A stretch of DNA of 64,000 nucleotides from a virus. Taxonomy: Duplodnaviria > Caudoviricetes. The position numbers were made by a program, and so were the translations under genes. Location: positions 12,498 to 76,497 of IMG/VR virus record IMGVR_UViG_3300043414_001288. The stretch is one strand, 5' to 3'. The notes beneath the pieces were generated by a model, which saw only the letters and a list, made by a program, of their open reading frames with translations, was not told the origin of the DNA and searched no databases. Positions 1-64,000 of this stretch are shown one piece after another (position 1 is the stretch's first letter; the number at the start of each line of letters is the position of its first letter).

Positions 1-16
1 GTATATTGTCATGATT

Positions 17-757
17 TTATGAAGGGTAACGGATAATTATAACGCCATTGGTTCCGCCAAAATTACCTAAACCATTAGAAGAACCACCTAAACCAAAGTT
101 TGTTGGAGAAGAAGTGGGGTGTAGAGCACCGGCAGTGGCGCCACCACCACCACCATAAAATACTGGAGAACCAGTAAAACTATAAGATATTCCCGCACCA
201 GCGAAGTTGGGACCTGTACCACCACCAGCACCGCCACCGGCACCAGAACCAGGGGCACCCCCAGGAGCTCCTGGAAATCCAAGTCCAATAACACCAGCAC
301 CTGAACCACCACTGGCACCATATGCACCACCGCCTCCAGATGCAAGTGGCGAAGACGCTCCAGGATTGCCGGGAATTCTTCCGCCGCCACCACCACCAGT
401 AGCAGTAATTGTACCACCATTATAAGTACAAGTTGTTATTCCCCCCGGAGCACCAGTAGAAGACAAAGCACCAGGAGGACCTCCAGCACCTATAGACATT
501 GTATATGCAACGCCAGAAATAACTGGTACAAATTTTTGATAAATTGTAGCACCTCCTCCACCACCGCCAGCATCCTGTTGAGGCGCCGTCACCACTCCTC
601 CGCCACCTCCACCACCAACTAAAAGAACTTCTATAGGACCACTTCCGTTTGGAGTAAAAGTACCTGATGATGTAAAAGTATGAACAGTATAACCAGTGAT
701 ACTACTAATAGTACCACCAGTTGCCGAAGTTATTTTTGCTCCTAATAATAATGACAT
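17..757 (-). CDS. Glycine-rich virion/adhesin-like protein (paralog of 5806-6549)
   Basis: 246 aa. ATGGT...VHTFT...IEVLLVGGGGGGG N-terminal module, poly-Gly motifs and C-terminal GVIIIRYP, as in the neighbouring paralogs. CATAAATA late-type motif at 774-781. Confidence 0.7.
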   Translation of the reverse strand: MSLLLGAKITSATGGTISSITGYTVHTFTSSGTFTPNGSGPIEVLLVGGGGGGGVVTAPQQDAGGGGGGATIYQKFVPVISGVAYTMSIGAGGPPGALSSTGAPGGITTCTYNGGTITATGGGGGGRIPGNPGASSPLASGGGGAYGASGGSGAGVIGLGFPGAPGGAPGSGAGGGAGGGTGPNFAGAGISYSFTGSPVFYGGGGGATAGALHPTSSPTNFGLGGSSNGLGNFGGTNGVIIIRYPS

Positions 758-776
758 ATTTCTTTTTTTCTTTTAT

Positions 777-1139
777 TTATGCTGGATATCTAATAATAAC
801 AACACCAGGAGTTCCTGCACCACCTAAACCATGCCCACCTACGCCATAAGCACCACCACCAGGAGATGCAAATCCAGTACCAGTTGCGTTTGCTCCACCG
901 CCGCCACTACCATAAACGGTAGCAACTCCAGTGATCGAATAAACTAATCCTGCCCCACCGACACCACCCGAAGAAGTAATCGTTGATTGCCCAAATCCAC
1001 CAGCGCCGCCGCCGCCACCACACCCATTACCAACAGCACTGTTTCCACCAGAAAAACCTATTCCAAGTATATTGGAACCAGATCCTCCAGTATTTGCAAC
1101 TCTTGCGTTATTGTTTCCTCCACCACCAGAACCAGGCAT
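777..1139 (-). CDS. Short glycine-rich protein matching only the C-terminal half of the family (possibly N-truncated)
   Basis: 120 aa ending GVVIIRYPA like its paralogs but lacking the ATGGT..HTF N-terminal module. GATAAATA at 1164-1171 upstream. Confidence 0.6.
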   Translation of the reverse strand: MPGSGGGGNNNARVANTGGSGSNILGIGFSGGNSAVGNGCGGGGGAGGFGQSTITSSGGVGGAGLVYSITGVATVYGSGGGGANATGTGFASPGGGAYGVGGHGLGGAGTPGVVIIRYPA

Positions 1140-1177
1140 AATTTTTATCCTTTAATTTTTAATTATTTATCAAAGTA

Positions 1178-3466
1178 TTATAATTTTTCCACTAAAACAG
1201 ATCCCATCAGGTTAGAGAATATCGTATTAAGTGTTGCAGATCCATTAAATCCAATATTTGCAAATGAACCTGCACCATTATATGTACCATTAGAGGTTCC
1301 GATCAATGTGGCAAGTGACTGATTAACAAAGCTACCTCCTCCGCCTCCAACGCCATTAGAAGTGTTATTACCTGCACCACCAGAATATCCACCACCACCA
1401 CCAACAGATCCTTGATTACACCATTCTCCACCACCTCCTCCACCAAATCCACCTTGATCCTGACCAAGATTATTAAAGTTTCTACCACCAATTGTTTGTG
1501 TTTGTGATGTAGAACAAGATCCTCCTCTTCCTCCAGTACCAGTAGCATTGGTTATATCAACTCCACCACCAGCAGTATCTACACCAGAACCACCATACCC
1601 AGTTATTCCCGCACCACCACCACCACCGCTATAAGTAAGGCCACCACCGCCAGCAGATCCACCAACATTACCACTAGAATTAGTGCCGCCAGCATTTGTA
1701 GTTTCTCCAGATTTTCCATTTACTGGACTACTATTACCACCACCACCGGAGCCGCCGCCAGCAACTAAAATTGGTGTGGATAAATTATTTTTAAATACGA
1801 AAGTTCCGCCACCACCACCAGCAGATCCACTACCATTATTGTCAACATAACCACCTCTTTGTCCAATAACAAAGATCATGAACTCACCCTGTGCCAACGA
1901 AATAGTTGCTTGCATTTTTGCCCCAAATCCACCAAAGAAAGAATTCCATTTACCCGCACCCCCTTGGGCGCCGGATGCAGTTATTCTATAAGTTCCACTT
2001 TCAGGTACTGTCCATCTTTGATACCCTTGCGTAGAATTAAACAAATTCAAATATGAGGTATTACTTGCCCAACTTTGAGCAGCATATGCGGATTGTAAGT
2101 TTGCTAATGTTGGTCCAGTTGTTCCTTCTGCAGTTGCATTTGTGAAAGTAAAAGATGTAAAAGAATATAATGATTCGATAATAGTAATCACAGGACTATA
2201 AGTAAGAATAGATCCACCAGCACTTGTCTTAACACCTAACTGGAATGTTTCTCCTACATCAGGAATACCATCTGATGATGCAGTAATTGTTGTAGTAGCA
2301 GTACCAGAAGAAACAGTATATGTACCACTCAATGAATTACTGGTAAAGTCACCAGCACTAATTCCTGCTCCACCAACAATATCATAATAAAGTGTAGTAC
2401 CATTCGCAAATCCTTGTGCCTGAGTTGTAAAGGTAACTGAAGAACCTTCACCAATTGTAGTTGCAGAAGATGTAGTCGCAAGTGTCGTGTTATTAATTGT
2501 AACAGCAGAACTTGTGGATGCTATTTCACCAGTAGGACCATCAATTCTTATGCTTACAGTAAATGTCTCTGAACCATCAACTAATTGATCATTTGCTATA
2601 GGAACACTAAATGATCCAGTACTATTTGTAATATTGAATGATCCTGAAGTGGCACTGAAATCTGCATCAGTAGTGGTTATATGATTTATATTCCAATATA
2701 ATGTTATATTTGCTAAACCATTACTAGAAACATTGAATGTACCAGAGGAACCTTCAGCAATTGATGTTGGTATTGAACTAAAAGTATATGCTGGAACTAC
2801 AGTAACAGGAGTATTTAATGTACTCATAATTGGACCATTATTGCTATTTGCTCTTAAATTTAAAGTAAATGATTTATTTCCTATTCCCGTTATTGTTTTA
2901 CTGATTGGAACAATTGCACCATCAGATACTGTTGTTGTTCCGGTTAAATTATTATCAGTAAAAATTGATGAAGTTACACCAACAATATCATAATAAACTG
3001 TTGTTCCGTTAGTAAGTACTGTATTACTACTAAACGTAACAGTTTGTCCTACGGATCTTGTATATGAATTTGCTGCTAAAGTAAAGTTCCCATAACTACC
3101 AATACCTGATATAGGAGAACCATAGGCAGTAACAGTTCCAATAGGAAGATTTATAACAGTATCAGTTCCAGGATTACCATTAGTTCCACCAGCACCAATA
3201 TTCATTGTATAAGCAACACCAGCAAGTACTTTAACTACCTTTTGATATAAAACAGAACCACCTCCACCTCCACCACTACCACCAGTTTGAGCAGAACCAG
3301 CAGAACCACCACCAACCACAAGAACTTCTATAATTCCATTTGTAGTTGGCGTAAAAGTATTATTTCCTACAGTATCGAAAGTATGAACTTTATATCCACT
3401 AATAGTACTAATGGTTCCACCAGTTGCACTTTCCAATCTTCCGCCAGAAATAAATGCCATAATCAA
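1178..3466 (-). CDS. Putative receptor-binding/adhesin protein: Gly-rich N-module, Calx-beta/Ig-like domains, C-terminal ALK/LTK-type glycine-rich domain (copy A); probable start 3460
   Basis: 762 aa. Calx-beta-like segment SIAEGSSGTFNV...DFSATSGSF...IANDQLVDGSETFTVSI. C-terminal WTVPESGTYRITASGAQGG motif followed by poly-Gly. TATAAATA at 3483-3490. Confidence 0.7.
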   Translation of the reverse strand: MIMAFISGGRLESATGGTISTISGYKVHTFDTVGNNTFTPTTNGIIEVLVVGGGSAGSAQTGGSGGGGGGSVLYQKVVKVLAGVAYTMNIGAGGTNGNPGTDTVINLPIGTVTAYGSPISGIGSYGNFTLAANSYTRSVGQTVTFSSNTVLTNGTTVYYDIVGVTSSIFTDNNLTGTTTVSDGAIVPISKTITGIGNKSFTLNLRANSNNGPIMSTLNTPVTVVPAYTFSSIPTSIAEGSSGTFNVSSNGLANITLYWNINHITTTDADFSATSGSFNITNSTGSFSVPIANDQLVDGSETFTVSIRIDGPTGEIASTSSAVTINNTTLATTSSATTIGEGSSVTFTTQAQGFANGTTLYYDIVGGAGISAGDFTSNSLSGTYTVSSGTATTTITASSDGIPDVGETFQLGVKTSAGGSILTYSPVITIIESLYSFTSFTFTNATAEGTTGPTLANLQSAYAAQSWASNTSYLNLFNSTQGYQRWTVPESGTYRITASGAQGGAGKWNSFFGGFGAKMQATISLAQGEFMIFVIGQRGGYVDNNGSGSAGGGGGTFVFKNNLSTPILVAGGGSGGGGNSSPVNGKSGETTNAGGTNSSGNVGGSAGGGGLTYSGGGGGAGITGYGGSGVDTAGGGVDITNATGTGGRGGSCSTSQTQTIGGRNFNNLGQDQGGFGGGGGGEWCNQGSVGGGGGYSGGAGNNTSNGVGGGGGSFVNQSLATLIGTSNGTYNGAGSFANIGFNGSATLNTIFSNLMGSVLVEKL

Positions 3467-3496
3467 ATAATATCTTTTTTATTATTTATAATTTAA
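2137..3496. repeat. Direct repeat, copy 1 (~1.36 kb)
   Basis: Aligns to 4362-5721 at a constant 2225-bp offset (checked at both ends and internally). One substitution seen near 2173/4398. Includes the late promoter and start codon. Confidence 0.9.
3483..3490 (-). promoter_or_regulatory. T4-type late promoter TATAAATA
   Basis: Exact match upstream of 1178-3466. Confidence 0.8.
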
Positions 3497-5691
3497 AGTG
3501 TGGCAATAGTTATTGAACCATGAGACCATCCACTGGACTGGCCAATAGTTCCTGCAGTATTTACCTGATTATTTCCAGAATTATAAGAACCAGCACCTTG
3601 CCCAGCGCCCCAAGATGTTCCATTCCAACCAGCACCTCCACCACCACCACTATATCCACCACCACCGGCTCCTCCCTGACCACCCCCACCAGAACTTCCA
3701 CCACCACCAAATCCACCTACACCATTTGTCGTCCCCCCAACAAATCTAGTGCCACCTTGACCAGTTCCTGAATCGGAATTATTTCCATTGGACAACCATC
3801 CAGCACCTCCTCCACCACTACCATTAGCACTTCCAGAAGGTCCACCAAATCCACCTTGCCCTGTTCCTTTACTTCCAGCATCTGGAGGACTTGGATTTGC
3901 AAGACCAGAAACCGGTGTACTAGTTGCACTTCCACCTCCACCCAATGATCCAGTAGGGTATCCAGTATTTCCATGTCCCCATCCTCCTCCACCACCTGCT
4001 GCAATTAGTAATCCGCCGCCACCAATAGAACCAGTATATACAAAACTTCCACCACCTCCCCCAGATCCATTATCACCATAAACTCCCATTTGTCCAACAA
4101 CAAGATTTAATACAGTTCCTATAGTTAATACAAAATCTCCTCGTATTGTTGCACCCTGTCCAGGTCTTCCTGGAAAAAAAGTTCCTCCACTATTTTGACC
4201 ACCAGATGCACCCACAGTAGTTATTCTATAAGTTCCAGTTAAAGGTACTGTCCAAGATTGAATTCCAGAGGCAACTGAAAAATAACTAGCAAACCAAGAT
4301 TGTGAAGTATAACTAGAAACTGCTGCAAAAGATGTTGGACCAGAATATCCAGTAGCAGTTCCATTTGTGAAAGTAAAAGATGTAAAAGAATATAATGGTT
4401 CGATAATAGTAATCACAGGACTATAAGTAAGAATAGATCCACCAGCACTTGTCTTAACACCTAACTGGAATGTTTCTCCTACATCAGGAATACCATCTGA
4501 TGATGCAGTAATTGTTGTAGTAGCAGTACCAGAAGAAACAGTATATGTACCACTCAATGAATTACTGGTAAAGTCACCAGCACTAATTCCTGCTCCACCA
4601 ACAATATCATAATAAAGTGTAGTACCATTCGCAAATCCTTGTGCCTGAGTTGTAAAGGTAACTGAAGAACCTTCACCAATTGTAGTTGCAGAAGATGTAG
4701 TCGCAAGTGTCGTGTTATTAATTGTAACAGCAGAACTTGTGGATGCTATTTCACCAGTAGGACCATCAATTCTTATGCTTACAGTAAATGTCTCTGAACC
4801 ATCAACTAATTGATCATTTGCTATAGGAACACTAAATGATCCAGTACTATTTGTAATATTGAATGATCCTGAAGTGGCACTGAAATCTGCATCAGTAGTG
4901 GTTATATGATTTATATTCCAATATAATGTTATATTTGCTAAACCATTACTAGAAACATTGAATGTACCAGAGGAACCTTCAGCAATTGATGTTGGTATTG
5001 AACTAAAAGTATATGCTGGAACTACAGTAACAGGAGTATTTAATGTACTCATAATTGGACCATTATTGCTATTTGCTCTTAAATTTAAAGTAAATGATTT
5101 ATTTCCTATTCCCGTTATTGTTTTACTGATTGGAACAATTGCACCATCAGATACTGTTGTTGTTCCGGTTAAATTATTATCAGTAAAAATTGATGAAGTT
5201 ACACCAACAATATCATAATAAACTGTTGTTCCGTTAGTAAGTACTGTATTACTACTAAACGTAACAGTTTGTCCTACGGATCTTGTATATGAATTTGCTG
5301 CTAAAGTAAAGTTCCCATAACTACCAATACCTGATATAGGAGAACCATAGGCAGTAACAGTTCCAATAGGAAGATTTATAACAGTATCAGTTCCAGGATT
5401 ACCATTAGTTCCACCAGCACCAATATTCATTGTATAAGCAACACCAGCAAGTACTTTAACTACCTTTTGATATAAAACAGAACCACCTCCACCTCCACCA
5501 CTACCACCAGTTTGAGCAGAACCAGCAGAACCACCACCAACCACAAGAACTTCTATAATTCCATTTGTAGTTGGCGTAAAAGTATTATTTCCTACAGTAT
5601 CGAAAGTATGAACTTTATATCCACTAATAGTACTAATGGTTCCACCAGTTGCACTTTCCAATCTTCCGCCAGAAATAAATGCCATAATCAA
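3493..5691 (-). CDS. Putative receptor-binding/adhesin protein (copy B), same body as copy A with a different glycine-rich tip; probable start 5685
   Basis: 732 aa. The first ~440 aa match 1178-3466 apart from one S/P change, then diverge (WTVPLTGTYRITTVGASGG). TATAAATA at 5708-5715. Confidence 0.7.
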   Translation of the reverse strand: MIMAFISGGRLESATGGTISTISGYKVHTFDTVGNNTFTPTTNGIIEVLVVGGGSAGSAQTGGSGGGGGGSVLYQKVVKVLAGVAYTMNIGAGGTNGNPGTDTVINLPIGTVTAYGSPISGIGSYGNFTLAANSYTRSVGQTVTFSSNTVLTNGTTVYYDIVGVTSSIFTDNNLTGTTTVSDGAIVPISKTITGIGNKSFTLNLRANSNNGPIMSTLNTPVTVVPAYTFSSIPTSIAEGSSGTFNVSSNGLANITLYWNINHITTTDADFSATSGSFNITNSTGSFSVPIANDQLVDGSETFTVSIRIDGPTGEIASTSSAVTINNTTLATTSSATTIGEGSSVTFTTQAQGFANGTTLYYDIVGGAGISAGDFTSNSLSGTYTVSSGTATTTITASSDGIPDVGETFQLGVKTSAGGSILTYSPVITIIEPLYSFTSFTFTNGTATGYSGPTSFAAVSSYTSQSWFASYFSVASGIQSWTVPLTGTYRITTVGASGGQNSGGTFFPGRPGQGATIRGDFVLTIGTVLNLVVGQMGVYGDNGSGGGGGSFVYTGSIGGGGLLIAAGGGGGWGHGNTGYPTGSLGGGGSATSTPVSGLANPSPPDAGSKGTGQGGFGGPSGSANGSGGGGAGWLSNGNNSDSGTGQGGTRFVGGTTNGVGGFGGGGSSGGGGQGGAGGGGYSGGGGGAGWNGTSWGAGQGAGSYNSGNNQVNTAGTIGQSSGWSHGSITIATL

Positions 5692-5721
5692 ATAATATCT
5701 TTTTTATTATTTATAATTTAA
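4362..5721. repeat. Direct repeat, copy 2 (~1.36 kb)
   Basis: Counterpart of 2137-3496. Confidence 0.9.
5708..5715 (-). promoter_or_regulatory. T4-type late promoter TATAAATA
   Basis: Exact match upstream of 3493-5691 (part of the duplication). Confidence 0.8.
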
Positions 5722-5803
5722 TAAGTATGAAATTATAACCCCCAATGCTACTAATGACTCCACCAGTTGCTTTTTCTAATCTTCCGCCAGAAATAAATGC
5801 CAT
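5711..5803 (-). pseudogene. Truncated remnant of a third adhesin paralog (MAFISGGRLEKATGGVISSIGGYNFILIKL*)
   Basis: Not in the ORF track. ATG at 5803-5801. The first 23 codons parallel MAFISGGRLESATGGTISTISGY, then an apparent 1-nt deletion before CATACT (HT) and a stop at 5711-5713 inside the duplicated block. Confidence 0.7.
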
Positions 5804-5805
5804 AA

Positions 5806-6549
5806 TCAAGTTGGATATCTAATAATGACACATCCAGGATTTGATGGTTGTAGACCAACACCACCAGAACCACCTAGTCCAAAATTTGTAGGCAAAGATC
5901 CAGAACCTAATGATCCTACAGGCCAACCAGCTCCTCCACCACCATAAAACAAAGAAGTTCCATTGATAGTATAAGATACTCCTATACCACCAACATTTCC
6001 AGAAGCAGCACCACCAGCACCTCCACCACCACCAGTAAAACTATCACTGCCATTTCCACCAGGAAATCCATATCCACTATTTCCATTGCCTGTTCCTCCA
6101 ACACCGGCTCTATTTACAATTGCTCCAGAACCACCGCTACCAGAACCAAGAGGATTTGAATTTCCTGCTCTAATTTGATCACTCACAACACCACCAGCAC
6201 CACCACGAGCAGTAATACTTCCACCATTATAATTAAAAGTAGTAGCCGCACCAGCACTAATTGCTGCTCCACCGGCACCAACTGTTATGGAATAAGAAAC
6301 ACCAGAAAGAACTGGAACAAATCTTTGATAAAAAACAGAACCTCCTCCACCTCCACTAATTTCATTTGCGCCAAGAGATCCTGTTCCTCCTCCACCACCA
6401 GCAACTACAAGAACATCTACTGTTCCATTTCCTTTTGGTATAAATGTTTGCGAACCAGGAGTGCCAAAAGTATGAACAATCGCACCGGTAATAGAACTAA
6501 TCGTTCCACCAGTTGCTGAAGTTACTCTTGGTCCCGCAATAAATCCCAT
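5806..6549 (-). CDS. Glycine-rich virion/adhesin-like protein
   Basis: 247 aa with the ATGGT..VHTFG..VDVLVVAGGGGG module and C-terminal GCVIIRYPT. TATAAATA at 6574-6581. Confidence 0.7.
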   Translation of the reverse strand: MGFIAGPRVTSATGGTISSITGAIVHTFGTPGSQTFIPKGNGTVDVLVVAGGGGGTGSLGANEISGGGGGSVFYQRFVPVLSGVSYSITVGAGGAAISAGAATTFNYNGGSITARGGAGGVVSDQIRAGNSNPLGSGSGGSGAIVNRAGVGGTGNGNSGYGFPGGNGSDSFTGGGGGAGGAASGNVGGIGVSYTINGTSLFYGGGGAGWPVGSLGSGSLPTNFGLGGSGGVGLQPSNPGCVIIRYPT

Positions 6550-6573
6550 ATTACTTTATTATTCTCTTTTTTG

Positions 6574-6581
6574 TATTTATA
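6574..6581 (-). promoter_or_regulatory. T4-type late promoter TATAAATA
   Basis: Exact match overlapping the GT stop codon, upstream of 5806-6549. Confidence 0.8.
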
Positions 6582-7482
6582 TCGTTTTTATTGATTCAAA
6601 GATTTTATCAATATCAAACAATTCTTCTTGTTCATTAAATGGATATTCATGTTCCGCACCATTAAAATCAAAATCAAACAAATAACTTCCTGGCAATTTA
6701 AAATTATGTGGTTTAATTGTTTCAATATTTGTATGCATATCATATCCAAATACTTTTGGACTTGTACCATTCCATAATACAACAGAAGGAAGTTTAAGTG
6801 CTGCGGCAGCATGTTGTAATGAACTATCAATCAATATTCTTTTATCACTATGAATAATAATACTTAAAAATTCCATAGTTGATAATTGCGTTTCTTCATC
6901 AAATTGAATTGGAGTTGCATTCATTAATTTTGAAGAATTTATTTTTGTAACTTGATAAATTGTATATTCTTTATGATACTTATCTACAATCTGTTGTGCA
7001 ATATCAAAGGGCATATCTCGTGCCCACATATAAGGTTTTGCATCAGCACTAATCAATCCACCATTCGTATGAATTACCATTGTTGGTTTTTTATCCTTTA
7101 CCCAAATATCTTTTGATATTTTCTTCTGTAACGAATTAAAAATCAATTCTGGCATTTCACCATGATATTCTAAATCATACATCTTACACCAAGTTTGAAT
7201 CAGTGGAAGTTTCTTATGAATATGATCTGTAGTAAAATAAGGTTCATTATGAAAAATCAATGAGTCCTTATTTTCAATATAATTTTGATAAAAATAACTG
7301 GTATTTCCTAACTGATATACTCTATCTACAAATGGTAAATTCATAAAAATATCAGTATAAACAGAAACAACAATTAATTTTCTGCTTGGATGATTATTTT
7401 TAATACACTTTGCTACTGCAATTGCTGCTATATGTTTTCCTAATCCACCTTGAACGTGAAAAATACTATAAGTTTCTTTCAT
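6577..7482 (-). CDS. Glycosyltransferase, GT9 / ADP-heptose:LPS heptosyltransferase-like (GT-B fold)
   Basis: N-terminal FHVQGGLGKHIAAIAVAK (GGLGD-like) and C-terminal LIDSSLQHAAAALKLPSVVLWNGTSPKVFGY (DSG-x-H-A-A-x-P-x-V-L-W/F-G). Confidence 0.7.
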   Translation of the reverse strand: MKETYSIFHVQGGLGKHIAAIAVAKCIKNNHPSRKLIVVSVYTDIFMNLPFVDRVYQLGNTSYFYQNYIENKDSLIFHNEPYFTTDHIHKKLPLIQTWCKMYDLEYHGEMPELIFNSLQKKISKDIWVKDKKPTMVIHTNGGLISADAKPYMWARDMPFDIAQQIVDKYHKEYTIYQVTKINSSKLMNATPIQFDEETQLSTMEFLSIIIHSDKRILIDSSLQHAAAALKLPSVVLWNGTSPKVFGYDMHTNIETIKPHNFKLPGSYLFDFDFNGAEHEYPFNEQEELFDIDKIFESIKTI

Positions 7483-7492
7483 TATAAAATCT

Positions 7493-7816
7493 CTATTGCC
7501 AAGGAAGATCTAAAGAAATAGTTTTTGGTTCTGGTGGGTTTAAAACAGAATTAATCCAAACAGCATTATTGATTTCATGATTGCCAAGATTTTCATCAAG
7601 ATTTTCTTTTACCCAACCAAGAACAATTTCTTCACTTAAATCTTCATAAGAAATGAAGTTTTCAATATTTGCTGTTTGTAATTCCATACTTCCACCAGAA
7701 CTACAAGATATATCCCCATCATTTGAATTTACTACATACTCAACACGTACAACTGTTCCACTATCATCATTTAACTGTACTAATTCACGAATATTCCAAA
7801 CATGAGTAATTGACAT
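7493..7816 (-). CDS. Conserved-type phage hypothetical protein
   Basis: 107 aa, tightly packed between the sulfotransferase and GT genes. WNI..L / FISYEDLSEEIVLGWVKE pattern recalls small phage fibre-associated proteins. Confidence 0.6.
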   Translation of the reverse strand: MSITHVWNIRELVQLNDDSGTVVRVEYVVNSNDGDISCSSGGSMELQTANIENFISYEDLSEEIVLGWVKENLDENLGNHEINNAVWINSVLNPPEPKTISLDLPWQ

Positions 7817-7817
7817 T

Positions 7818-8759
7818 TTATTCTCCCTTTGGGTTTACAATTTTAAATTGTTTTGAGCTTAATTTACTATATTTAGAAACAGAAAATTCAGATGCTTTTT
7901 GTCTCCAAATATCCATTCCTTGACATTTACTTAAAATATAAGAAGAAAGAACTTCTGATGGATTGGGAGCAGTTGATTTGAGTTGTGGGCGAACTTCGTG
8001 CATATCTGCAAGTCCATAAGTATTAATATCTTGCTCACGATTTTGATTTTCTAAGTTATTAAAGTCGTGTTCATAATACTCTTCGCCAAGAAACTCATAC
8101 AATTTCTTGAGAGTTTCCTCTGGTGTTTTAACAATGTCTTGATATTCCACAAAGTGCATTCTATCACCAAATTCTTGATTAAATCCTTCTACAATAGCAT
8201 TTAATGATTGACCCAAAATTCCCTCTGGCCCTGCAATATATTCACAACGATTATCATCATTCAAAGGAATATTCAATTTAACTAACTGCTCATCAATGAA
8301 ATTGATTCTGGGATTACCTTCTTTATAAGGATTTCTACGAATCATTGTAATCATTGATGTTAAAATCTCATCAATATCACGAACAGGAACAATAATCTTT
8401 GCCTGCTGTCCAATGTACCCTTCAATATAAGGTACTCGTGCAGTCCAAGCACGATTTTTATCAATAATTACTTCATTATCAACATCAGCATAAAACTGAC
8501 GAATGATATTAGAAATAATCAAAGATGCTTGTTCTGGTTTTGGATATCCGTGATAGAGTTCATCATTTGCCAGATGATTTTCTACGGCATACATTGTAGA
8601 AAGAACTGGACTTGATGGACCAGAATAAAATTTTGGATTTTGATTTAGAATTGAAGAAAGCAAAGTACTTCCGGATCTTGGAAGTCCTGCCATAAAATAA
8701 AACTTTTTACTTCTTAAATGATTTGGATTTGTAGAAGTAAAGAAACCACTTTTTACCAT
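7818..8759 (-). CDS. Sulfotransferase family protein (PAPS-dependent)
   Basis: 5'-PSB motif FMAGLPRSGSTLLSSILNQNP, IIDKNRAW, IIVPVRDIDEILTS (3'-PB) and MHFVEYQDIVKTPEETLKKLYEFLG. Confidence 0.85.
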   Translation of the reverse strand: MVKSGFFTSTNPNHLRSKKFYFMAGLPRSGSTLLSSILNQNPKFYSGPSSPVLSTMYAVENHLANDELYHGYPKPEQASLIISNIIRQFYADVDNEVIIDKNRAWTARVPYIEGYIGQQAKIIVPVRDIDEILTSMITMIRRNPYKEGNPRINFIDEQLVKLNIPLNDDNRCEYIAGPEGILGQSLNAIVEGFNQEFGDRMHFVEYQDIVKTPEETLKKLYEFLGEEYYEHDFNNLENQNREQDINTYGLADMHEVRPQLKSTAPNPSEVLSSYILSKCQGMDIWRQKASEFSVSKYSKLSSKQFKIVNPKGE

Positions 8760-8780
8760 ATCTTATTGACTAATAATCAA

Positions 8781-8809
8781 ATTATATATTCAAACTATGT
8801 ATATGTCAA
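8781..8809 (-). promoter_or_regulatory. Perfect sigma70-type promoter TTGACA-N17-TATAAT
   Basis: Minus strand TTGACA 8809-8804, 17-bp spacer, TATAAT 8786-8781, directly after the TGA of the 2711-aa gene and 22 nt before the sulfotransferase ATG. Confidence 0.85.
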
Positions 8810-11800
8810 TCAACCACCACTACTAATACCAACACGTCTTTCAATTTCAAGTATTCTATTCTTGAGTTCTTGATTTTCTATATCGAGTTCTTTAATAGCA
8901 TTCACAAGAACTGGCAACATCATTGTTTCACGGAGTTTGAGATGATCAGGATCACAAGCATCAACAAGTACTGAAGGACTTGTTTCGTGTTCTAATATAT
9001 TTTGAGCACTAAATCCATATCTACGTGTATTATCTGTAATATTTTTAGAGTTTCTATCTATCCAGTTATATTCAATTGGTTTTATTTTTTGTACAAAATT
9101 CAATCCAAGTGGAACTGGAGTAATATTACCTTTGTCTCTTTCATCGGAAATAATCGTCCAGGCAACTTTAATTGTAGCAGCTGTATGATTAAAGTTACCA
9201 AGAACAATATTATTACTAACCCCAGCAAGAGAAACAAGACCAGGAGTTACACTACTACCAGCGGAAGAACCAATTGCAATATTATTACTTCCAGCAGCAG
9301 ATGCCGGAAATAATGCAGATCTACCAATTGCAACATTATCAGAACCAGTAGTATTATTTCTTCCTGCATAGAAACCAAAAAAGTTATTATAATTTCCAGA
9401 AGTATTCGAACATCCTGCACGATTACCAAAGAAATTATTACCACTTCCAGAATTATTTGTAGCTCCTCCCGCAAAAAGACCAAAATAATTATTAGAACTT
9501 CCAGTAGCAGCTTGCCCAGCTACTGCACCAAAGTAGTTATTGGCAGATCCGCTAACATTAAGACATCCTGCACGAATACCAAAGAAGGTATTATAGTTTC
9601 CAGTAGTATTACATAATCCTGAGGCACACCCAAAGAAAACATTATGACATCCAGTAGATAATGAAGCACCAGCAGAACTACCAATACCAACATTAAAAGG
9701 ACCTGTAACATTAACACCAGGAGTTCCTTTACCAGCACTAAATCCTAAAAAGATATTACTAGAAGCAGTAGTATTAAATTGTCCAGCATAAGTGCCATTG
9801 AAGATATTATGATTTCCAGTAGTATTACTTCTTCCTGCACTATTGCCCTGAAAATTATTACCACAACCAGATGTATTAACAAATCCAGCCAATCTCCCAA
9901 AGAAGATATTATAAGATCCTGTGTTATCCTGTCCCGTCTGAGTTCCAGCAAAGAAATTATTAGTTCCAGAATTATTACACCCAGATTGAGTACCAAAGAA
10001 AATATTATCAAATGCAGCAGTATTTTTTAAACCGGCGAAATTACCAACAAAGAAATTACCAGTACCACTAGTTATTGAAGCACCAGCAGATTGACCAATT
10101 GCTACATTAGCACCTCCACTAATAGCAGCACCACCAATACCTTTACCTGCTCCACAACCAGCAAAGAAATTATGAGAAGCAGTAGTATTACATCCTGCGT
10201 TCAAACCAAAGAAAATATTATAGCATCCACTATTACATCTTCCTGCACCATTACCAAAGAAGTTATTATAATTTCCAGAAGAATTATATTGCCCAGCAGC
10301 ATTACCAAAGAAGTTATTATTACATCCAGTGGTGTTACAACTTCCTGCTATATTACCAAAGAAGTTATTATTACATCCACTGTTGTTAGAAGATCCCGAA
10401 CACCAACCAAAGAAGTTATTGTTATTTCCACCAATATTACTCTGTCCTGCATAAGCACCAATGAAGTTATTACAATTTCCACTAGTATTGGATTTTCCTG
10501 TACTTTTACCTAAAAAGTTATTAAAACATCCAGAAGTTATATTAAAACCAGCACAACTACCAATACCAATATTATTACATCCAGTAATTGAATTAGTATT
10601 TCCTCTACCAGCATTAAAACCAGCAAAGAAGTTACTAGAACCAGTTGTAATACAACATCCAGCACATTCCCCAAACAAGTTATTATCAGTTGCGGAAGTT
10701 ATATTCAGACCAGCACTATTACCAAAAATATTATTAGATGATGCAGTAGATCCAGCTTGTCCTCTTCCCGCAAGATTACCAAAGAAGTTATTATTAATTC
10801 CAGAAGTATTATTAAGACCAGCAGAACAACCAAAGAAGTTATTGTTATTTCCATTCGTAGCATTTGAACATCCAGCATAACGACCAAAGAAGTTATTGTA
10901 AGATCCAGTACCGCTAGTACATCCTGTTCTGTCTCCAAAGAAATTATTATGATTTCCTGTATTCGAAAGTCCAGCACAAGAACCAAAGAAGTTATTACAA
11001 CTTCCTGTACTATTTCTTCCTGCACAAGAACCAAAATAATTATTAGAATTTCCTGTAGTATTAACAAAACCAGAATTAAATCCAAAGAAAATATTATTAA
11101 GTGCAGAAGTTAATGAAGCACCAGCAGAAGCACCAATCGCTACATTACAACTCCCACTAATAACAGCACCACCAATTCCTTTACCTGCTCCACAACCAAC
11201 AAAGAAGTTAAAACAACCAGTAGTATTATTACATCCAGAATTAAATCCAAAGAAAGTATTATAAAGACCAGAAGTTAATGAAGCACCAGTAAAACTACCA
11301 ATACCAATATTATGAGAACCACTCAAGGCACTACCACCCAATCCTTTAGCTGCTCCAAATCCAGCAAAGAAGTTATGAGTACCAATAGTAATACAACATC
11401 CTGATTGATTACCTAAAAATATATTATCAGAACCAGTAGATAGGTTACAAGCAGTAAAAGAACCAATTCCTATATTATTTGAACCAGTAACTGAAGAAGC
11501 ATTTCCTCTACCTGCACTAGACCCAACAAAGAAGTTACTAGAACCAGTGGTAGAACAACATCCTGCATAACAACCAAAGAAGATATTATAATTTCCTGTA
11601 CTATTATTTCTTCCTGCATTAAATCCAAAGAAGGTATTATTACATCCAAGAGTATTATTTCTTCCAGAATAACGACCAAAGAAGTTATTATGACATGCAG
11701 AAGTATTATTAGTTCCAGCACTACAACCAAAGAAATTGTTATAGCATCCAGTATTATTAGACAGTCCAGCATAACGACCAAAGAAGTTATTATCTTTTCC

Positions 11801-14800
11801 AGTAGTATTAACTTTTCCTGCAAATAATCCAAAGAAATTATTATAAGCACCATTAGTTATTGAAGCACCGGCAGAACATCCAATTGCTACATTGTGACTA
11901 GCACTATTAGAAGCACCACCAATACCTCTACCTGCCCCAAACCCAGCAAAGAAATTATGAGAAGCAGTGGTATTACATCCTGAGTAACAACCAAGGAAGA
12001 TATTATTGCAACCATTAACATTCAATCTTCCTGCACTAGCACCAGCAAATAAATTATTAAGAGCACCAGAAATAGAACAACCAGTATTACCATCACCAAT
12101 CCTAATATTATTATTAGAAAAACTTAAAGTTCCACCAATCGAAACAGTTGTTGTTGGATTTGTGGTTCCAATGCCAACACCAGTAGTATTGACACGCATT
12201 TTTTCATTTGCTGCTAATGTTCCACCAGCAAAGAATGAAAGAAAATTATTTGATGCTGCACCAATTGATAAGTTTACACCTTGTGAATACAAATATCCAT
12301 CAGTAGCACCATTAATTGTCCAACCAGCATTACTAAATGTACTATTATTAATACCCAAATCAATAAATTTATCACTATCACTACCACTATCTGCTGTAAC
12401 AATAAAATCAGCAGAACCAGAAGTATTTACATTTCGATTATTAACTTGAGTATAATTTGAGTTATTTCCAGTGAAGTCAGCAATTGCAACACCAGTAACA
12501 TTTAATCCTAAAGTTGCAGCAGTATTATCTGCAACTGTAAATTTATATAATGGATTTGTAGTTCCAATACCCAAATTACCACTTGATGGAATAAAAGTTA
12601 ATCCATTACTTGTGGAAAAAGAAGTATATAAACCAGAATTAGTTGTTAAAAATCCAATATATTGTACTGATGGTGCTGATGATAATACTGCACTAAGACC
12701 AGTCAAACCAGTTAAACTACTACCATCTCCAAAATACTTGGTAGCAGTTACAATACCAGATGAAGAAACAAGAAAATTAGTACCTACTTGTAAAGCAGAT
12801 GATGGAGAAAAAGTTCCAATACCAAAATTAGTAGAAGAAGAAGGTGCTATAATATTTCCACCAGCATCCACATCGAATAGGACTTTTGCATTTACATCTG
12901 CTACACGGAATAAAGATCCATCACTAATATTATCATTTACAAGTAATAGTGAGGTTCCCGTAGAGGTATTAGCAATTGATAATCTTCCTGATGGAGCAGA
13001 AGTACCTATACCAACTCTTACATTTGCAGCATCATAATTAAAGTAAGGAGCACCAGTAAAACTACCACCAATATTAACTTGAACTTGTCCTGAAGTACCT
13101 GCTGCTCCAGTAACAGATCCAGCAACCTTAGCAGTCAATATACCAGTAATAATGGCATCACCAACTACATGCAACTTACTAGTTGGATTGGTAAGTGTAG
13201 AACCAATACCAACATTACCGACAACTGGCATTAAGATAGTACCGGAACTATCTACATCGAATAATAGATTACCATCAGTATCATTTACACGGAATAAAGA
13301 TCCATCAGTTAAGTTATCATTCACCAAAAGCAATGATTTTCCCGTAGAGGTATTAGCAATTGATAATCTTCCTGATGGAACAGAAGTACCTATACCAACT
13401 GAAACTGTAGATGGATTATAATTAAAGTAAGGAGCACCAGTAAAACTACCACCAATATTAACTTGAACTTGTCCTGAAGTACCTGCTGCTCCAGAAACAG
13501 TTCCAGCAACCTTAGCAGTCAATATACCAGTAATAATGGCATCACCGAAGACATGTAACTTACTAGTCGGATTAGTGGTAGCAATACCAACATTACCAGT
13601 TACATAAGCATTATTGAGTATATTAGCATCATTCATTCTGGCAGTTAATATACCACTAACTAGAACATCACCAACTACATGCAACTTACTAGTTGGATTG
13701 GTAAGTGTAGTACCAATACCAACATTACCGACAACTGGCATTAAGATAGTACCGGAACTATCTACATCGAATAATAGATTACCATCAGTATCATTTACAC
13801 GGAATAAAGATCCATCAGTTAAGTTATCATTCACCAAAAGCAATGATTTTCCCGTAGAGGTATTAGCAATTGATAATCTTCCTGATGGAGCAGAAGTACC
13901 TATACCAACTCTTACATTTGCAGCATCATAATTAAAGTAAGGAGCACCAGTAAAACTACCACCAATATTAACTTGAACTTGTCCTGAAGTACCTGCTGCT
14001 CCAGTAACAGATCCAGCAACCTTAGCAGTTAATATACCAGTAACAACAGCATTACCACCAACAAACATATCACCAGAAAAAGAACCACTACCACCAACAG
14101 TCAACTTACTAGTTGGATTGGTAAGTGTAGAACCAATACCAACATTACCGACAACTGGCATTAAGATAGTACCGGAACTATCTACATCGAATAATAGATT
14201 ACCATCAGTATCATTTACACGGAATAAAGATCCATCAGTTAAGTTATCATTCACCAAAAGCAATGATTTTCCCGTAGAGGTATTAGCAATTGATAATCTT
14301 CCTGATGGAGCAGAAGTACCTATACCAACTCTTACATTTGCAGCATCATAATTAAAGTAAGGAGCTCCAGTAAAACTACCACCAATATTAACTTGAACTT
14401 GTCCTGTAGTACCTGCTGCCCCAGTAACAGTTCCAGCAACCTTAGCAGTCAATATACCAGTAATAATGGCATCACCGAAGACATGTAACTTACTAGTTGG
14501 ATTGGTAAGTGTAGTACCAATACCAACATTACCGACAACTGGCATTAAGATAGTACCGGAACTATCTACATCGAATAGGACTTTTGCATTTACATCTGCT
14601 ACACGGAATAAAGATCCATCACTAATATTATCATTTACAAGTAATAGTGAGGTTCCCGTAGAGGTATTAGCAATTGATAATCTTCCTGATGGAGCAGAAG
14701 TACCTATACCAACTCTTACATTTGCAGCATCATAATTAAAGTAAGGAGCACCAGTAAAACTACCACCAATATTAACTTGAACTTGTCCTGTAGTACCTGA

Positions 14801-16945
14801 TGCCCCAGTAACAGATCCAGCAACCTTAGCAGTCAATATACCAGTAATAATGGCATTACCACCAACAAACATATCACCACCAACAGTCAACTTACTAGTT
14901 GGAAAAGTGACTGTAGTGCCAATACCAACATTACCGCTGGTTAGCATAGATATAGTCCCACCAGCATCAACGTCAAATAATGGAATTCCACTATTATCAT
15001 TTACACGGAATAAAGTACCATCACTTAAATTATCATTCACTAAAAGCAATGAACTTCCTGTAGTTGTATTAGCAATTGATAACCTACCTGTTGCGATAGA
15101 AGTACCTATACCAACTCTTACATTTGTAGCATCATAATTAAAGTAAGGAGCTCCAGTAAAACTACCACCAATATTAACTTGAACTTGTCCTGTAGTACCT
15201 GCTGCCCCAGTAACAGTTCCAGCAACCTTGGCAGTTAATATACCAGTAACAACAGCATTACCACCAACAAACATATCACCAGAAAAAGAACCACTACCAC
15301 CAACAGTCAACTTACTAGTTGGAAAAGTGACTGTAGTGCCAATACCAACATTACCGCTGGTTAGCATAGATATAGTCCCACCAGCATCTACATCAAATAA
15401 TGGAACCCCACTATTATCATTTACACGGAATAAAGTACCATCAGTTAAGTTATCATTCACTAAAAGCAATGAACTTCCTGTAGTTGTATTAGCAATTGAT
15501 AACCTACCTGCTGGGACAGAAGTACCTATACCAACAGAAATTTTAGTTTCATCATAATTAAAATATTGTGCGCCAGATGTCAAACCAGATTTATTGAATT
15601 GTACTTGTCCAGGAAGACCTGCCGAACCTCCAGTACTGATACCACTTAAGGTACTTCCATCTCCATAAAATTTATTAGCAGTAACAACACCAATAAATTT
15701 ACCATCACCTATAACATCTAATCTTGATTTAGGAGCAGAAGAACCAATACCCACATTAAATGTTAATTTATCAAAAGTAAAAAATGATGCTCCACCAAAA
15801 GAACCATTATCATTAAATTGAACTGTTCCAGATGGTCCAGTCGCTGCCAAACCAGCAGCAGAACCCACAACAGGACCCCAAACAACTTTAGTACCATCTC
15901 CACTTATTTTTAATGCCTGATTTGCATTTCCGGTAAATCCATCATTATCAAGTATTAAACCACCAAGAGATATTGAAGTAACACCCAATCTTTTTGTGGA
16001 AGGAGTAAAACTTAAACTACCAGCAGTACCAATTCCAAGAGTAGCAGTACTTCCTGCACCTAATACAAATGTAAGAAATTGTGTTTCAATTGAGCTAGTC
16101 GTAGCAACACCAACAGTAGCACTAGAATTGACCCACTGAAGCCCAGTTCCTGTTGATTGAAGAAATTGACCATTATTTCCAGAAGTGTTTGCAGCACCAG
16201 CAAAAATTCCTCCAGTAATTCTTACATCACCTTGAACATGTAAAGTATTTGTTGGTGCTGTGGTTCCAATTCCTAATGAACCAACTCCACTATTACCAGG
16301 AGCAAAAACAAATTGAGTACTTGTCGCAAAGGAAGTATTAATACCAGAAGAAACTGATGAAAATCCAATAAATTGCGGTGTTGTTGTGGTAGATAATGAT
16401 ATTGTATTTGGAACTAGTCCAGTTAAGTTACTACCATCACCATAATATTTTAATGCCTTTGTAGTACCATCAGAACTTACAGTAAATCCAGTTCCTACTT
16501 GAAAAGTATCTGCAGGATTTACAGTACCAATACCAATTTTTCCATATAATGGATTAAATACAAAGAATTTACTTGAAACTCTTGCAGCAGTTTCTACCCC
16601 TGATGTATTAGATACAAATGTGGGATAAACATATGTATCAGTTAAATTATCATCAGTAATGGTTATAGCATTAGCAGAACTCCATATAACACTAGATCCG
16701 GTAGATACTAATACTTGCCCATAAGTTCCAGTTGTATTCGTACCATCATATAACTTACCAGGAGTTATATTATCAACATTTAAATTATTAAATTTAGCAG
16801 TCGTATAAGTTACAGCAGTTCCAGTCAATGAAGTAATGGAACCAACACCAGCATTTATATTTCCAATAGTTTCAGTACCACTTACGGTTAAATCTTTAAC
16901 CTGTAGGGGTTCGTTAGAGTTGTGACTAAACTGATTGATTGCCAT
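8810..16945 (-). CDS. Giant tail fibre with ~125-aa repeats, Cys-rich YadA-head-like beta-roll repeats and a C-terminal peptidase S74-type intramolecular chaperone
   Basis: 2711 aa. About 7 GQVQ..YFNY..VGIGT..RLSIANT..LFRVND units, dozens of N(x)FFGxxAGxxNTxG units, then SDERDKGNITPVPLGLNFVQKIKPIEYNW and a terminal coiled coil. Confidence 0.8.
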   Translation of the reverse strand: MAINQFSHNSNEPLQVKDLTVSGTETIGNINAGVGSITSLTGTAVTYTTAKFNNLNVDNITPGKLYDGTNTTGTYGQVLVSTGSSVIWSSANAITITDDNLTDTYVYPTFVSNTSGVETAARVSSKFFVFNPLYGKIGIGTVNPADTFQVGTGFTVSSDGTTKALKYYGDGSNLTGLVPNTISLSTTTTPQFIGFSSVSSGINTSFATSTQFVFAPGNSGVGSLGIGTTAPTNTLHVQGDVRITGGIFAGAANTSGNNGQFLQSTGTGLQWVNSSATVGVATTSSIETQFLTFVLGAGSTATLGIGTAGSLSFTPSTKRLGVTSISLGGLILDNDGFTGNANQALKISGDGTKVVWGPVVGSAAGLAATGPSGTVQFNDNGSFGGASFFTFDKLTFNVGIGSSAPKSRLDVIGDGKFIGVVTANKFYGDGSTLSGISTGGSAGLPGQVQFNKSGLTSGAQYFNYDETKISVGIGTSVPAGRLSIANTTTGSSLLLVNDNLTDGTLFRVNDNSGVPLFDVDAGGTISMLTSGNVGIGTTVTFPTSKLTVGGSGSFSGDMFVGGNAVVTGILTAKVAGTVTGAAGTTGQVQVNIGGSFTGAPYFNYDATNVRVGIGTSIATGRLSIANTTTGSSLLLVNDNLSDGTLFRVNDNSGIPLFDVDAGGTISMLTSGNVGIGTTVTFPTSKLTVGGDMFVGGNAIITGILTAKVAGSVTGASGTTGQVQVNIGGSFTGAPYFNYDAANVRVGIGTSAPSGRLSIANTSTGTSLLLVNDNISDGSLFRVADVNAKVLFDVDSSGTILMPVVGNVGIGTTLTNPTSKLHVFGDAIITGILTAKVAGTVTGAAGTTGQVQVNIGGSFTGAPYFNYDAANVRVGIGTSAPSGRLSIANTSTGKSLLLVNDNLTDGSLFRVNDTDGNLLFDVDSSGTILMPVVGNVGIGSTLTNPTSKLTVGGSGSFSGDMFVGGNAVVTGILTAKVAGSVTGAAGTSGQVQVNIGGSFTGAPYFNYDAANVRVGIGTSAPSGRLSIANTSTGKSLLLVNDNLTDGSLFRVNDTDGNLLFDVDSSGTILMPVVGNVGIGTTLTNPTSKLHVVGDVLVSGILTARMNDANILNNAYVTGNVGIATTNPTSKLHVFGDAIITGILTAKVAGTVSGAAGTSGQVQVNIGGSFTGAPYFNYNPSTVSVGIGTSVPSGRLSIANTSTGKSLLLVNDNLTDGSLFRVNDTDGNLLFDVDSSGTILMPVVGNVGIGSTLTNPTSKLHVVGDAIITGILTAKVAGSVTGAAGTSGQVQVNIGGSFTGAPYFNYDAANVRVGIGTSAPSGRLSIANTSTGTSLLLVNDNISDGSLFRVADVNAKVLFDVDAGGNIIAPSSSTNFGIGTFSPSSALQVGTNFLVSSSGIVTATKYFGDGSSLTGLTGLSAVLSSAPSVQYIGFLTTNSGLYTSFSTSNGLTFIPSSGNLGIGTTNPLYKFTVADNTAATLGLNVTGVAIADFTGNNSNYTQVNNRNVNTSGSADFIVTADSGSDSDKFIDLGINNSTFSNAGWTINGATDGYLYSQGVNLSIGAASNNFLSFFAGGTLAANEKMRVNTTGVGIGTTNPTTTVSIGGTLSFSNNNIRIGDGNTGCSISGALNNLFAGASAGRLNVNGCNNIFLGCYSGCNTTASHNFFAGFGAGRGIGGASNSASHNVAIGCSAGASITNGAYNNFFGLFAGKVNTTGKDNNFFGRYAGLSNNTGCYNNFFGCSAGTNNTSACHNNFFGRYSGRNNTLGCNNTFFGFNAGRNNSTGNYNIFFGCYAGCCSTTGSSNFFVGSSAGRGNASSVTGSNNIGIGSFTACNLSTGSDNIFLGNQSGCCITIGTHNFFAGFGAAKGLGGSALSGSHNIGIGSFTGASLTSGLYNTFFGFNSGCNNTTGCFNFFVGCGAGKGIGGAVISGSCNVAIGASAGASLTSALNNIFFGFNSGFVNTTGNSNNYFGSCAGRNSTGSCNNFFGSCAGLSNTGNHNNFFGDRTGCTSGTGSYNNFFGRYAGCSNATNGNNNNFFGCSAGLNNTSGINNNFFGNLAGRGQAGSTASSNNIFGNSAGLNITSATDNNLFGECAGCCITTGSSNFFAGFNAGRGNTNSITGCNNIGIGSCAGFNITSGCFNNFLGKSTGKSNTSGNCNNFIGAYAGQSNIGGNNNNFFGWCSGSSNNSGCNNNFFGNIAGSCNTTGCNNNFFGNAAGQYNSSGNYNNFFGNGAGRCNSGCYNIFFGLNAGCNTTASHNFFAGCGAGKGIGGAAISGGANVAIGQSAGASITSGTGNFFVGNFAGLKNTAAFDNIFFGTQSGCNNSGTNNFFAGTQTGQDNTGSYNIFFGRLAGFVNTSGCGNNFQGNSAGRSNTTGNHNIFNGTYAGQFNTTASSNIFLGFSAGKGTPGVNVTGPFNVGIGSSAGASLSTGCHNVFFGCASGLCNTTGNYNTFFGIRAGCLNVSGSANNYFGAVAGQAATGSSNNYFGLFAGGATNNSGSGNNFFGNRAGCSNTSGNYNNFFGFYAGRNNTTGSDNVAIGRSALFPASAAGSNNIAIGSSAGSSVTPGLVSLAGVSNNIVLGNFNHTAATIKVAWTIISDERDKGNITPVPLGLNFVQKIKPIEYNWIDRNSKNITDNTRRYGFSAQNILEHETSPSVLVDACDPDHLKLRETMMLPVLVNAIKELDIENQELKNRILEIERRVGISSGG
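12850..15650 (-). repeat. About 7 coding tandem repeats of ~375-390 bp
   Basis: Recurrent KVAG(S/T)VTGAAGT(S/T)GQVQVNIGGSFTGAPYFNY blocks with high DNA identity. Boundaries approximate. Confidence 0.85.
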
Positions 16946-16965
16946 TTTTTTTAGTTATATCGGAA

Positions 16966-19900
16966 TTATGCTTGTGCTTCTGTCCAAGAAATTCTTGTAG
17001 CAACATTTGTTGGAGTAGATGTTAAATTAGTTGCTATAATTGTAAGTGTATCAGGTCCATCTGGATAGATATTTGTTGCCGATGTTGCCGCACCACCACC
17101 AAGAATACAATTTCCCAAGTCACGAACTGATGTTAAATCAATACTATTTGCACCAGTTCCAACAAAGAAACCAGCAATAACTTCACCACCACTTACTTGA
17201 ACACCTGTTGCTCCACCCAAATTTACATAGTCAGCAATTTGTGCTAAACTTGAGTTTTGAGCACCAAACACATTACCAACAGCATTTGTCCAAGTTGCTG
17301 CAGTAGTTGGAGTAGCATTTAAGAATGCCCTTACAAGAATATTAGAGCTTGCCGTAAGTGAAGTAAGGTCAAGAGTACGAAGAACTAATTGCATTCGATT
17401 GATAAGTTCTCTTTGTCCAAATGCTGCTACAATTCCTTGATCAACTGATGGTGCAACACGAATTGCTAGTAGTGCTCGTGTTGATCCAAGAGTTCCTGCT
17501 GCCGCAAGAGATGTAGATCCAGTCTGTCCGTATGTGAATACCAAAGATTTATCATCATCAAATCTACCATCCATTATCACACTTGTACCCCAGTGAGAGA
17601 TTGAAGGAGCAAAAGTAGGAAATGCCAATTCTACAGGAACTGGTGCAGTTGCGGAATAACTAAAGGTTTGTGCAGTTGTTACTCCCATCGGAGCAAAAGT
17701 AACTGCAACACCAGAAAGAGTAGAAGTTGCTGCTTGACTAAAAACTAATGTTCCAGGAGTAATATCAGCAATATATGCTCCTTCTGGAATTGCAGTACTA
17801 ATTACTTTTTGACCGATTTGTAAATTTGCTGTAGATGCCGTCGCTACAATTGAACTTTGAGCAATTGATACTGCAGTAACACCTCCGCTTTGTGCTCTTG
17901 TTAATCCAGTAAATGTATTACCAGAAACACCTGTATAATTTACATACTCATACTTAACCGTATCACGAATAACTAATGTTCCTCTCGGTGGAAAATTAGA
18001 AGTACTACCAACGCTAATTGTGGTGTCACTTGTTCCAACAGAACTAGTCAAATAAGTCGCAGGTGGAATAGTTGATGTTTCATAACGTCCTGGTAAGTTA
18101 CCAGAACGCATATAAGCTTCAGTATTTACATTATTATTAGCTAGTTTATGAACATAAATCACATCTCCATTTTGTCCTCTCACTCCCCAACGAACAAATC
18201 CTGCACCATACCAAGAATAATCAATATAGAACATCTGCATCTTGGTTAAGTCAATATTATAACCAGAAGGACCAGTACCATCACACCTATCCAAATTCCA
18301 AGAAGATTGTGGAATTCTTGTATCTATAGTTTTTGATGGAATTACAAAATTAGCAGATGCTGCTCGATATGCTGGACTAATTGTTAATTGAATATCACTA
18401 ATAATATCAATTACACGATAAGATTGACCACGTAGAACAATATAATCACCAACATTAATTTGAGCAGAAAAAGAAGTCGGAAATGATGGATCAGTTTGAA
18501 CTAAAGTATTTGAATTATTTACTACCGAAACCTTTCCGGAAAGTTGATATGTAGAATTTCTACGAACAGCATAAAGTGTTTGTCCATCATATTCAAAAAA
18601 TAATCCATTTTGTTGATCAAATATACCCAATCTATTTGCGGCACCATACCAATTAGAAATTGACATATTATAAGTTCCACTTGCTTTTGTTGTAGATAAA
18701 CCAACAGTGGAAGCATATGAAACTTTATTATATCCAGTCACACCAGATACAGTAAATGTACCATTATATCCTGCTTCATTTACTCCAGAAATTACAATTT
18801 GAGTACCAGGAGACACAAATTGAATATTATGAATATCTTTTGTTTGAACTGTAATAGTACTTCCAGCACTTACACCAGAAGCAGTAATAGCATCAATTTG
18901 AATATTTGGTTTTAAGCAAGTACCTGAACTAACTTGAATACCTTTACCGGATTGATAACGGAAGTATCTTCTGGTTTGACGAATTGCTTGTTCAAAATTA
19001 GAAGATCCATTAGTACTAAACAATATTCCACCATCGAATGGACGATGTAAGAATTGAGCACTAGGAGATACAAAAATTGAAGCATTACTAAAGTTAAGTC
19101 CAGAAGCAAGAGCAGTTGAATAAAATGTAAAAGAAGTGGGATTGGTTATTGAAGAAATAATAAATGTACCGTTTGGTGGATTGGTTCCAGTAATACCAGC
19201 AATTGCAACTTCATTACCAATCGAAAGTCCATGTTGATTAGAAGTAATTACCGTAACTGCCAATCCAACAGTATCAACTTGAATATTTGCGGGAGAACTA
19301 CCAATTCTTGCGTTCGAATAAGTCGATCCACTAAAAATACCCGTTTTATTCGGATCTAAAATATTTGTAATTAATGTAGAATTTTGAGATTTTGCTGTAT
19401 AAGTAAAGATTGTACCACCGCCACCTATATTTTCAACTAAAAAGTTTCCATTTGCAACACTTAAAATACTATCTTGAACAGTAATAGCACTTCCAATACC
19501 AGGACCAACATTTGCCAATTGAACAGTTACTATTTTGCTACCAGTATTCATCGTGATTGAATTGATCGTTCCGACACCAACTGGTGATGAAAAAACAAAT
19601 GGACGATTATTAATCATAGCAAGATTTTCCCACTTAGATAATTGAGTACCGTACTCAAAGTCGGTATCAATCAGTGCCTGTGGTTGTGATGTGCGGAACT
19701 TATTTACAGGATCTTGAAATATTTCAGCAGGAGAAAACTTTTCTTCATACTCATCAATAGTAATCTGAAGTTTATCACTACTACTCATTGAAGAAGTATT
19801 ATAATTCAATGTCAGAATAGTAGTAGATGATGCACCAGTTGATGTTACTGTATATGTATTTGCTTTTAGATTTGGATCAGAAAAATTATAAATTACTTGA

Positions 19901-20028
19901 TTTTTTGTTACATTCGTAATTAATACTAATCTTTCTCTTGGTACACTACGAGGAATTACAATTGTACCGCTTCCAGTTCCACCAGGAGTAAAGGTATAAC
20001 CAGTTTCAAGTAATACTTTTCTTGACAT
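16966..20028 (-). CDS. Large virion structural protein (beta-rich)
   Basis: 1020 aa. MSRKVLLETGYTFTP start, QPQALIDTDFEYG and MQMFYIDYSWYGAGFVRWG motifs that recall cyanomyovirus structural proteins. Confidence 0.6.
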   Translation of the reverse strand: MSRKVLLETGYTFTPGGTGSGTIVIPRSVPRERLVLITNVTKNQVIYNFSDPNLKANTYTVTSTGASSTTILTLNYNTSSMSSSDKLQITIDEYEEKFSPAEIFQDPVNKFRTSQPQALIDTDFEYGTQLSKWENLAMINNRPFVFSSPVGVGTINSITMNTGSKIVTVQLANVGPGIGSAITVQDSILSVANGNFLVENIGGGGTIFTYTAKSQNSTLITNILDPNKTGIFSGSTYSNARIGSSPANIQVDTVGLAVTVITSNQHGLSIGNEVAIAGITGTNPPNGTFIISSITNPTSFTFYSTALASGLNFSNASIFVSPSAQFLHRPFDGGILFSTNGSSNFEQAIRQTRRYFRYQSGKGIQVSSGTCLKPNIQIDAITASGVSAGSTITVQTKDIHNIQFVSPGTQIVISGVNEAGYNGTFTVSGVTGYNKVSYASTVGLSTTKASGTYNMSISNWYGAANRLGIFDQQNGLFFEYDGQTLYAVRRNSTYQLSGKVSVVNNSNTLVQTDPSFPTSFSAQINVGDYIVLRGQSYRVIDIISDIQLTISPAYRAASANFVIPSKTIDTRIPQSSWNLDRCDGTGPSGYNIDLTKMQMFYIDYSWYGAGFVRWGVRGQNGDVIYVHKLANNNVNTEAYMRSGNLPGRYETSTIPPATYLTSSVGTSDTTISVGSTSNFPPRGTLVIRDTVKYEYVNYTGVSGNTFTGLTRAQSGGVTAVSIAQSSIVATASTANLQIGQKVISTAIPEGAYIADITPGTLVFSQAATSTLSGVAVTFAPMGVTTAQTFSYSATAPVPVELAFPTFAPSISHWGTSVIMDGRFDDDKSLVFTYGQTGSTSLAAAGTLGSTRALLAIRVAPSVDQGIVAAFGQRELINRMQLVLRTLDLTSLTASSNILVRAFLNATPTTAATWTNAVGNVFGAQNSSLAQIADYVNLGGATGVQVSGGEVIAGFFVGTGANSIDLTSVRDLGNCILGGGAATSATNIYPDGPDTLTIIATNLTSTPTNVATRISWTEAQA

Positions 20029-20069
20029 TTAAAAAAATCCTCTACCTTATGTTTTTACTTATGATACTT

Positions 20070-20077
20070 TATTTATA
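20070..20077 (-). promoter_or_regulatory. T4-type late promoter TATAAATA
   Basis: Exact match upstream of 20028. Other exact copies at 3483-3490, 5708-5715 and 6574-6581. NATAAATA/CTAAATA variants at 774, 1164, 23876, 37508, 37753, 38101, 46486 and 50414, all just upstream of minus-strand starts. Confidence 0.8.
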
Positions 20078-20078
20078 A

Positions 20079-23000
20079 CTAGAACATTACATCTAGTGGT
20101 TTGAATGGATATTTTCTTGGAAGAGGTACATCAGATCCCACAGCAGTTTTAATAACAACTTGTGTTCCTACAGGAAGAGGTTCTGTAAACTTAATATTTC
20201 CATCATAATCAATTGTATATCCATCATTAGTACATAATAAATTATTATTCCAAACATACTCAACATTATGAATATATGCGGATTGAAGAACTCCATTTAT
20301 AGTAATCAATAACTTAAATGGATTTTCGACAGAAACAGTATTATAATTATATGTTGGAGTAAAAGTATTTTTATTATCATTAGTTGCATAAGAAATATCA
20401 TCCAATTCATATAAATCACCAATATTAGCAGTAAGATTAGTAAGCTTAGAACCATCACCATAATAAGTTACAATTCCAGAAGCAGCAGTTATTTTCCCAC
20501 CTTCTATCTGGACATTTCCAAGTGTAGAAATTCCAGAAACACTTAATGCTGTTCCTACAATACTTCCACCACTTATACTTCCACTACCAATTAAATTGCC
20601 ACCTACATAAAAACCCTTAGATGTTACAACACCAACAAAATATCCATCACCATTAACCCAAAGTTTAGATGTTGGTGTTGTAGTTCCAATACCTAAACTT
20701 GAAGTAGCAGCATTGAAAATTAAATTTGGATTTGAATTTAAATCTGCAGTAGGATTTGCAGATGCTGACTTAGAAAATACAATACTCGTATTTGTAGATA
20801 CACTATCTGCCGTAAGAACAACACTCGTAGCAGCCGAAGCAGTACCAATACCAGTTAGTTTTGAACCATCACCATAATAAACAACAGTAGTAACACCAGG
20901 ATTTGATGATGTTATAATACCAGTAATACCATTAATTAATATACCAGTAGATCCAACACCAACTGTAGCAATACCAGTAACATTGAGGTTATTAGATGCT
21001 TTAATACTACCAAATACATCCAAATTTGTAGTTGGGTTGGTAGTTCCAATACCAAGATAACTTAAACCTGGATTGAATACAATAGAACTAGATGATACTG
21101 AAATACTAGAAATAGTTCCACTAATATTTTGAGATAATAAAGGATAATAATTTGTACTAACATTAATATTTGAAATTGAACTTGGAATATTGCCAGTTAG
21201 TTTTGAACCATCACCATAATAAACAACAGTAGTAATACCAGGATTTGATGATGTTATGATACCAGCAATACCATCAATTTTTACTCCAGTAGACCCAACA
21301 CCAACTGTAGCGATACCAGAAACATTAAGTTGTTTTGATGTTAAATCTGTTGCTGAAGTAATTCCTAACGTACTAATACCAGAAACAAATATATCACCAC
21401 CAACCCAAAGTGCTGATGATGGATTAGTAGTCCCTATACCAATATTAGTTGCAGTTAATACGCCGACAGTAGAAAATCCAGAAACACTTAATTGACTTAC
21501 TGATGCTATACCACCAATAACATCTAAAGTAGTAAGAGCTGCTCCAATTGAATTACCTTGGACTGCAACTTGCCCATTAATTTTTCCATAAAAATCACCA
21601 TAATAAAAAACAGTAGTAACACCAGGATTTGTTGATGTTATAATTCCAGAAGAAATCTTTACTGTACTTAAAGTAGAAATACCAGAAATACTTAATGCAG
21701 TACCTACAATATCTCCTGCAGTTATTTGTCCACCACCACCCAATCCACTTACATTAAATTTAGAAGCAGTAATAACTCCAGTAAAATTTCCATCACCTTC
21801 GACCCAAAGTTTTGACGTTGGATTAGTAGAACCAATACCCAAATTACCATCAATATAAGTTTTTCCACCAACATGAAGAGTCGTTAGTGCATTAGTAGTA
21901 CCAATACCTAATCTAGTATTGCCAGCATTAAATACCAAATTGCTATTAGTTTTTAATGTCGATGCAACACTAATCGTAGGATCTGATACAAAAATTATAT
22001 TTGTAGTTTCATCAGTTTGATCGTTACTAACACTTACAGATTGAGATTGTGCAGCACTACCAATTCCAGTTAAATTTGAACCATCACCATAATAAAAAAC
22101 AGTAGTAACACCAGGATTTGTTGATGTTATAATTCCAGAAGAAATCTTTACTGTACTTAAAGTAGAAATACCAGAAATACTTAATGCAGTGCCTACAATA
22201 TCTCCACCACTTATATTTCCACTACCAATTAATGCTCCATCAACATAAAAACCAGTAGAAGTAACTATTCCACTAAAGTACCCATTACCTTCAACCCAAA
22301 GTTTTTGTTGTGGATTTGTGGACCCAATACCTAAATTACCACCAATATAAGCACTAGAATTAATACCAGTAACTTGAAGAACTTGTCCTAAAGTTCCTGT
22401 AGAAGTTCCACCACCAATTAATACTGGACCATTAGTAAATGTAGAAACACCAGAAACACTTAACCTTTGTGCCGTTAAATCTGTTACTGAAGTAATTCCT
22501 AAAGTACTAATTCCAGAAACAAATATATCACCACCAACCCAAAGTGCTGATGATGGATTAGTAGTCCCTATACCAATATTAGTTGCAGTTAATACGCCGA
22601 CAGTAGAAACACCAGAAACACTTAACCTTTGTGCCGTTAAATCTGTTACTGAAGTAATTCCTAAAGTACTAATTCCAGTATAATTTAAGTTAGTACCAGT
22701 TAGGTTTGTTATAACTCCTACAGTACTATTAAGTTTAAAAGAAGTAACTATTCCACTAAAGTACCCATTACCTTCAACCCAAAGTTTTTGTTGTGGATTT
22801 GTGGACCCAATACCTAAATTACCACCAATATAAGCACTAGAATTAATACCAGTAACTTGAAGAACTTGTCCTAAAGTTCCTGTAGAAGTTCCACCACCAA
22901 TTAATACTGGACCATTAGTAAATGTAGAAACACCAGAAACACTTAACCTTTGTGCCGTTAAATCTGTTACTGAAGTAATTCCTAAAGTACTAATTCCAGT

Positions 23001-23861
23001 ATAATTTAAGTTAGTACCAGTTAGGTTTGTTATAACTCCTACAGTACTATTAAGTTTAAAAGAAGTAACTATTCCACTAAAGTACCCATTACCTTCAACC
23101 CAAAGTTTTTGTTGTGGATTTGTGGACCCAATACCTAAATTACCACCAATATAAGCACTAGAATTAATACCAGTAACTTGAAGAACTTGTCCTAAAGTTC
23201 CTGTAGAAGTTCCACCACCAATTAATACTGGACCATTAGTAAATGTAGAAACACCAGAAACACTTAACCTTTGTGCCGTTAAATCTGTTACTGAAGTAAT
23301 TCCTAAAGTACTAATTCCAGTATAATTTAAGTTAGTACCAGTTAGGTTTGTTATAACTCCTACAGTACTATTAAGTTTAAAAGAAGTAACTATTCCACTA
23401 AAGTACCCATTACCTTCAACCCAAAGTTTTTGTTGTGGATTTGTGGACCCAATACCTAAATTACCACCAATATAAGCACTAGAATTAATACCAGTAACTT
23501 GAAGAACTTGTCCTAAAGTTCCTGTAGAAGTTCCACCACCAATTAATACTGGACCATTAGTAAATGTAGAAACACCAGAAACACTTAATGCAGTCCCTAA
23601 AATAGAACTGGCAGTTATACTTCCGGTAAACTTGCCATCTCCAATTACATCAAGTTTTACTGTTGGTACAGTAGATCCAATACCAACAAAAAATGAATTT
23701 CCAATTTTTAAATCAGAATTTACCTGTCCACCAATACTAATATTGGTGCTAATTGCAACAGTATTTGCATTAATATTTAAGTTATTAGGGCTAGTAATTG
23801 TTGGCGTACCAGATGCCCCGATTAAGCTAATCCTTTTTACGCCAAAATCCTTATCTGCCAT
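20079..23861 (-). CDS. Tail fibre protein with 107-aa tandem repeats
   Basis: 1260 aa with GIGSTNP..KLWV.G and VSGISTLG fibre motifs and three 321-bp tandem copies. Confidence 0.75.
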   Translation of the reverse strand: MADKDFGVKRISLIGASGTPTITSPNNLNINANTVAISTNISIGGQVNSDLKIGNSFFVGIGSTVPTVKLDVIGDGKFTGSITASSILGTALSVSGVSTFTNGPVLIGGGTSTGTLGQVLQVTGINSSAYIGGNLGIGSTNPQQKLWVEGNGYFSGIVTSFKLNSTVGVITNLTGTNLNYTGISTLGITSVTDLTAQRLSVSGVSTFTNGPVLIGGGTSTGTLGQVLQVTGINSSAYIGGNLGIGSTNPQQKLWVEGNGYFSGIVTSFKLNSTVGVITNLTGTNLNYTGISTLGITSVTDLTAQRLSVSGVSTFTNGPVLIGGGTSTGTLGQVLQVTGINSSAYIGGNLGIGSTNPQQKLWVEGNGYFSGIVTSFKLNSTVGVITNLTGTNLNYTGISTLGITSVTDLTAQRLSVSGVSTVGVLTATNIGIGTTNPSSALWVGGDIFVSGISTLGITSVTDLTAQRLSVSGVSTFTNGPVLIGGGTSTGTLGQVLQVTGINSSAYIGGNLGIGSTNPQQKLWVEGNGYFSGIVTSTGFYVDGALIGSGNISGGDIVGTALSISGISTLSTVKISSGIITSTNPGVTTVFYYGDGSNLTGIGSAAQSQSVSVSNDQTDETTNIIFVSDPTISVASTLKTNSNLVFNAGNTRLGIGTTNALTTLHVGGKTYIDGNLGIGSTNPTSKLWVEGDGNFTGVITASKFNVSGLGGGGQITAGDIVGTALSISGISTLSTVKISSGIITSTNPGVTTVFYYGDFYGKINGQVAVQGNSIGAALTTLDVIGGIASVSQLSVSGFSTVGVLTATNIGIGTTNPSSALWVGGDIFVSGISTLGITSATDLTSKQLNVSGIATVGVGSTGVKIDGIAGIITSSNPGITTVVYYGDGSKLTGNIPSSISNINVSTNYYPLLSQNISGTISSISVSSSSIVFNPGLSYLGIGTTNPTTNLDVFGSIKASNNLNVTGIATVGVGSTGILINGITGIITSSNPGVTTVVYYGDGSKLTGIGTASAATSVVLTADSVSTNTSIVFSKSASANPTADLNSNPNLIFNAATSSLGIGTTTPTSKLWVNGDGYFVGVVTSKGFYVGGNLIGSGSISGGSIVGTALSVSGISTLGNVQIEGGKITAASGIVTYYGDGSKLTNLTANIGDLYELDDISYATNDNKNTFTPTYNYNTVSVENPFKLLITINGVLQSAYIHNVEYVWNNNLLCTNDGYTIDYDGNIKFTEPLPVGTQVVIKTAVGSDVPLPRKYPFKPLDVMF
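22620..23585 (-). repeat. 321-bp tandem repeat x3, plus a partial fourth copy near 22260-22510
   Basis: CCTAAAGTTC anchors at 23512, 23191 and 22870 (321 apart) and 22387. The 107-aa translations are identical. Confidence 0.9.
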
Positions 23862-23890
23862 TATACTTTTTTAGTTATTTATTTGATTAC

Positions 23891-25987
23891 TCATTCCAAT
23901 TCCAATGATATATTCACACCTTCAAAGGAAAGGTTAGAACCAGATGCAAATTGTGCTGTCGAATTGGTTATGGATATTCCAACAACTTGTCTAAATGGGT
24001 TTGAGAGTACTCTATTTGTAGCGCCTCTCAAATTACTATTTCCTCTAAAATTATAACAATCTCCAGGTAAATCTGGATTATCAGTAGAAAAGTTGTAAGA
24101 TCTTGACCAATAATTCGCATCATTCACATTTGAAAATGGATCAGATAAATTAATTGCCACACTCCCATCAGTTTTCAACCAGGTACGAGTAGCACTTTGA
24201 TCTGATGATCTATTATTCTGCAAGTACAATGCAATAACTGAACAAGTATTTGGGCCAGCAGAACTAGTTCCATTAAACCAAGTATCATAAAAAGATGAAT
24301 TATCGGACCTAAAATAATCTTCATAATTTGTAGTGTATCCAGCAGCCATGGTCATTTCAGCAGGAGCCCAGACATCAATCATTGGACCATTATTAGAATA
24401 ACAAACTCTACGAACAGAAAAGGCAGTAGATCCTTGTCTAGATCCAGAAGGTTCAACTGCACAATCTAATGCACCAACACGTATTGATCCCTGATTATTG
24501 GTAATATCACCAGAACCTCCTTTCTGAACTCCACCAACTCTATTAATAAATTGTGTATTAAAATCATACCAATTACCATAATCAACATCAGTTGGATCAG
24601 AAAGTTTTTGATTATCATTACCAGCAGATGCTACAACAATACATCCCGCAGCAATTGCATTCTCCGCACCAGAATTGGAAGCAGTTGAAATAAGAGTATC
24701 CAAAAATTTTCCAGAACCAGAATATCCAGTCGTCCCTGCGAAAGAACCGTTATTATATGTAAAGTACATATGATTTCTTGCACTACCACAATTACTTGGT
24801 GGAGTATCATCAAATCCAGTTCCAACATAAGTTTGAGTGTTTCCTCGATATCCTATTGTATAGGTAGTTCCAAAAGTATTTCCAGTAGAAAAAGATAAAC
24901 CATAACTATTATTAATTAAGGTTGGATCAGGATCTCCACCTTGGGAAATTTTCTTTGCATTATGAAAAATAGTACAGGCATTAAGTGCGGTAAATGGATC
25001 TAGATATCCACCTGCACCACTTAAAGCAATTCTTATATTCCATATATTACAATTAAAAGCAAGACCAAATGTTTTTCCACCTATTTGAGATGCACATGCT
25101 GTTCCATGCCCACCGGCTATTTGATTTCCATTAGAATTTGGCGTTTTAGTAGACACATGTTCAAGTGTGTATAATGAAGTTAAACTAGATAACGTTCCTA
25201 AAGATAAGAATTGGGAAGATCTTTTCGAAGTATTTGTCCACCATTCATTTGCTGCTGTTGTAGCAATCCCAACTCCAACATTTACACCATCTACTATTTT
25301 TGCATACGTTAGTCCTCTAGTATCAAAGTATGTTGGATCTACTTTATATGGTCCATCAAGTATAACATCTTTAACTCTTGTTGTTCCATCATCTTTCAAA
25401 AATTCGGGATGCAAATAAGCAACACCCTCATCAATGATTACGGCATCAACATTTGTTCCATCACGATTATAAGATAATTTAGAATCAACTTTTGAAGTTG
25501 TTACAATACCAACTCCACGAAATGGTAAACTACTTGGATTATTCACAAATAAATGTGACCAATTGCCTCTCACGCCATTTTTATAAGTAATAGATGTAAA
25601 ATCATTTCCAATAGATGCAGTTATTACTGGTTTATTAAATGCGACCTTATTGTTATAAAATCGCAATAACATCGTTGATTGTGGTTGTGGATACTTATCA
25701 GGATTTAATTGAACACTTTCGATCTTTTCATGAGTTCTTAAAATATCTGCTTCTTCTTGTGAAATTAAATATATCGCAGTTCTTAATGAAAATTCCTGCA
25801 AATTTGCACATTCTATTTTTCTATTTGGAATTCCATCAATTTCATTTTCATTAATAATATAATTATGAATTTCTTCCCAATCATTTGCATCGTTAACTAT
25901 GACAATATATTCATCAATTGGATCTGGAGTATATTCAATTATTTCTACAGGAAAAGATGATCTAAAACTAGGATTAATTATTTCCAT
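23891..25987 (-). CDS. Subtilisin-like serine protease (peptidase S8) with prodomain
   Basis: Catalytic triad motifs VDAVIIDEG (D), GHGTACASQIGG (H), FNGTSSAGP (S). Oxyanion VVASAGND. N-terminal EYIVIV..IESVQLNP resembles an I9-type propeptide. Confidence 0.85.
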   Translation of the reverse strand: MEIINPSFRSSFPVEIIEYTPDPIDEYIVIVNDANDWEEIHNYIINENEIDGIPNRKIECANLQEFSLRTAIYLISQEEADILRTHEKIESVQLNPDKYPQPQSTMLLRFYNNKVAFNKPVITASIGNDFTSITYKNGVRGNWSHLFVNNPSSLPFRGVGIVTTSKVDSKLSYNRDGTNVDAVIIDEGVAYLHPEFLKDDGTTRVKDVILDGPYKVDPTYFDTRGLTYAKIVDGVNVGVGIATTAANEWWTNTSKRSSQFLSLGTLSSLTSLYTLEHVSTKTPNSNGNQIAGGHGTACASQIGGKTFGLAFNCNIWNIRIALSGAGGYLDPFTALNACTIFHNAKKISQGGDPDPTLINNSYGLSFSTGNTFGTTYTIGYRGNTQTYVGTGFDDTPPSNCGSARNHMYFTYNNGSFAGTTGYSGSGKFLDTLISTASNSGAENAIAAGCIVVASAGNDNQKLSDPTDVDYGNWYDFNTQFINRVGGVQKGGSGDITNNQGSIRVGALDCAVEPSGSRQGSTAFSVRRVCYSNNGPMIDVWAPAEMTMAAGYTTNYEDYFRSDNSSFYDTWFNGTSSAGPNTCSVIALYLQNNRSSDQSATRTWLKTDGSVAINLSDPFSNVNDANYWSRSYNFSTDNPDLPGDCYNFRGNSNLRGATNRVLSNPFRQVVGISITNSTAQFASGSNLSFEGVNISLELE

Positions 25988-25988
25988 A

Positions 25989-28900
25989 TCAAATCATTGT
26001 CTCCCTACTAAATCTATAAGTTACTAGTCCACTTACACCACTTTCTGGAGTAAACAATAATTTACACATACCAGAAGAAACTGTTGCTCCGACTGAAACT
26101 ATCAAACTTGGTTCAAACATAATTCCATATTCTTGAGAATATGCATTTGTTCCATTCTGCATCAAAAGAACCTTCTGTGCCTGAATGGAATTTGCTGACT
26201 GAACATAAATGGTATATTCTGCAGTTCTGAAATTGATAGAAGAAATTGAAAAACTGTCAATATCGGTACTTACACCAACAGAAGCTGAAAATGTTCCAAC
26301 TCCTGTTTTTACACCATATATCTCAACTTGAATTGGTGTTGTTGGATTTGTGGACCCAATACCTAAATTGCCACCAATATAAACACTGGAGTTGATACCA
26401 GAAACCTGAAGAACTTGTCCTAAAGTTCCTGTAGAAGTTCCACCACCAATGAATACTGGACCATTAGTGAATGTAGAAACACCAGAAACATTAAGTTGTT
26501 GTGCCGTTAAATCTGTTGCAGATATAATTCCTAACGTACTAATACCACTATAATTTAAGTTAGTACCAGTAATGTAAGTTATGATACCTACAGTACTATT
26601 AAAGTTTGTAATAGTACCAGCAACACCAGTAATATTGGTAATGATACCTACTGTACTATTAAAGTTTGTAATAGTACCAGCAACACCAGTAATATTGGTA
26701 ATGATACCTACAGTACTATTAAAGTTTGTAATAGTACCAGCAACACCAGTAATGTAAGTTATGATACCTACAGTACTATTAAAGTTTGTAATAGTACCAG
26801 CAACACCAGTAATATTGGTAATGATACCTACTGTACTATTAAAGTTTGTAATAGTACCAGCAACACCAGTAATATTGGTAATGATACCTACAGTACTATT
26901 AAAGTTTGTAATAGTACCAGCAACACCAGTAATGTAAGTTATGATACCTACAGTACTATTAAAGTTTGTAATAGTACCAGCAACACCAGTAATATTGGTA
27001 ATGATACCTACTGTTGCATTAAAGTTTGTAATAGTACCAGCAACACCAGTAATATTGGTAATGATACCTACAGTACTATTAAAGTTTGTAATAGTACCAG
27101 CAACACCAGTAATATTGGTAATGATACCTACTGTTGCATTAAAGTTTGTAATAGTACCAGCAACACCAGTAATATTGGTAATGATACCTACTGTTGAATT
27201 AAATGTAGTAATAGTACCAGCAACACCTGTTAGGTTTGTTATGATGCCTACAGTACTGTTGATGTTAGTGATTGTTGCTGCAACACCAGTAATATTGGTA
27301 ATGATGCCTACTGTTGAATTGAAGTTGGTGATTGTACCAGCAACACCAGTAATGTAAGTTATAACTCCTACAGTACTATTAAAGTTAGTAATAGTAGCAG
27401 CAACACCAGTAATATTGGTAATGATACCTACAGTACTATTAAAGTTTGTAATAGTAGCAGCAACACCAGTTAGGTTTGTTATGATACCTACTGTTGAATT
27501 AAAATCAGTAATAGTAGCTGCAACACCAGTAATATTGGTGATTATACCTACAGTACTATTAAAGTTTGTAATAGTAGCAGCAACACCAGTTAGGTTTGTT
27601 ATGATACCTACAGTACTGTTGATATTAGTGATTGTTGCAGCAACACCAGTAATATTAGTAATAATACCTGTTGTTGAATTAAAATCAGTAATAGTAGCAG
27701 CAACACCAGCAATGTAAGTGATGATACCTACAGTACTATTAAATGTGGTGATTGTGCCAGCAACACCAGTTAGGTTTGTTATGATACCTACAGTACTGTT
27801 GATATTAATGATTGTTGCAGCAACACCAGTAATATTGGTAATGATACCTACTGTTGAATTAAATGTAGTAATAGTACCAGCAACACCAGTTAAGTTTGTT
27901 ATAATTCCTACTGTACTATTAAAGTTTGTAATAGTACCAGCAACACCAGTAATATTGGTAATGATACCTACAGTACTATTAAAGTTTGTAATAGTACCAG
28001 CAACACCAGTAATATTGGTAATAATACCTACTGTTGAATTAAAATCAGTAATAGTACCAGCAACACCAGTAATGTAAGTTATGATACCTACAGTACTGTT
28101 GATATCAGTAAAACTACCAGTTATCGCAGTAACTTTTGTATCAGTAACTTGAACTCCACCAACAGAAAGAATAACACCAGTCGGTACAAGTGTAGAACCA
28201 ATACCAATTGCCTGATTTGTAATCCAAGCATCAGTTGTACCAACACCATAAGTACCATTTTTGACCCACATGAATTGTTTGTAGGTTTCTGGTAGGCTAT
28301 TAATTCCTGCTTTTTGTAATGGAACCAACCAAGAACCTTCAGTACTTGCAATTGCAATACCACCATGATTTGCAGTATTATCCGTGGAAATATCATTTCC
28401 AAATGCATCAGTAGTAATACCAATTACAATATCCTTATCTTTAACTTGTAATGAAGCGACAGCAAAAATTGCAGTAGTACCACCAACACTTATATTTCCA
28501 GTAATATCTAAATTACCAAAAACCGTAAAACTGTTTGAGGTCTGTAATCTATCTGCGGATACAGTACCAGCATTCAAATTTGACGCATTTTGATAAAAAG
28601 ACCCTAGTTGACTATTCAAATACTCAACATTTAAATTAGATACTAATGTAGAAGAAGCAACAGAAATTGGAGCAGTTCCATGTACTATAGTAGAATCAAA
28701 TCTAGATGCAGTTATAATACCAGAAGAATCAATATTGGTATTTGAAATATTAGTAATCGTACCAATACCAGTATAATTTAAATTAGTACCTCCAAGATTA
28801 GTAATAGTACCTACAGTACTATTAAAGTTTGTAATAGTACCAGCAACACCAGTAATATTGGTAATGATACCTACAGTACTATTAAAGTTTGTAATAGTAG

Positions 28901-31900
28901 CAGCAACACCAGTAATGTAAGTTATAACTCCTACAGTACTATTAAAGTTAGTAATAGTAGCAGCAACACCAGTAATATTGGTAATGATACCTACTGTACT
29001 ATTAAAGTTTGTAATAGTAGCAGCAACACCAGTAATGTAAGTTATAATTCCTACAGTACTATTAAAGTTTGTAATAGTAGCAGCAACACCAGTAATGTAA
29101 GTTATAACTCCTACAGTACTATTAAAGTTAGTAATAGTACCAGCAACACCAGTAATGTAAGTTATAATTCCTACTGTACTATTAAAGTTTGTAATAGTAG
29201 CAGCAACACCAGTAATATTGGTAATGATACCTACTGTTGAATTAAAATCAGTAATAGTACCAGCAACACCAGTAATGTAAGTTATAATTCCTACAGTACT
29301 ATTAAAGTTTGTAATAGTAGCAGCAACACCAGTAATATTGGTGATGATACCTACTGTTGAATTAAATGTAGTAATAGTACCAGCAACACCTGTTAGGTTT
29401 GTTATGATGCCTACTGTTGAATTAAAATCCGTAATAGTACCAGCAACACCAGTAATGTAAGTTATAATTCCTACTGTACTGTTGATGTTAGTGATTGTTG
29501 CTGCAACACCAGTAATGTAAGTTATAATACCTACAGTACTATTAAAGTTTGTAATAGTACCAGCAACACCAGTAATATTGGTGATGATACCTACTGTTGC
29601 ATTAAAGTTTGTAATAGTACCAGCAACACCAGTAATATTGGTAATGATACCTACTGTTGAATTGAAGTTGGTGATTGTACCAGCAACACCAGTAATGTAA
29701 GTTATAACTCCTACAGTACTATTAAAGTTAGTAATAGTACCAGCAACACCAGTTAGGTTTGTTATGATACCTACAGTACTATTAAGTGTTGTAGAAGTAA
29801 CAATACCACTAAACTTACCATCCCCTTGGACCCAAAGAGATGATGTTGGATTAGTGGTTCCTATACCAACTGCTATGGCATTTGGTAATATTATCTTTGC
29901 ATTATTAATTGTCGATATTCCAGTCGTAGCACCAATAGATATCGAAGTAGCAGAACCAAATCCAGAAATATTTGTTGCGTTTGTATTGAGTAATGTATAT
30001 GATGTTTGATTTGTTTGAAATAATGAAGAATTATGATTAATTGTGTTACCAAATGTAGAAACACCAGAAACATTAAGTTGTTGTGCCGTTAAATCTGTTG
30101 CTGAAGTAATTCCTAAAGTACTAATACCAGTATAATTTAAATTAGTACCAGCAATATTGGTGATTATACCTACAGTACTATTAAAGTTTGTAATAGTACC
30201 AGCAACACCAGTAATATTGGTAATGATACCTACTGTTGAATTAAAATCAGTAATAGTACCAGCAACACCAGTAATATTGGTAATGATACCTACTGTTGCA
30301 TTAAAGTTTGTAATAGTACCAGCAACACCAGTAATATTGGTAATGATACCTACTGTACTGTTGATGTTAGTGATTGTTGCTGCAACACCAGTAATGTAAG
30401 TTATAATACCTACAGTACTATTAAAGTTTGTAATAGTACCAGCAACACCAGTAATATTGGTGATGATACCTACTGTTGCATTAAAGTTTGTAATAGTACC
30501 AGCAACACCAGTAATATTGGTAATGATACCTACTGTTGAATTAAAGTTGGTGATTGTGCCAGCAACACCAGTAATATTGGTAATGATACCTACTGTTGAA
30601 TTAAATGTAGTAATAGTACCAGCAACACCAGTAATATTGGTAATGATACCTACTGTTGAATTAAAGTTGGTGATTGTGCCAGCAACACCAGTAATGTAAG
30701 TTATAACTCCTACAGTACTATTAAAGTTTGTAATAGTACCAGCAACACCAGTAATATTGGTAATGATACCTACTGTTGAATTAAAGTTGGTGATTGTACC
30801 AGCAACACCAGTAATATTGGTAATGATACCTACTGTTGAATTAAAATCAGTAATAGTACCAGCAACACCAGTAATGTAAGTTATGATACCTACAGTACTA
30901 TTAAAGTTTGTAATAGTAGCAGCAACACCAGTAATATTGGTGATGATACCTACAGTACTGTTGATATTAGTGATTGTTGCTGCAACACCAGTTAAATTTG
31001 TTATGATGCCTACAGTACTATTAAAGTTAGTGATTGTTGCTGCAACACCAGTAATATTGGTGATTATGCCTGTTGTTGCATTAAAATTAGTAATAGTACC
31101 AGCAACACCAGTTAGGTTTGTTATAATACCTACAGTACTATTAAAGTTTGTAATAGTAGCTGCAACACCAGTAATATTGGTGATGATACCTACTGTTGAA
31201 TTAAATGTAGTAATAGTACCAGCAACACCAGTAATGTAAGTTATAACTCCTACAGTACTATTAAAGTTTGTAATAGTACCAGCAACACCAGTAATATTGG
31301 TGATTATACCTACAGTACTGTTAATATTAGTGATTGTTGCAGCAACACCAGTAATATTGGTAATGATACCTACAGTACTATTAAAGTTCGTAATAGTAGC
31401 AGCAACACCAGTAATATTGGTGATGATACCTACAGTTGCATTAAAGTTAGTAATAGTACCAGCAACACCAGTAATATTGGTGATGATACCTACAGTACTA
31501 TTAAAGTTAGTAATAGTACCAGCAACACCAGTAATATTGGTGATGATACCTACAGTACTGTTGATATTAGTTATTGTTGCTGCAACACCAGTTAGGTTTG
31601 TTATGATACCTACAGTACTGTTGATATTAGTGATTGTTGCTGCAACACCAGTTAGGTTTGTTATGATGCCTACAGTACTATTAAAGTTTGTAATAGTACC
31701 AGCAACACCAGTTAGGTTTGTTATGATACCTACAGTTGCATTAAAGTTTGTAATAGTAGCTGCAACACCAGTAATATTGGTAATGATACCTACAGTACTG
31801 TTAATATTAGTGATTGTTGCAGCAACACCTGTTAGGTTTGTTATGATACCTACAGTTGCATTAAAGTTTGTAATAGTAGCTGCAACACCAGTAATATTGG

Positions 31901-32600
31901 TAATGATACCTACAGTACTATTAAAGTTAGTAATAGTACCAGCAACACCAGTAATATTGGTAATGATACCTACAGTACTATTAAAGTTAGTAATAGTAGC
32001 AGCAACACCAGTAATATTGGTGATTATACCTACAGTACTATTAAAGTTTGTAATAGTACCAGCAACACCAGTAATATTGGTGATTATACCTACAGTACTA
32101 TTAAAGTTAGTGATTGTTGCAGCAACACCAGTAATGTAAGTAATGATACCTACAGTACTGTTAATATTAGTGATTGTTGCAGCAACACCAGTAATATTGG
32201 TGATTATACCTACAGTACTATTAAGTTTGGCAGAAGTAACTATTCCACTAAACTTACCATCACCTTCAATCCAAAGTTTAGACGTTGGATTTGTGGTCCC
32301 GATACCAACCTTTCCAGCAATATAAGTATCACTATCTACCTGAAGAAGTTGCCCCGCAGTTCCTGTTGGAGTGCTATTATATGAATAATTTGAATCATTT
32401 ACACCAATAAAGACAGTTCCTGGACCAAGTGAAGTGTCACCAGTGATTTGCATACCACCAGTAACATATAATGAACTATTTCCAGCATTTGTCGTTCCAA
32501 TACCAACTTTACCAGTTACTTGAACGACTGTATTGCCTTCAGTATAAGATTTTATACCTACTTTAAGCTTAGATTGTCTGCCGCTAAGGAACTGTGTCAT
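25989..32600 (-). CDS. Giant tail fibre dominated by 19-aa repeats (T-I-T-N-F-N-S-T-V-G-I-I-T-N-I-T-G-V-A/G)
   Basis: 2203 aa with three repeat blocks and GIGTTNP fibre motifs. The C-terminal IDSF..RTAEYTIYVQ..QAQKVLLMQNG domain recalls cyanomyovirus fibre ends. Confidence 0.75.
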   Translation of the reverse strand: MTQFLSGRQSKLKVGIKSYTEGNTVVQVTGKVGIGTTNAGNSSLYVTGGMQITGDTSLGPGTVFIGVNDSNYSYNSTPTGTAGQLLQVDSDTYIAGKVGIGTTNPTSKLWIEGDGKFSGIVTSAKLNSTVGIITNITGVAATITNINSTVGIITYITGVAATITNFNSTVGIITNITGVAGTITNFNSTVGIITNITGVAATITNFNSTVGIITNITGVAGTITNFNSTVGIITNITGVAATITNFNATVGIITNLTGVAATITNINSTVGIITNITGVAATITNFNATVGIITNLTGVAGTITNFNSTVGIITNLTGVAATITNINSTVGIITNLTGVAATITNINSTVGIITNITGVAGTITNFNSTVGIITNITGVAGTITNFNATVGIITNITGVAATITNFNSTVGIITNITGVAATITNINSTVGIITNITGVAGTITNFNSTVGVITYITGVAGTITTFNSTVGIITNITGVAATITNFNSTVGIITNLTGVAGTITNFNATTGIITNITGVAATITNFNSTVGIITNLTGVAATITNINSTVGIITNITGVAATITNFNSTVGIITYITGVAGTITDFNSTVGIITNITGVAGTITNFNSTVGIITNITGVAGTITNFNSTVGVITYITGVAGTITNFNSTVGIITNITGVAGTITTFNSTVGIITNITGVAGTITNFNSTVGIITNITGVAGTITNFNATVGIITNITGVAGTITNFNSTVGIITYITGVAATITNINSTVGIITNITGVAGTITNFNATVGIITNITGVAGTITDFNSTVGIITNITGVAGTITNFNSTVGIITNIAGTNLNYTGISTLGITSATDLTAQQLNVSGVSTFGNTINHNSSLFQTNQTSYTLLNTNATNISGFGSATSISIGATTGISTINNAKIILPNAIAVGIGTTNPTSSLWVQGDGKFSGIVTSTTLNSTVGIITNLTGVAGTITNFNSTVGVITYITGVAGTITNFNSTVGIITNITGVAGTITNFNATVGIITNITGVAGTITNFNSTVGIITYITGVAATITNINSTVGIITYITGVAGTITDFNSTVGIITNLTGVAGTITTFNSTVGIITNITGVAATITNFNSTVGIITYITGVAGTITDFNSTVGIITNITGVAATITNFNSTVGIITYITGVAGTITNFNSTVGVITYITGVAATITNFNSTVGIITYITGVAATITNFNSTVGIITNITGVAATITNFNSTVGVITYITGVAATITNFNSTVGIITNITGVAGTITNFNSTVGTITNLGGTNLNYTGIGTITNISNTNIDSSGIITASRFDSTIVHGTAPISVASSTLVSNLNVEYLNSQLGSFYQNASNLNAGTVSADRLQTSNSFTVFGNLDITGNISVGGTTAIFAVASLQVKDKDIVIGITTDAFGNDISTDNTANHGGIAIASTEGSWLVPLQKAGINSLPETYKQFMWVKNGTYGVGTTDAWITNQAIGIGSTLVPTGVILSVGGVQVTDTKVTAITGSFTDINSTVGIITYITGVAGTITDFNSTVGIITNITGVAGTITNFNSTVGIITNITGVAGTITNFNSTVGIITNLTGVAGTITTFNSTVGIITNITGVAATIININSTVGIITNLTGVAGTITTFNSTVGIITYIAGVAATITDFNSTTGIITNITGVAATITNINSTVGIITNLTGVAATITNFNSTVGIITNITGVAATITDFNSTVGIITNLTGVAATITNFNSTVGIITNITGVAATITNFNSTVGVITYITGVAGTITNFNSTVGIITNITGVAATITNINSTVGIITNLTGVAGTITTFNSTVGIITNITGVAGTITNFNATVGIITNITGVAGTITNFNSTVGIITNITGVAGTITNFNATVGIITNITGVAGTITNFNSTVGIITYITGVAGTITNFNSTVGIITNITGVAGTITNFNSTVGIITNITGVAGTITNFNSTVGIITYITGVAGTITNFNSTVGIITNITGVAGTITNFNSTVGIITNITGVAGTITNFNSTVGIITYITGTNLNYSGISTLGIISATDLTAQQLNVSGVSTFTNGPVFIGGGTSTGTLGQVLQVSGINSSVYIGGNLGIGSTNPTTPIQVEIYGVKTGVGTFSASVGVSTDIDSFSISSINFRTAEYTIYVQSANSIQAQKVLLMQNGTNAYSQEYGIMFEPSLIVSVGATVSSGMCKLLFTPESGVSGLVTYRFSRETMI
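26560..28110 (-). repeat. 57-bp coding tandem repeat, block 3 (~27 units)
   Basis: Same unit as block 1. Confidence 0.9.
28790..29790 (-). repeat. 57-bp coding tandem repeat, block 2 (~17 units)
   Basis: Same unit as block 1. Confidence 0.9.
30140..32222 (-). repeat. 57-bp coding tandem repeat, block 1 (~36 units)
   Basis: Unit like GATACCTACAGTACTATTAAAGTTTGTAATAGTACCAGCAACACCAGTAATATTGGTAAT with degenerate positions. Count estimated from span/57. Confidence 0.9.
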
Positions 32601-32609
32601 TTTAGGATA

Positions 32610-32951
32610 TTAGTTTAGTGTTTCTAGAATACTTGCGATAAATTTAATACTAGTTGAGTCACTTGCTGACAGAACAAGAGTATCACCAGATTCAAGAACT
32701 AATTTTCCAGATAAAAGATTTGCTGTATCATTTCCTGAAATTGGAAAATTCCTTAAAATTTCAGTAGTTACAGCAACACCAACAGAAGTTCTTCTGTGAT
32801 AAAAAGATATATCATGACTATTTGAATCAATATTTGTTGCCTGTGACAAAAGAATAACACCAGTATATCCAACGGGTGCAGTATAAATTCCAACTTGATT
32901 TGTAGTTCCGACTCTTGTAATCGTTTTAAATACGTTAAGTGCTAATGCCAT
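32610..32951 (-). CDS. Small beta-rich virion-associated protein
   Basis: 113 aa, tightly packed in the late operon. YTAPVG..VILL..ATN and KLVLESGD.L motifs. Confidence 0.6.
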   Translation of the reverse strand: MALALNVFKTITRVGTTNQVGIYTAPVGYTGVILLSQATNIDSNSHDISFYHRRTSVGVAVTTEILRNFPISGNDTANLLSGKLVLESGDTLVLSASDSTSIKFIASILETLN

Positions 32952-32958
32952 CTTTTTT

Positions 32959-35900
32959 TTAACCTCCGAGTGCGAGAATGAATGGTGTCATTGTTGAGAA
33001 CAAACTCTTAGAATAGAACCTACCAGAAATTGTTCCAGTTTGCTGATTAATTGCAACACCATCACCAATTCGGAAATTACCAGATTGATCCGTACTTGTA
33101 TAAACAACCAATCCACCATTACGACCATCAGTTTCATTATCTTGAATTGGAACTCCTCCAGTAGAAGGAAGACATTTAGCAATTTCAGTTCCAGAACCAA
33201 TATATTCAAATGAATGCCCAGATGCTAGTACTCTACTTTGTTTAAAGAAAGGAACAGCAGTTCCAACACCTAGAGCATATGGAAGATTTTCATTTACAGT
33301 AATTGTATAAACATTATTAGAAATTGGTGTAGACCTTAGAACTGAATAATAAGTGGGCAATAATTCAATTGATGCCGTTGCTGTATTTATTCCAGCATTT
33401 GGAGAAGAAATTGAAACTTTTGGAATTGAGGTATATCCTCTTCCACTCGAAATAATTTCAAATCCAGTAACTGAACCATTAACAATTGTTGCAACAGCAG
33501 TTGCCTGAACGCCCCAGTCAGTTGGTGGTGGGTCAATTGTCACAACTGGTGTAGAAATATATCCAGTTCCACCAGAACCAACAACAACTTTATTTACGGT
33601 ATAATACAAATCACCAAAATAAACAACTTGTCCATCAAATGGTCGAATTACATTAATTTTTGCTGTTCCAGTATTTGGAACATAATTATGTACTTGAGTT
33701 GCAATGCCAACATTTACTGTAAATACAGTACTTGAAGTAGAAACTTGAGGCAGTCCAATCAAATTTCCTTTTCCAACAAATGTCGTAATAATTCCAACAA
33801 GATTATCAATATTGGTTTTAACATCCGCACAAGATGCTGGGTCATTATTAGACCCAGTAAGTGGATCTACTGCTAATGTAAGATTTTTTACATTCAATTG
33901 ATTGTTGATTGCAAGTTTCGAATAATCACGAACTGCATGAAATGCTGTAATTGATTGTGCTTCTTCTCCAACCAATCCATAAGAAATTGGTACACCATCT
34001 TTTGTAAAATATGATTTTGTTGCCTCAATAATACTTTTATTTGTATATTTCTTAACATCAGAAGCAACAGCATCTACAATATATCCAATGTCTCTTTTAC
34101 ACTTTAATTGACTAGATAAGAAAGTACCATTATTTAAAGTAATATTGTTTAATGTAATGAGATTTCCAGCAGAAATTGCTTGAGTTGCAATTCCGACAAG
34201 AGTATCAATTGTATTTCTTACATTCGTACAAGAATATGGATTTGTATTTGAAGTAGTTCCAATTCCTGGATTTGGATCCGAAGTAATTGTAAAATCTTTT
34301 ACATTTAACTGATTTGTAATTGCTTTCTTGGCATAGTCACGAACACTATGAAACGCATAAACTGATTGGATTTCTTCACCATTTAATGACCCAGCTGCGG
34401 AACCAGTAAAATATTGTTTTGTAAAATTGATGATATAAGAATTACCACCAGTAAATAAATCAGTAGAGACAGCATCTACAAAATAACCCAAATCTCTTGC
34501 ACACTTATTTGTAGTTGATATTCCAAGATTTTTCGTAGGCAAAGAAGAAGTACTTGCAGAACCTATAACTGTAGTAACAATTCCAACTATTGTATTGATT
34601 GTACTCTGAACATCAGTACAAGAATTTTGATTTCCAGATGGATCTACAGAAATATTTCCTCCACCACCATAAGTAGATGGACCAGAACTAATACCAAGAT
34701 TTTTAGCATTTAATTGATTAGTAATTGCTTTCTTGGCATAATCCCTTAAAGAATTAAAAGCATAAACTGATTGTTGTCTTTCGCTTGTGCCAATTCCAAT
34801 TGGTGTAGCACCATTAAAATACTGTAGAGTAAATTCTCTTGCATAATTATTTCCACCAGTAAATACATCAGTCGCAAGTGCATCAACTAAATACCCAAGG
34901 TCTCTAGCACACTTATTTGTAGTTGTAATTCCAAGATTTATTACAGGCAAAGAAGAAGTACTTGCAGAACCTATAACTGTAGTAACAATTCCAACAAGCG
35001 TATTAATATTGCTTTGAACATCAGTACAAGAATTTTGATTTCCAGATGGATCTACAGAAATATTTCCTCCACCACCACCATAAGTAGATGGACCAGAACT
35101 AATACCAAGATTTTTAGCATTTAATTGATTAGTAATTGCTTTCTTGGCATAATCACGAACAGCATTAAAAGCATAAACTGATTGTTGTCTTTCGCTTGTA
35201 CCAATTCCAGTTGGTGTAGTACCATTAAAATACTGTAAAGTAAATCCTCTCGAATATGCATTACCACCAGTAAATACATCAGTCGAAAGTGAATCTACCA
35301 AATAACCCAAATCTCTAGCACATTTAGTTCCACCTGTTGTAAAATTTCCAAGATTTGTTACTGGTAATGATGAAGTATTTCCGGCACCAATCGTAACAGT
35401 TACAATTCCAACAAGTGTATTAATATTTTCTTGAACATCAGTACAAGCAGTTATATCAGTATTTAAAACTGAATGAACTCCTTGCCCGTATCGAATAGGT
35501 CCACTACTAATTCCAACTTCTTTATATGTAAGTTGATTGGTAATCGCAGAAGTTATTCCAACTCTTACTTGTCTAAAAGCATAAACTGATTGAATTTCTT
35601 CACCAAGCAATCCATTTGAAATTGGATTTCCAGCCCCATCAAAGTATTGAAGAGCAAATTGTTTTACATAATTATTTCCACCGGTAAATACATCCGCAGA
35701 AACTGCATCAATAAAAAATCCTAAATCTCTTTTACATTTAGATTGTGTAGAAGAAATTCCAGGATAAGCATTTGCTGTTGCTGTCCAAGCAATTCCAATA
35801 ATTTCATCTTTATTGTTTTGTATTAAACGATAAGCATCATAATATCTTGAACGAGAATTTGTTCTCGCATCTCCTGGAAAATAAAATGTAGAAAATCCAA

Positions 35901-37458
35901 CAGCAATTGTTGCAAGTGATTTGTCAATAATTTCTTGCTTATTGATTTGTATCAAACGAGAAGCATCATAATATCTTGAACGAGAATTTGTTTGAGTTTC
36001 CCCAGGAAAATAAAAACCAGAAGGAAATCCAACAGCAATTGAAGCAAGTGATTTATCTATAAGTTCTTGTTTATTGATTTGTATCAAACGAGAAGCATCA
36101 TAATAACGATTTTGATTATAAGGAACAGGGTCACTGGGAAATCTAAATGCTGACGGAAATCCAACAGCAATCGAAGCAAGTGATTTGTCTATAATTTCTT
36201 GCTTGTTTTGTTGAATTAAACGATAAGAATCTTTATAACGATAAGAAGCATCACTTGTAGAATCACCAGGAAAGATAAAATCTGGATAATTAATCGCAAT
36301 TGATGCAAGAGATTTATCAACAATTTCTGTTTTATTTGCGGCAATTAAATTCCCAGCATCTACATATCTTCCGGGAGCAACTGTTTTAACTTCAAAGATA
36401 TAACCATTTTTTCCATTAGGATAATATCTAGTTCCTGGTTCATAAGAACAAGTAAATCCAAGACCAGAAAGAGTAATACCCATTCCAACTGAAAAGTTAT
36501 GTGGAACAGAGGTGTAAGCTTTTAAAATTCCTGTTGTATTATCATATGAGGCATTTGTAATATTTAAAGTTGGTACACTCAAATCTAATACAAAAGTATC
36601 AGCATTTGACTCGGCAGCATATGTAACTATTCCAGTATATTTAAGTGGCCCAACACCTTCAGCAACTAATCCATAATTCCCAAATGATGAGTTGGAGTTT
36701 GTTAAATCGCAAGCAGACCCACCTCCACAATATACTGCAACATCATCACAAATCGTAAAGAGAGAAACCAACTGAGCATATCCCTCATTTGTCATCGAGG
36801 CACCGACACCCCCTTGATTATATTGAGTATAACTATCAAGAACCATCGACTTTAATGGTCCAAGTGCGATATCTCCATCGACTTTCAAACCAATACTATT
36901 CGGAATGAAATTTGTACAGTTTTGAGTATATGGAGAATGTTCAATATATCTTTGATTGATTGGATCAAATGCAACTACTGCATTTCCATTAAAGGATGGT
37001 CCAACAAAAGACATTTGTGCGATATAACAACCAGAACCAACATGAAAAAGGTCAGTATCAAGATTTTGTGGTTGAACTGATACTTCTCTTAAACTATCTC
37101 CAATAACACCTACAGTATCGGGAAGTACGATTGGATTATTCTCTATATAATTTCCAGCACTAACCTTAATAACAGTTCCTGCTGTTGCTTCTGCAATTGC
37201 TCCTCTGATTGTTGCTTTTGCGTCTCCGAGTTTTCTTCCTGTGTTTGTGTCTTTTCCATCTTTTGTGACATATAAAATATTTGTAACTTTAATTCCTGCA
37301 CCTAATCTAATAATATCTGTGCCAATTCCAGACCTTTCTCTTTTAGCAAAAAGATCTGCATCATAAGTATTAAGTGCTAATTCTCCTAAATTAATATCTG
37401 CTACTGTTGGTTCTTTTCCAGGTACAGCAGATCTTTTTATCCTGATAGGTGTGGACAT
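32959..37458 (-). CDS. Tailspike/fibre-like virion protein with a pectin-lyase-like beta-helix and five inserted phycobiliprotein-like units
   Basis: 1499 aa. N-terminal IRIKRS..GELALN fibre attachment motif and ILYVTKDG..AKATIRGAI..VIKVSAGNY beta-helix start. Five KC(A/K)RD(L/I)G(Y/F) units. C-terminal ASGHSFEY.GSG is shared with the 2042-aa protein. Confidence 0.7.
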   Translation of the reverse strand: MSTPIRIKRSAVPGKEPTVADINLGELALNTYDADLFAKRERSGIGTDIIRLGAGIKVTNILYVTKDGKDTNTGRKLGDAKATIRGAIAEATAGTVIKVSAGNYIENNPIVLPDTVGVIGDSLREVSVQPQNLDTDLFHVGSGCYIAQMSFVGPSFNGNAVVAFDPINQRYIEHSPYTQNCTNFIPNSIGLKVDGDIALGPLKSMVLDSYTQYNQGGVGASMTNEGYAQLVSLFTICDDVAVYCGGGSACDLTNSNSSFGNYGLVAEGVGPLKYTGIVTYAAESNADTFVLDLSVPTLNITNASYDNTTGILKAYTSVPHNFSVGMGITLSGLGFTCSYEPGTRYYPNGKNGYIFEVKTVAPGRYVDAGNLIAANKTEIVDKSLASIAINYPDFIFPGDSTSDASYRYKDSYRLIQQNKQEIIDKSLASIAVGFPSAFRFPSDPVPYNQNRYYDASRLIQINKQELIDKSLASIAVGFPSGFYFPGETQTNSRSRYYDASRLIQINKQEIIDKSLATIAVGFSTFYFPGDARTNSRSRYYDAYRLIQNNKDEIIGIAWTATANAYPGISSTQSKCKRDLGFFIDAVSADVFTGGNNYVKQFALQYFDGAGNPISNGLLGEEIQSVYAFRQVRVGITSAITNQLTYKEVGISSGPIRYGQGVHSVLNTDITACTDVQENINTLVGIVTVTIGAGNTSSLPVTNLGNFTTGGTKCARDLGYLVDSLSTDVFTGGNAYSRGFTLQYFNGTTPTGIGTSERQQSVYAFNAVRDYAKKAITNQLNAKNLGISSGPSTYGGGGGNISVDPSGNQNSCTDVQSNINTLVGIVTTVIGSASTSSLPVINLGITTTNKCARDLGYLVDALATDVFTGGNNYAREFTLQYFNGATPIGIGTSERQQSVYAFNSLRDYAKKAITNQLNAKNLGISSGPSTYGGGGNISVDPSGNQNSCTDVQSTINTIVGIVTTVIGSASTSSLPTKNLGISTTNKCARDLGYFVDAVSTDLFTGGNSYIINFTKQYFTGSAAGSLNGEEIQSVYAFHSVRDYAKKAITNQLNVKDFTITSDPNPGIGTTSNTNPYSCTNVRNTIDTLVGIATQAISAGNLITLNNITLNNGTFLSSQLKCKRDIGYIVDAVASDVKKYTNKSIIEATKSYFTKDGVPISYGLVGEEAQSITAFHAVRDYSKLAINNQLNVKNLTLAVDPLTGSNNDPASCADVKTNIDNLVGIITTFVGKGNLIGLPQVSTSSTVFTVNVGIATQVHNYVPNTGTAKINVIRPFDGQVVYFGDLYYTVNKVVVGSGGTGYISTPVVTIDPPPTDWGVQATAVATIVNGSVTGFEIISSGRGYTSIPKVSISSPNAGINTATASIELLPTYYSVLRSTPISNNVYTITVNENLPYALGVGTAVPFFKQSRVLASGHSFEYIGSGTEIAKCLPSTGGVPIQDNETDGRNGGLVVYTSTDQSGNFRIGDGVAINQQTGTISGRFYSKSLFSTMTPFILALGG

Positions 37459-37480
37459 TTATCGCATTCAGTATGTACCA

Positions 37481-37505
37481 AAAAGGGACGGTATAATCCG
37501 TCCCT
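37481..37505 (-). terminator. Intrinsic terminator-like hairpin
   Basis: 8-bp stem AGGGACGG / CCGTCCCT with a 6-nt loop, followed by a T-run on the minus strand. Confidence 0.6.
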
Positions 37506-37539
37506 ATTATTTAGTATTCTTATTTAAACACTATTTTCA

Positions 37540-37728
37540 TCATTCAATTTCTTCTGGTTCTTCTGATTTATTTTCTTCTTCAATTACTATTTGAAGTGCT
37601 TCGATTGCACCTTGAATACGAATGAACTGTTCTTTTTTTGTATTAAAATCTCTTTCAATTTCTAAGAGTTCCTTTTGAAGATTTGTTGCTTGTTCAGTCA
37701 GATTATCAAGCATTTCTTGCGATTTCAT
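37540..37728 (-). CDS. Small coiled-coil protein
   Basis: 62 aa heptad-rich LTEQATNLQKELLEIE..LQIV. Confidence 0.6.
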   Translation of the reverse strand: MKSQEMLDNLTEQATNLQKELLEIERDFNTKKEQFIRIQGAIEALQIVIEEENKSEEPEEIE

Positions 37729-37755
37729 ATGTATAAAAAATAATTACGATTTTAT

Positions 37756-38079
37756 TTAGGATTGTTGTTCTTGGGTCTTTTTCATAATCTCATCAAACTT
37801 TTCATTCATCCAAGTTTCTTCATTTTCATTCCATTTTTTTACAGGGCAACTATCCAGAGCAAATGATACTTTAGAAGGAAGAAAGCATCCACAATGTTTA
37901 CATCTGGTTTGAGCATCATCATACCATTCACAAGTTTTACAAGTTTCCAATCTTTGTGCTTGCACTTCAGCAGAAACTATAAGTGCTCCACCTTGAAGTG
38001 CATTTTTAATCAAATCAAAGCTAAACTTTGCTAGGTTCTTTCCTTGTTCAGGTAAAGAAGGATATTGAGTTTCAGTCAT
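37756..38079 (-). CDS. Small Cys-rich (putative metal-binding) protein
   Basis: 107 aa with RLETCKTCEW..RCKHCGCFLPSK....SCPVKKW. Confidence 0.65.
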   Translation of the reverse strand: MTETQYPSLPEQGKNLAKFSFDLIKNALQGGALIVSAEVQAQRLETCKTCEWYDDAQTRCKHCGCFLPSKVSFALDSCPVKKWNENEETWMNEKFDEIMKKTQEQQS

Positions 38080-38103
38080 AACGATTTTTGAGTTTCGTTT
38101 TAT

Positions 38104-40326
38104 TTATGGATTGGATTTTTGTGGTCCAAGAACATACCCATTAAGAGATGTATAGTTTGTTCCATTTAATGAGTATCCTGATGCTCCCCCTTGTCCAACA
38201 GGTAGAGAACCAGTAGAACCACCAGTTCCTCCAGATACATTTCCGCTAGTACCAGAGTTTCCAGTACCACCTTGACTTCCAGAATCTCCATTATTGCCAA
38301 AGTTTCCACCATTTCCACCATTTCCACCATATGCACCATGCCCACCATCTCCAGCATTTGTTCCACCAAGAGTATTGTCAGCACCAATCAAACCAGAAGA
38401 TCCAGCAGTACTGCTTTGATTATATCCTTGTCCTATTCCTCCAGCACCACCATTTCCACCATCACCTCCAGTACCTCCATTCGTATAAAATGTTTCATAA
38501 GTATAATATGAGCAATCAAATGGAATTCCAGCTCCAGTACATCCTAGAGCATTATAAGTATTACAAGCAGAAACATCACGATATGCACAAGCAATTAGTA
38601 AAGCATTACAGGTAGCAGCATCTCTATAGCAAGTTTGTCCGTGGTATGTAGCCACAACATAACTTCCACTACCACCATCACCACCTCTACCACCTTTAGT
38701 CCCACCACCGCCACCGCCACCGCCAGCAACAATAGACCCATTATTTTGTACAGATATCGAACCACCAGATCCAGGACCATCCGCACGAATTGCATTTCCG
38801 CCCTTACCACCATCTCCGCCATTTGCGGCACCGGCTGCACCACCAGCACCCTGAATAGAACCATTATTTTCTAATACAAAAGCACCAACAACTCCACCAC
38901 CAATAATAAGTGCAGCAAGACCTGTTGTAGTTGAACCAACTACAACTCCAGGATTAATAATCAATCTCTTTCTTACACTTCTTCCCCAATCTCCTCCAAA
39001 ATAATCTGCAGCATTTATGTTAGTTGTAGTTGAAGTGACATATTTTTTAATTTCTGGTTCTTCTGGTACATTTACCGTTACACTTGATGATGCTGTTTGT
39101 CCTTCTAATCCATTTACAGTAATCGTATAAGTCTGAGGACTGGTAAGATTACCTGTAGATGCATCTCCATTCAATTTCGAACCAGCAAAACTATTAGGGG
39201 TAGAACTATTAACACTTGTTGTATTATCACCAGAATTCCATCTTAAAGTCGTTGAACCATTATATGAAATATTTGTACTATCCGCACTCAACGATACACT
39301 TGGAGCTGGTGGTGGATTTATATTTACCGTAACCGATACAGGTGTTGGGTTTGATGGTGGAGAATATTTAGATGTAGCAGATGCAGTAAATGTTTTACTA
39401 CCACCTCCAGCACCTGCTTTTAGATTTCCAGTACTTCTACTTCCAGATGTATTGTACATATTTCCAATACCATCTATATAAATTGGAAGTTCGACATTTT
39501 CAGAATTCCAACTAATCGTTGATGAATTGTCGTAATCAACTGTACCTGGACTTGCACTTATACTAAGACTGACAGGATAAGATCTTGTAGTAAGAGACCA
39601 AGTATCAGATACAGTTGCAGTTACTGGACTTCCAAAAATAGATGTATCAGTCCCAGACACACTAAATGTAGTAGAAACAACCTGAGCATTTCCTCCCGCA
39701 TTCATACGCAACTGTATCTGGTCTCCATTTAGAACTTGATAATTCCCAGTTCCATAATCTCTTACTATCGTTCCGCCTCTTGTAACTTTAAATTGAGCAC
39801 TATTTCCACTAATACTTGCTGTTCCATAATCATATGTTCTTGGTGTTTGTCCAGAAGCAACATTCGACATTCCACTTAAAGTTACAATATTACTTTCTAT
39901 ATTAGTTTTTAAGTATTCAATATCAGTTTGATCAGTAAAATTAAATGCATTTGGAATACCATCTTCTGGGCGTTGCCTTGTTGTTATATTAAAAGTATCA
40001 GATTTCTTTCCAACCGTTAATGTTACAGCATAAGTTGTTTCATAATCTGGTGGACTATATCGAATTGCTACAGATTGATTTTTTCTTACATACTGTGAAG
40101 TAGAAGTATAAGACGCACCATTTACTGATATTTCAGATCCAGAACTTGGAGTTACCTTTGCCTTATAGTTAATGCCAGTAATTGCAGCAACAGTTCTTGT
40201 AATTGTTGTATTAATTGGAGCATCTGCAACATCTGCCCCAATACTAAAATCATCAGGAAGATAATCAAGATTACCTCGATAAGAATATTCAGAAATTACG
40301 CCAGTAGAACCGATAAGTGGAGACAT
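38104..40326 (-). CDS. Tail fibre adhesin with Ig-like domains and a gp38-like glycine-rich C-terminus
   Basis: 740 aa. C-terminal NINAADYFG..RLIINPGVVVGSTT...LENNGSIQGAGGAAG followed by poly-Gly blocks, resembling T-even gp38 adhesin. Confidence 0.65.
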   Translation of the reverse strand: MSPLIGSTGVISEYSYRGNLDYLPDDFSIGADVADAPINTTITRTVAAITGINYKAKVTPSSGSEISVNGASYTSTSQYVRKNQSVAIRYSPPDYETTYAVTLTVGKKSDTFNITTRQRPEDGIPNAFNFTDQTDIEYLKTNIESNIVTLSGMSNVASGQTPRTYDYGTASISGNSAQFKVTRGGTIVRDYGTGNYQVLNGDQIQLRMNAGGNAQVVSTTFSVSGTDTSIFGSPVTATVSDTWSLTTRSYPVSLSISASPGTVDYDNSSTISWNSENVELPIYIDGIGNMYNTSGSRSTGNLKAGAGGGSKTFTASATSKYSPPSNPTPVSVTVNINPPPAPSVSLSADSTNISYNGSTTLRWNSGDNTTSVNSSTPNSFAGSKLNGDASTGNLTSPQTYTITVNGLEGQTASSSVTVNVPEEPEIKKYVTSTTTNINAADYFGGDWGRSVRKRLIINPGVVVGSTTTGLAALIIGGGVVGAFVLENNGSIQGAGGAAGAANGGDGGKGGNAIRADGPGSGGSISVQNNGSIVAGGGGGGGGTKGGRGGDGGSGSYVVATYHGQTCYRDAATCNALLIACAYRDVSACNTYNALGCTGAGIPFDCSYYTYETFYTNGGTGGDGGNGGAGGIGQGYNQSSTAGSSGLIGADNTLGGTNAGDGGHGAYGGNGGNGGNFGNNGDSGSQGGTGNSGTSGNVSGGTGGSTGSLPVGQGGASGYSLNGTNYTSLNGYVLGPQKSNP

Positions 40327-40328
40327 TT

Positions 40329-43300
40329 TTACTTATATTGTGATTGTGAAGCAAATACTGAATATGCAGCAGAACCTGTTTTTATAATTACATAAGTGTA
40401 CAAATCTACACTACTTACATTTCCACCAACTGGAAGAACTTCACCATACCATTTTGGAGTTACAGAACTTCCATCAATTGTGATTGCTGTATTATAATAT
40501 GCAGTTGTTCCTTGTGTCGCAAGAATAGCAACAGTAATGGACTCACCGGTTGTGAGGAAATTATTTAAAGGAGTACCCCCATTTCCACGGAAATTAAGTG
40601 TCCAAGTTCCAGTTGTATCTGAAGTAAAATAATGAACATTATTTGTAATCAAATCAATATTTACAGATCCACTAAGTGGTGTAGCATTTAAACTTACACC
40701 TTCAGTCATTCCAACAACTTTTAATGAAGAAGTAATTCTATTTGCCGTAAAGTTTCCAGAGGCATCACGAGCAACAATTGTTGATGAAGTATTTGCATCT
40801 GTAGCGTCAACATTTATTTGTCTTGCTGTTCCACCTGTATAAGCAGAACCAACAGCAAAAGATAAATGAGTACCTAGAGTTAAATCTGCAAGAGTATTTC
40901 CAAGAGAAATACCAGAAATCGTAGGAGTTGCTAGATTTGCATTTGTAATTCCAGCAGTTCCAGAAAGATTTGCATTTGTCAATCCACTAATCGTATTATA
41001 AGTAGTAGAAATTGTTTTATTTTTAAATATATCTGAAGTTTCTTTTGCAACTAATGTATCAGTTGTAGCAGGTAATGTAAGAATACCAGAAGCAACAGCA
41101 GATGCTCTTACTGTTGTAATTCCAGAAGTAGAACCAGTAAATCCTGCACCTATAGTACCACCAAATGTTGCTGTTGTAATTCCTGTTGCTGTTAAATTTC
41201 GAGATTGAATATCACCACTAATGGTAACATTACCATTAGAAGTTAGATTTCCGACATCTAATGTTCCAGCAAATGTAGAAATTCCACCATAAGTTGATTT
41301 AAATAATCCATCTAAAGTCACTTTTACTGATGAAATAAATGTAGCTGCAATACCAGTAACTTCTAAATTATAAAGTTGCGAAATTCCTTGTGTGTGTTTT
41401 TGTGTATAAGAAGATGTTATACCACCACCAGGAGGTGGTGTTCCGGGAAATGTTGCAGTTCCATAAATGTTAATGCCATCAAATGAAAGGTTTGAAAATG
41501 TTTGTTGTGCAGGAAAGGTTATACTTTCAGTAACAACAATAGATTTAAACTTTGAAGTTCCATTTACTTCTAATGGATTTGTTCCATCAAAAGTTGTAGT
41601 AGTTTGACCAATACCCAACTTATCAATTCGAATATATGTACTATTTGTTTCTCTACTAACTAATCCAAATCGTTTCCAATCTCCATCTGCATAAGTATAT
41701 CCCAAATATCCACCAGTTTGAGGAGTAGCAAGTAATGAAATATCACCAGAACGAACACCAGGAATATCAGAAGAAGTTGGTGTAGAAATTCCAACTGTAA
41801 TTAACTTTGCTTGTGCTGTAGAACCTTTAACAAATAAATTCTTTACTTCAAGACCAGCATTAGATGTACTTGTTACTTTTTGTGTAAAATTAACTGGACC
41901 ATAGAATTGTGATGTTTGATTGTTATTTTCTCCACCTTCAATCGTAAGCCTATCTCTTACAACCAAGTCATCAAACACACCACTCAATCTCTTTGTACTA
42001 TCAGTATTTGCGTCATCTCCAGTATATGTAAATACTGGAGCATCAAATACTTCCTCTTCACCAGTTACAGAAGTAAGTTTTTTTGCACCAGAATAAAATT
42101 CGCCAAGGTCGTTCATTCCAGAATAAACAATAGTTCCACCATCCTGCTCTCTTGCCTGGGAAACAATTATTTCATCTGTGGAAAGAATTCTATCTTGCTT
42201 TTGAGGCATACCAGTTGAATAGTTTCCTGGACCATATCCAAGATATTCGAAAGTATGACCAGAAGCACGAAGATATGATGGACGGTGAAATTGAATTGGT
42301 ATTACACGAACTTTTTTTACAAGTGTTCCATTATCTGCCGGTGCAGATACTGTACCCAGTTGTCCTCTAAGAACTGTCGTACAAGCATCATTTGCAATAC
42401 GAAGAATTTCTGAATTTATTTGTATAAAATCACCCTTTCTAAATCCACCAACACTTGTAATACTAATTGATGTCGATGAAGATGTTAGAGCACTTGAAAG
42501 TGTAGTACTTATTCCAGCATAGATATAAGAAATTCTTCCTCCAAGATTTAATTCACCTTCTCCAATTGCAAGAGCATTTGCCGAAAATTCTTGTCTTAAT
42601 ACAGAACCACCACCAGTATATGTTTTTGTTGCTGAAACCTTTCCAACATTAAATGTAAATGTCGTTAAACCAACAACCTGATTTACTACAAATGAACTAT
42701 CGTAGATAGTATGACCAGTTCCAGTAATTGTAAACTTATTTCCTACAAGTAATCCATGAGAATTTGAAGTTGTAACTGTTGCAATTCCTGTCTGAACACT
42801 TGAGAAATCTAATGAAGTAATTGTATTTCCTTTCGCAGTAACTGCTATAATTGGAACTAAACTATCAGTTCTATTAATAAATTGTCCGACATTATTTGAA
42901 TTATAAACAGTAATCGATTTTGGTCCAGGAATACCAGTAATTTTAAATGTTCCATTATACTTATCACTCGAAACACCAATCACTTGAACTGCATCACCAA
43001 TATTGCTATTAATTGCAGTAACTTGTACTGTTGCAAGTGATGTTCCACCAACAACACTCATCGTATTTCCTACACCATAAGCACTACCACCATCAACAAT
43101 ACTTATGACATTTACAGAACCAGCACTAAGAGTTGCTTTTACTGCTGCACCAGTTCCAGCAGTAGTTCCAGGAACAAGAGAAGCTGAATAAAGTGTAGTT
43201 GAACCATATCCAGAACCACCAGAAGTAAGGCTCAATGTTTTGATTGAATTTAAGTTATGTTCCCTATCAGTATAAAATGTAATATCAGTTCCACTTACGG

Positions 43301-46300
43301 AAGCACCAGTAATTCCAAAACCAATTGTATTTTCTAATATAAAAGAATTTAGTGCTTCTTTTGTGACAGAATTTCTTTTATCGTTAGATGTAATTTTTCC
43401 AAGTGGATCTACATTAGCATATGATATTGTTGCGTCTGGATCTGAATTATAATTATCTCTATCCATTTGTGGATAAAGATTACGAACATCTTGATTATAA
43501 TTCTTTAAACTAATTCCATAACCAACATTTGCAAGTGCTGGAGACACATTTGATGTCATCACAGTCAAATGATAAATTCCATCTTGTCCAGTTGTTGCAG
43601 AACCAGGAATATGTTGTCGGATTTCATCAATTCTGTAAATAAAATAAGAATCTTTATATCTTTCTCTACTTACAGTTGGTAATGCATTTACTTGTTGAGA
43701 TGTGTCTCTTTGATTTATATTATTAGTAAATGTGCCTGGATCTATAGAAATATCAGAAATAGTAAAAGTTTTAGAACTTGGAATAGATGCAATATTAAAA
43801 GAACCATTAAAAACAGAAGATGCCGCACCAGAAATATTATTTGTACTTGTAACATTCTGTATTTTTACAGTATCTCCTATAATAAAATTATGTGGAAGTT
43901 CAGTTGTAATTGTAATTACATTTCCGCCATAAGATGCATTTGTAATAATTTTTGGATTTTTAAGTTGAATTGAGTTTGAAATATCCCCAGAAATAACTCC
44001 AGGACTATCAATTGTTGTTGTACTTGATTCTTGAATAATAAATCCAGCAACAGGAGGACGAGCATTTGTTGCTTCTTTTGGAATTACATATCTAAGCTTA
44101 TAAATACGATCTGTCAAAGAACGATTATCAAGTTTTCTTTTGATAAATGTAGTACTTGTTTCATCACCTAACGCAGTTGTTCCAAGTCCTACGATAGCCG
44201 TATAAATTTGATTTGTAGCATCTAAAGAACTATTAATATACCAACTACCTTGTACTGAATCATACTGAACTGGATGTGCCAATTCTCCAGGTTGTTTATC
44301 TATCGCAGAACTTATAACTGTAAGATTTCCACCAAGATTATTAACTCCGGTTATTGTTCTTGGAGTTGCTGCAATTGCATCACTATATGTTGGTGATAAT
44401 TTAATCTTATTTGAAGATGAATTATACACATAATAAACTTTATTTAATTCAATATTACTTGGTGATTCGGCATTATCACTAAATATTCTAACTTTTTCTC
44501 CATTATAAAATTTATGATCTACCGTTAATGTGAAAGTATCATTAGTAATACTATTAATGCCAGCAGTTCTTCCAACCTTGGAAATTTTATTTGCACTAAA
44601 GGTAGTTCCATCCGGTGATTGCATCAAAATTGGAGCACTATAAGAAGTAAGTGCTGTTCCAGCAGTTACAGTTAAATATAATGAATCGTTTTGTCTTGCA
44701 CCAATTCTATAACTATCCACTTGGTGTGGAGGAATAATATCTTTATTTTTATAAGAATAAAGATAAAGTCGAGAAGGATTTGCATTATTAATTATTTGAT
44801 TTGTATCTAATGACAACCAACCAACTTCTGTCTCATCTGTAGTAATTTCTCTTGGAGGAATAATGTGTGTAACATATCCAGAATTATCCCTATCAAACGA
44901 TTCTTTACGAAAACCAATTGATTCTAATGAAACTGCACCAAAGTTGGAATTTGAATTAGTGATAGACATATCTCCACCACTTTCTGCAACAAAGTGTCTT
45001 GCAAAACCAATCGCAAAAATCGAAACACACTGAATAAAAGCACCATTAGTTACTTTAATGTGATAGTTTTCATACGATGGTTTATAAATCGAACCAGAAT
45101 AAGTATGTAATGGTGAATTTGAAGATTCATCATTATTTTTAAATGATTTGCTTGTCGCATTATAATCAATAAAAGCATTATCATCTTTTTGAAGTGAAAT
45201 GCCGGTAAATTGAGAAACAACCATAGATTTAAATCCGGTTGCTCTATTTCCATCAGCAAACATTCCACATAATCCATAAACAGATCTTAAGGAACAATTG
45301 AAAATATAAGGGGAAGCAGAGGATACACTATCTGCTTCTACAATAACTTGAGAATTTTGTATTTGAACGTCAGAAGGAAGAGCAACTACAGGAGTACTTA
45401 TTGAACTATAAGTAAAAGTAGTAAGTCCTACAACTTCTCTAACTGTAAAAGATCCATTATAAGAAGTTGTATCGATACCAACTCCACTAACAAGAATTGG
45501 AGTATCAACATAAAGTCCATGATTTCTATTTGTAGTTACTGTAATTATTGGAGATGGAGCATTTCCATCTCCAGAAAAAATACTTGTAATTCCAAGAGAA
45601 TTTGCGTTTAAATTTCCAACAATTCGATATTCATCAACAGATGGTTCAAAATCTACACCAGTTGGATAATCAGCAAGAGGTCTTCCAGATGCAGTACCAT
45701 AAACTAATGATATTTTATTATAATACATCTGAAGATCTGTTAGACCAGTTTCAGTAGTTCCTAATTTAACTTGATTAATACCATCAGCATAAACAAATGA
45801 TGTTAATTTATGATGAGAAAAGTTTGGAACATGAGAAGTATTATTATAATTTTTATAAACACTTCGATTTGGATCTGCATCTAAAAATGTAAAGGCAGTA
45901 AAGTAACAAGTACCAGTTACATTAAAAATAGATGAATTTACAATATAATCATCTAAAGGATCTGGGACATAAAGCGGGCGAATTTTTGTCTTTCTTAAAT
46001 CTAAACCAATAATAGATGTGCCACGGGGCATAATAACCCCACCATCTACTGAATTTAGTTTATATAAATCATTATTAATATCATTCAAATCGGTATTATA
46101 AGAAGAACCTAATTCTGTAATTGTTGCTCCAGAGGTAGTCCAAGTTGCTCCAGAACCTGATCCTGTTCTTTTCTTTAATGTTGCCGAGGTATTAATTGAA
46201 AAACCAGGACGATTATCAATATAATGTGTGCCTGGATATACAAGAATTGTTGTTCTATCGATCTTATCGTTATTTCTTCCTACTTGATATGAAAATCTTG

Positions 46301-46457
46301 CTGCTTCCAGCAAAGCTCTTTGTATAGTTTTATATGGACGAGCTAGAGAATTTCCCTTATTCTCATAACTATCCGTAGAGTCAAAATCCGAAGGGCTAAC
46401 ATAAAGAATATTTCCTTCAGCATTCTTTAAAAAATTCTCTAACCTTGATAATGGCAT
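40329..46457 (-). CDS. Large virion structural/tailspike-like protein
   Basis: 2042 aa. MPLSRLENFLKN..ILYV..PYKTIQRALLEAARFSY..GTSIIGLDLRKTKIRP start typical of cyanomyovirus structural proteins. ASGHTFEY C-module. TCTAAATA at 46486-46493. Confidence 0.7.
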   Translation of the reverse strand: MPLSRLENFLKNAEGNILYVSPSDFDSTDSYENKGNSLARPYKTIQRALLEAARFSYQVGRNNDKIDRTTILVYPGTHYIDNRPGFSINTSATLKKRTGSGSGATWTTSGATITELGSSYNTDLNDINNDLYKLNSVDGGVIMPRGTSIIGLDLRKTKIRPLYVPDPLDDYIVNSSIFNVTGTCYFTAFTFLDADPNRSVYKNYNNTSHVPNFSHHKLTSFVYADGINQVKLGTTETGLTDLQMYYNKISLVYGTASGRPLADYPTGVDFEPSVDEYRIVGNLNANSLGITSIFSGDGNAPSPIITVTTNRNHGLYVDTPILVSGVGIDTTSYNGSFTVREVVGLTTFTYSSISTPVVALPSDVQIQNSQVIVEADSVSSASPYIFNCSLRSVYGLCGMFADGNRATGFKSMVVSQFTGISLQKDDNAFIDYNATSKSFKNNDESSNSPLHTYSGSIYKPSYENYHIKVTNGAFIQCVSIFAIGFARHFVAESGGDMSITNSNSNFGAVSLESIGFRKESFDRDNSGYVTHIIPPREITTDETEVGWLSLDTNQIINNANPSRLYLYSYKNKDIIPPHQVDSYRIGARQNDSLYLTVTAGTALTSYSAPILMQSPDGTTFSANKISKVGRTAGINSITNDTFTLTVDHKFYNGEKVRIFSDNAESPSNIELNKVYYVYNSSSNKIKLSPTYSDAIAATPRTITGVNNLGGNLTVISSAIDKQPGELAHPVQYDSVQGSWYINSSLDATNQIYTAIVGLGTTALGDETSTTFIKRKLDNRSLTDRIYKLRYVIPKEATNARPPVAGFIIQESSTTTIDSPGVISGDISNSIQLKNPKIITNASYGGNVITITTELPHNFIIGDTVKIQNVTSTNNISGAASSVFNGSFNIASIPSSKTFTISDISIDPGTFTNNINQRDTSQQVNALPTVSRERYKDSYFIYRIDEIRQHIPGSATTGQDGIYHLTVMTSNVSPALANVGYGISLKNYNQDVRNLYPQMDRDNYNSDPDATISYANVDPLGKITSNDKRNSVTKEALNSFILENTIGFGITGASVSGTDITFYTDREHNLNSIKTLSLTSGGSGYGSTTLYSASLVPGTTAGTGAAVKATLSAGSVNVISIVDGGSAYGVGNTMSVVGGTSLATVQVTAINSNIGDAVQVIGVSSDKYNGTFKITGIPGPKSITVYNSNNVGQFINRTDSLVPIIAVTAKGNTITSLDFSSVQTGIATVTTSNSHGLLVGNKFTITGTGHTIYDSSFVVNQVVGLTTFTFNVGKVSATKTYTGGGSVLRQEFSANALAIGEGELNLGGRISYIYAGISTTLSSALTSSSTSISITSVGGFRKGDFIQINSEILRIANDACTTVLRGQLGTVSAPADNGTLVKKVRVIPIQFHRPSYLRASGHTFEYLGYGPGNYSTGMPQKQDRILSTDEIIVSQAREQDGGTIVYSGMNDLGEFYSGAKKLTSVTGEEEVFDAPVFTYTGDDANTDSTKRLSGVFDDLVVRDRLTIEGGENNNQTSQFYGPVNFTQKVTSTSNAGLEVKNLFVKGSTAQAKLITVGISTPTSSDIPGVRSGDISLLATPQTGGYLGYTYADGDWKRFGLVSRETNSTYIRIDKLGIGQTTTTFDGTNPLEVNGTSKFKSIVVTESITFPAQQTFSNLSFDGINIYGTATFPGTPPPGGGITSSYTQKHTQGISQLYNLEVTGIAATFISSVKVTLDGLFKSTYGGISTFAGTLDVGNLTSNGNVTISGDIQSRNLTATGITTATFGGTIGAGFTGSTSGITTVRASAVASGILTLPATTDTLVAKETSDIFKNKTISTTYNTISGLTNANLSGTAGITNANLATPTISGISLGNTLADLTLGTHLSFAVGSAYTGGTARQINVDATDANTSSTIVARDASGNFTANRITSSLKVVGMTEGVSLNATPLSGSVNIDLITNNVHYFTSDTTGTWTLNFRGNGGTPLNNFLTTGESITVAILATQGTTAYYNTAITIDGSSVTPKWYGEVLPVGGNVSSVDLYTYVIIKTGSAAYSVFASQSQYK

Positions 46458-46506
46458 TTTATAAGCACAGATATTTCTTCTGTCTTATTTAGACACTATT
46501 TTTTTA

Positions 46507-46579
46507 TACCCGTGGTCGGATTCGAACCGACCCTGGAAGGATTTTAAGTCCTCTGTCTCTGCCGCTGGACTACACGGGC
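46507..46579 (-). tRNA. trnL: tRNA-Leu (anticodon UAA), 73 nt, short variable loop, no encoded CCA
   Basis: GCCCGTG TA GTC CAGCGGCAGA GAC A GAGGA CTTAAAA TCCTT CCAGG GTCGG TTCGAAT CCGAC CACGGGT A. Full cloverleaf, discriminator A73. Confidence 0.92.
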
Positions 46580-46582
46580 ATA

Positions 46583-46603
46583 CAATAGAACCTAAAAGGT
46601 TCT
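46583..46603. other. Perfect inverted repeat in the tRNA 5' leader
   Basis: ATAGAACCT-TTT-AGGTTCTAT read on the minus strand, a few nt before tRNA position 1. Ends approximate. Confidence 0.6.
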
Positions 46604-46643
46604 ATGCACACGGAAGGGGTTTGGTAAGTATCTCACCTCATTT

Positions 46644-46672
46644 ATAATATCCCAAAAACACAAATCCGTCAA
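46644..46672 (-). promoter_or_regulatory. sigma70-type promoter for the tRNA (TTGACG-N17-TATTAT)
   Basis: -35 at 46672-46667, -10 at 46649-46644. Confidence 0.7.
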
Positions 46673-46851
46673 GCAACAAGTTCACCACGAAGTTCAGCAA
46701 GTTTTGCAGTTGCAAGTGCTTCTACACAAGTCCAATAAAGTTCTCCACTTACTATATTTTCGTCTGCAAAATGTTCTGCTACATCTTCTTGAAGTTGTTG
46801 AAGTTCGGTCAAAGCGTTTCGGGTAATCATCATAAGTGGTTCGTTGTTCAT
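46669..46851 (-). CDS. Small hypothetical early protein (MNNEPL...), probably leaderless; true start 46851 rather than 46920
   Basis: 60 aa. The promoter at 46861-46889 lies inside the longer ORF-track call and puts the TSS a few nt before ATG 46851. Confidence 0.65.
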   Translation of the reverse strand: MNNEPLMMITRNALTELQQLQEDVAEHFADENIVSGELYWTCVEALATAKLAELRGELVA

Positions 46852-46860
46852 CACCCGTAT

Positions 46861-46889
46861 ATCATAGCACGGATTTGGAGTCCTGTCAA
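46861..46889 (-). promoter_or_regulatory. sigma70-type promoter TTGACA-N17-TATGAT
   Basis: -35 at 46889-46884, -10 at 46866-46861. Confidence 0.8.
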
Positions 46890-46904
46890 GAGGCATGTCA
46901 AGTG

Positions 46905-46933
46905 TTGACAAAGTTCTCAAATGTTCCTAAAAT
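46905..46933 (+). promoter_or_regulatory. Divergent plus-strand sigma70-type promoter TTGACA-N17-TAAAAT
   Basis: -35 at 46905-46910, -10 at 46928-46933. No plus-strand ORF follows. Confidence 0.65.
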
Positions 46934-46985
46934 CACTCTGTTGGGTTTGAAGATAACTTGTATCTTAATTACTTAAAAGAATATA

Positions 46986-47768
46986 TTATTCAAATATTTT
47001 ATCAATTAACCATTGAGGACATTCTGGAATATCATTCATGTCTCCCACAAGTTCATGGTTATAATTTATTCCATTAAACATATGTAATGTATCAATATTA
47101 CTTTGAATTCCATTAGCAGAAGTTCCACTAATCCAAATTTTAACATCACCTATAATTATTCTTCTAATATTAGAAGAATTTAATTGAGAATATAAACTTG
47201 TTGGTTTTTTAAAATATAAATGAATACTGCATCTATCAGTTGATTTATCAATTCTTTTAAATTTACAATAATTTAAAATATTTGGATCAATATTTGAAAT
47301 AGAATTTAATTGAGTACCAAAATCAATATCCAATACTATCAAATTAGTGTTATTAGTTATTATTCCATATCCACAAGTAAATCTTATAGAATTGTAATGT
47401 ATAAATTTTGGATAATTGTTAGTTAAAATATCTGAATCTGTATATGGAGTATCATCTAAAGATTTTGCAAAAAAATAGTCCCAGTTAGAATCTTTAAAAA
47501 CAAATAAATTATCTATTAATTCTGATTTTTTAAATCTATATGGAATAATATAATTTGAATCTGTAGGATCAACTTTACCCAAATATGAATTTTTATGATA
47601 ACCATCTGCTAAAAAATAATCATAATTATCAGAAAGTTTTTCTATCGTAGAAATTACTTTTGATTTATATTCAATATATTTTTGATCAGATTCCAATATA
47701 GAAATCTGATCATTGTAGTAAGAAAAATCAGTAGCATATTTATAATAATCTATTAAATAATTTTTCAT
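46986..47768 (-). CDS. Stand-alone Prim-Pol (AEP superfamily)-like protein
   Basis: 260 aa. GIITNNTNLIVLDID (motif I DxD), SIHLYFKKP (motif II H), IGDVKI (motif III) and C-terminal DIPECPQWLIDKI typical of Prim-Pol domain ends. Visibly AT-richer than flanks. Confidence 0.5.
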   Translation of the reverse strand: MKNYLIDYYKYATDFSYYNDQISILESDQKYIEYKSKVISTIEKLSDNYDYFLADGYHKNSYLGKVDPTDSNYIIPYRFKKSELIDNLFVFKDSNWDYFFAKSLDDTPYTDSDILTNNYPKFIHYNSIRFTCGYGIITNNTNLIVLDIDFGTQLNSISNIDPNILNYCKFKRIDKSTDRCSIHLYFKKPTSLYSQLNSSNIRRIIIGDVKIWISGTSANGIQSNIDTLHMFNGINYNHELVGDMNDIPECPQWLIDKIFE

Positions 47769-47770
47769 AT

Positions 47771-48322
47771 TTAAGAAATTGAATCGACAGAATAATATCC
47801 TCTAAAAACATAAGAACCTCCATACGTTATAGATGCCATTATGGGTCCAACGGGACCATTATTATAAGTTAAATCTTGCATTGTTACAGTAAATCTAAAG
47901 TATACATAACTTCCCGCACCAACAGTAAGTGTATAATCATATGGACTACTACCATAGGCAGTTGAACGAACTTGCTCATTCACAATAATTTCCATATAAG
48001 GATATGCAGGAGATGGACTATAAGTAATTGGAAAATTATTAAGAATTAAATTATAACTTCCTGCTGGAGGATAAAATGTTTGAGATGTAAAAACCCTCGA
48101 ATTACTATTATATGGTACATAAACATAATCAGTAAAAGTTTGTATTTCATTTACTGCCCAATTAAATGAACTTTTTCCATAAAAATCATAAAGACTTATA
48201 GTACCACTTGCAGGAATACCAGCAGATCTTCCATAATACTCATCAATTCCAATGGGATTTACTCCACCAAATTCGGTTTGAACATTAGCAAGACTAATTT
48301 CACCAGAGGATTGAAGAGTCAT
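47771..48322 (-). CDS. Putative tail fibre tip/adhesin-associated protein
   Basis: 183 aa. N-terminal SSGEISLANVQTEFGGVNPIGIDEYY..IPASGTISLYDFYG motif commonly seen downstream of chaperone-bearing fibres. Tyr-rich C-domain. Confidence 0.55.
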   Translation of the reverse strand: MTLQSSGEISLANVQTEFGGVNPIGIDEYYGRSAGIPASGTISLYDFYGKSSFNWAVNEIQTFTDYVYVPYNSNSRVFTSQTFYPPAGSYNLILNNFPITYSPSPAYPYMEIIVNEQVRSTAYGSSPYDYTLTVGAGSYVYFRFTVTMQDLTYNNGPVGPIMASITYGGSYVFRGYYSVDSIS

Positions 48323-48338
48323 TGTTTATTTGATAAAA

Positions 48339-48773
48339 TTATGCTTCAACAGCATTTTTATAATATTCAGTAGTTTTTAAATGTTTATATGCCTGAACAA
48401 TAACACTGTCAGGACTATCAGGATCAATAAAAAATAGCACTTTAAAGTCTTTTCCGGGAGTTGCTAATCTAGAATCAATACTTACATCAGTTGGAGATGT
48501 TGCAAGAGCACCAATTGGCAATTTTCCTTCATCTCTTGCAACTTTAGAAGAATACACTTCAATTGCAATTTTGCCTATATAACCGGATTTCCAATAAACC
48601 CATAATGTTTCATCCTCATCATCTCGATGTGTCAATTCATCGGGTCTTGATTTATCTGGTGGCGGAAGAACATCATTCAATCTTTTTTCTGTAGTTATAT
48701 TAACGATTACGTGATAAGCATCATCAACCACAAATCCAGTTCCAGGAATTTCAAAATCTCTCAACAATGCCAC
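48339..48773 (-). CDS. Hypothetical protein (possibly fibre assembly)
   Basis: 144-aa ORF packed between fibre genes. MALLRDFEIPGTG..AYHVI..QAYKHLKTTEYYKNAVE. Confidence 0.55.
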   Translation of the reverse strand: MALLRDFEIPGTGFVVDDAYHVIVNITTEKRLNDVLPPPDKSRPDELTHRDDEDETLWVYWKSGYIGKIAIEVYSSKVARDEGKLPIGALATSPTDVSIDSRLATPGKDFKVLFFIDPDSPDSVIVQAYKHLKTTEYYKNAVEA

Positions 48774-48774
48774 A

Positions 48775-50388
48775 TTATTCTCCTAATTTCGATTTAAGTT
48801 CTTCAATTTCTTTCTTCAAGTTATTTATAATTATAGTTTGTTCTTTAATTGCCTCAATAAAAAGACCTGCAAAATTTCCATAGGATACGCCATATTCATC
48901 AACATCTTCGGCATAAGTCACAACTTCGGGCACAATTGGTTCAACTTCTTGTGCTATAACACCCATTTCAACTTTATCGGAATTAGCATTATCTTCAATA
49001 TCAATTCTCTTATAAGTCACCCCACGAAGTTGATTGACTTTATCAAGTGCATTAGTTACAGTTTTAATTTCAGTTTTCTTTCTCGCATCAGAATATGCAA
49101 CAACATTTCCTGTAGAATAAACTCCACCCGATACATACATTCCATAAGATCCTGATGTAGTAGATGTATTCACTCCCATACAATTATTAGCAATTAGATG
49201 ATAAAGAATCCATCTACCATTTGCTTCACGATAAACTCCACCATTTCCTGCAGAATCATACATTCCAATATTAACGCCACTGTATACATCATAAAATCCA
49301 CCATAGCTATTTCTAGATCCCTCAATAGTTCCGGAAGTATATGTTGATGATGTATTTGGTCTCATCTGCCAACTATTAGTATCCGAATAAAAACCAGTGG
49401 TATTTGTATACATCCAGGTATACTTGTAGGTGTAATTAGATGTACCGTTAATTTGGAATATTAATGTGTCATTAGAATAATCCGCCTTAAATCTGATACC
49501 TTCATAAGAAGGGTTTGCAGCTATAGTAATACCAGTATGATACTGAAAAACTAAATCTGGGTATGGATGTGTCCAAGAACCAGATTCTTGAAAACCAAAA
49601 GAATATGGATATGAAGATCTTGTCGAACCACTATTAACACCTGACGCATAAGGTGTGATTGGACCAGTACCAGAAATTTGGTTATTGTTCATAGTAAGTG
49701 TTCCACCCAACGAACAAGTACCACCAGATTGATTGGTTGCAGTAGTAGCAGTTACAGAATTACCAGAACAAGAAGAAGCAGTAGTTGCAGTTGCAGAATT
49801 ACCAGAACAAGAAGAAGCAGTAGTTGCAGTTGCAGAATTACCAGAACAAGAAGAAGCAGTAGTTGCAGTTGCAGAATTACCAGAACAAGAAGAAGCAGTA
49901 GTTGCAGTTGCAGAATTACCAGAACAAGAAGTGGAAGACCCACTAATATTCATCGTTTGTCCACTAATAAAAGTAGCAACTTTTGCCGCAGTAGCAGAAC
50001 GATAATAATTATCGCCAAACTTACCCATTAAATAAGTAAGAGATCCACTGCTTACATCATCACTAGAATTAAAATAACTACCAAATCCATATCTACGATA
50101 ATCATCTCCACTTCCATCTCTCAATACAATAGAACTAGCAGTTGCAGAAGTTGATACTTGATATCCTTGCAAATAAGAAGCACTAACGCCACTTAAACTC
50201 GAACCATCTCCATAAAATTTTGTAGCATACAAATAACCATCATAATTTAATCTAGTAGTATTTGATGGTGCAGTTGTTCCACCATCAAATTGTCCAGAAG
50301 ATTTTGTTGTTCCATTATAAGACACAAAAGAAGAACTAGTTGAACCAGAAGTTGCACCTTCAACAAGTTTTGCTTTTGTTTGAGACAT
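48775..50388 (-). CDS. Tail fibre with C-terminal peptidase S74-type intramolecular chaperone
   Basis: 537 aa. AYSDARKKTEIKTVTNALDKVNQLRGVTY..MGVIAQEVEPIVPEVV..VSYGNFAGLFIEAIKEQ plus coiled coil. Confidence 0.85.
   Translation of the reverse strand: MSQTKAKLVEGATSGSTSSSFVSYNGTTKSSGQFDGGTTAPSNTTRLNYDGYLYATKFYGDGSSLSGVSASYLQGYQVSTSATASSIVLRDGSGDDYRRYGFGSYFNSSDDVSSGSLTYLMGKFGDNYYRSATAAKVATFISGQTMNISGSSTSCSGNSATATTASSCSGNSATATTASSCSGNSATATTASSCSGNSATATTASSCSGNSVTATTATNQSGGTCSLGGTLTMNNNQISGTGPITPYASGVNSGSTRSSYPYSFGFQESGSWTHPYPDLVFQYHTGITIAANPSYEGIRFKADYSNDTLIFQINGTSNYTYKYTWMYTNTTGFYSDTNSWQMRPNTSSTYTSGTIEGSRNSYGGFYDVYSGVNIGMYDSAGNGGVYREANGRWILYHLIANNCMGVNTSTTSGSYGMYVSGGVYSTGNVVAYSDARKKTEIKTVTNALDKVNQLRGVTYKRIDIEDNANSDKVEMGVIAQEVEPIVPEVVTYAEDVDEYGVSYGNFAGLFIEAIKEQTIIINNLKKEIEELKSKLGE
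49738..49931 (-). repeat. 39-bp coding tandem repeat x5 (SCSGNSATATTAS)
   Basis: GCAGTAGTTGCAGTTGCAGAATTACCAGAACAAGAAGAA repeated. Confidence 0.9.
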
Positions 50389-50436
50389 TATTATATCCGA
50401 TTACAATTTGAAGTATTTATGATTTATATAATAATA

Positions 50437-50892
50437 CTAGGGTGTAGAAGGCCATTCTGGGTTTTTTGGATCATTCGTATTTTCAGGAAGATCTCTCAAT
50501 GCTTGACGATAAACTGCCCATTCTTGTTTTTTTTGTTTAGTGATTGGACTATCAGAAAGTTGCGTCCAATCACATTCTATCAATTTACGATTTCTTTCAT
50601 TACGAAATTCCTTCCAATAATCTCTTGATGCTTCTCTTAATTCTTCTTCTGCCAATTGTTCTCTAAATCTTCTTTGTTTTTCTGCATCAAATATCTCTAA
50701 TGCTTGTTCGTAAATTCCAAGTTCATTAATCACTTCACTTGGTGTATTCTTATATTCTATTCTACCTACAGTATCATTCCAAATGACTGCATGAACATTG
50801 GAAGGAACCCAAGATAGGTCTTCCTGTATATTCCCAAAAGTTTCATCATTCAATCTAATGTATTTTTCTGATACGATAAATGCTAATTTCAT
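50437..50892 (-). CDS. Phage tail (fibre) assembly chaperone
   Basis: C-terminal RNERNRKLIECDWTQLSDSP...WAVYRQALRDLPE....NPEWPSTP, a typical tail assembly chaperone signature. Confidence 0.8.
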   Translation of the reverse strand: MKLAFIVSEKYIRLNDETFGNIQEDLSWVPSNVHAVIWNDTVGRIEYKNTPSEVINELGIYEQALEIFDAEKQRRFREQLAEEELREASRDYWKEFRNERNRKLIECDWTQLSDSPITKQKKQEWAVYRQALRDLPENTNDPKNPEWPSTP

Positions 50893-51230
50893 TACTGATC
50901 TCCAGATTTTAATATATTATCTTGAGCATTACCGGAAAGTATTTCATTTATAGAAATTCCAGGTTGCATAGAATTTATATACAATTGTCTATTTTGAATA
51001 TTTGTATCGACAACCTCATTTCTAAAACTTTCTATTGCTGCTCCAGTAGATCTTTGTTGCTGTGAGTTTTCAATCAATAAAGTAGGCATCCAAGTAATTG
51101 CACAACCCCATTCATCAACTGGTTCTCCAGTATTAGGATTATAACCACGAATTTGTGTAAACCAAGAACACTGAAGTCCTACACAATCCTTTTTAATTAA
51201 TGGACAATATTTTCCTTGTTCGAGTTTCAT
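50892..51230 (-). CDS. Conserved-type small Cys-containing phage protein
   Basis: 112 aa with YCPLIKKDCVGLQCSWF..DEWGCAITWMPTLLIEN..AAIESFRNE. Confidence 0.65.
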   Translation of the reverse strand: MKLEQGKYCPLIKKDCVGLQCSWFTQIRGYNPNTGEPVDEWGCAITWMPTLLIENSQQQRSTGAAIESFRNEVVDTNIQNRQLYINSMQPGISINEILSGNAQDNILKSGDQ

Positions 51231-51239
51231 AAAAATAAA

Positions 51240-53300
51240 TTAATCTTTAGAACATATTATAACATCAATATACTGAACAGAAAAGTCCATAGACGCTCCA
51301 GAAGTTCCACTATTGTTGACTGAAATAGAGTGCCCGTGACTTCCACCATTATTTGTAGTAAAAGCGTGTTGGTGATCATTACTCATACCAGCAGTTGATC
51401 CTCCATGACTGTGATTGCCAACACTATTAGTCGATCCACTATGGCTGTGATCACCTGCTGAATTGGTACTATCACTGGCAGGGGCACTAACCTTAACTCT
51501 ATTCTCATAACCACCAGAAAGATTTAATCCATACCCACCTACTTCACTTCCACTACTATACTGGTTCATAGAATGACTATGAGAACCAGCACTATTAGTG
51601 GAAAAATCATGATTATGTCCCCCATTATCATTAGTTGTAAAACTATGAGTGTGATTTGCGTTTTGACTACCTGATGTCCCATCATGTGTGTGTCCACCAT
51701 GATCAGAAGCACTTGCAGAGTGACTGTGTTCTGGTAGTGGAACACCTCTACTAGCAAATACAGAAGTAAATGATGAAGAACCACCAGAACCTCCGCCTGT
51801 TCCGGAAACAACTCTTAATGCTTTATTATCATGAGATGTAGATTTCGTCCAACCAGTCGGAGCAGATGATTGATAGAAAAGTAAAGTAGTTCCAGAAGCA
51901 AATGATGACGAACTTCCCCACTGAAGTCCACTTCCAGTAGATTGAAGAACTTGACCCGAAGAACCATTTCCTCCACCAGCAGTTAGAGTACCTGACAATA
52001 TTAAGTTGGTTGCCGTTCCTCCACTTGCTGCCAAATAATAAGTGCTTGCATTTCCATTTAAATACTGACTATTCAGATTTGATACTAATGTAGAAGAAGC
52101 AACAGTAAGTGGTGCAGTCCCTGTTGCTACAGTTGAGTTAAATGTAGATGCAGTTATAATACCAGAAGAATTAATATTGGTATTTGAAATATTAGCAATA
52201 GTACCAATACCAGTATAATTTAAATTAGTACCTCCAAGATTAGTAATAGTACCTTTAGTGCTATCAAATGTGGTGATTGTACCAGCAGTACCAGTAATAT
52301 TAGTAATTGTGAGATTACTAATTGAATTTCCCCATTTAACACCAACAGAAGCACTTGTGTCAGCAATTAAAATACTATTATTTGCACCTACACCCAATAT
52401 TGCAGCAACATTATCTCCAGATGCTACTACCATATCGCCCTTAGCACTCCAAGAAACATCACTCAATAATGCTCCTTGTCCACCAAGAGCAACAACAAAG
52501 CAACCTAATCCCGAAGCAGGAGCAGTTGTAAATCTAATTGTACTTGTATTAAATCCCCCAGATTGAACAATAATAAAATCAGTTCCTGGTTTTTGTATTA
52601 TGCCACCAACAGATACGATCAAATTTGCAGAACTTGCTGCTGGAACAAAGGGAACTGATGCAGATGCAAGAGAAAAATCGGTTGTAGATCCATTAAAGGA
52701 TGAAGAAAAATCATCAAGAATAATTGAGTTTCCAATTGGATATTGTCCAGTAACAGATGCAGAGTTTGCCGGAACATATCCAAGAGCATTTGTAACTTCC
52801 GAAGACAATAATACACTATCATCACCATTTGCCTTCAGAAAGTTAGTAGCAGTCGCACCAGTTTTAACAAATTTAAGAGTATTTAAAGTTCCAGTACTTG
52901 GGTTACAAAATATATCAGTATCTACAGAAATTGTACCTATACCAGATGTAACTTTTGAAAAAGTAAGATATCTTGTGGCATTTGAATTATCCAACCCAAT
53001 TGCAATCGATGAAGCAGAACCAGCATTTCCATTTACATTTCCAGTAACATTTCCTACAAGTGTCGTAATACCACTCAAAGAACCAGTATAAGGATTAAAT
53101 ATTAACTTATTACTAGTATTTGGTTGTGTAAATTCTACATCATTTGTATTCAATAAAACATAATAATTAGAATTTGCAGTTGTCCCTAAACCAACTCTTA
53201 CAATATCTGGATTTTCACGAAGATATAAACCAAGTGCATCTCCGAATAGATCTGTAGATGTAGTTATACCAGTTCTAGTGTCTCGGAGAAGAATGCTCAT
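51240..53300 (-). CDS. Tail fibre / collar-like protein with His-rich C-terminal tip
   Basis: 686 aa. FASGTTLLFYQSSAPTGWTK..HDNKALRVVSG, repeated HSH/HTH motifs and terminal DFSVQYIDVIICSKD, as in short-tail-fibre tips. Confidence 0.75.
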   Translation of the reverse strand: MSILLRDTRTGITTSTDLFGDALGLYLRENPDIVRVGLGTTANSNYYVLLNTNDVEFTQPNTSNKLIFNPYTGSLSGITTLVGNVTGNVNGNAGSASSIAIGLDNSNATRYLTFSKVTSGIGTISVDTDIFCNPSTGTLNTLKFVKTGATATNFLKANGDDSVLLSSEVTNALGYVPANSASVTGQYPIGNSIILDDFSSSFNGSTTDFSLASASVPFVPAASSANLIVSVGGIIQKPGTDFIIVQSGGFNTSTIRFTTAPASGLGCFVVALGGQGALLSDVSWSAKGDMVVASGDNVAAILGVGANNSILIADTSASVGVKWGNSISNLTITNITGTAGTITTFDSTKGTITNLGGTNLNYTGIGTIANISNTNINSSGIITASTFNSTVATGTAPLTVASSTLVSNLNSQYLNGNASTYYLAASGGTATNLILSGTLTAGGGNGSSGQVLQSTGSGLQWGSSSSFASGTTLLFYQSSAPTGWTKSTSHDNKALRVVSGTGGGSGGSSSFTSVFASRGVPLPEHSHSASASDHGGHTHDGTSGSQNANHTHSFTTNDNGGHNHDFSTNSAGSHSHSMNQYSSGSEVGGYGLNLSGGYENRVKVSAPASDSTNSAGDHSHSGSTNSVGNHSHGGSTAGMSNDHQHAFTTNNGGSHGHSISVNNSGTSGASMDFSVQYIDVIICSKD

Positions 53301-54274
53301 GAGAAATACTGATTATATGTTGAGTTGTTTAGAACTGATTTTATGTTGTTTATTTCACCTTTTCTTGAATTTAAATCACCTTCTGCAAATATATATCCAT
53401 ATCTTTGCACATAAGATCTTTTAGTTTCAACTTTGAGAGAATTAGATCCAACTATAATTCCATCTCTTTGAGATTTTAATGTATTCAACTCTGATTTTAA
53501 TGTACTCATTTGAGAAGCATAAGTAGAACAAGATGTCGGACAAGAACTTGTTTCGCTAGAACTAATTTCGTAAATCTCTGTAGAACCAATTCCTACACTC
53601 GCAACAATATAAGTATCTACTCCAGTACCCAAAATAGGAGAACCAACATTCGTAACTTTAAATGATGCTCCACTAAATGCAGAAATTGTAAGAATGTCAT
53701 TTACCAAATAACCAGTACCACCATTATTTACGATTACACTTGAAACTGATCCACCAGCAGATACAGTTATATCTGCCTTTGCACCACTTCCTCCACCACC
53801 ATTTAAAACTTTTCCATAATAAGCAGAAGAAATAAATCCAGACCCAGGATTATTGATAATCAATTCTAATATTGAACTCTTATCTGCACCAACAACTACA
53901 GAAGTAGATCCAATTCCAGAAGTAAATGAAGTCGAACCATCAGTACCATCAAGTGGGGAATATGGATTTATTCCAGAATATGAAGTACTTTCTGCATTAA
54001 TACGATGTGCTTTTGCTTGTTCATAATAATAAGCAGAAGATGTAGTACCACATCCACAACTATTAGCAATTCCAGAAAGAATTGAAATATCATATATTTT
54101 TTTGTTAATATTAACAGTAATTTGAGCAATATTTTCGTCTAACTGTGATATTGGAGATACAAGTTCATTAATTGAAGATTGAAGTGGTTGTTTCAATTGT
54201 CCAATTGTTATAATTTGATTTTCAATTGAATTTAATTCCGCATCATATTTTATAATTAATGTTTGTTTAGTCAT
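53297..54274 (-). CDS. Virion structural protein (coiled coils flanking a beta domain)
   Basis: 325 aa. N- and C-terminal heptads and IINNPGSG..GGGGSGAKADITV..VNNGGTGY repeats. Confidence 0.55.
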   Translation of the reverse strand: MTKQTLIIKYDAELNSIENQIITIGQLKQPLQSSINELVSPISQLDENIAQITVNINKKIYDISILSGIANSCGCGTTSSAYYYEQAKAHRINAESTSYSGINPYSPLDGTDGSTSFTSGIGSTSVVVGADKSSILELIINNPGSGFISSAYYGKVLNGGGGSGAKADITVSAGGSVSSVIVNNGGTGYLVNDILTISAFSGASFKVTNVGSPILGTGVDTYIVASVGIGSTEIYEISSSETSSCPTSCSTYASQMSTLKSELNTLKSQRDGIIVGSNSLKVETKRSYVQRYGYIFAEGDLNSRKGEINNIKSVLNNSTYNQYFS

Positions 54275-54276
54275 AT

Positions 54277-55065
54277 CTATTCTCCTTCATACTCAACAAT
54301 CAATTTTGAAATATCTTTTCTTGTTGCATATACAATATAACTACAATCTATTTTTCCACCCGAGTTGTTTAGTATTTTTATTTGATTATTTTCTATCTTT
54401 TGTACATAGAGTTCTTGATGTAAAACATAAGAAGTCAAATGAACTGTGATTGATTTTTCATCAACTAATCCAGTCCAATAATCAGGCAAATTGATTATAT
54501 TCGAATTTATCAATCTACCACGAGTATAAACTCCATTTTCTGGTCCTTCCAAACAACCGTGCCTTAACCTATGTTTTTCCTTTGTTGGATGTGGAATATC
54601 AAATAACTTAAATGGTGCTGCAACTCCGCCAAGAGCACTAAACATACCCACCACATTACAAATACCCATTACAACTAAAGGACCATTAACTACCTTTGCT
54701 CCATTTGTAATATGAGAACTATTATTTACTTTTAATCCATTCGACATATCTATGCCGTTTTTAAATGCTGAACCATAGCAATTAAAAATCCCAAGATTAT
54801 TGGTAATACCAGTTATATTGGTAATCGGTCCAAGAAGATTTGAAATACCAGTAACTTCAAGTGAAGCTGGAACTGATACTCCTATTGTAGGACCAATCAT
54901 ACAAGCAGCTCTTGCTATTCCTGCCTGTAATGTTCCACCAATATATACTGGACCATTTAATGCAGCAGTTCCTGGTGTTAAATCAGTACTTCTAGTCAAA
55001 AACGAAGTATCAACTTTCCCGCAGATTAATTTTTCTCCAACATTCGCAATTGTAAAATCAGCCAT
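54277..55065 (-). CDS. Spike/needle-like beta-helix protein with putative C-terminal chaperone
   Basis: 262 aa of short beta repeats, then FKLFDIPHPTKEKHRLRHGCLEGPENGVYTRG..LPDYW. Confidence 0.55.
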   Translation of the reverse strand: MADFTIANVGEKLICGKVDTSFLTRSTDLTPGTAALNGPVYIGGTLQAGIARAACMIGPTIGVSVPASLEVTGISNLLGPITNITGITNNLGIFNCYGSAFKNGIDMSNGLKVNNSSHITNGAKVVNGPLVVMGICNVVGMFSALGGVAAPFKLFDIPHPTKEKHRLRHGCLEGPENGVYTRGRLINSNIINLPDYWTGLVDEKSITVHLTSYVLHQELYVQKIENNQIKILNNSGGKIDCSYIVYATRKDISKLIVEYEGE

Positions 55066-55068
55066 TAG

Positions 55069-55632
55069 TTAACATATGGATGTGAAGAAATCTTTGAATT
55101 TTTTAACTGCTGCTATTATTTTTCCCAAAAATGAAGAAGAATCCGTATCTACGCCACTCGAAATTGTAGTTTGTGCAGAAGCATAAATGTCAGTAGTAGC
55201 ACCGGCAATATTTACTCCTTGTGCCGCTGCAATTGTTGCAGCTCCACTTGATTGCACTTCAACATTTGGAGCACTCATTTTAACAATTTTAGAACCCTGA
55301 ATTGTTACTTCACCTTCCGAACCATCTACACCAATAATACGAATATTTTTTGCTTCAAGAATAATAGTTCCATTGATTGCTCTCAAATGAATATCTCCAT
55401 TTAGAGCATCAATTATTTTTGCTGGTGTTTTATCATCAGCAATTTTATGTCCCACAACTTCTTTTGAAGTTTTATTTACAACAAAATCAGAATTTCCATT
55501 TTCGTAAATAATAAGTCCTTGTCCCTTATCTGTTGTACAAGCAATATCTATTTTTCCGTTTTTAGCACTATCTGTGCCTGCTTCAAATCTAAATCCTGGA
55601 AGCTGTCTGGCAAATGGGTTTCTCATATACAA
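55069..55632 (-). CDS. Baseplate hub/needle protein, gp5 C-terminal beta-helix-like
   Basis: 187 aa of short beta-strand repeats (IHLRAINGTIILEAKNIRI..VTIQGSKIVKMSAPNVEVQS), overlapping the end of the gp5-like gene. Confidence 0.5.
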   Translation of the reverse strand: MYMRNPFARQLPGFRFEAGTDSAKNGKIDIACTTDKGQGLIIYENGNSDFVVNKTSKEVVGHKIADDKTPAKIIDALNGDIHLRAINGTIILEAKNIRIIGVDGSEGEVTIQGSKIVKMSAPNVEVQSSGAATIAAAQGVNIAGATTDIYASAQTTISSGVDTDSSSFLGKIIAAVKKFKDFFTSIC

Positions 55633-58487
55633 TCTATTACTGTTACAATTCCAACAGTTGTTGCTCTTGTATTTAACTGCTGACTAAATGAAACATAAGT
55701 CGGATAATATTTCATTCGTGGAATAACTTGAGCACCAACTCCTGTTCTTGTATTTATAGTAAGTACAGGAAGTCGATCAAATCCACAAATTGGATTATTT
55801 AATGGTTGAATATTTACAATTGCACCACTACCAGGAGAAACAATAGGAATATAATTATTTTTACCATCAGTAATTGTATCACCAGATGTATATCCATATC
55901 CAGGTGCAGTTATAATAATATCTTCAATACAACCAGTAATACTACTACTAACTCCCACATTTGGTTTATAATTAATTAAAACATAAACAGATGCTTTTTG
56001 ATTATCCAATTTAAGTTTGAAAATTTTATTTTCTTTAATTACATTTTTATTTGTTTGAAATGTAATTTCAGATTTGTTATTTAAAACAGTAAAAGAAGAA
56101 TTTAATTGTTTATTTACCAATAATGTTGCATCTATTCCTGTAATTGTATATGGAACAACAACATTATCATTCACATTTTCTGTTATTAAACTAATTCTAA
56201 ATACTTCTCCTTCATTTACTATATCTTTTGTTGATTTCAAATAATACTTTTCTTTTGCCGGTTGTGCTGGAACAATAGGTTTAATCAAAACTTGTATGGT
56301 TTTTTTGTAATCTGGCAATGCTAAATCAAATACCTTTGCATCTATAATTTTTCCTTTATTTGCATTAAAGGTTATAGTTGAGACATTATTATTAATTACA
56401 AACTCACCATTAAAACTTTGCCCAATTAAATCATTTGGTATTCCAGAAATTTGATATTTAATTTTAGTTCCATCAGAAATATTGAAACTTCTAGCAGTAA
56501 TTTCAAAAATTTCTCCCTCAAATACTGATGATTTGTTTGATGATAAAGTAATGCTAATATTCTTTTGAGTAGTTGCGGTCGTTCCTATACCAGTGTTGGC
56601 AGTAGTTCCTATACCGGTGTTGGCAGTAGTTCCATCTCCACAGCTAGTATCTACTACTATATTTGAATAATTACCTTGACAATAACCAAAACCAACATCC
56701 TCTACATAAATTGATTTTATACATCCATATTTGTCATTAATAATTGCTCTTGCAGTTGCTCCACTACCATAACCACTATTATCCACAATCATAACAGTTG
56801 GTTCTGTTGTATATCCACTTCCTTTACTGGTCAATTCAATAGAAAAAATTGAACCATTTGCACCGACAATAGCAGTCGCACTTGCACCATATCCATCCCC
56901 AATAATTCTTACAATTGGTGGAATACAATTTGGATGTCTTACTCCAGGAGGTAATGGTATTATATCATCTTGTGTTGTCGGATTTGTTACTTTTTGATTA
57001 CAAGTATTAAACAACGAATTAAATTTTCCATTCAAACCACCATAAATTGGTGTTTCTCCAATTGCTGCTCCAATAGAACCCAAACCATCACTCAATCCAT
57101 TCAATACATTTACATTAGAGACCATTTTTTGCCAATCGTCTGCTTCCTTTTCATTTGGTCCAAATTTAGCAGCCCAAACACTTGGAGTTTTACAAGCAAG
57201 TCCAGTACAATCAAGAAAACTTAAAATTTGTGATGCTAATGAACTTGCTTGATTTAGAATTCCAGTAATTGATGAAAGTCCCCCAGTAAGCCACTCAATT
57301 CCAGATATAATATCTGCAAGTGCATCTTCAATAGCATTCATCAATTCAGAAAGAATACCAGCAGTTAATTGCTCTATAGCACAAGCAGGTGCATTTATTG
57401 GAGCAATCAAATCACTAAGCATATTTTCAATAAAATTAAGAAGGCTAGCAGGAAGTTTTTCAAGAATACAAAATATTTTATCCAAAATGACCTTCATTGC
57501 TTCCAAAAAATGCACCTGATCTGGTGGTGGAACAAAAATTCCAACAAACTTACGAAACAACGTAACAATACATTTAAAAATTGTACCTCTTAAATTATTA
57601 ATAATTAATTTTACAATTCCAAGAACTTGTCCTGCAGTTCTTTTTACTAAATTTCCAACATTTACAACTTCATTTAAAATTGGGTCAATATAAGTATGCA
57701 AATATCTATCAAGTCCATTTGTAACTGCAATAAAGTCTTGTATTGCTTGTGTAATCTGTCCGATTAAATTATTTTCACATCCATTTGGTCTAACTAAAGT
57801 AATATCCGCCTTTTTTTCTACCGAAAGAGTAGATGCAGCAGGAATACCAGATTTAATACCTGCAATTTTATCACCAAACTGTGGTATTGTTGCAATATTA
57901 GTTGTAGTCGAACTTGAAAAACCAAAATCAGAATTAAAAGCAATATTCGTTGCAGATGCTTGAGATAATGGTGATGTCTCTGCTTCTGTAAAAGATTTTG
58001 ATGCTCTGCTATCTTTTTGTGATGGTTTAATTAGATTTCCAGGATGTCCAGTAAAAGGTTTGAACTTTGAACTTTTTTCTTTTGTTACAACATCTTCTGT
58101 CTGTAAGTTTTTTGTTCCATCACTACGATAAAGCAATCCAATAATTACTGGTTGTTGCCCATCATCTCCATCCAAGAAAAATCCAAAACAAGTTTCACCA
58201 CCTTTTAAATGTAATGTTCCTCCAATACCACCTTGAGCACTTCCAAAGGAAGGGTCCAACATTACTTGTGCCCAAGGCAAATCATCATCAGAAAGAATAT
58301 TTCCATCAAAAGAATGATATCCAACTATTCTAACTTTGCATCTTGCTCCCCATACTCCATCTTTAGTACCTTCTAAAGATATTTCTGATTTTTCTGCCCA
58401 AACGGAAGAATGTGCTACTTGACCAATCCACCAAGTAAAACCATCTTTTCCGATATAATTCGATTTTAATAAACTCTCTTCAATCAT
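55623..58487 (-). CDS. gp5: Baseplate hub subunit gp5-like (N-terminal OB-fold), no recognisable T4 lysozyme domain
   Basis: DGFTWWIGQV..ARCKVRIVGYHS..DDDLPWAQV..GETCFGFFLDGDDGQQPVIIG is the gp5 OB-fold signature. Helical middle region and two Calx-beta-like units. Confidence 0.75.
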   Translation of the reverse strand: MIEESLLKSNYIGKDGFTWWIGQVAHSSVWAEKSEISLEGTKDGVWGARCKVRIVGYHSFDGNILSDDDLPWAQVMLDPSFGSAQGGIGGTLHLKGGETCFGFFLDGDDGQQPVIIGLLYRSDGTKNLQTEDVVTKEKSSKFKPFTGHPGNLIKPSQKDSRASKSFTEAETSPLSQASATNIAFNSDFGFSSSTTTNIATIPQFGDKIAGIKSGIPAASTLSVEKKADITLVRPNGCENNLIGQITQAIQDFIAVTNGLDRYLHTYIDPILNEVVNVGNLVKRTAGQVLGIVKLIINNLRGTIFKCIVTLFRKFVGIFVPPPDQVHFLEAMKVILDKIFCILEKLPASLLNFIENMLSDLIAPINAPACAIEQLTAGILSELMNAIEDALADIISGIEWLTGGLSSITGILNQASSLASQILSFLDCTGLACKTPSVWAAKFGPNEKEADDWQKMVSNVNVLNGLSDGLGSIGAAIGETPIYGGLNGKFNSLFNTCNQKVTNPTTQDDIIPLPPGVRHPNCIPPIVRIIGDGYGASATAIVGANGSIFSIELTSKGSGYTTEPTVMIVDNSGYGSGATARAIINDKYGCIKSIYVEDVGFGYCQGNYSNIVVDTSCGDGTTANTGIGTTANTGIGTTATTQKNISITLSSNKSSVFEGEIFEITARSFNISDGTKIKYQISGIPNDLIGQSFNGEFVINNNVSTITFNANKGKIIDAKVFDLALPDYKKTIQVLIKPIVPAQPAKEKYYLKSTKDIVNEGEVFRISLITENVNDNVVVPYTITGIDATLLVNKQLNSSFTVLNNKSEITFQTNKNVIKENKIFKLKLDNQKASVYVLINYKPNVGVSSSITGCIEDIIITAPGYGYTSGDTITDGKNNYIPIVSPGSGAIVNIQPLNNPICGFDRLPVLTINTRTGVGAQVIPRMKYYPTYVSFSQQLNTRATTVGIVTVIDCI

Positions 58488-58686
58488 CGTATAATCTACA
58501 CTCTAATGCTTCTGGGTGGTCGTTGCAATATAATTGCAACGGAGTCGGAACTTTATCTTCATTTGGATTATTTTTTTGATAAGATAAAAGTTCCTGAAGA
58601 TAACTTTCCAGATATCTTTTTCTTTGTTCATTTTGCGAATAATGCACTTCTTCGCAAATTTTATCAATAAGTTCTTTTAATTCCAT
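58480..58686 (-). CDS. cp12: CP12 Calvin-cycle inhibitor (phage auxiliary metabolic gene)
   Basis: 68 aa. C-terminal PTPLQLYCNDHPEALECRLYDD has the C-x8-C pair and terminal YDD of CP12. Confidence 0.88.
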   Translation of the reverse strand: MELKELIDKICEEVHYSQNEQRKRYLESYLQELLSYQKNNPNEDKVPTPLQLYCNDHPEALECRLYDD

Positions 58687-58688
58687 TT

Positions 58689-60011
58689 TTAAAGATTTTT
58701 AGGTCCATATAGTCCGTAACTATCACGTATTAATCTAATAGATGTAAGCATTTTATTAGTAGGATCAAAATGATGTCTCAATTCTTTAATTAGGTAAAAT
58801 CCACTTTGTTCTGGATCTACTTCTCCATTATTTGAAGGTTCCATTTTTGGAAACTGTGCATAAATTATATCGCCACATTTTAAATTAATATTCAAAGGCA
58901 CATTCATATTTAGTGCTTGACTAAACAACAGATTATATCTTGAATAAGACATAGACATATCAGCACCACTTATTAATTTATCACCAATAGAACCATCAGG
59001 TTTTAATGCACCACGATCTGCAACTTTTACCATAATACGAGAAACACTATCTCCAAATTCTTCAGATACTGCAATACTTTCAGCAGCACCAAGTTTATTT
59101 TTAATTTGATCTTTTAATGTATACTTATATAAATCCAATGAATTACTATAAAGATCATAAAAATAAGTTTTATTTGCATACATACCAACTCTCAATGATT
59201 TCATTAAATCAATATTTTTTTCATAGTTATAATTAATAATTTTAAAGTTATTATTCAAGTCATTATGTTGAATTACAAATTGTTCATAACTATAATTATA
59301 AACTTTTTTCTTATTTGCGCTTGATTCTTCTATTCTTGTATTTGATACTAAACTATCAATACTTCTAAAATTAAATCCATCTCTATTTTCATAAAAGAAA
59401 AATCCAGCAGTTCCTTTTGCTATTCCACTTTGATCACCACCAGAAGTTCCTGTAGCACCTCCAGAAATTGCAGAAACTGCCTTTGGTCCTAACCACTGCA
59501 AAATATGAAATGGTTTCTTATTATTTCCAACAAAAGAATAAGAATTTGATGTTTGTTCTATATTTTCAGATTTGAATTTATTTGTCTTTAATACATCTTT
59601 AAGAATTTTAGTTACAGTAGTTTTTAAATTTCCTCTATAAACTGTTTCACACCTTACAGTTTCATTGGTCAAACCTTCTCTAGAAACAAGATGCAAAGTA
59701 AATGATTCATTTGTATTTTGTGCATCAAGATTACTTACCTTATACACATACATTGCATTTTCACCATCCAATAAAAATTTACCAGAAGCAGTTTCAATCT
59801 CCATCGAAACTTTTTCGCCACCACGAATTGGAAGTAAATTAAAGATAGAATATGAGTTAATCACATCCATCGTCATTGTTATACAAGGAGACAAAATATC
59901 TTCATAATAATCTATTGATGTGATTGAATTTGTTAAATCTTTTTTATTTCTACCATCCAATGATTGAATGGTGACTGATTGGTATCTTAAACCTTGTACT
60001 GCGATTGCCAT
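58689..60011 (-). CDS. Baseplate hub protein (gp27/late-control-D-like)
   Basis: 440 aa. ITSIDYYEDILSPCITMTM..LPIRGGEKV, FFFYENRDGFNFRSIDSL and SGFYLIKELRHHF..TSIRLIRDS. Positioned next to gp5. Confidence 0.6.
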   Translation of the reverse strand: MAIAVQGLRYQSVTIQSLDGRNKKDLTNSITSIDYYEDILSPCITMTMDVINSYSIFNLLPIRGGEKVSMEIETASGKFLLDGENAMYVYKVSNLDAQNTNESFTLHLVSREGLTNETVRCETVYRGNLKTTVTKILKDVLKTNKFKSENIEQTSNSYSFVGNNKKPFHILQWLGPKAVSAISGGATGTSGGDQSGIAKGTAGFFFYENRDGFNFRSIDSLVSNTRIEESSANKKKVYNYSYEQFVIQHNDLNNNFKIINYNYEKNIDLMKSLRVGMYANKTYFYDLYSNSLDLYKYTLKDQIKNKLGAAESIAVSEEFGDSVSRIMVKVADRGALKPDGSIGDKLISGADMSMSYSRYNLLFSQALNMNVPLNINLKCGDIIYAQFPKMEPSNNGEVDPEQSGFYLIKELRHHFDPTNKMLTSIRLIRDSYGLYGPKNL

Positions 60012-62182
60012 TATGATGAAGAGAGATTAGTGAGAAGCATATTCTTCCATAAACTATTTAATATATCACCTTCACTTGGAGATACAACAACAACTCCACC
60101 ACCACTACTTTGACCACCACCCATTGGAATAGGAACTGGAACAATAGAAGGTCGTGCTGCAACTTGTGGTTGCATATTTCCCATTAATACTACAGTTCCT
60201 GGTGTTTGTTCTGATGGAGTACCAATTGCTGCTGGTATTGGTTGAGTTGGTGCTGGTGCAACTCCGCCCATTTTAGAATAATCACCACGAAGAGCAGCAT
60301 CTACATTTGATTTAACTGCATCTAATTTCTTTTGATTTTTTTCTCTCAAATCACGAACATAAGCATTATACATTTCTTTATATTGCTTTACTTTCGGGTC
60401 TATTTTTTCTGGTGTTTGTGCCAAACCTTCAAATCCACTTGAACTTGAATATGTCTTTTGTCCCAAAAGTTGTGCTTTTAATTTAGGATCTTTAAGTATT
60501 TTATCACCATCTTTTGTTCCTTTTATAAAATCTTCAATTGGTTGTTGTTTTTCTATGGTATTGATTTTTTGGTCTGGTGCCCCTTTTGTTGCCGATGTTC
60601 CTGCCTTTGGTTTTACTTTTACATTACCACCAAATCTAAACAATTTATCTTCATATGGTTCTGGATTTGAAACTTTTCCATTCACATCAACCTCAAAATG
60701 TAAATGTGGTCCAGTTGAATGTCCAGTAGTTCCAATTTTTCCAATAACAGTTCCTGGATCTATTTTTTGTCCAGAAGTAACATTTATAGAACTTAAGTGT
60801 GCATAAAAACTACTCACCCCCCCTGGATGATTTACTTTAACTCTATTTCCATATCCATCATCTCTAAAACCAGCATCCGCAACAGTTCCTGGTTGAATAA
60901 CACTAATTGGAGTTCCTTGAGGTAAAGGATAATCAATACCATTATGATTTCTTTTTCTCCAAGAACTATAACCAAATTTATCTCCCTTTGGACTTGAACT
61001 TGGAAGAGCACCACCAGTTGATTCTAAATCTTGCAATTGTCCAGGAGTTGGAGATGTTGATTGATCCCTTTCACCATATTCACCATATTCAGTCATTTTA
61101 TCTTCAGTAGAAGCATTGGATGGTTGCTTTCCTGGCGCAGCACCCATACCACCAGCAATTTTTTCAAACTTACTTACAACTTTATCAAATTTATCAGTAA
61201 TACTTACAAATGTAACATTACTTGCAGATGCCGCTTCTCTCTGCGTTCTTTCTTGTTCTTTTAATCTTGCGCCCATTTTATCAGCACCAGTAACTTTATC
61301 TGCAATATTTCCTCCAAGTTCTCCACCTTTCCATCCACCAGCAAGGGATCCAATAATTCCACCTATCAATGCACCAGGAGCTGCACCAACACCACCAAAT
61401 AAAGAACCTATTCCTGCGCCTATTGCCGCACCTGCTTGACCACCAGCCCAAGCACCAGCAAGACCACCAGCAAGACCACCACCTGCACCAACTCCTGCCT
61501 GAAGATCTGATTGCCCTTCTCCCTTTCTTCCCATAAAGTCAAGACCAGCAAAAGCAACATTTAATATTCCACCAATTTTTCCAATTCTTCCTCTTGGTGC
61601 TTCTCCAAATCTACCACCTCCACTTCTTCCTGCTTGTCTATATTGTGCTGCAGTTTCTGCTGAAAAACCACCACCTTTTACTCCCTTTCCGTGCCCTGTA
61701 AGATATTCATACTCATTCATATCTGAATTTCTGAGTAATGCTCTATAAGCAGCAGAATTATTACTCGTTCCACCCTTACCAACAAGTCGTTTATAATCTC
61801 TTAAAGCAAACTTTTCACCTTTTGTTAGATTGCCTTTTTTGGTAAGATTTTTGATAATATCTTCATAACTTCCTTTGAACTTTCCTTTAGGGAGTCCAAA
61901 TTTACCTTTTAAAAATTTTGCTCCTTTTCTAATTCCAAGTGCAGCAAGAAGTGATCCAAATAATCCACCTCCGCCTTCTCCACCAAGATCAGATCCAACA
62001 GAAAACTCAAGATTTTCTACTTTTTTTATCTTGGGTAACTTTATTTTTTTAATATCTTTATTACTTGCACCTAACCAATTTACAAAAGCATCATAATCTT
62101 TTGCCCTTTTAGATAAAGGACGTTTAGTTTTTACAATATTATTTGCAGCAGTTAATAGTGGAGAAAAAGGTTTAGTTTCCAT
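60011..62182 (-). CDS. Tail/tape-measure-like protein with glycine zipper and M23 metallopeptidase domain
   Basis: HNGIDYPLPQGTPI (HxxxD), YGNRVKVNH..SFYAHL, TGHSTGPHLHFEV (HxH). Hydrophobic GxxxG zipper GAGGGLAGGLAGAWAGG... Confidence 0.8.
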   Translation of the reverse strand: METKPFSPLLTAANNIVKTKRPLSKRAKDYDAFVNWLGASNKDIKKIKLPKIKKVENLEFSVGSDLGGEGGGGLFGSLLAALGIRKGAKFLKGKFGLPKGKFKGSYEDIIKNLTKKGNLTKGEKFALRDYKRLVGKGGTSNNSAAYRALLRNSDMNEYEYLTGHGKGVKGGGFSAETAAQYRQAGRSGGGRFGEAPRGRIGKIGGILNVAFAGLDFMGRKGEGQSDLQAGVGAGGGLAGGLAGAWAGGQAGAAIGAGIGSLFGGVGAAPGALIGGIIGSLAGGWKGGELGGNIADKVTGADKMGARLKEQERTQREAASASNVTFVSITDKFDKVVSKFEKIAGGMGAAPGKQPSNASTEDKMTEYGEYGERDQSTSPTPGQLQDLESTGGALPSSSPKGDKFGYSSWRKRNHNGIDYPLPQGTPISVIQPGTVADAGFRDDGYGNRVKVNHPGGVSSFYAHLSSINVTSGQKIDPGTVIGKIGTTGHSTGPHLHFEVDVNGKVSNPEPYEDKLFRFGGNVKVKPKAGTSATKGAPDQKINTIEKQQPIEDFIKGTKDGDKILKDPKLKAQLLGQKTYSSSSGFEGLAQTPEKIDPKVKQYKEMYNAYVRDLREKNQKKLDAVKSNVDAALRGDYSKMGGVAPAPTQPIPAAIGTPSEQTPGTVVLMGNMQPQVAARPSIVPVPIPMGGGQSSGGGVVVVSPSEGDILNSLWKNMLLTNLSSS

Positions 62183-63990
62183 TATCCGTCTACAATATTA
62201 TAAACCATTCTTGAATATAATGTTAAAAAGTTATTTGGATTTGATGAAGGTAAAAATGGAGCAGTTGGTCCGTTTTGTTTTGGGGAAGGTGGTGTAGATA
62301 TTTTTCCTCCACCTCCAGATGGTGCTGGTTGAACTTGTGATTGTTGTTGGACTGGAACGACTTGTATTGATTGTTGACCTGGTGTTGGTTTTGGTATTGG
62401 TGCTTGTGGTGCTTGACCTGGTACTGGTTTTGGTGTTGGTGTCTGTGGTGCTTGGCCTGATGCTGGTTTTGGAACAGTAACAATTCCTCCCTTTGGAACA
62501 GACGAAGTTGTATTTACTTGTGCTATATATTTTTGCCAATTTGGTTGAGTCCAACCAGAAGGAGATACAGAATTTTTAGATGTTTGCCACGAATAATGAT
62601 AGTAATTTCCTTTAGTATCAACCATTGGGTCTTGACTAGCAACACGATTTTTCAATATTTCTTGCCCTTTAAAATCAGTTCTACCTTGAAGTTTTTCAAG
62701 TGCTGCTACCATTTTTGCCTGCCCTTCTGGAGATTTGAACATTGCTTCAAGTTTTGGAGAAAATCCTGGACGAGCACCACTTCCTGTAACTGCAGCATAT
62801 TGTCCAGGAGCCATAATCACATCTTTAACTGAATTTCCTTTTCCGGAAGCCATTCTATTTAAAACTGAAGCTGCTACTGCATATGGGTCATCACCAGGAC
62901 CAGCTTCACCACCAGCAACCATACCAAGATATTTGTAATCTTCATCACTAATTCCTTGTATTTTACCGCCTTTAACATTGCCAAGTGTATCACTTCCAGG
63001 ACTTGGGACGCTTGGACCAGCATTAGAACTACTAGGACTACCAGCACTTGTACTACCAGAAGATTTTGAACCACCAGAAGAACCAGAAGGTTTTTGACTT
63101 CCCGAACCTTTTCCTTTCAATAAACTTTCAATTACTTTATCAAATCTATCTAAAATAGAATTGAATTTATCTAAAACATTTCCCGGAACTTCTGGTGTAG
63201 TATATCCAGGTTGAATATTTTCACTATTATCAGGTTGAGAGAGACCACTTATAGCAGCACCAGTTCCAAGAGCAGCAGCACCACCTAAAAGTAATTTACC
63301 AATTCCTCCACCACCACTTGTTAATGCTTTTGGCATTTTTGATATTAAATTTCCTTTCTGTTTTATAGCAGGACCAGCAATATTTGGTGGTCGTTTTCCT
63401 CCTAATCCAGGAACCAATCCACCAACCAATCCACCAAGTGCTGACATTATAGCACCAAGTAATCCTCCGCCACCGCCACCACCAGAAAGTCCAGATATTT
63501 GTTCTATAATTTTTAGTATTACTTTTCTTAATGACTTTGCAACCTCAAAAGTTTCAGAAAAAGTAGTTTTTAAATTATCTACATTTTCTCTAATTCTATC
63601 TAAATTTTTCTTTGAACCAAAGAAAGTAATAAAAGCAAGTGCTTCTTTGAATTTATCAAAAAATCCACCAAATGGTTTAAACCCTTTTTCTTTTTTCTCG
63701 GGTGTTTTTTCTTTTTTAGTGGTATTGAAGATATTATTTACTGAACTAGTATTAAAAATATTTGATGCTAAATTGCTAATTAATGATTTTAAATTATTTG
63801 GTTTTGGTTTTATATTTCGGTCAAATCCAACAATTTTATTTTTCGCACCAGAAACAATAGAGTTTCCTATAGGAGAACCACCAGAAACAAAACGAAGTGC
63901 TTGTTCCTTTGTTGGTTTTTGTTTTCCTATAATTTTTTCTGGATGTATTCCGCTAAATTCTGCTAAAGGATCTCCTCTTTCCTTTAGCAT
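62182..63990 (-). CDS. Tail/baseplate-associated protein with SleB-like cell-wall hydrolase domain (start may lie upstream of the window)
   Basis: LGMVAGGEAG..YAVAASVLNRMASG..SVKDVIMAPGQYAAV is a SleB/Hydrolase_2-like signature. Pro/Gln-rich C-tail. No in-frame stop between 63990 and the window edge. Confidence 0.7.
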   Translation of the reverse strand: MLKERGDPLAEFSGIHPEKIIGKQKPTKEQALRFVSGGSPIGNSIVSGAKNKIVGFDRNIKPKPNNLKSLISNLASNIFNTSSVNNIFNTTKKEKTPEKKEKGFKPFGGFFDKFKEALAFITFFGSKKNLDRIRENVDNLKTTFSETFEVAKSLRKVILKIIEQISGLSGGGGGGGLLGAIMSALGGLVGGLVPGLGGKRPPNIAGPAIKQKGNLISKMPKALTSGGGGIGKLLLGGAAALGTGAAISGLSQPDNSENIQPGYTTPEVPGNVLDKFNSILDRFDKVIESLLKGKGSGSQKPSGSSGGSKSSGSTSAGSPSSSNAGPSVPSPGSDTLGNVKGGKIQGISDEDYKYLGMVAGGEAGPGDDPYAVAASVLNRMASGKGNSVKDVIMAPGQYAAVTGSGARPGFSPKLEAMFKSPEGQAKMVAALEKLQGRTDFKGQEILKNRVASQDPMVDTKGNYYHYSWQTSKNSVSPSGWTQPNWQKYIAQVNTTSSVPKGGIVTVPKPASGQAPQTPTPKPVPGQAPQAPIPKPTPGQQSIQVVPVQQQSQVQPAPSGGGGKISTPPSPKQNGPTAPFLPSSNPNNFLTLYSRMVYNIVDG

Positions 63991-64000
63991 TGTTTTAGAA

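Follow-up and report, generated by a model that had tools for sequence, protein, structure and literature searches.

Phycobiliproteins, phage bilin genes and tail fibres

Phycobiliprotein (PBP) beta subunits (CpeB, CpcB and cryptophyte beta chains; PF00502) are free-standing proteins of 17-20 kDa with a core of helices E, F, G and H, one cysteine on helix E and another where helix H begins, at its N-cap. The units described here share the helix-E cysteine and, as predicted, the core and the placement of the second cysteine. Unlike beta subunits, they have no X-Y hairpin, are arranged in tandem within a 1499-aa protein, have residues 93 and 97 replaced and show weak sequence similarity (E 0.017). 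Their best sequence relative is the alpha chain of C-phycocyanin (CpcA), with which they share K-C-x-R-D-[IL]-G-Y and the Gly-Gly spacing at the end of helix E, in the same register. However, alpha chains have no second cysteine site and overlay less well, and the remaining unit is less than 20% identical. The bilin-binding domain of ApcE, the core-membrane linker, is likewise a PBP-fold domain inside a large multidomain protein (Z 7.4-7.9). As ApcE needs no lyase for bilin attachment, it offers a precedent for the helix-E site. It differs from the units in having one PBP domain with a loop insertion and its cysteine elsewhere, and in being intracellular, as part of the phycobilisome.

The phage lineages that carry the units also encode the T-type lyase homologue PhiCpeT and the bilin genes ho1, pebS and pcyA. 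At present, the products of these genes are taken to act on the antenna proteins of the host. In work by Gasper and colleagues from 2017, PhiCpeT reportedly bound phycoerythrobilin tightly, with no transfer to host CpeB. We found no proposal in the literature for a phage-encoded PhiCpeT substrate and no paper describing phycobiliprotein-like fibre units, and we know of no report of pigmented cyanophage particles. The protein may also resemble phage tailspikes and fibres: its N-terminal ~270 residues are modelled as a beta-helix, and its PHROG families are fibre families. Tailspikes are not known to carry globin-like helical arrays, whereas here the putative N-terminal beta-helix is followed by ~870 residues of helical repeats.

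A cyanophage fibre gene with five helical units

The ORF list and translation of the window (the whole 64-kb stretch of DNA analysed) place the gene for this tail-fibre-like protein of a marine cyanobacterial virus at 32959..37458 on the minus strand (stop codon 32959-32961), the strand of all features below. The protein matched phrog_4527 'short tail fiber protein' (E 1e-227), phrog_17885 'tail fiber protein' (E 5e-177) and phrog_5342. Its surroundings are a series of giant baseplate/fibre genes, every one on the minus strand, and genes for a gp5-like hub, a tail fibre and a tail assembly chaperone are among those nearby. Family match and location in a baseplate-fibre block, both at the level of genes, agree with membership in the fibre/virion proteins of T4-like cyanophages, and the product is predicted to be a fibre/spike protein of a T4-like cyanomyovirus.

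Residues 1-361 (36376..37458) comprise a conserved fibre N-terminus and then a putative right-handed beta-helix (residues ~60-270). This region was modelled by AlphaFold2 with 13 homologues (mean pLDDT 65; 80-93 across residues 80-200). Among the Foldseek matches listed (E 4e-4 to 5e-2, TM 0.2-0.3), most were proteins with a right-handed beta-helix, namely PL6 alginate lyases, pectin methylesterases and phage tailspikes. We assign the fold with moderate confidence to the tailspike/polysaccharide-lyase type, in line with the initial annotation of the product as a phage tailspike. Four short ~44-aa helical repeats follow (residues 362-533; 35860..36375), found by motif scan of the translation. 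They are of the type R-Y-x-D-x-x-R-L-I-Q-x-N-K-x-E-I-I, contain no Cys and resemble only the first helix of the full unit. Because these four shorter repeats stand before the units, the first full unit had rightly been called the fifth helical unit.

The five full units (~137 aa each) were delimited by motif regex on the translation and by a unit HMM, which found five domains spanning residues 530-1233 and matched no other ORF of the 64-kb window. All five contain the motif KCxRD[LI]G[YF] and, in addition, a second Cys. Unit 1 (residues 534-671; 35446..35859) reads KCKRDLGF, with Cys575 at codon 35734-35736. KCARDLGY occurs three times, in unit 2 (residues 672-810; 35029..35445; Cys713, codon 35320-35322), unit 3 (residues 811-946; 34621..35028; Cys850, codon 34909-34911) and unit 4 (residues 947-1076; 34231..34620; Cys986, codon 34501-34503). 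Unit 5 (residues 1077-1209; 33832..34230) has KCKRDIGY, with Cys1120 at codon 34099-34101. The second Cys lies in [AS]C[TA][DN]V[QRK] at residues 672, 811, 947, 1077 and 1210, so that the KC cysteines equal the following SC cysteines in number (five each). Cys672 stands at the start of unit 2 and opens the closing helix of unit 1; Cys811, Cys947 and Cys1077 begin units 3, 4 and 5, and Cys1210 opens the closing helix of unit 5 (residues 1210-1233; 33760..33831; motif regex). The five Cys codons first listed for these motifs (35734, 35320, 34909, 34501, 34099), four of them in further units with KCARDLGY or KCKRDIGY, were all recovered exactly, as was a second Cys opening the last helix of each unit. 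The C-terminal domain (residues 1234-1499; 32962..33759) matches phrog_17885 (positions 727-1001 of 1002) and phrog_3442, is common to other cyanophage fibre proteins (19 distinct homologous C-termini in IMG/VR loci) and is probably a distal or assembly domain.

Since the five copies were born by duplication, chance has to be judged by something other than their recurrence inside the gene. We judged it by profile statistics against real phycobiliproteins and by residue conservation in a set of 524 distinct units, taken from 120 homologues and aligned in 165 columns. The first Cys (99.0%), Arg (98.7%), Asp (99.2%) and second Cys (99.4%) are all among the eight best-conserved columns. Tyr76, Asp60, Asn111 and Ala108 (unit columns) are as conserved as the Cys/Arg/Asp triad. 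As many unit-specific residues match the triad in this way, strong conservation is not peculiar to bilin-site residues. In the few units without the first Cys, Arg and Asp are mostly gone too and the second Cys is retained (about two independent events).

Relatedness of the units to phycobiliproteins

The whole protein scored above the curated cut-off of Pfam PF00502 (29.1 vs 22.2 bits, E 1.1e-6), a score that sums repeated weak stretches. Unit 1 alone gave 15.6 bits (E 0.017, profile positions 26-107), below the Pfam threshold, and units 2-5 of the window, searched singly, had no match to PF00502. In a larger set, 24 of 85 units matched PF00502 individually at E <= 0.1, and no other Pfam family was matched by more than one unit. 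A unit profile searched against the PDB returned C-phycocyanin alpha chains as its top 31 matches (best E 1.3e-4), with unit helix B on helix E and Cys on Cys84. The unit triad, present in all five window units, aligns to CpcA Cys84, Arg86 and Asp87, and the register is gap-free from the Cys to the Gly-Gly 19 residues further on. Comparison by hhalign was strong against alpha PBPs (Prob 90.7, E 1.3e-6) and weak against beta chains alone (E 0.017); a permissive run placed the second Cys on the Cys of the second bilin site, with low column confidence. Significant sequence similarity is limited to about 45-65 residues, and PBP interface positions are replaced in the in-register alignment (Arg93 by Asp, Tyr97 by Thr/Ser).

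We predicted the structure of residues 665-832 (unit 2 region) with AlphaFold (pLDDT 80.4, pTM 0.75; helices at model residues 9-28, 46-66, 70-77, 90-111 and 148-167). Foldseek searches with this model returned PBPs at nearly all top ranks, with weak E values (0.5-5); the globin-like sensor domains of RsbR and pXO2-61 and the bilin domain of ApcE were also near the top of the structural matches. The model superimposed on PBP beta subunits with Z 9.0-10.0 (2.2-2.6 A over ~100 residues) and less well on alpha chains (Z 6.4-7.2). The structural alignment pairs 43..166 of the model with 76..177 of the beta subunit. Their range ends bring C49 to position 82 and C147 to position 158 of phycoerythrin beta, which is not a residue-level overlay. 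Core helices E, F, G and H are thus predicted in the PBP arrangement, with a single helix before helix E in the ~137-aa unit in place of the X-Y hairpin. The hairpin and the interface residues Asp13, Arg93 and Tyr97, required for PBP dimers and rings, are not retained.

The initial annotation had seen phycobiliprotein-like units whose first Cys corresponds to alpha-84/beta-82 and whose second Cys, before the last helix, occupies the second-bilin position of beta subunits. Pfam, PDB profile, hhalign and AlphaFold overlay agree on the relationship. The first Cys falls on CpcA Cys84 by alignment and on 82 by overlay, and the second on 158 by aligned ranges, with which the permissive hhalign run concurs. 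Common ancestry of the units with PBPs is therefore well supported by profiles and models. Our analyses likewise give good support to reading the five fibre modules as distant relatives of host light-harvesting pigment proteins, in which both pigment-attachment cysteines appear to be kept.

Distribution of the units and cpeT among cyanophages

All phage records with units were cyanophages (239/239), and the arrays, located in giant fibre/baseplate proteins, held between 2 and about 35 matched stretches. CpeT is encoded in 11 of 13 unit-bearing cyanomyovirus lineages and in none of the 3 without units. Units are also present in each of eight additional genomes that encode CpeT, which brings the total to 19 of 19 CpeT-encoding cyanomyovirus genomes tested. 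The cpeT gene lies 1.5-4 kb upstream of the unit gene in S-PM2, Syn1, S-RSM4, S-CAM1/3/4, S-RIM32/44 and others, and P-HM1/2 have ho1, pebS, cpeT and units. Units without CpeT are common (for example S-ShM2 and P-SSM7), with 239 unit-bearing records vs 113 records with CpeT by tblastn. P-SSM2 has ho1 and pebS and no units, and S-PM2 has units and cpeT and no ho1 or pebS; possession of units and bilin synthesis by the phage are therefore not coupled. A search for cpeT, pebS and ho1 in the window's own record (36% complete) found none of them; cpeT is missing even from the stretch that corresponds by synteny to its site in S-PM2, which the record does cover.

A marker tree leaves only 1-2 phylogenetically independent unit/CpeT contrasts, which makes the naive Fisher p (0.018 to 0.005) invalid as a test. 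The co-occurrence of the units with the T-type lyase gene cpeT, and their frequent adjacency, give circumstantial support for bilin attachment.

Possible roles of the units

We propose that the fibre shaft, which follows the beta-helix and the four short helical repeats, consists of five tandem modules descended from the globin-like PBP fold. Each module would keep the E-F-G-H core and have lost the X-Y hairpin that makes PBP alpha-beta dimers and rings. Its closing H-like helix, second Cys first, appears to serve the following module as its N-terminal helix. On helix E, the bilin-site triad would be kept (Cys, Arg and Asp as PBP 84/86/87), and the second Cys, at the helix-H N-cap, would correspond to the site served by T-type lyases in beta subunits. 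Late in infection, bilins from host or phage ho1/pebS/pcyA would join these cysteines by thioether bonds. The phage's own CpeT, where encoded, would load the second site, and host lyases or autocatalysis the helix-E site, so that virions would be released with a bilin-loaded fibre. We put the probability that the sites are still used and that bilin is attached to the units at roughly 45%.

A serious rival, which we regard as quite possible, is that an ancient captured fragment of a host PBP gene serves as a rigid helical spacer without bilin, its cysteines forming disulfides after lysis or filling another structural role, and its Arg and Asp forming salt bridges. The long arrays in giant fibre/baseplate proteins suit shaft building blocks, conservation is strong over the entire unit and beyond the triad, many unit-bearing phages have no CpeT, and the helices and residues for the usual PBP assembly are lost. 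The pairing of one KC Cys with each following SC Cys suits post-lysis disulfides, as does the helix order, from which helices E and H are probably parallel and both Cys may share one end of the bundle. Against this, the beta-subunit overlay puts the two Cys on beta-82 and beta-158. In PBPs, these two positions each hold a bilin of their own, in different pockets, with no bond between them. A disulfide between a unit's two Cys is thus disfavoured if that overlay is right. It would also leave unexplained the joint loss of Arg and Asp with the first Cys, in units that retain the second, and the co-occurrence and adjacency of cpeT. An improbable reading is that the pocket inherited from PBPs does not take up a bilin but, for example, a metal ion, a different tetrapyrrole or a ligand on the host surface, making the units receptor-binding or other sensing domains. 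Polar residues that PBPs do not share are conserved (Asp60, Asn66, Glu90 and Asn111, unit columns) and could form such a site, and the best structural matches include the sensor domains of RsbR and pXO2-61. Yet the retained residues are precisely the PBP bilin ligands, both Cys stand at bilin-attachment positions, and the translation has no His- or Cys-rich metal motif.

That a bundle of four or five helices came by convergence, without common ancestry, to a helix-E motif like that of PBPs seems very improbable. The significant similarity is short, and unrelated helical bundles can attain Z 9-10. However, three different profile methods single out PBPs alone, the register is gap-free up to the Gly-Gly, the structural match spans helices E to H and keeps the two Cys in register, and the domain is restricted to viruses of PBP-making hosts. 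A bilin sink or phycobilisome-docking decoy within the infected cell, also raised in the initial annotation, is hardly credible. The units are PBP-derived and cyanophages are known to manipulate phycobilisomes, as with viral NblA (PMC12695635). But the N- and C-terminal domains and PHROG families are those of fibres, and the X-Y helices and interface residues for pairing with PBP partners are missing; the decoy in particular is unlikely for an extracellular fibre protein in which Arg93 and Tyr97 have become Asp and Thr/Ser.

Light-dependent adsorption and implications

For a bilin-loaded fibre, the most plausible use would be photoreception that gates adsorption. P-HM1/2 and S-PM2, whose published phenotype is a failure to adsorb in the dark, carry units; P-SSM2 and P-SSP7, which are published as adsorbing in darkness, have none. 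In S-PM2, the light effect on adsorption is independent of host photosynthesis (PMC6628666). This match between unit presence and dark-adsorption phenotype gives circumstantial support, in a correlation that depends on about four independent phages. We consider light-gated adsorption through a bilin-loaded fibre unlikely on present evidence. The fuller picture is equally speculative: cyanomyovirus particles would be photoreceptive, with CpeT-loaded bilin arrays on PBP-derived fibre modules that light brings to an adsorption-competent state.

Two observations are new here, the co-occurrence of units and CpeT in cyanomyoviruses and the comparison of unit presence with the dark-adsorption phenotype. 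If the proposal is true, CpeT loading of the helix-H Cys would explain the presence of cpeT, ho1 and pebS in phages of Prochlorococcus, a host without phycobilisomes, and a light-absorbing fibre that switches state would account for light-dependent adsorption. As both pigment-attachment cysteines appear to be kept, virion pigment and light sensing are now testable.

Five helical units in a tail-fibre-like protein

The whole finding lies within one open reading frame (32959..37458, minus strand), encoding a 1499-aa protein whose PHROG families are tail-fibre families. A regular-expression search of its translation recovered the paired cysteine motifs from which the initial annotation had proposed phycobiliprotein-like units. 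The motif KCxRD[LI]G[YF] places a Cys at residues 575, 713, 850, 986, and 1120 (codon starts 35734, 35320, 34909, 34501, and 34099), and [AS]C[TA][DN]V[QRK] places a second Cys at residues 672, 811, 947, 1077, and 1210. The five ~137-aa units share 40-83% pairwise identity. Ahead of them are four ~44-aa repeats (35860-36375, minus strand) that resemble the first helix of the unit only and lack both cysteines; they look like partial units that either seeded the array or are its decayed remnants. Window-wide, the unit HMM detected no units in other ORFs.

For the N-terminal 361 residues, the structure model shows, at moderate confidence, a right-handed beta-helix like those of lyases and tailspikes, so the earlier label "tailspike" is fair for this part and does not suit the rest of the protein. 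The neighbouring genes all lie on the same strand; among them are giant virion, baseplate, and fibre genes, a tail-fibre assembly chaperone, and a gp5-like hub. The chaperone domain (PF16778, E 9e-23; 50437-50892, minus strand) adjoins a long-tail-fibre-like gene, and a small DUF6171 ORF (37756-38079, minus strand) lies immediately upstream of the gene studied. A neighbouring 2042-aa tail-fibre gene (phrog_529; 40329-46457, minus strand) lacks the phycobiliprotein-like unit and has phrog_4527 in common with the gene studied, via a different region. Two giant ORFs on the minus strand, at 8810-16945 (2711 aa) and 25989-32600 (2203 aa), could be assigned to few or no families and contain zero units. 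Beside the baseplate hub, large proteins encoded at 60011-62182 and 62182-63990 (both minus strand) carry metallo-endopeptidase and endolysin-like domains and are probably virion-associated cell-wall hydrolases.

Relationship of the units to phycobiliproteins

Searched with the phycobilisome family PF00502, the whole protein scored 29.1 bits (cut-off 22.2), and the best single unit of the window scored 15.6 bits. Of 85 units, drawn from the window and from 50 IMG/VR loci and scanned singly, 24 matched PF00502, and any other family was matched at most once. The top 31 PDB-sequence matches of a profile built from these 85 units were C-phycocyanin alpha chains (best E 1.3e-4); the profile was required, because phmmer with the whole protein against PDB sequences returned noise only. 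Unit positions 4-68 align to CpcA 37-103, with the Cys on Cys84, the Arg on Arg86, and the Asp on Asp87, a triad on helix E. Profile comparison by hhalign gave Prob 83.5 and E 8.4e-6 against six phycobiliprotein sequences taken from cyanobacterial plasmids, and Prob 90.7 and E 1.3e-6 against the alpha chains alone.

AlphaFold2 modelled unit 2 and its flanking helices with pLDDT 80.4 and pTM 0.75. The top Foldseek ranks for this model were almost exclusively phycobiliproteins, with weak E-values (0.5-5), and a feature search of the ESM Atlas gave zero usable matches. In VIA comparison with representative structures, the top rows included a globin-like RsbR domain (Z 9.4), phycoerythrin beta (Z 8.9), and ApcE and allophycocyanin domains. 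Closer VIA comparison gave Z 9.0-10.0 at 2.2-2.6 A over ~100 residues for beta subunits (model 43..166 on chain 76..177) and Z 6.4-7.2 for alpha subunits, values of a size that helical bundles can attain by chance. The case for ancestry was therefore put on the agreement of sequence and predicted structure. With PF00502, the unit profile, hhalign, and the predicted fold concurring, the units and phycobiliproteins very probably share a common ancestor.

The ends of the VIA ranges place the first and second Cys of the model (C49 and C147) on residues 82 and 158 of phycoerythrin beta, presuming gap-free first turns of helix E and a gap-free helix H. These residues are its two singly linked bilin sites. 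Permissive hhalign against beta chains likewise aligned the second Cys with its beta-153-type counterpart, at low column confidence, so the proposed mapping of the cysteines to bilin positions is supported, tentatively for the second. On helix E, the units carry a sequence motif of the alpha type, whereas their overall shape and second site match beta subunits. Phycobiliproteins need positions 93 and 97 for alpha-beta pairing, but the units have Asp and Thr/Ser there and lack the X-Y hairpin. They cannot be ordinary antenna subunits.

Conservation and distribution of the units

Both cysteines are kept in 79 of 80 distinct units from IMG/VR loci. In a wider set (524 distinct units, 120 homologues, 165 columns), conservation reaches 99.0% for the first Cys, 98.7% for the Arg, 99.2% for the Asp, and 99.4% for the second Cys, placing all four within the best eight of the 165 columns. 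Other, unit-specific residues are equally conserved, which cautions against over-reading these values. The first Cys is lost in four units, in about two independent events, and there the Arg and Asp are mostly gone too while the flanking second-site Cys is retained. These losses hint that the triad may act as one unit and that the two cysteines may not form an obligatory pair.

Units were found by tblastn in 239 phage records, every one a cyanophage (S-PM2, S-RSM4, Syn1, and S-CAM1 among them). A nucleotide search of the phage collection with the gene (megablast) returned zero matches, so a protein-level search was required. An exhaustive profile search of cluster representatives found units in at least 1217 clusters at 50% identity, most of the representatives being giant proteins in which as many as ~35 stretches match. 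A narrow scan pattern applied to 185,579 species genomes (GTDB) gave only seven matches, all on metagenome-bin contigs (Saprospiraceae, Verrucomicrobiales, Rhodobacteraceae, Planctomycetaceae, and others), one of them a 194-kb contig in a Synechococcus bin. These are probably cyanophage contigs mis-binned into bacterial genomes, and this narrow pattern thus revealed no cellular counterpart of the unit among the 185,579 genomes.

Our literature search found no paper describing a phycobiliprotein-like domain in cyanophage structural proteins; automated Pfam labels are already present on homologues in JGI data. In the S-PM2 RefSeq record (NC_006820.1, 165928-177267), an 11-kb CDS labelled "short tail fiber protein" bears a tRNA-style locus tag and encloses 16 tRNA features. 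Its frame nevertheless stays open for 3792 aa, and the tRNA coordinates look misplaced.

Co-occurrence with cpeT and bilin-synthesis genes

We compared complete genomes for units (unit profile A2) and CpeT (PF06206), counting P-HM1 and P-HM2 as one lineage of 16. Both were present in 11 lineages (P-HM1/2, S-PM2, S-SM1, P-RSM4, Syn33, Syn19, Syn1, S-SSM5, P-SSM4, Syn9, and S-RSM4), units without CpeT in two (S-ShM2 and P-SSM7), CpeT without units in none, and neither in three (P-SSM2, S-SM2, and S-SSM7); a PF00502 search of these last three also gave zero matches. Eight further genomes picked for encoding CpeT all carried units. Naive one-sided Fisher tests gave p = 0.018 over the 16 lineages and, with the eight added genomes (24 in all), 0.005. 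On a marker tree just 1-2 unit/cpeT contrasts are independent, too few pairs for significance in a phylogenetically controlled test, and the co-occurrence is therefore a lead, not proof.

In many Synechococcus phages, cpeT lies 1.5-4 kb upstream of the unit gene; in the Syn9/P-SSM4 type, it is ~50 kb away. P-HM1/2 carry ho1, pebS, cpeT, and units together. Bilin-synthesis genes are not strictly tied to the units, since ho1 and pebS occur in P-SSM2, which lacks units, and S-PM2 carries units but neither ho1 nor pebS. The 76-kb IMG/VR record containing the window encodes no detected CpeT, bilin reductase, or heme oxygenase, which says little because it is 36% complete. The small ORFs that separate the gene studied from the gp5-like hub likewise yielded no lyase. 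A tail-protein tree places S-SSM7 and P-SSM2 as the nearest cultured relatives of this phage. Both lack units, which means recent gain or loss of units within the large-genome group, of which another member, ACG-2014f, has both units and cpeT.

Possible roles of the units

To our knowledge, light-dependent adsorption of cyanophages has stood for decades without a molecular explanation. In the dark, P-HM2 and P-HM1 fail to adsorb, whereas P-SSP7 adsorbs and P-SSM2 does so too, though with some loss relative to light; the light dependence of S-PM2 is independent of host photosynthesis (PMC6628666). P-HM2 and P-HM1 each encode five units and S-PM2 nine, and the P-SSM2 and P-SSP7 genomes have none, which amounts to about four independent data points, each agreeing with the prediction.

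We interpret the units as phycobiliprotein-derived shaft modules that putatively still bind bilin (probability about 0.45). Light-gated adsorption is a possible, less probable use of such a bilin. The chief competing reading, somewhat less probable than bilin binding, is that the module is purely structural and its cysteines serve stability. It is consistent with the fibre context, the lost pairing positions, and the equal conservation of other residues; the probable placement of both cysteines on bilin positions and the retention of the second Cys where the first is lost fit it less readily. Binding of another ligand is a lesser candidate. An intracellular decoy or sink is likewise a minor alternative, at odds with the fibre families of the protein and the lost pairing positions. 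Convergence with phycobiliproteins could account for the Z values, and it would also have to produce the alpha-chain profile matches; we consider it similarly minor.

The domain occurs in fibres, often beside cpeT, and in the phages that do not adsorb in the dark. As a phycobiliprotein derivative that apparently keeps the two sites of bilin attachment, it suggests one testable hypothesis both for light-dependent adsorption and for the unsettled roles of cpeT, ho1, and pebS in Prochlorococcus phages. With bilin bound, the protein would be the first virion structural protein to bear a chromophore, and some "auxiliary metabolic genes" would be recast as virion-maturation genes. Without it, the units would still be a clear example of a host antenna protein put to new use in building a fibre.

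What the first reader, a model, noticed from the sequence alone, without database searches (positions are those of the whole stretch)
33780..36370. Nested ('Russian-doll') repeat architecture: five N-halves followed by five C-halves
Seen: the order is N1 N2 N3 N4 N5 C1 C2 C3 C4 C5. N is a ~45-aa unit (RYxDAxRLIxxNKxEIIDKSLASIAxxFP, from 36369 to 35847). C is a ~135-aa unit starting at KCxRD. Only N5-C1 is contiguous. Inference: the equal counts suggest each domain was inserted into the loop between helices B and E of the previous one (N4 pairs with C2, N3 with C3, and so on), giving an out-and-back rod of stacked globin-like domains that protrudes from the beta-helix. Ordinary tandem duplication does not produce this order.
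Basis: partly seen in the sequence, partly recalled or inferred. Interest (0 to 1): 0.8.

Follow-up and report, generated by a model that had tools for sequence, protein, structure and literature searches.

The report
Nested phycobiliprotein-like domains in cyanophage fibre
A tail-fibre-like protein of a T4-like cyanophage carries five copies of a phycobiliprotein-type globin domain, each apparently inserted into a loop of the previous one, and relatives hold from none to a dozen units arranged like balanced brackets, a repeat design I could not find described.

Summary
The 1499-aa ORF at 32959-37458 (-) has five ~44-aa N units, then five ~135-aa C units. Only N5-C1 is contiguous.

The nested reading is supported, though I never saw model coordinates or a PAE map.
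- N matches phycobiliprotein helices A-B and C matches helices E-H. N5+C1 superposes on phycobiliprotein beta chains at Z 16-17, rmsd about 2.1 A.
- Of 243 unit-bearing homologs, 233 have a balanced-bracket N/C order, in 24 distinct words. Some are not block-wise, such as N10 C7 N2 C5 and N2 C1 N4 C4 N1 C2. A series runs from 0+0 to 6+6 on the same flanks.
- Nested partners are co-inherited: 47% conserved across architectures, against 23% for parallel pairing and 27% for random.
- Nested pairing gives the highest N-C mutual information of all pairings tried.
- In the window, N3/N4 (84% DNA identity) and C2/C3 (90%) are the newest duplicates, and they are nested partners.
- AF2 folds the whole array at pLDDT 81 and pTM 0.71. 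The N array alone gives 54 and 0.25.
- An N1+C5 complex test gave weak support only.

Likely role: a projection of tunable length, sometimes branched, on a fibre or baseplate protein. What it binds is unknown.

The parts
32959..37458 (-). Whole gene, 1499 aa: tail-fibre-like structural protein of a T4-like cyanophage (Kyanoviridae-like)
   Evidence: ORF. PHROG tail-fibre families phrog_4527 (E 1e-227) and phrog_17885 (E 5e-177). Nearest isolates are Synechococcus and Prochlorococcus myoviruses.
36370..37458 (-). N-terminal part (aa 1-363), shared with array-less homologs; probably an Mtd_N-like start followed by a beta-helix
   Evidence: Conserved in P-SSM2 gp293 and S-SRM01 gp329, 617-619 aa, which have no N or C units. 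Atlas feature hits to viral Mtd_N, DUF1565 and pectate-lyase clusters, a lead only.
36241..36369 (-). N1 (aa 364-406): helices A-B of the outermost domain; proposed partner C5
   Evidence: Two helices in the AF2 model. Orthologous to the first N of the 3+3 and 4+4 forms.
36109..36240 (-). N2 (aa 407-450); proposed partner C4
35977..36108 (-). N3 (aa 451-494); proposed partner C3; recent duplicate of N4
   Evidence: 84% DNA identity to N4, next best 72%. Both N3 and N4 match N3' of the 4+4 forms.
35848..35976 (-). N4 (aa 495-537); proposed partner C2
35740..35847 (-). N5 (aa 538-573): 'closing' type N, whose helix B runs straight into helix E of C1
   Evidence: Different second helix (IIGIAWTATANAYPG). 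Together with C1 it matches phycobiliprotein chains from residue 32 to 172.
35326..35739 (-). C1 (aa 574-711): helices E-H of the innermost domain; contiguous with N5
   Evidence: VIA Z 16-17, rmsd 2.0-2.4 A over 130-139 residues against phycoerythrin and phycocyanin beta chains. KCKRDLGFF aligns with KCARDIGYY around Cys84 of C-phycocyanin alpha.
34915..35325 (-). C2 (aa 712-848); proposed partner N4; recent duplicate of C3
   Evidence: 90% DNA identity to C3, next best 68%. C2 and C3 both match C2' of the 4+4 forms.
34507..34914 (-). C3 (aa 849-984); proposed partner N3
34105..34506 (-). C4 (aa 985-1118); proposed partner N2
   Evidence: Matches C3' of the 4+4 forms and C2'' of the 3+3 forms, the nested partners of the orthologs of N2.
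33715..34104 (-). C5 (aa 1119-1248); proposed partner N1
   Evidence: N1+C5 given as separate chains: ipSAE 0.50 against a best control of 0.01, rated weak support.
32962..33714 (-). C-terminal part (aa 1249-1499), shared with array-less homologs; ends ...TPFILALGG
   Evidence: phrog_17885 match at aa 1238-1498. The same C-terminus occurs in nearly all complete homologs.
32610..32951 (-). Small 113-aa gene directly downstream, syntenic with the fibre gene in isolates; possible assembly factor (inference)
   Evidence: phrog_1276, function unknown. Genes of the same size follow the orthologs in P-SSM2, S-SRM01 and phage B3.

Best explanation
The middle of this cyanophage fibre protein is a recursively nested array of five phycobiliprotein-like globin domains. 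Each domain is split at the junction between helix B and helix E. The N unit supplies helices A-B and the C unit supplies helices E-H. The next domain is inserted whole into that junction. The chain therefore runs outward through N1 to N5, turns at the only contiguous domain (N5-C1), and runs back through C1 to C5. The pairs are N4-C2, N3-C3, N2-C4 and N1-C5. Both ends of the array lie together at its base, so the whole array behaves as one removable insert between the conserved N-terminal part and the conserved C-terminal part. Adding or removing matched N/C pairs changes the length of a projecting stack, and in relatives its branching, without disturbing the flanks. Shown here: the unit order, the homology to phycobiliproteins, the complete fold of N5-C1, the bracket grammar, co-inheritance and covariation of nested partners, and the loss of model confidence when the N units stand alone. 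Inferred: physical contact in the outer pairs, the rod shape, and the role as a spacer or reach-adjusting projection whose distal tip is the innermost domain.
For: (1) Order and boundaries of the units.
(2) Homology. Pfam PF00502 scores 29.1 bits against a cut-off of 22.2. The N1-N4 region alone matches profile positions 32-67 at E 0.005, and N5-C1 matches positions 31-107. All nine PDB sequence hits of N5-C1 are C-phycocyanin alpha chains, aligned at KCxRDxGY around Cys84. In the AF2 model, N5+C1 aligns to about 170 phycobiliprotein chains at Z>=8, best Z 16.9, rmsd 2.0-2.4 A over 130-139 residues, chain residues 32-172.
(3) Grammar. Of 243 unit-bearing homologs, 233 give balanced-bracket words, with 24 distinct words and depth up to 10. 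These include N10 C7 N2 C5 (20 proteins), N2 C1 N4 C4 N1 C2 (35 proteins, including the S-RSM4 'putative short tail fibre') and S-PM2 gp091, which is N1 C1 N4 C4. A 0+0 to 6+6 series exists on the same flanks.
(4) Which N pairs with which C. Compared with 4+4 forms, the extra units are N3/N4 (both match N3') and C2/C3 (both match C2'), and N3'-C2' are nested partners. At DNA level N3-N4 are 84% and C2-C3 90% identical, while all other pairs are at most 72%. Across 25 representative architectures, outer-partner relations are conserved in 47.4% of cases under nesting, 23.3% under parallel pairing and 26.9+-1.0% under random matchings. N-C column mutual information over 919 outer pairs gives a top-20 sum of 12.87 for nesting. 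The alternatives give 8.42 (parallel), 10.16, 9.13 and 8.75 (nesting shifted by +1, -1, +2) and 6.69+-0.10 (random).
(5) Models. The full array gives pLDDT 81 and pTM 0.71, with each N as two helices and each C as four. The N array alone, with the same 91 sequences, gives pLDDT 54.4 and pTM 0.25.
(6) N1 and C5 as separate chains gave a median ipSAE of 0.50 against a best of 3 controls of 0.01, rated 'weak support'. The mark was reached by 58 of 80 solved complexes and 2 of 110 mismatched pairs. At 0.60 or under, only 7 of those 80 solved complexes passed, as did both mismatches that passed. The runs agree in at least 80% of contacts and the partner's pLDDT is 61-63. Because phycobiliprotein structures are solved, this pass may reflect likeness to them.
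Against: No coordinates or PAE were available, so contacts in the outer pairs were never seen directly. The complex test is weak. A within-protein correlation of N-N with C-C similarity did not favour nesting over first-in-first-out pairing in 7 of 19 proteins. I attribute that to end effects, because both arrays have divergent end units, but the test is confounded rather than supportive. The bracket property alone does not separate nested from first-in-first-out pairing. About 46 of the 233 balanced words rely on weak N hits with E between 0.01 and 10. Three apparently complete proteins carry one C too many (P0096, P0004, P0234). Homologs are related, so the counts are not independent. The function is not tested at all.
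Confidence: 0.8

Rival explanations
1. Fold-back rod without integrated domains. The N units form a helical stalk of their own, and the C domains, each complete in itself, fold back along it. Numbers match because lengths must match, not because N and C build one globin domain.
For: It would also give equal numbers and mirror-image neighbours. I could not inspect contacts. The helices persist in the N-only model.
Against: N1-N4 are clear homologs of N5, which supplies helices A-B of a complete phycobiliprotein fold. A C unit alone has only helices E-H. The N array alone loses confidence, with pTM 0.25. The top covarying columns link N positions 6-11 with C positions 14-31, as expected for helix packing inside one domain.
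Confidence: 0.08
2. Same split-domain logic, but the completion is in trans. In a trimeric fibre the N unit of one chain completes the C unit of a neighbouring chain (domain swap), or the outer pairs are not strictly nested.
For: Fibre proteins of this kind are usually trimers (general knowledge, not tested here). N1 and C5 dock as separate chains at ipSAE 0.50 against a best control of 0.01, rated weak support, with the calibration counts as given under the best explanation. That shows covalent continuity is not needed in the model.
Against: The monomer model already reaches pTM 0.71. Linkers of only about 14 residues between successive N units and 5-20 residues between successive C units fit in-chain nesting. 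The covariation and co-duplication data are equally satisfied by in-chain pairing.
Confidence: 0.08
3. Two independent tandem arrays whose equal numbers are coincidence or an artefact of gene calling and assembly.
For: Ordinary unequal crossing-over expands each array separately. A few unequal cases exist (P0096, P0004, P0234).
Against: 233 of 243 proteins are balanced across 24 architectures, including non-block words. Isolate genomes (S-PM2, S-RSM4, B3) show the same. Nested pairing exceeds every alternative in covariation.
Confidence: 0.02

Closest known systems
Phycobiliproteins (phycocyanin and phycoerythrin alpha and beta subunits; Pfam PF00502)
   Same: Same globin-like helix arrangement A, B, E-H (Z 16-17). 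The CxRD motif with the cysteine aligned to Cys84 is conserved. A second conserved cysteine sits just before helix H, where beta-Cys153 would fall if helix H aligns without gaps (inference).
   Different: Sequence identity is only 11-20%. There is no X-Y helix hairpin of its own, so no sign of alpha/beta pairing. A long G-H insert carries a beta hairpin. The domain sits in a virion protein, and is split and nested. Bilin binding is untested.
Domain insertion, including split PH domains and two-level nested insertions (general knowledge)
   Same: The parent domain is discontinuous in sequence, and the insert sits in a surface loop with its two ends close together.
   Different: Here the same domain is inserted into itself recursively, 5 deep in the window and up to 10 deep in relatives. 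Several inserts can sit in series in one loop, giving tree-like words. Copy number varies between close relatives. I found no description of this, although my literature searches were limited.
PB-loop of the phycobilisome core-membrane linker ApcE (from memory, not tested here)
   Same: A phycobiliprotein-type domain that tolerates a long insertion after helix B.
   Different: The ApcE insert is a loop, not another globin domain, and it is single-level.
Tail-fibre and baseplate proteins of T4-like cyanophages: P-SSM2 gp293, S-SRM01 gp329, phage B3 gp329, S-PM2 gp091, S-RSM4 'putative short tail fibre'
   Same: P-SSM2 gp293, S-SRM01 gp329 and B3 gp329 share the N- and C-terminal parts. B3, S-PM2 and S-RSM4 share the N/C units.
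   Different: Unit number and arrangement differ: none in P-SSM2 and S-SRM01, N3 C3 N2 C2 in B3, N1 C1 N4 C4 in S-PM2, N2 C1 N4 C4 N1 C2 in S-RSM4. None of the five records names phycobiliprotein-like units in its annotation.

Membership tests
Phycobiliprotein fold (PF00502) | Globin-like helix core A, B, E, F', G, H superposable on solved phycobiliproteins | tested here: met
   N5+C1 of the AF2 model: Z 16-17, rmsd 2.0-2.4 A, 130-139 residues, chain residues 32-172. 172 chains score Z>=8.
Phycobiliprotein fold (PF00502) | Sequence score above Pfam's gathering cut-off (22.2 bits) | tested here: inconclusive
   The whole protein scores 29.1 bits. Single pieces fall below the cut-off: N5-C1 14.4 bits, the N1-N4 region 17.2 bits, C2-C5 no hit. 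Many homologs carry a precomputed PF00502 hit.
Phycobiliprotein fold (PF00502) | Cysteine at the Cys82/84 bilin site within C-x-R-D | tested here: met
   kckrdlgff aligns with kcardigyy at chain residue 84. The Cys is kept in 99.6% of 1138 distinct C units, and R and D in at least 90%.
Phycobiliprotein fold (PF00502) | N-terminal X-Y helix pair that builds the alpha/beta monomer | tested here: not met
   An N unit has only two helices, and they align from chain residue 32 on. In some alignments helix B of the preceding N lies over chain residues 1-16, but it belongs to another domain.
Phycobiliprotein fold (PF00502) | Covalently bound bilin | not testable with these tools
   This needs spectroscopy or mass spectrometry of the virion or of recombinant protein.
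Nested domain insertion | The two halves of each parent domain flank a complete inserted domain in the sequence | tested here: met
   The order is N1-N5 then C1-C5, with N matching helices A-B and C matching helices E-H. 233 of 243 homologs give balanced-bracket words.
Nested domain insertion | The separated halves pack into one fold (N4-C2, N3-C3, N2-C4, N1-C5) | tested here: inconclusive
   The evidence is indirect. Full-array pTM is 0.71, against 0.25 for the N units alone. Covariation and co-duplication favour nesting. The N1+C5 complex scored 0.50 against a best control of 0.01, weak support only. No coordinates or PAE were seen.
Nested domain insertion | The insert can be absent without breaking the host protein | tested here: met
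   P-SSM2 gp293 and S-SRM01 gp329 have both flanks and no units. Complete 1+1 forms are P0268 and P0269.
T4-like cyanophage tail-fibre or baseplate protein | Homology to annotated fibre proteins and position in a late structural gene block | tested here: met
   phrog_4527 and phrog_17885. Neighbouring genes hit tail-fibre and baseplate-wedge PHROGs. Presence in the virion was not tested here.

The most novel reading that the evidence does not exclude
Beyond the nesting, the domains may still be working biliproteins. The Cys82/84-type cysteine in C-x-R-D and a second cysteine near the beta-Cys153 position are kept in 99.6% of 1138 units. That would let the fibre carry covalently bound bilins. 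It would give a virion-side use for the bilin-synthesis and lyase-like genes (ho1, pebS, pcyA, cpeT) that cyanophages are known to carry. Such a fibre would be pigmented, possibly light-responsive, or a mimic of a phycobilisome rod. The alternative for the two cysteines is a structural disulfide.
Probability: 0.15. Interest if true: 0.95.

Novelty: new variant of a known kind. Interest (0 to 1): 0.8.

Why it matters
Protein repeats are normally tandem, which amounts to a regular grammar. Here a natural family follows a bracket grammar: the same domain is inserted into itself up to ten levels deep, and sometimes branches. Copy number changes between close relatives while the pairs stay matched.

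If confirmed by a structure, this family would offer three things. It would be a natural model for how split domains refold around large inserts. It would be a way to build rigid projections of tunable length whose two ends stay together. It would pose an evolutionary puzzle, because two distant segments must be gained or lost together.

It also shows that a light-harvesting protein fold of the host lineage is widespread in structural proteins of marine cyanophages, in hundreds of metagenomic and isolate proteins. That bears on host recognition and perhaps on why these phages carry pigment genes.

Tried and rejected
- Foldseek of the whole 921-residue model against PDB gave mostly noise (membrane pumps). 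Phycoerythrin chains appeared only at ranks 29-50. The VIA re-alignment was needed.
- A profile of the full-length alignment A1 found nothing in PDB at E 0.01.
- C5 alone gave no meaningful PDB or Pfam hit.
- The flanking parts have no PDB sequence relatives.
- The within-protein Mantel-type test was confounded by divergent end units. It gave first-in-first-out pairing higher correlations in 7 of 19 proteins, so I do not count it either way.
- BFVD holds fragments of relatives only. The best was the S-CAM1 tail protein at TMq 0.50, and it gave no contact information.
- No model coordinates are written to the script machine, so no contact map could be computed.
- Searches of the window's own record for CpeT, heme oxygenase and bilin reductase found nothing. 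The record is a 76.5-kb fragment estimated at 36% complete, so this says nothing.
- No other ORF of the window carries N or C units.
- Literature searches for phycobiliprotein-like phage fibres or multi-level nested insertions found nothing relevant. That is weak evidence of novelty.
- I looked for a hidden extra N unit in P0004 and P0096 and found none.


Full report
**What is there**

The finding lies in one ORF, 32959-37458 on the minus strand, 1499 aa. PHROG profiles place it among cyanophage tail-fibre proteins: phrog_4527 at E 1e-227 and phrog_17885 at E 5e-177. The nearest public DNA is from Synechococcus and Prochlorococcus myoviruses at 64-73% identity. The neighbouring genes hit tail-fibre and baseplate-wedge families.

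The window's record is a 76.5-kb viral fragment, estimated 36% complete.

**Observation**

Motif search places N units at aa 364, 407, 451, 495 and 538. C units start at aa 574, 712, 849, 985 and 1119. HMMs built from the units score each N at E 1e-17 to 1e-20 and each C at E 1e-53 to 1e-57, and they hit no other ORF of the window. Tandem Repeats Finder sees periods of 132 and 411 nt.

**What the units are**

- Pfam PF00502 (phycobilisome protein) scores 29.1 bits on the whole protein, against a cut-off of 22.2.
- On pieces, the N1-N4 region matches profile positions 32-67 and N5-C1 matches positions 31-107.
- All nine PDB sequence hits of N5-C1 are C-phycocyanin alpha chains. KCKRDLGFF aligns with KCARDIGYY, so the phage cysteine falls on Cys84.
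- An AF2 model of aa 340-1260 with 91 aligned homologs has pLDDT 81 and pTM 0.71. Every N unit is two helices. Every C unit is four helices, and C1 also carries a beta hairpin.
- Re-alignment of that model to PDB gives phycoerythrin and phycocyanin beta chains at Z 16-17, rmsd 2.0-2.4 A over 130-139 residues. Model residues 193-352 (N5+C1) cover chain residues about 30-177.

So N corresponds to helices A-B and C to helices E-H. The break lies at the B/E junction.

**Do N and C numbers co-vary?**

I collected 271 proteins from three homology searches. I added genes from four isolates and scored them with iterated unit HMMs.

With the same flanks there is a full series:

| Form | Example | Length |
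|---|---|---|
| 0+0 | P-SSM2 gp293, S-SRM01 gp329 | 617-619 aa |
| 1+1 | P0268, P0269 | 780-788 aa |
| 2+2 | P0248 and others | P0248 is cut at 797 aa |
| 3+3 | 9 proteins | about 1140 aa |
| 4+4 | 71 proteins | about 1325 aa |
| 5+5 | 8 proteins | about 1500 aa |
| 6+6 | 3 proteins | about 1700 aa |

Larger proteins carry words that are not block-wise equal but are still balanced brackets if N opens and C closes:

- N10 C7 N2 C5 (20 proteins)
- N2 C1 N4 C4 N1 C2 (35 proteins, including the S-RSM4 'putative short tail fibre')
- N2 C1 N3 C4
- N1 C1 N4 C1 N3 C6
- N2 C1 N1 C1 N3 C1 N2 C3 N2 C4
- S-PM2 gp091, which is N1 C1 N4 C4
- phage B3 gp329, which is N3 C3 N2 C2

Of 243 proteins with units, 233 are balanced, in 24 distinct words with depth up to 10. 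About 46 of these need weak N hits (E between 0.01 and 10). Those weak hits fall exactly where a bracket is missing and hardly anywhere else.

The ten exceptions break down as follows:

- three ORFs cut at a contig end (P0024, P0079, P0094);
- four detection problems (P0090, P0212, P0169, P0187);
- three proteins with one C too many (P0096, P0004, P0234), which may be collapsed assemblies or true intermediates.

**Which N goes with which C**

Balance alone fits both last-in-first-out (nested) and first-in-first-out pairing. Four results favour nesting.

1. N5-C1 is a complete domain, which excludes first-in-first-out pairing.
2. Against 4+4 homologs, N3 and N4 both match N3', and C2 and C3 both match C2'. 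N3'-C2' are nested partners. Against 3+3 forms, (N1,C5), (N2,C4) and (N5,C1) match the three nested pairs. At DNA level N3-N4 are 84% and C2-C3 90% identical, and every other pair is at most 72%.
3. Across 25 representative architectures, and counting only outer units, the partner relation is conserved in 47.4% of comparisons under nesting. It is 23.3% with the outer units paired in parallel and 26.9+-1.0% (maximum 29.8%) with random matchings.
4. Mutual information between N and C alignment columns was measured over 919 outer pairs (effective number 264). Nesting gives the highest value of every pairing tried:

| Pairing | Top-20 MI | Total MI | Top-20 after APC |
|---|---|---|---|
| Nested | 12.87 | 516 | 4.57 |
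| Parallel | 8.42 | 410 | 2.04 |
| Nested shifted +1 | 10.16 | 435 | 2.42 |
| Nested shifted -1 | 9.13 | 426 | 2.15 |
| Nested shifted +2 | 8.75 | 408 | 2.12 |
| Random within-protein | 6.69+-0.10 | 313+-5 | 1.69+-0.07 |

A simpler within-protein matrix correlation was confounded by divergent end units and is not counted.

**Do the N units stand alone?**

The N array alone (aa 355-573), folded with the same 91 sequences, gives pLDDT 54.4 and pTM 0.25. The same residues average about 83 in the full-array model.

N1 and C5 given as separate chains scored a median ipSAE of 0.50 against a best of 3 controls of 0.01, rated weak support.

- The mark was reached by 58 of 80 solved complexes and 2 of 110 mismatched pairs.
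- At 0.60 or under, only 7 of those 80 solved complexes passed, as did both mismatches that passed.
- The runs agree in at least 80% of contacts, and the partner's pLDDT is 61-63.
- Because phycobiliprotein structures are solved, this pass may reflect likeness to them.

**Limits**

The tools return no coordinates or PAE. The anti-diagonal contacts are inferred from sequence statistics, model confidence and chain connectivity. They were not seen. Whether N-C completion is within one chain or between chains of a trimer cannot be told.

**How it most likely works (inference)**

The array begins and ends at the same place, so it is a self-contained insert between the N-terminal part and the C-terminal part. 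The N-terminal part is Mtd_N-like and beta-helix-like by atlas features. Each added matched pair adds one globin-like level. Words with several inserts in one loop would give branched projections.

The innermost domain is always of a distinct 'closing' type and would be the distal tip. A role as a projection of adjustable length on a fibre or baseplate protein, for reach or host-surface contact, is the most economical reading. What it binds is unknown.

How matched pairs arise is also open. Two separate unequal crossovers, with selection against unbalanced intermediates, would fit the rare forms with one C too many.

**Comparison and novelty**

The fold is that of phycobiliproteins, but the domain lacks its own X-Y helices, is only 11-20% identical, and sits in a virion protein.

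Domain insertion is well known, including one domain inside a copy of itself. Recursive self-insertion to depth 5-10, with branching and variable copy number, is something I could not find described. My searches were limited, and the annotations of the isolate genes do not mention it. I class it as a new variant of a known kind.

I reached the same view independently, and quantified the cysteine conservation.

Noticed in passing
window 33715-35739 (C1-C5); cysteines at aa 575/672, 713/811, 850/947, 986/1077, 1120/1210: Each C unit has two cysteines, each kept in 99.6% of 1138 distinct units from homologs. R and D of C-x-R-D are kept in at least 90%. The first aligns with phycocyanin alpha Cys84. 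The second lies one residue before helix H and would fall on beta-Cys153 if helix H aligns without gaps. The cysteines could be bilin sites or a disulfide, and this is undecided.
   Followed up: partly
L001 (P-SSM2) 5994-9012: In P-SSM2 the array-less ortholog (gp293) lies two genes from heme oxygenase (gp291), with psbA nearby. This may be chance. The window's own record is a fragment and shows no ho1, bilin reductase or cpeT.
   Followed up: partly
homologs P0096 (N4 C5), P0004 (N7 C5 N2 C5), P0234 (N2 C1 N3 C3 N1 C3): Three apparently complete proteins have exactly one C unit too many, and no hidden N was found. They could be evolutionary intermediates of pair gain, or collapsed N repeats in short-read assemblies.
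   Followed up: partly
window 35740-35847 (N5) and the N units of homologs: In the sequences I read, every N unit directly followed by a C unit is of a distinct 'closing' type (second helix ...AW.....YP.I...). N units followed by another N end in a ...F.FPG linker. This was seen in P0102, P0004, S-PM2 gp091 and others.
   Followed up: partly
window 32610-32951 (-): A small gene of 113 aa (phrog_1276, function unknown) follows the fibre gene. Genes of the same size follow the orthologs in P-SSM2, S-SRM01 and phage B3. It may be a fibre assembly factor.
   Followed up: no
window 40329-46457 (-): The 2042-aa neighbour hits the same giant PHROG (phrog_4527, 'short tail fiber') in a different profile region (627-1126). 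It has no N or C units, so that PHROG is a mosaic of unrelated fibre modules.
   Followed up: no
homolog P0242 (746 aa): This ORF has six C units and no N unit, and lacks the usual C-terminus. It is probably a piece of a broken or mis-called larger gene.
   Followed up: no
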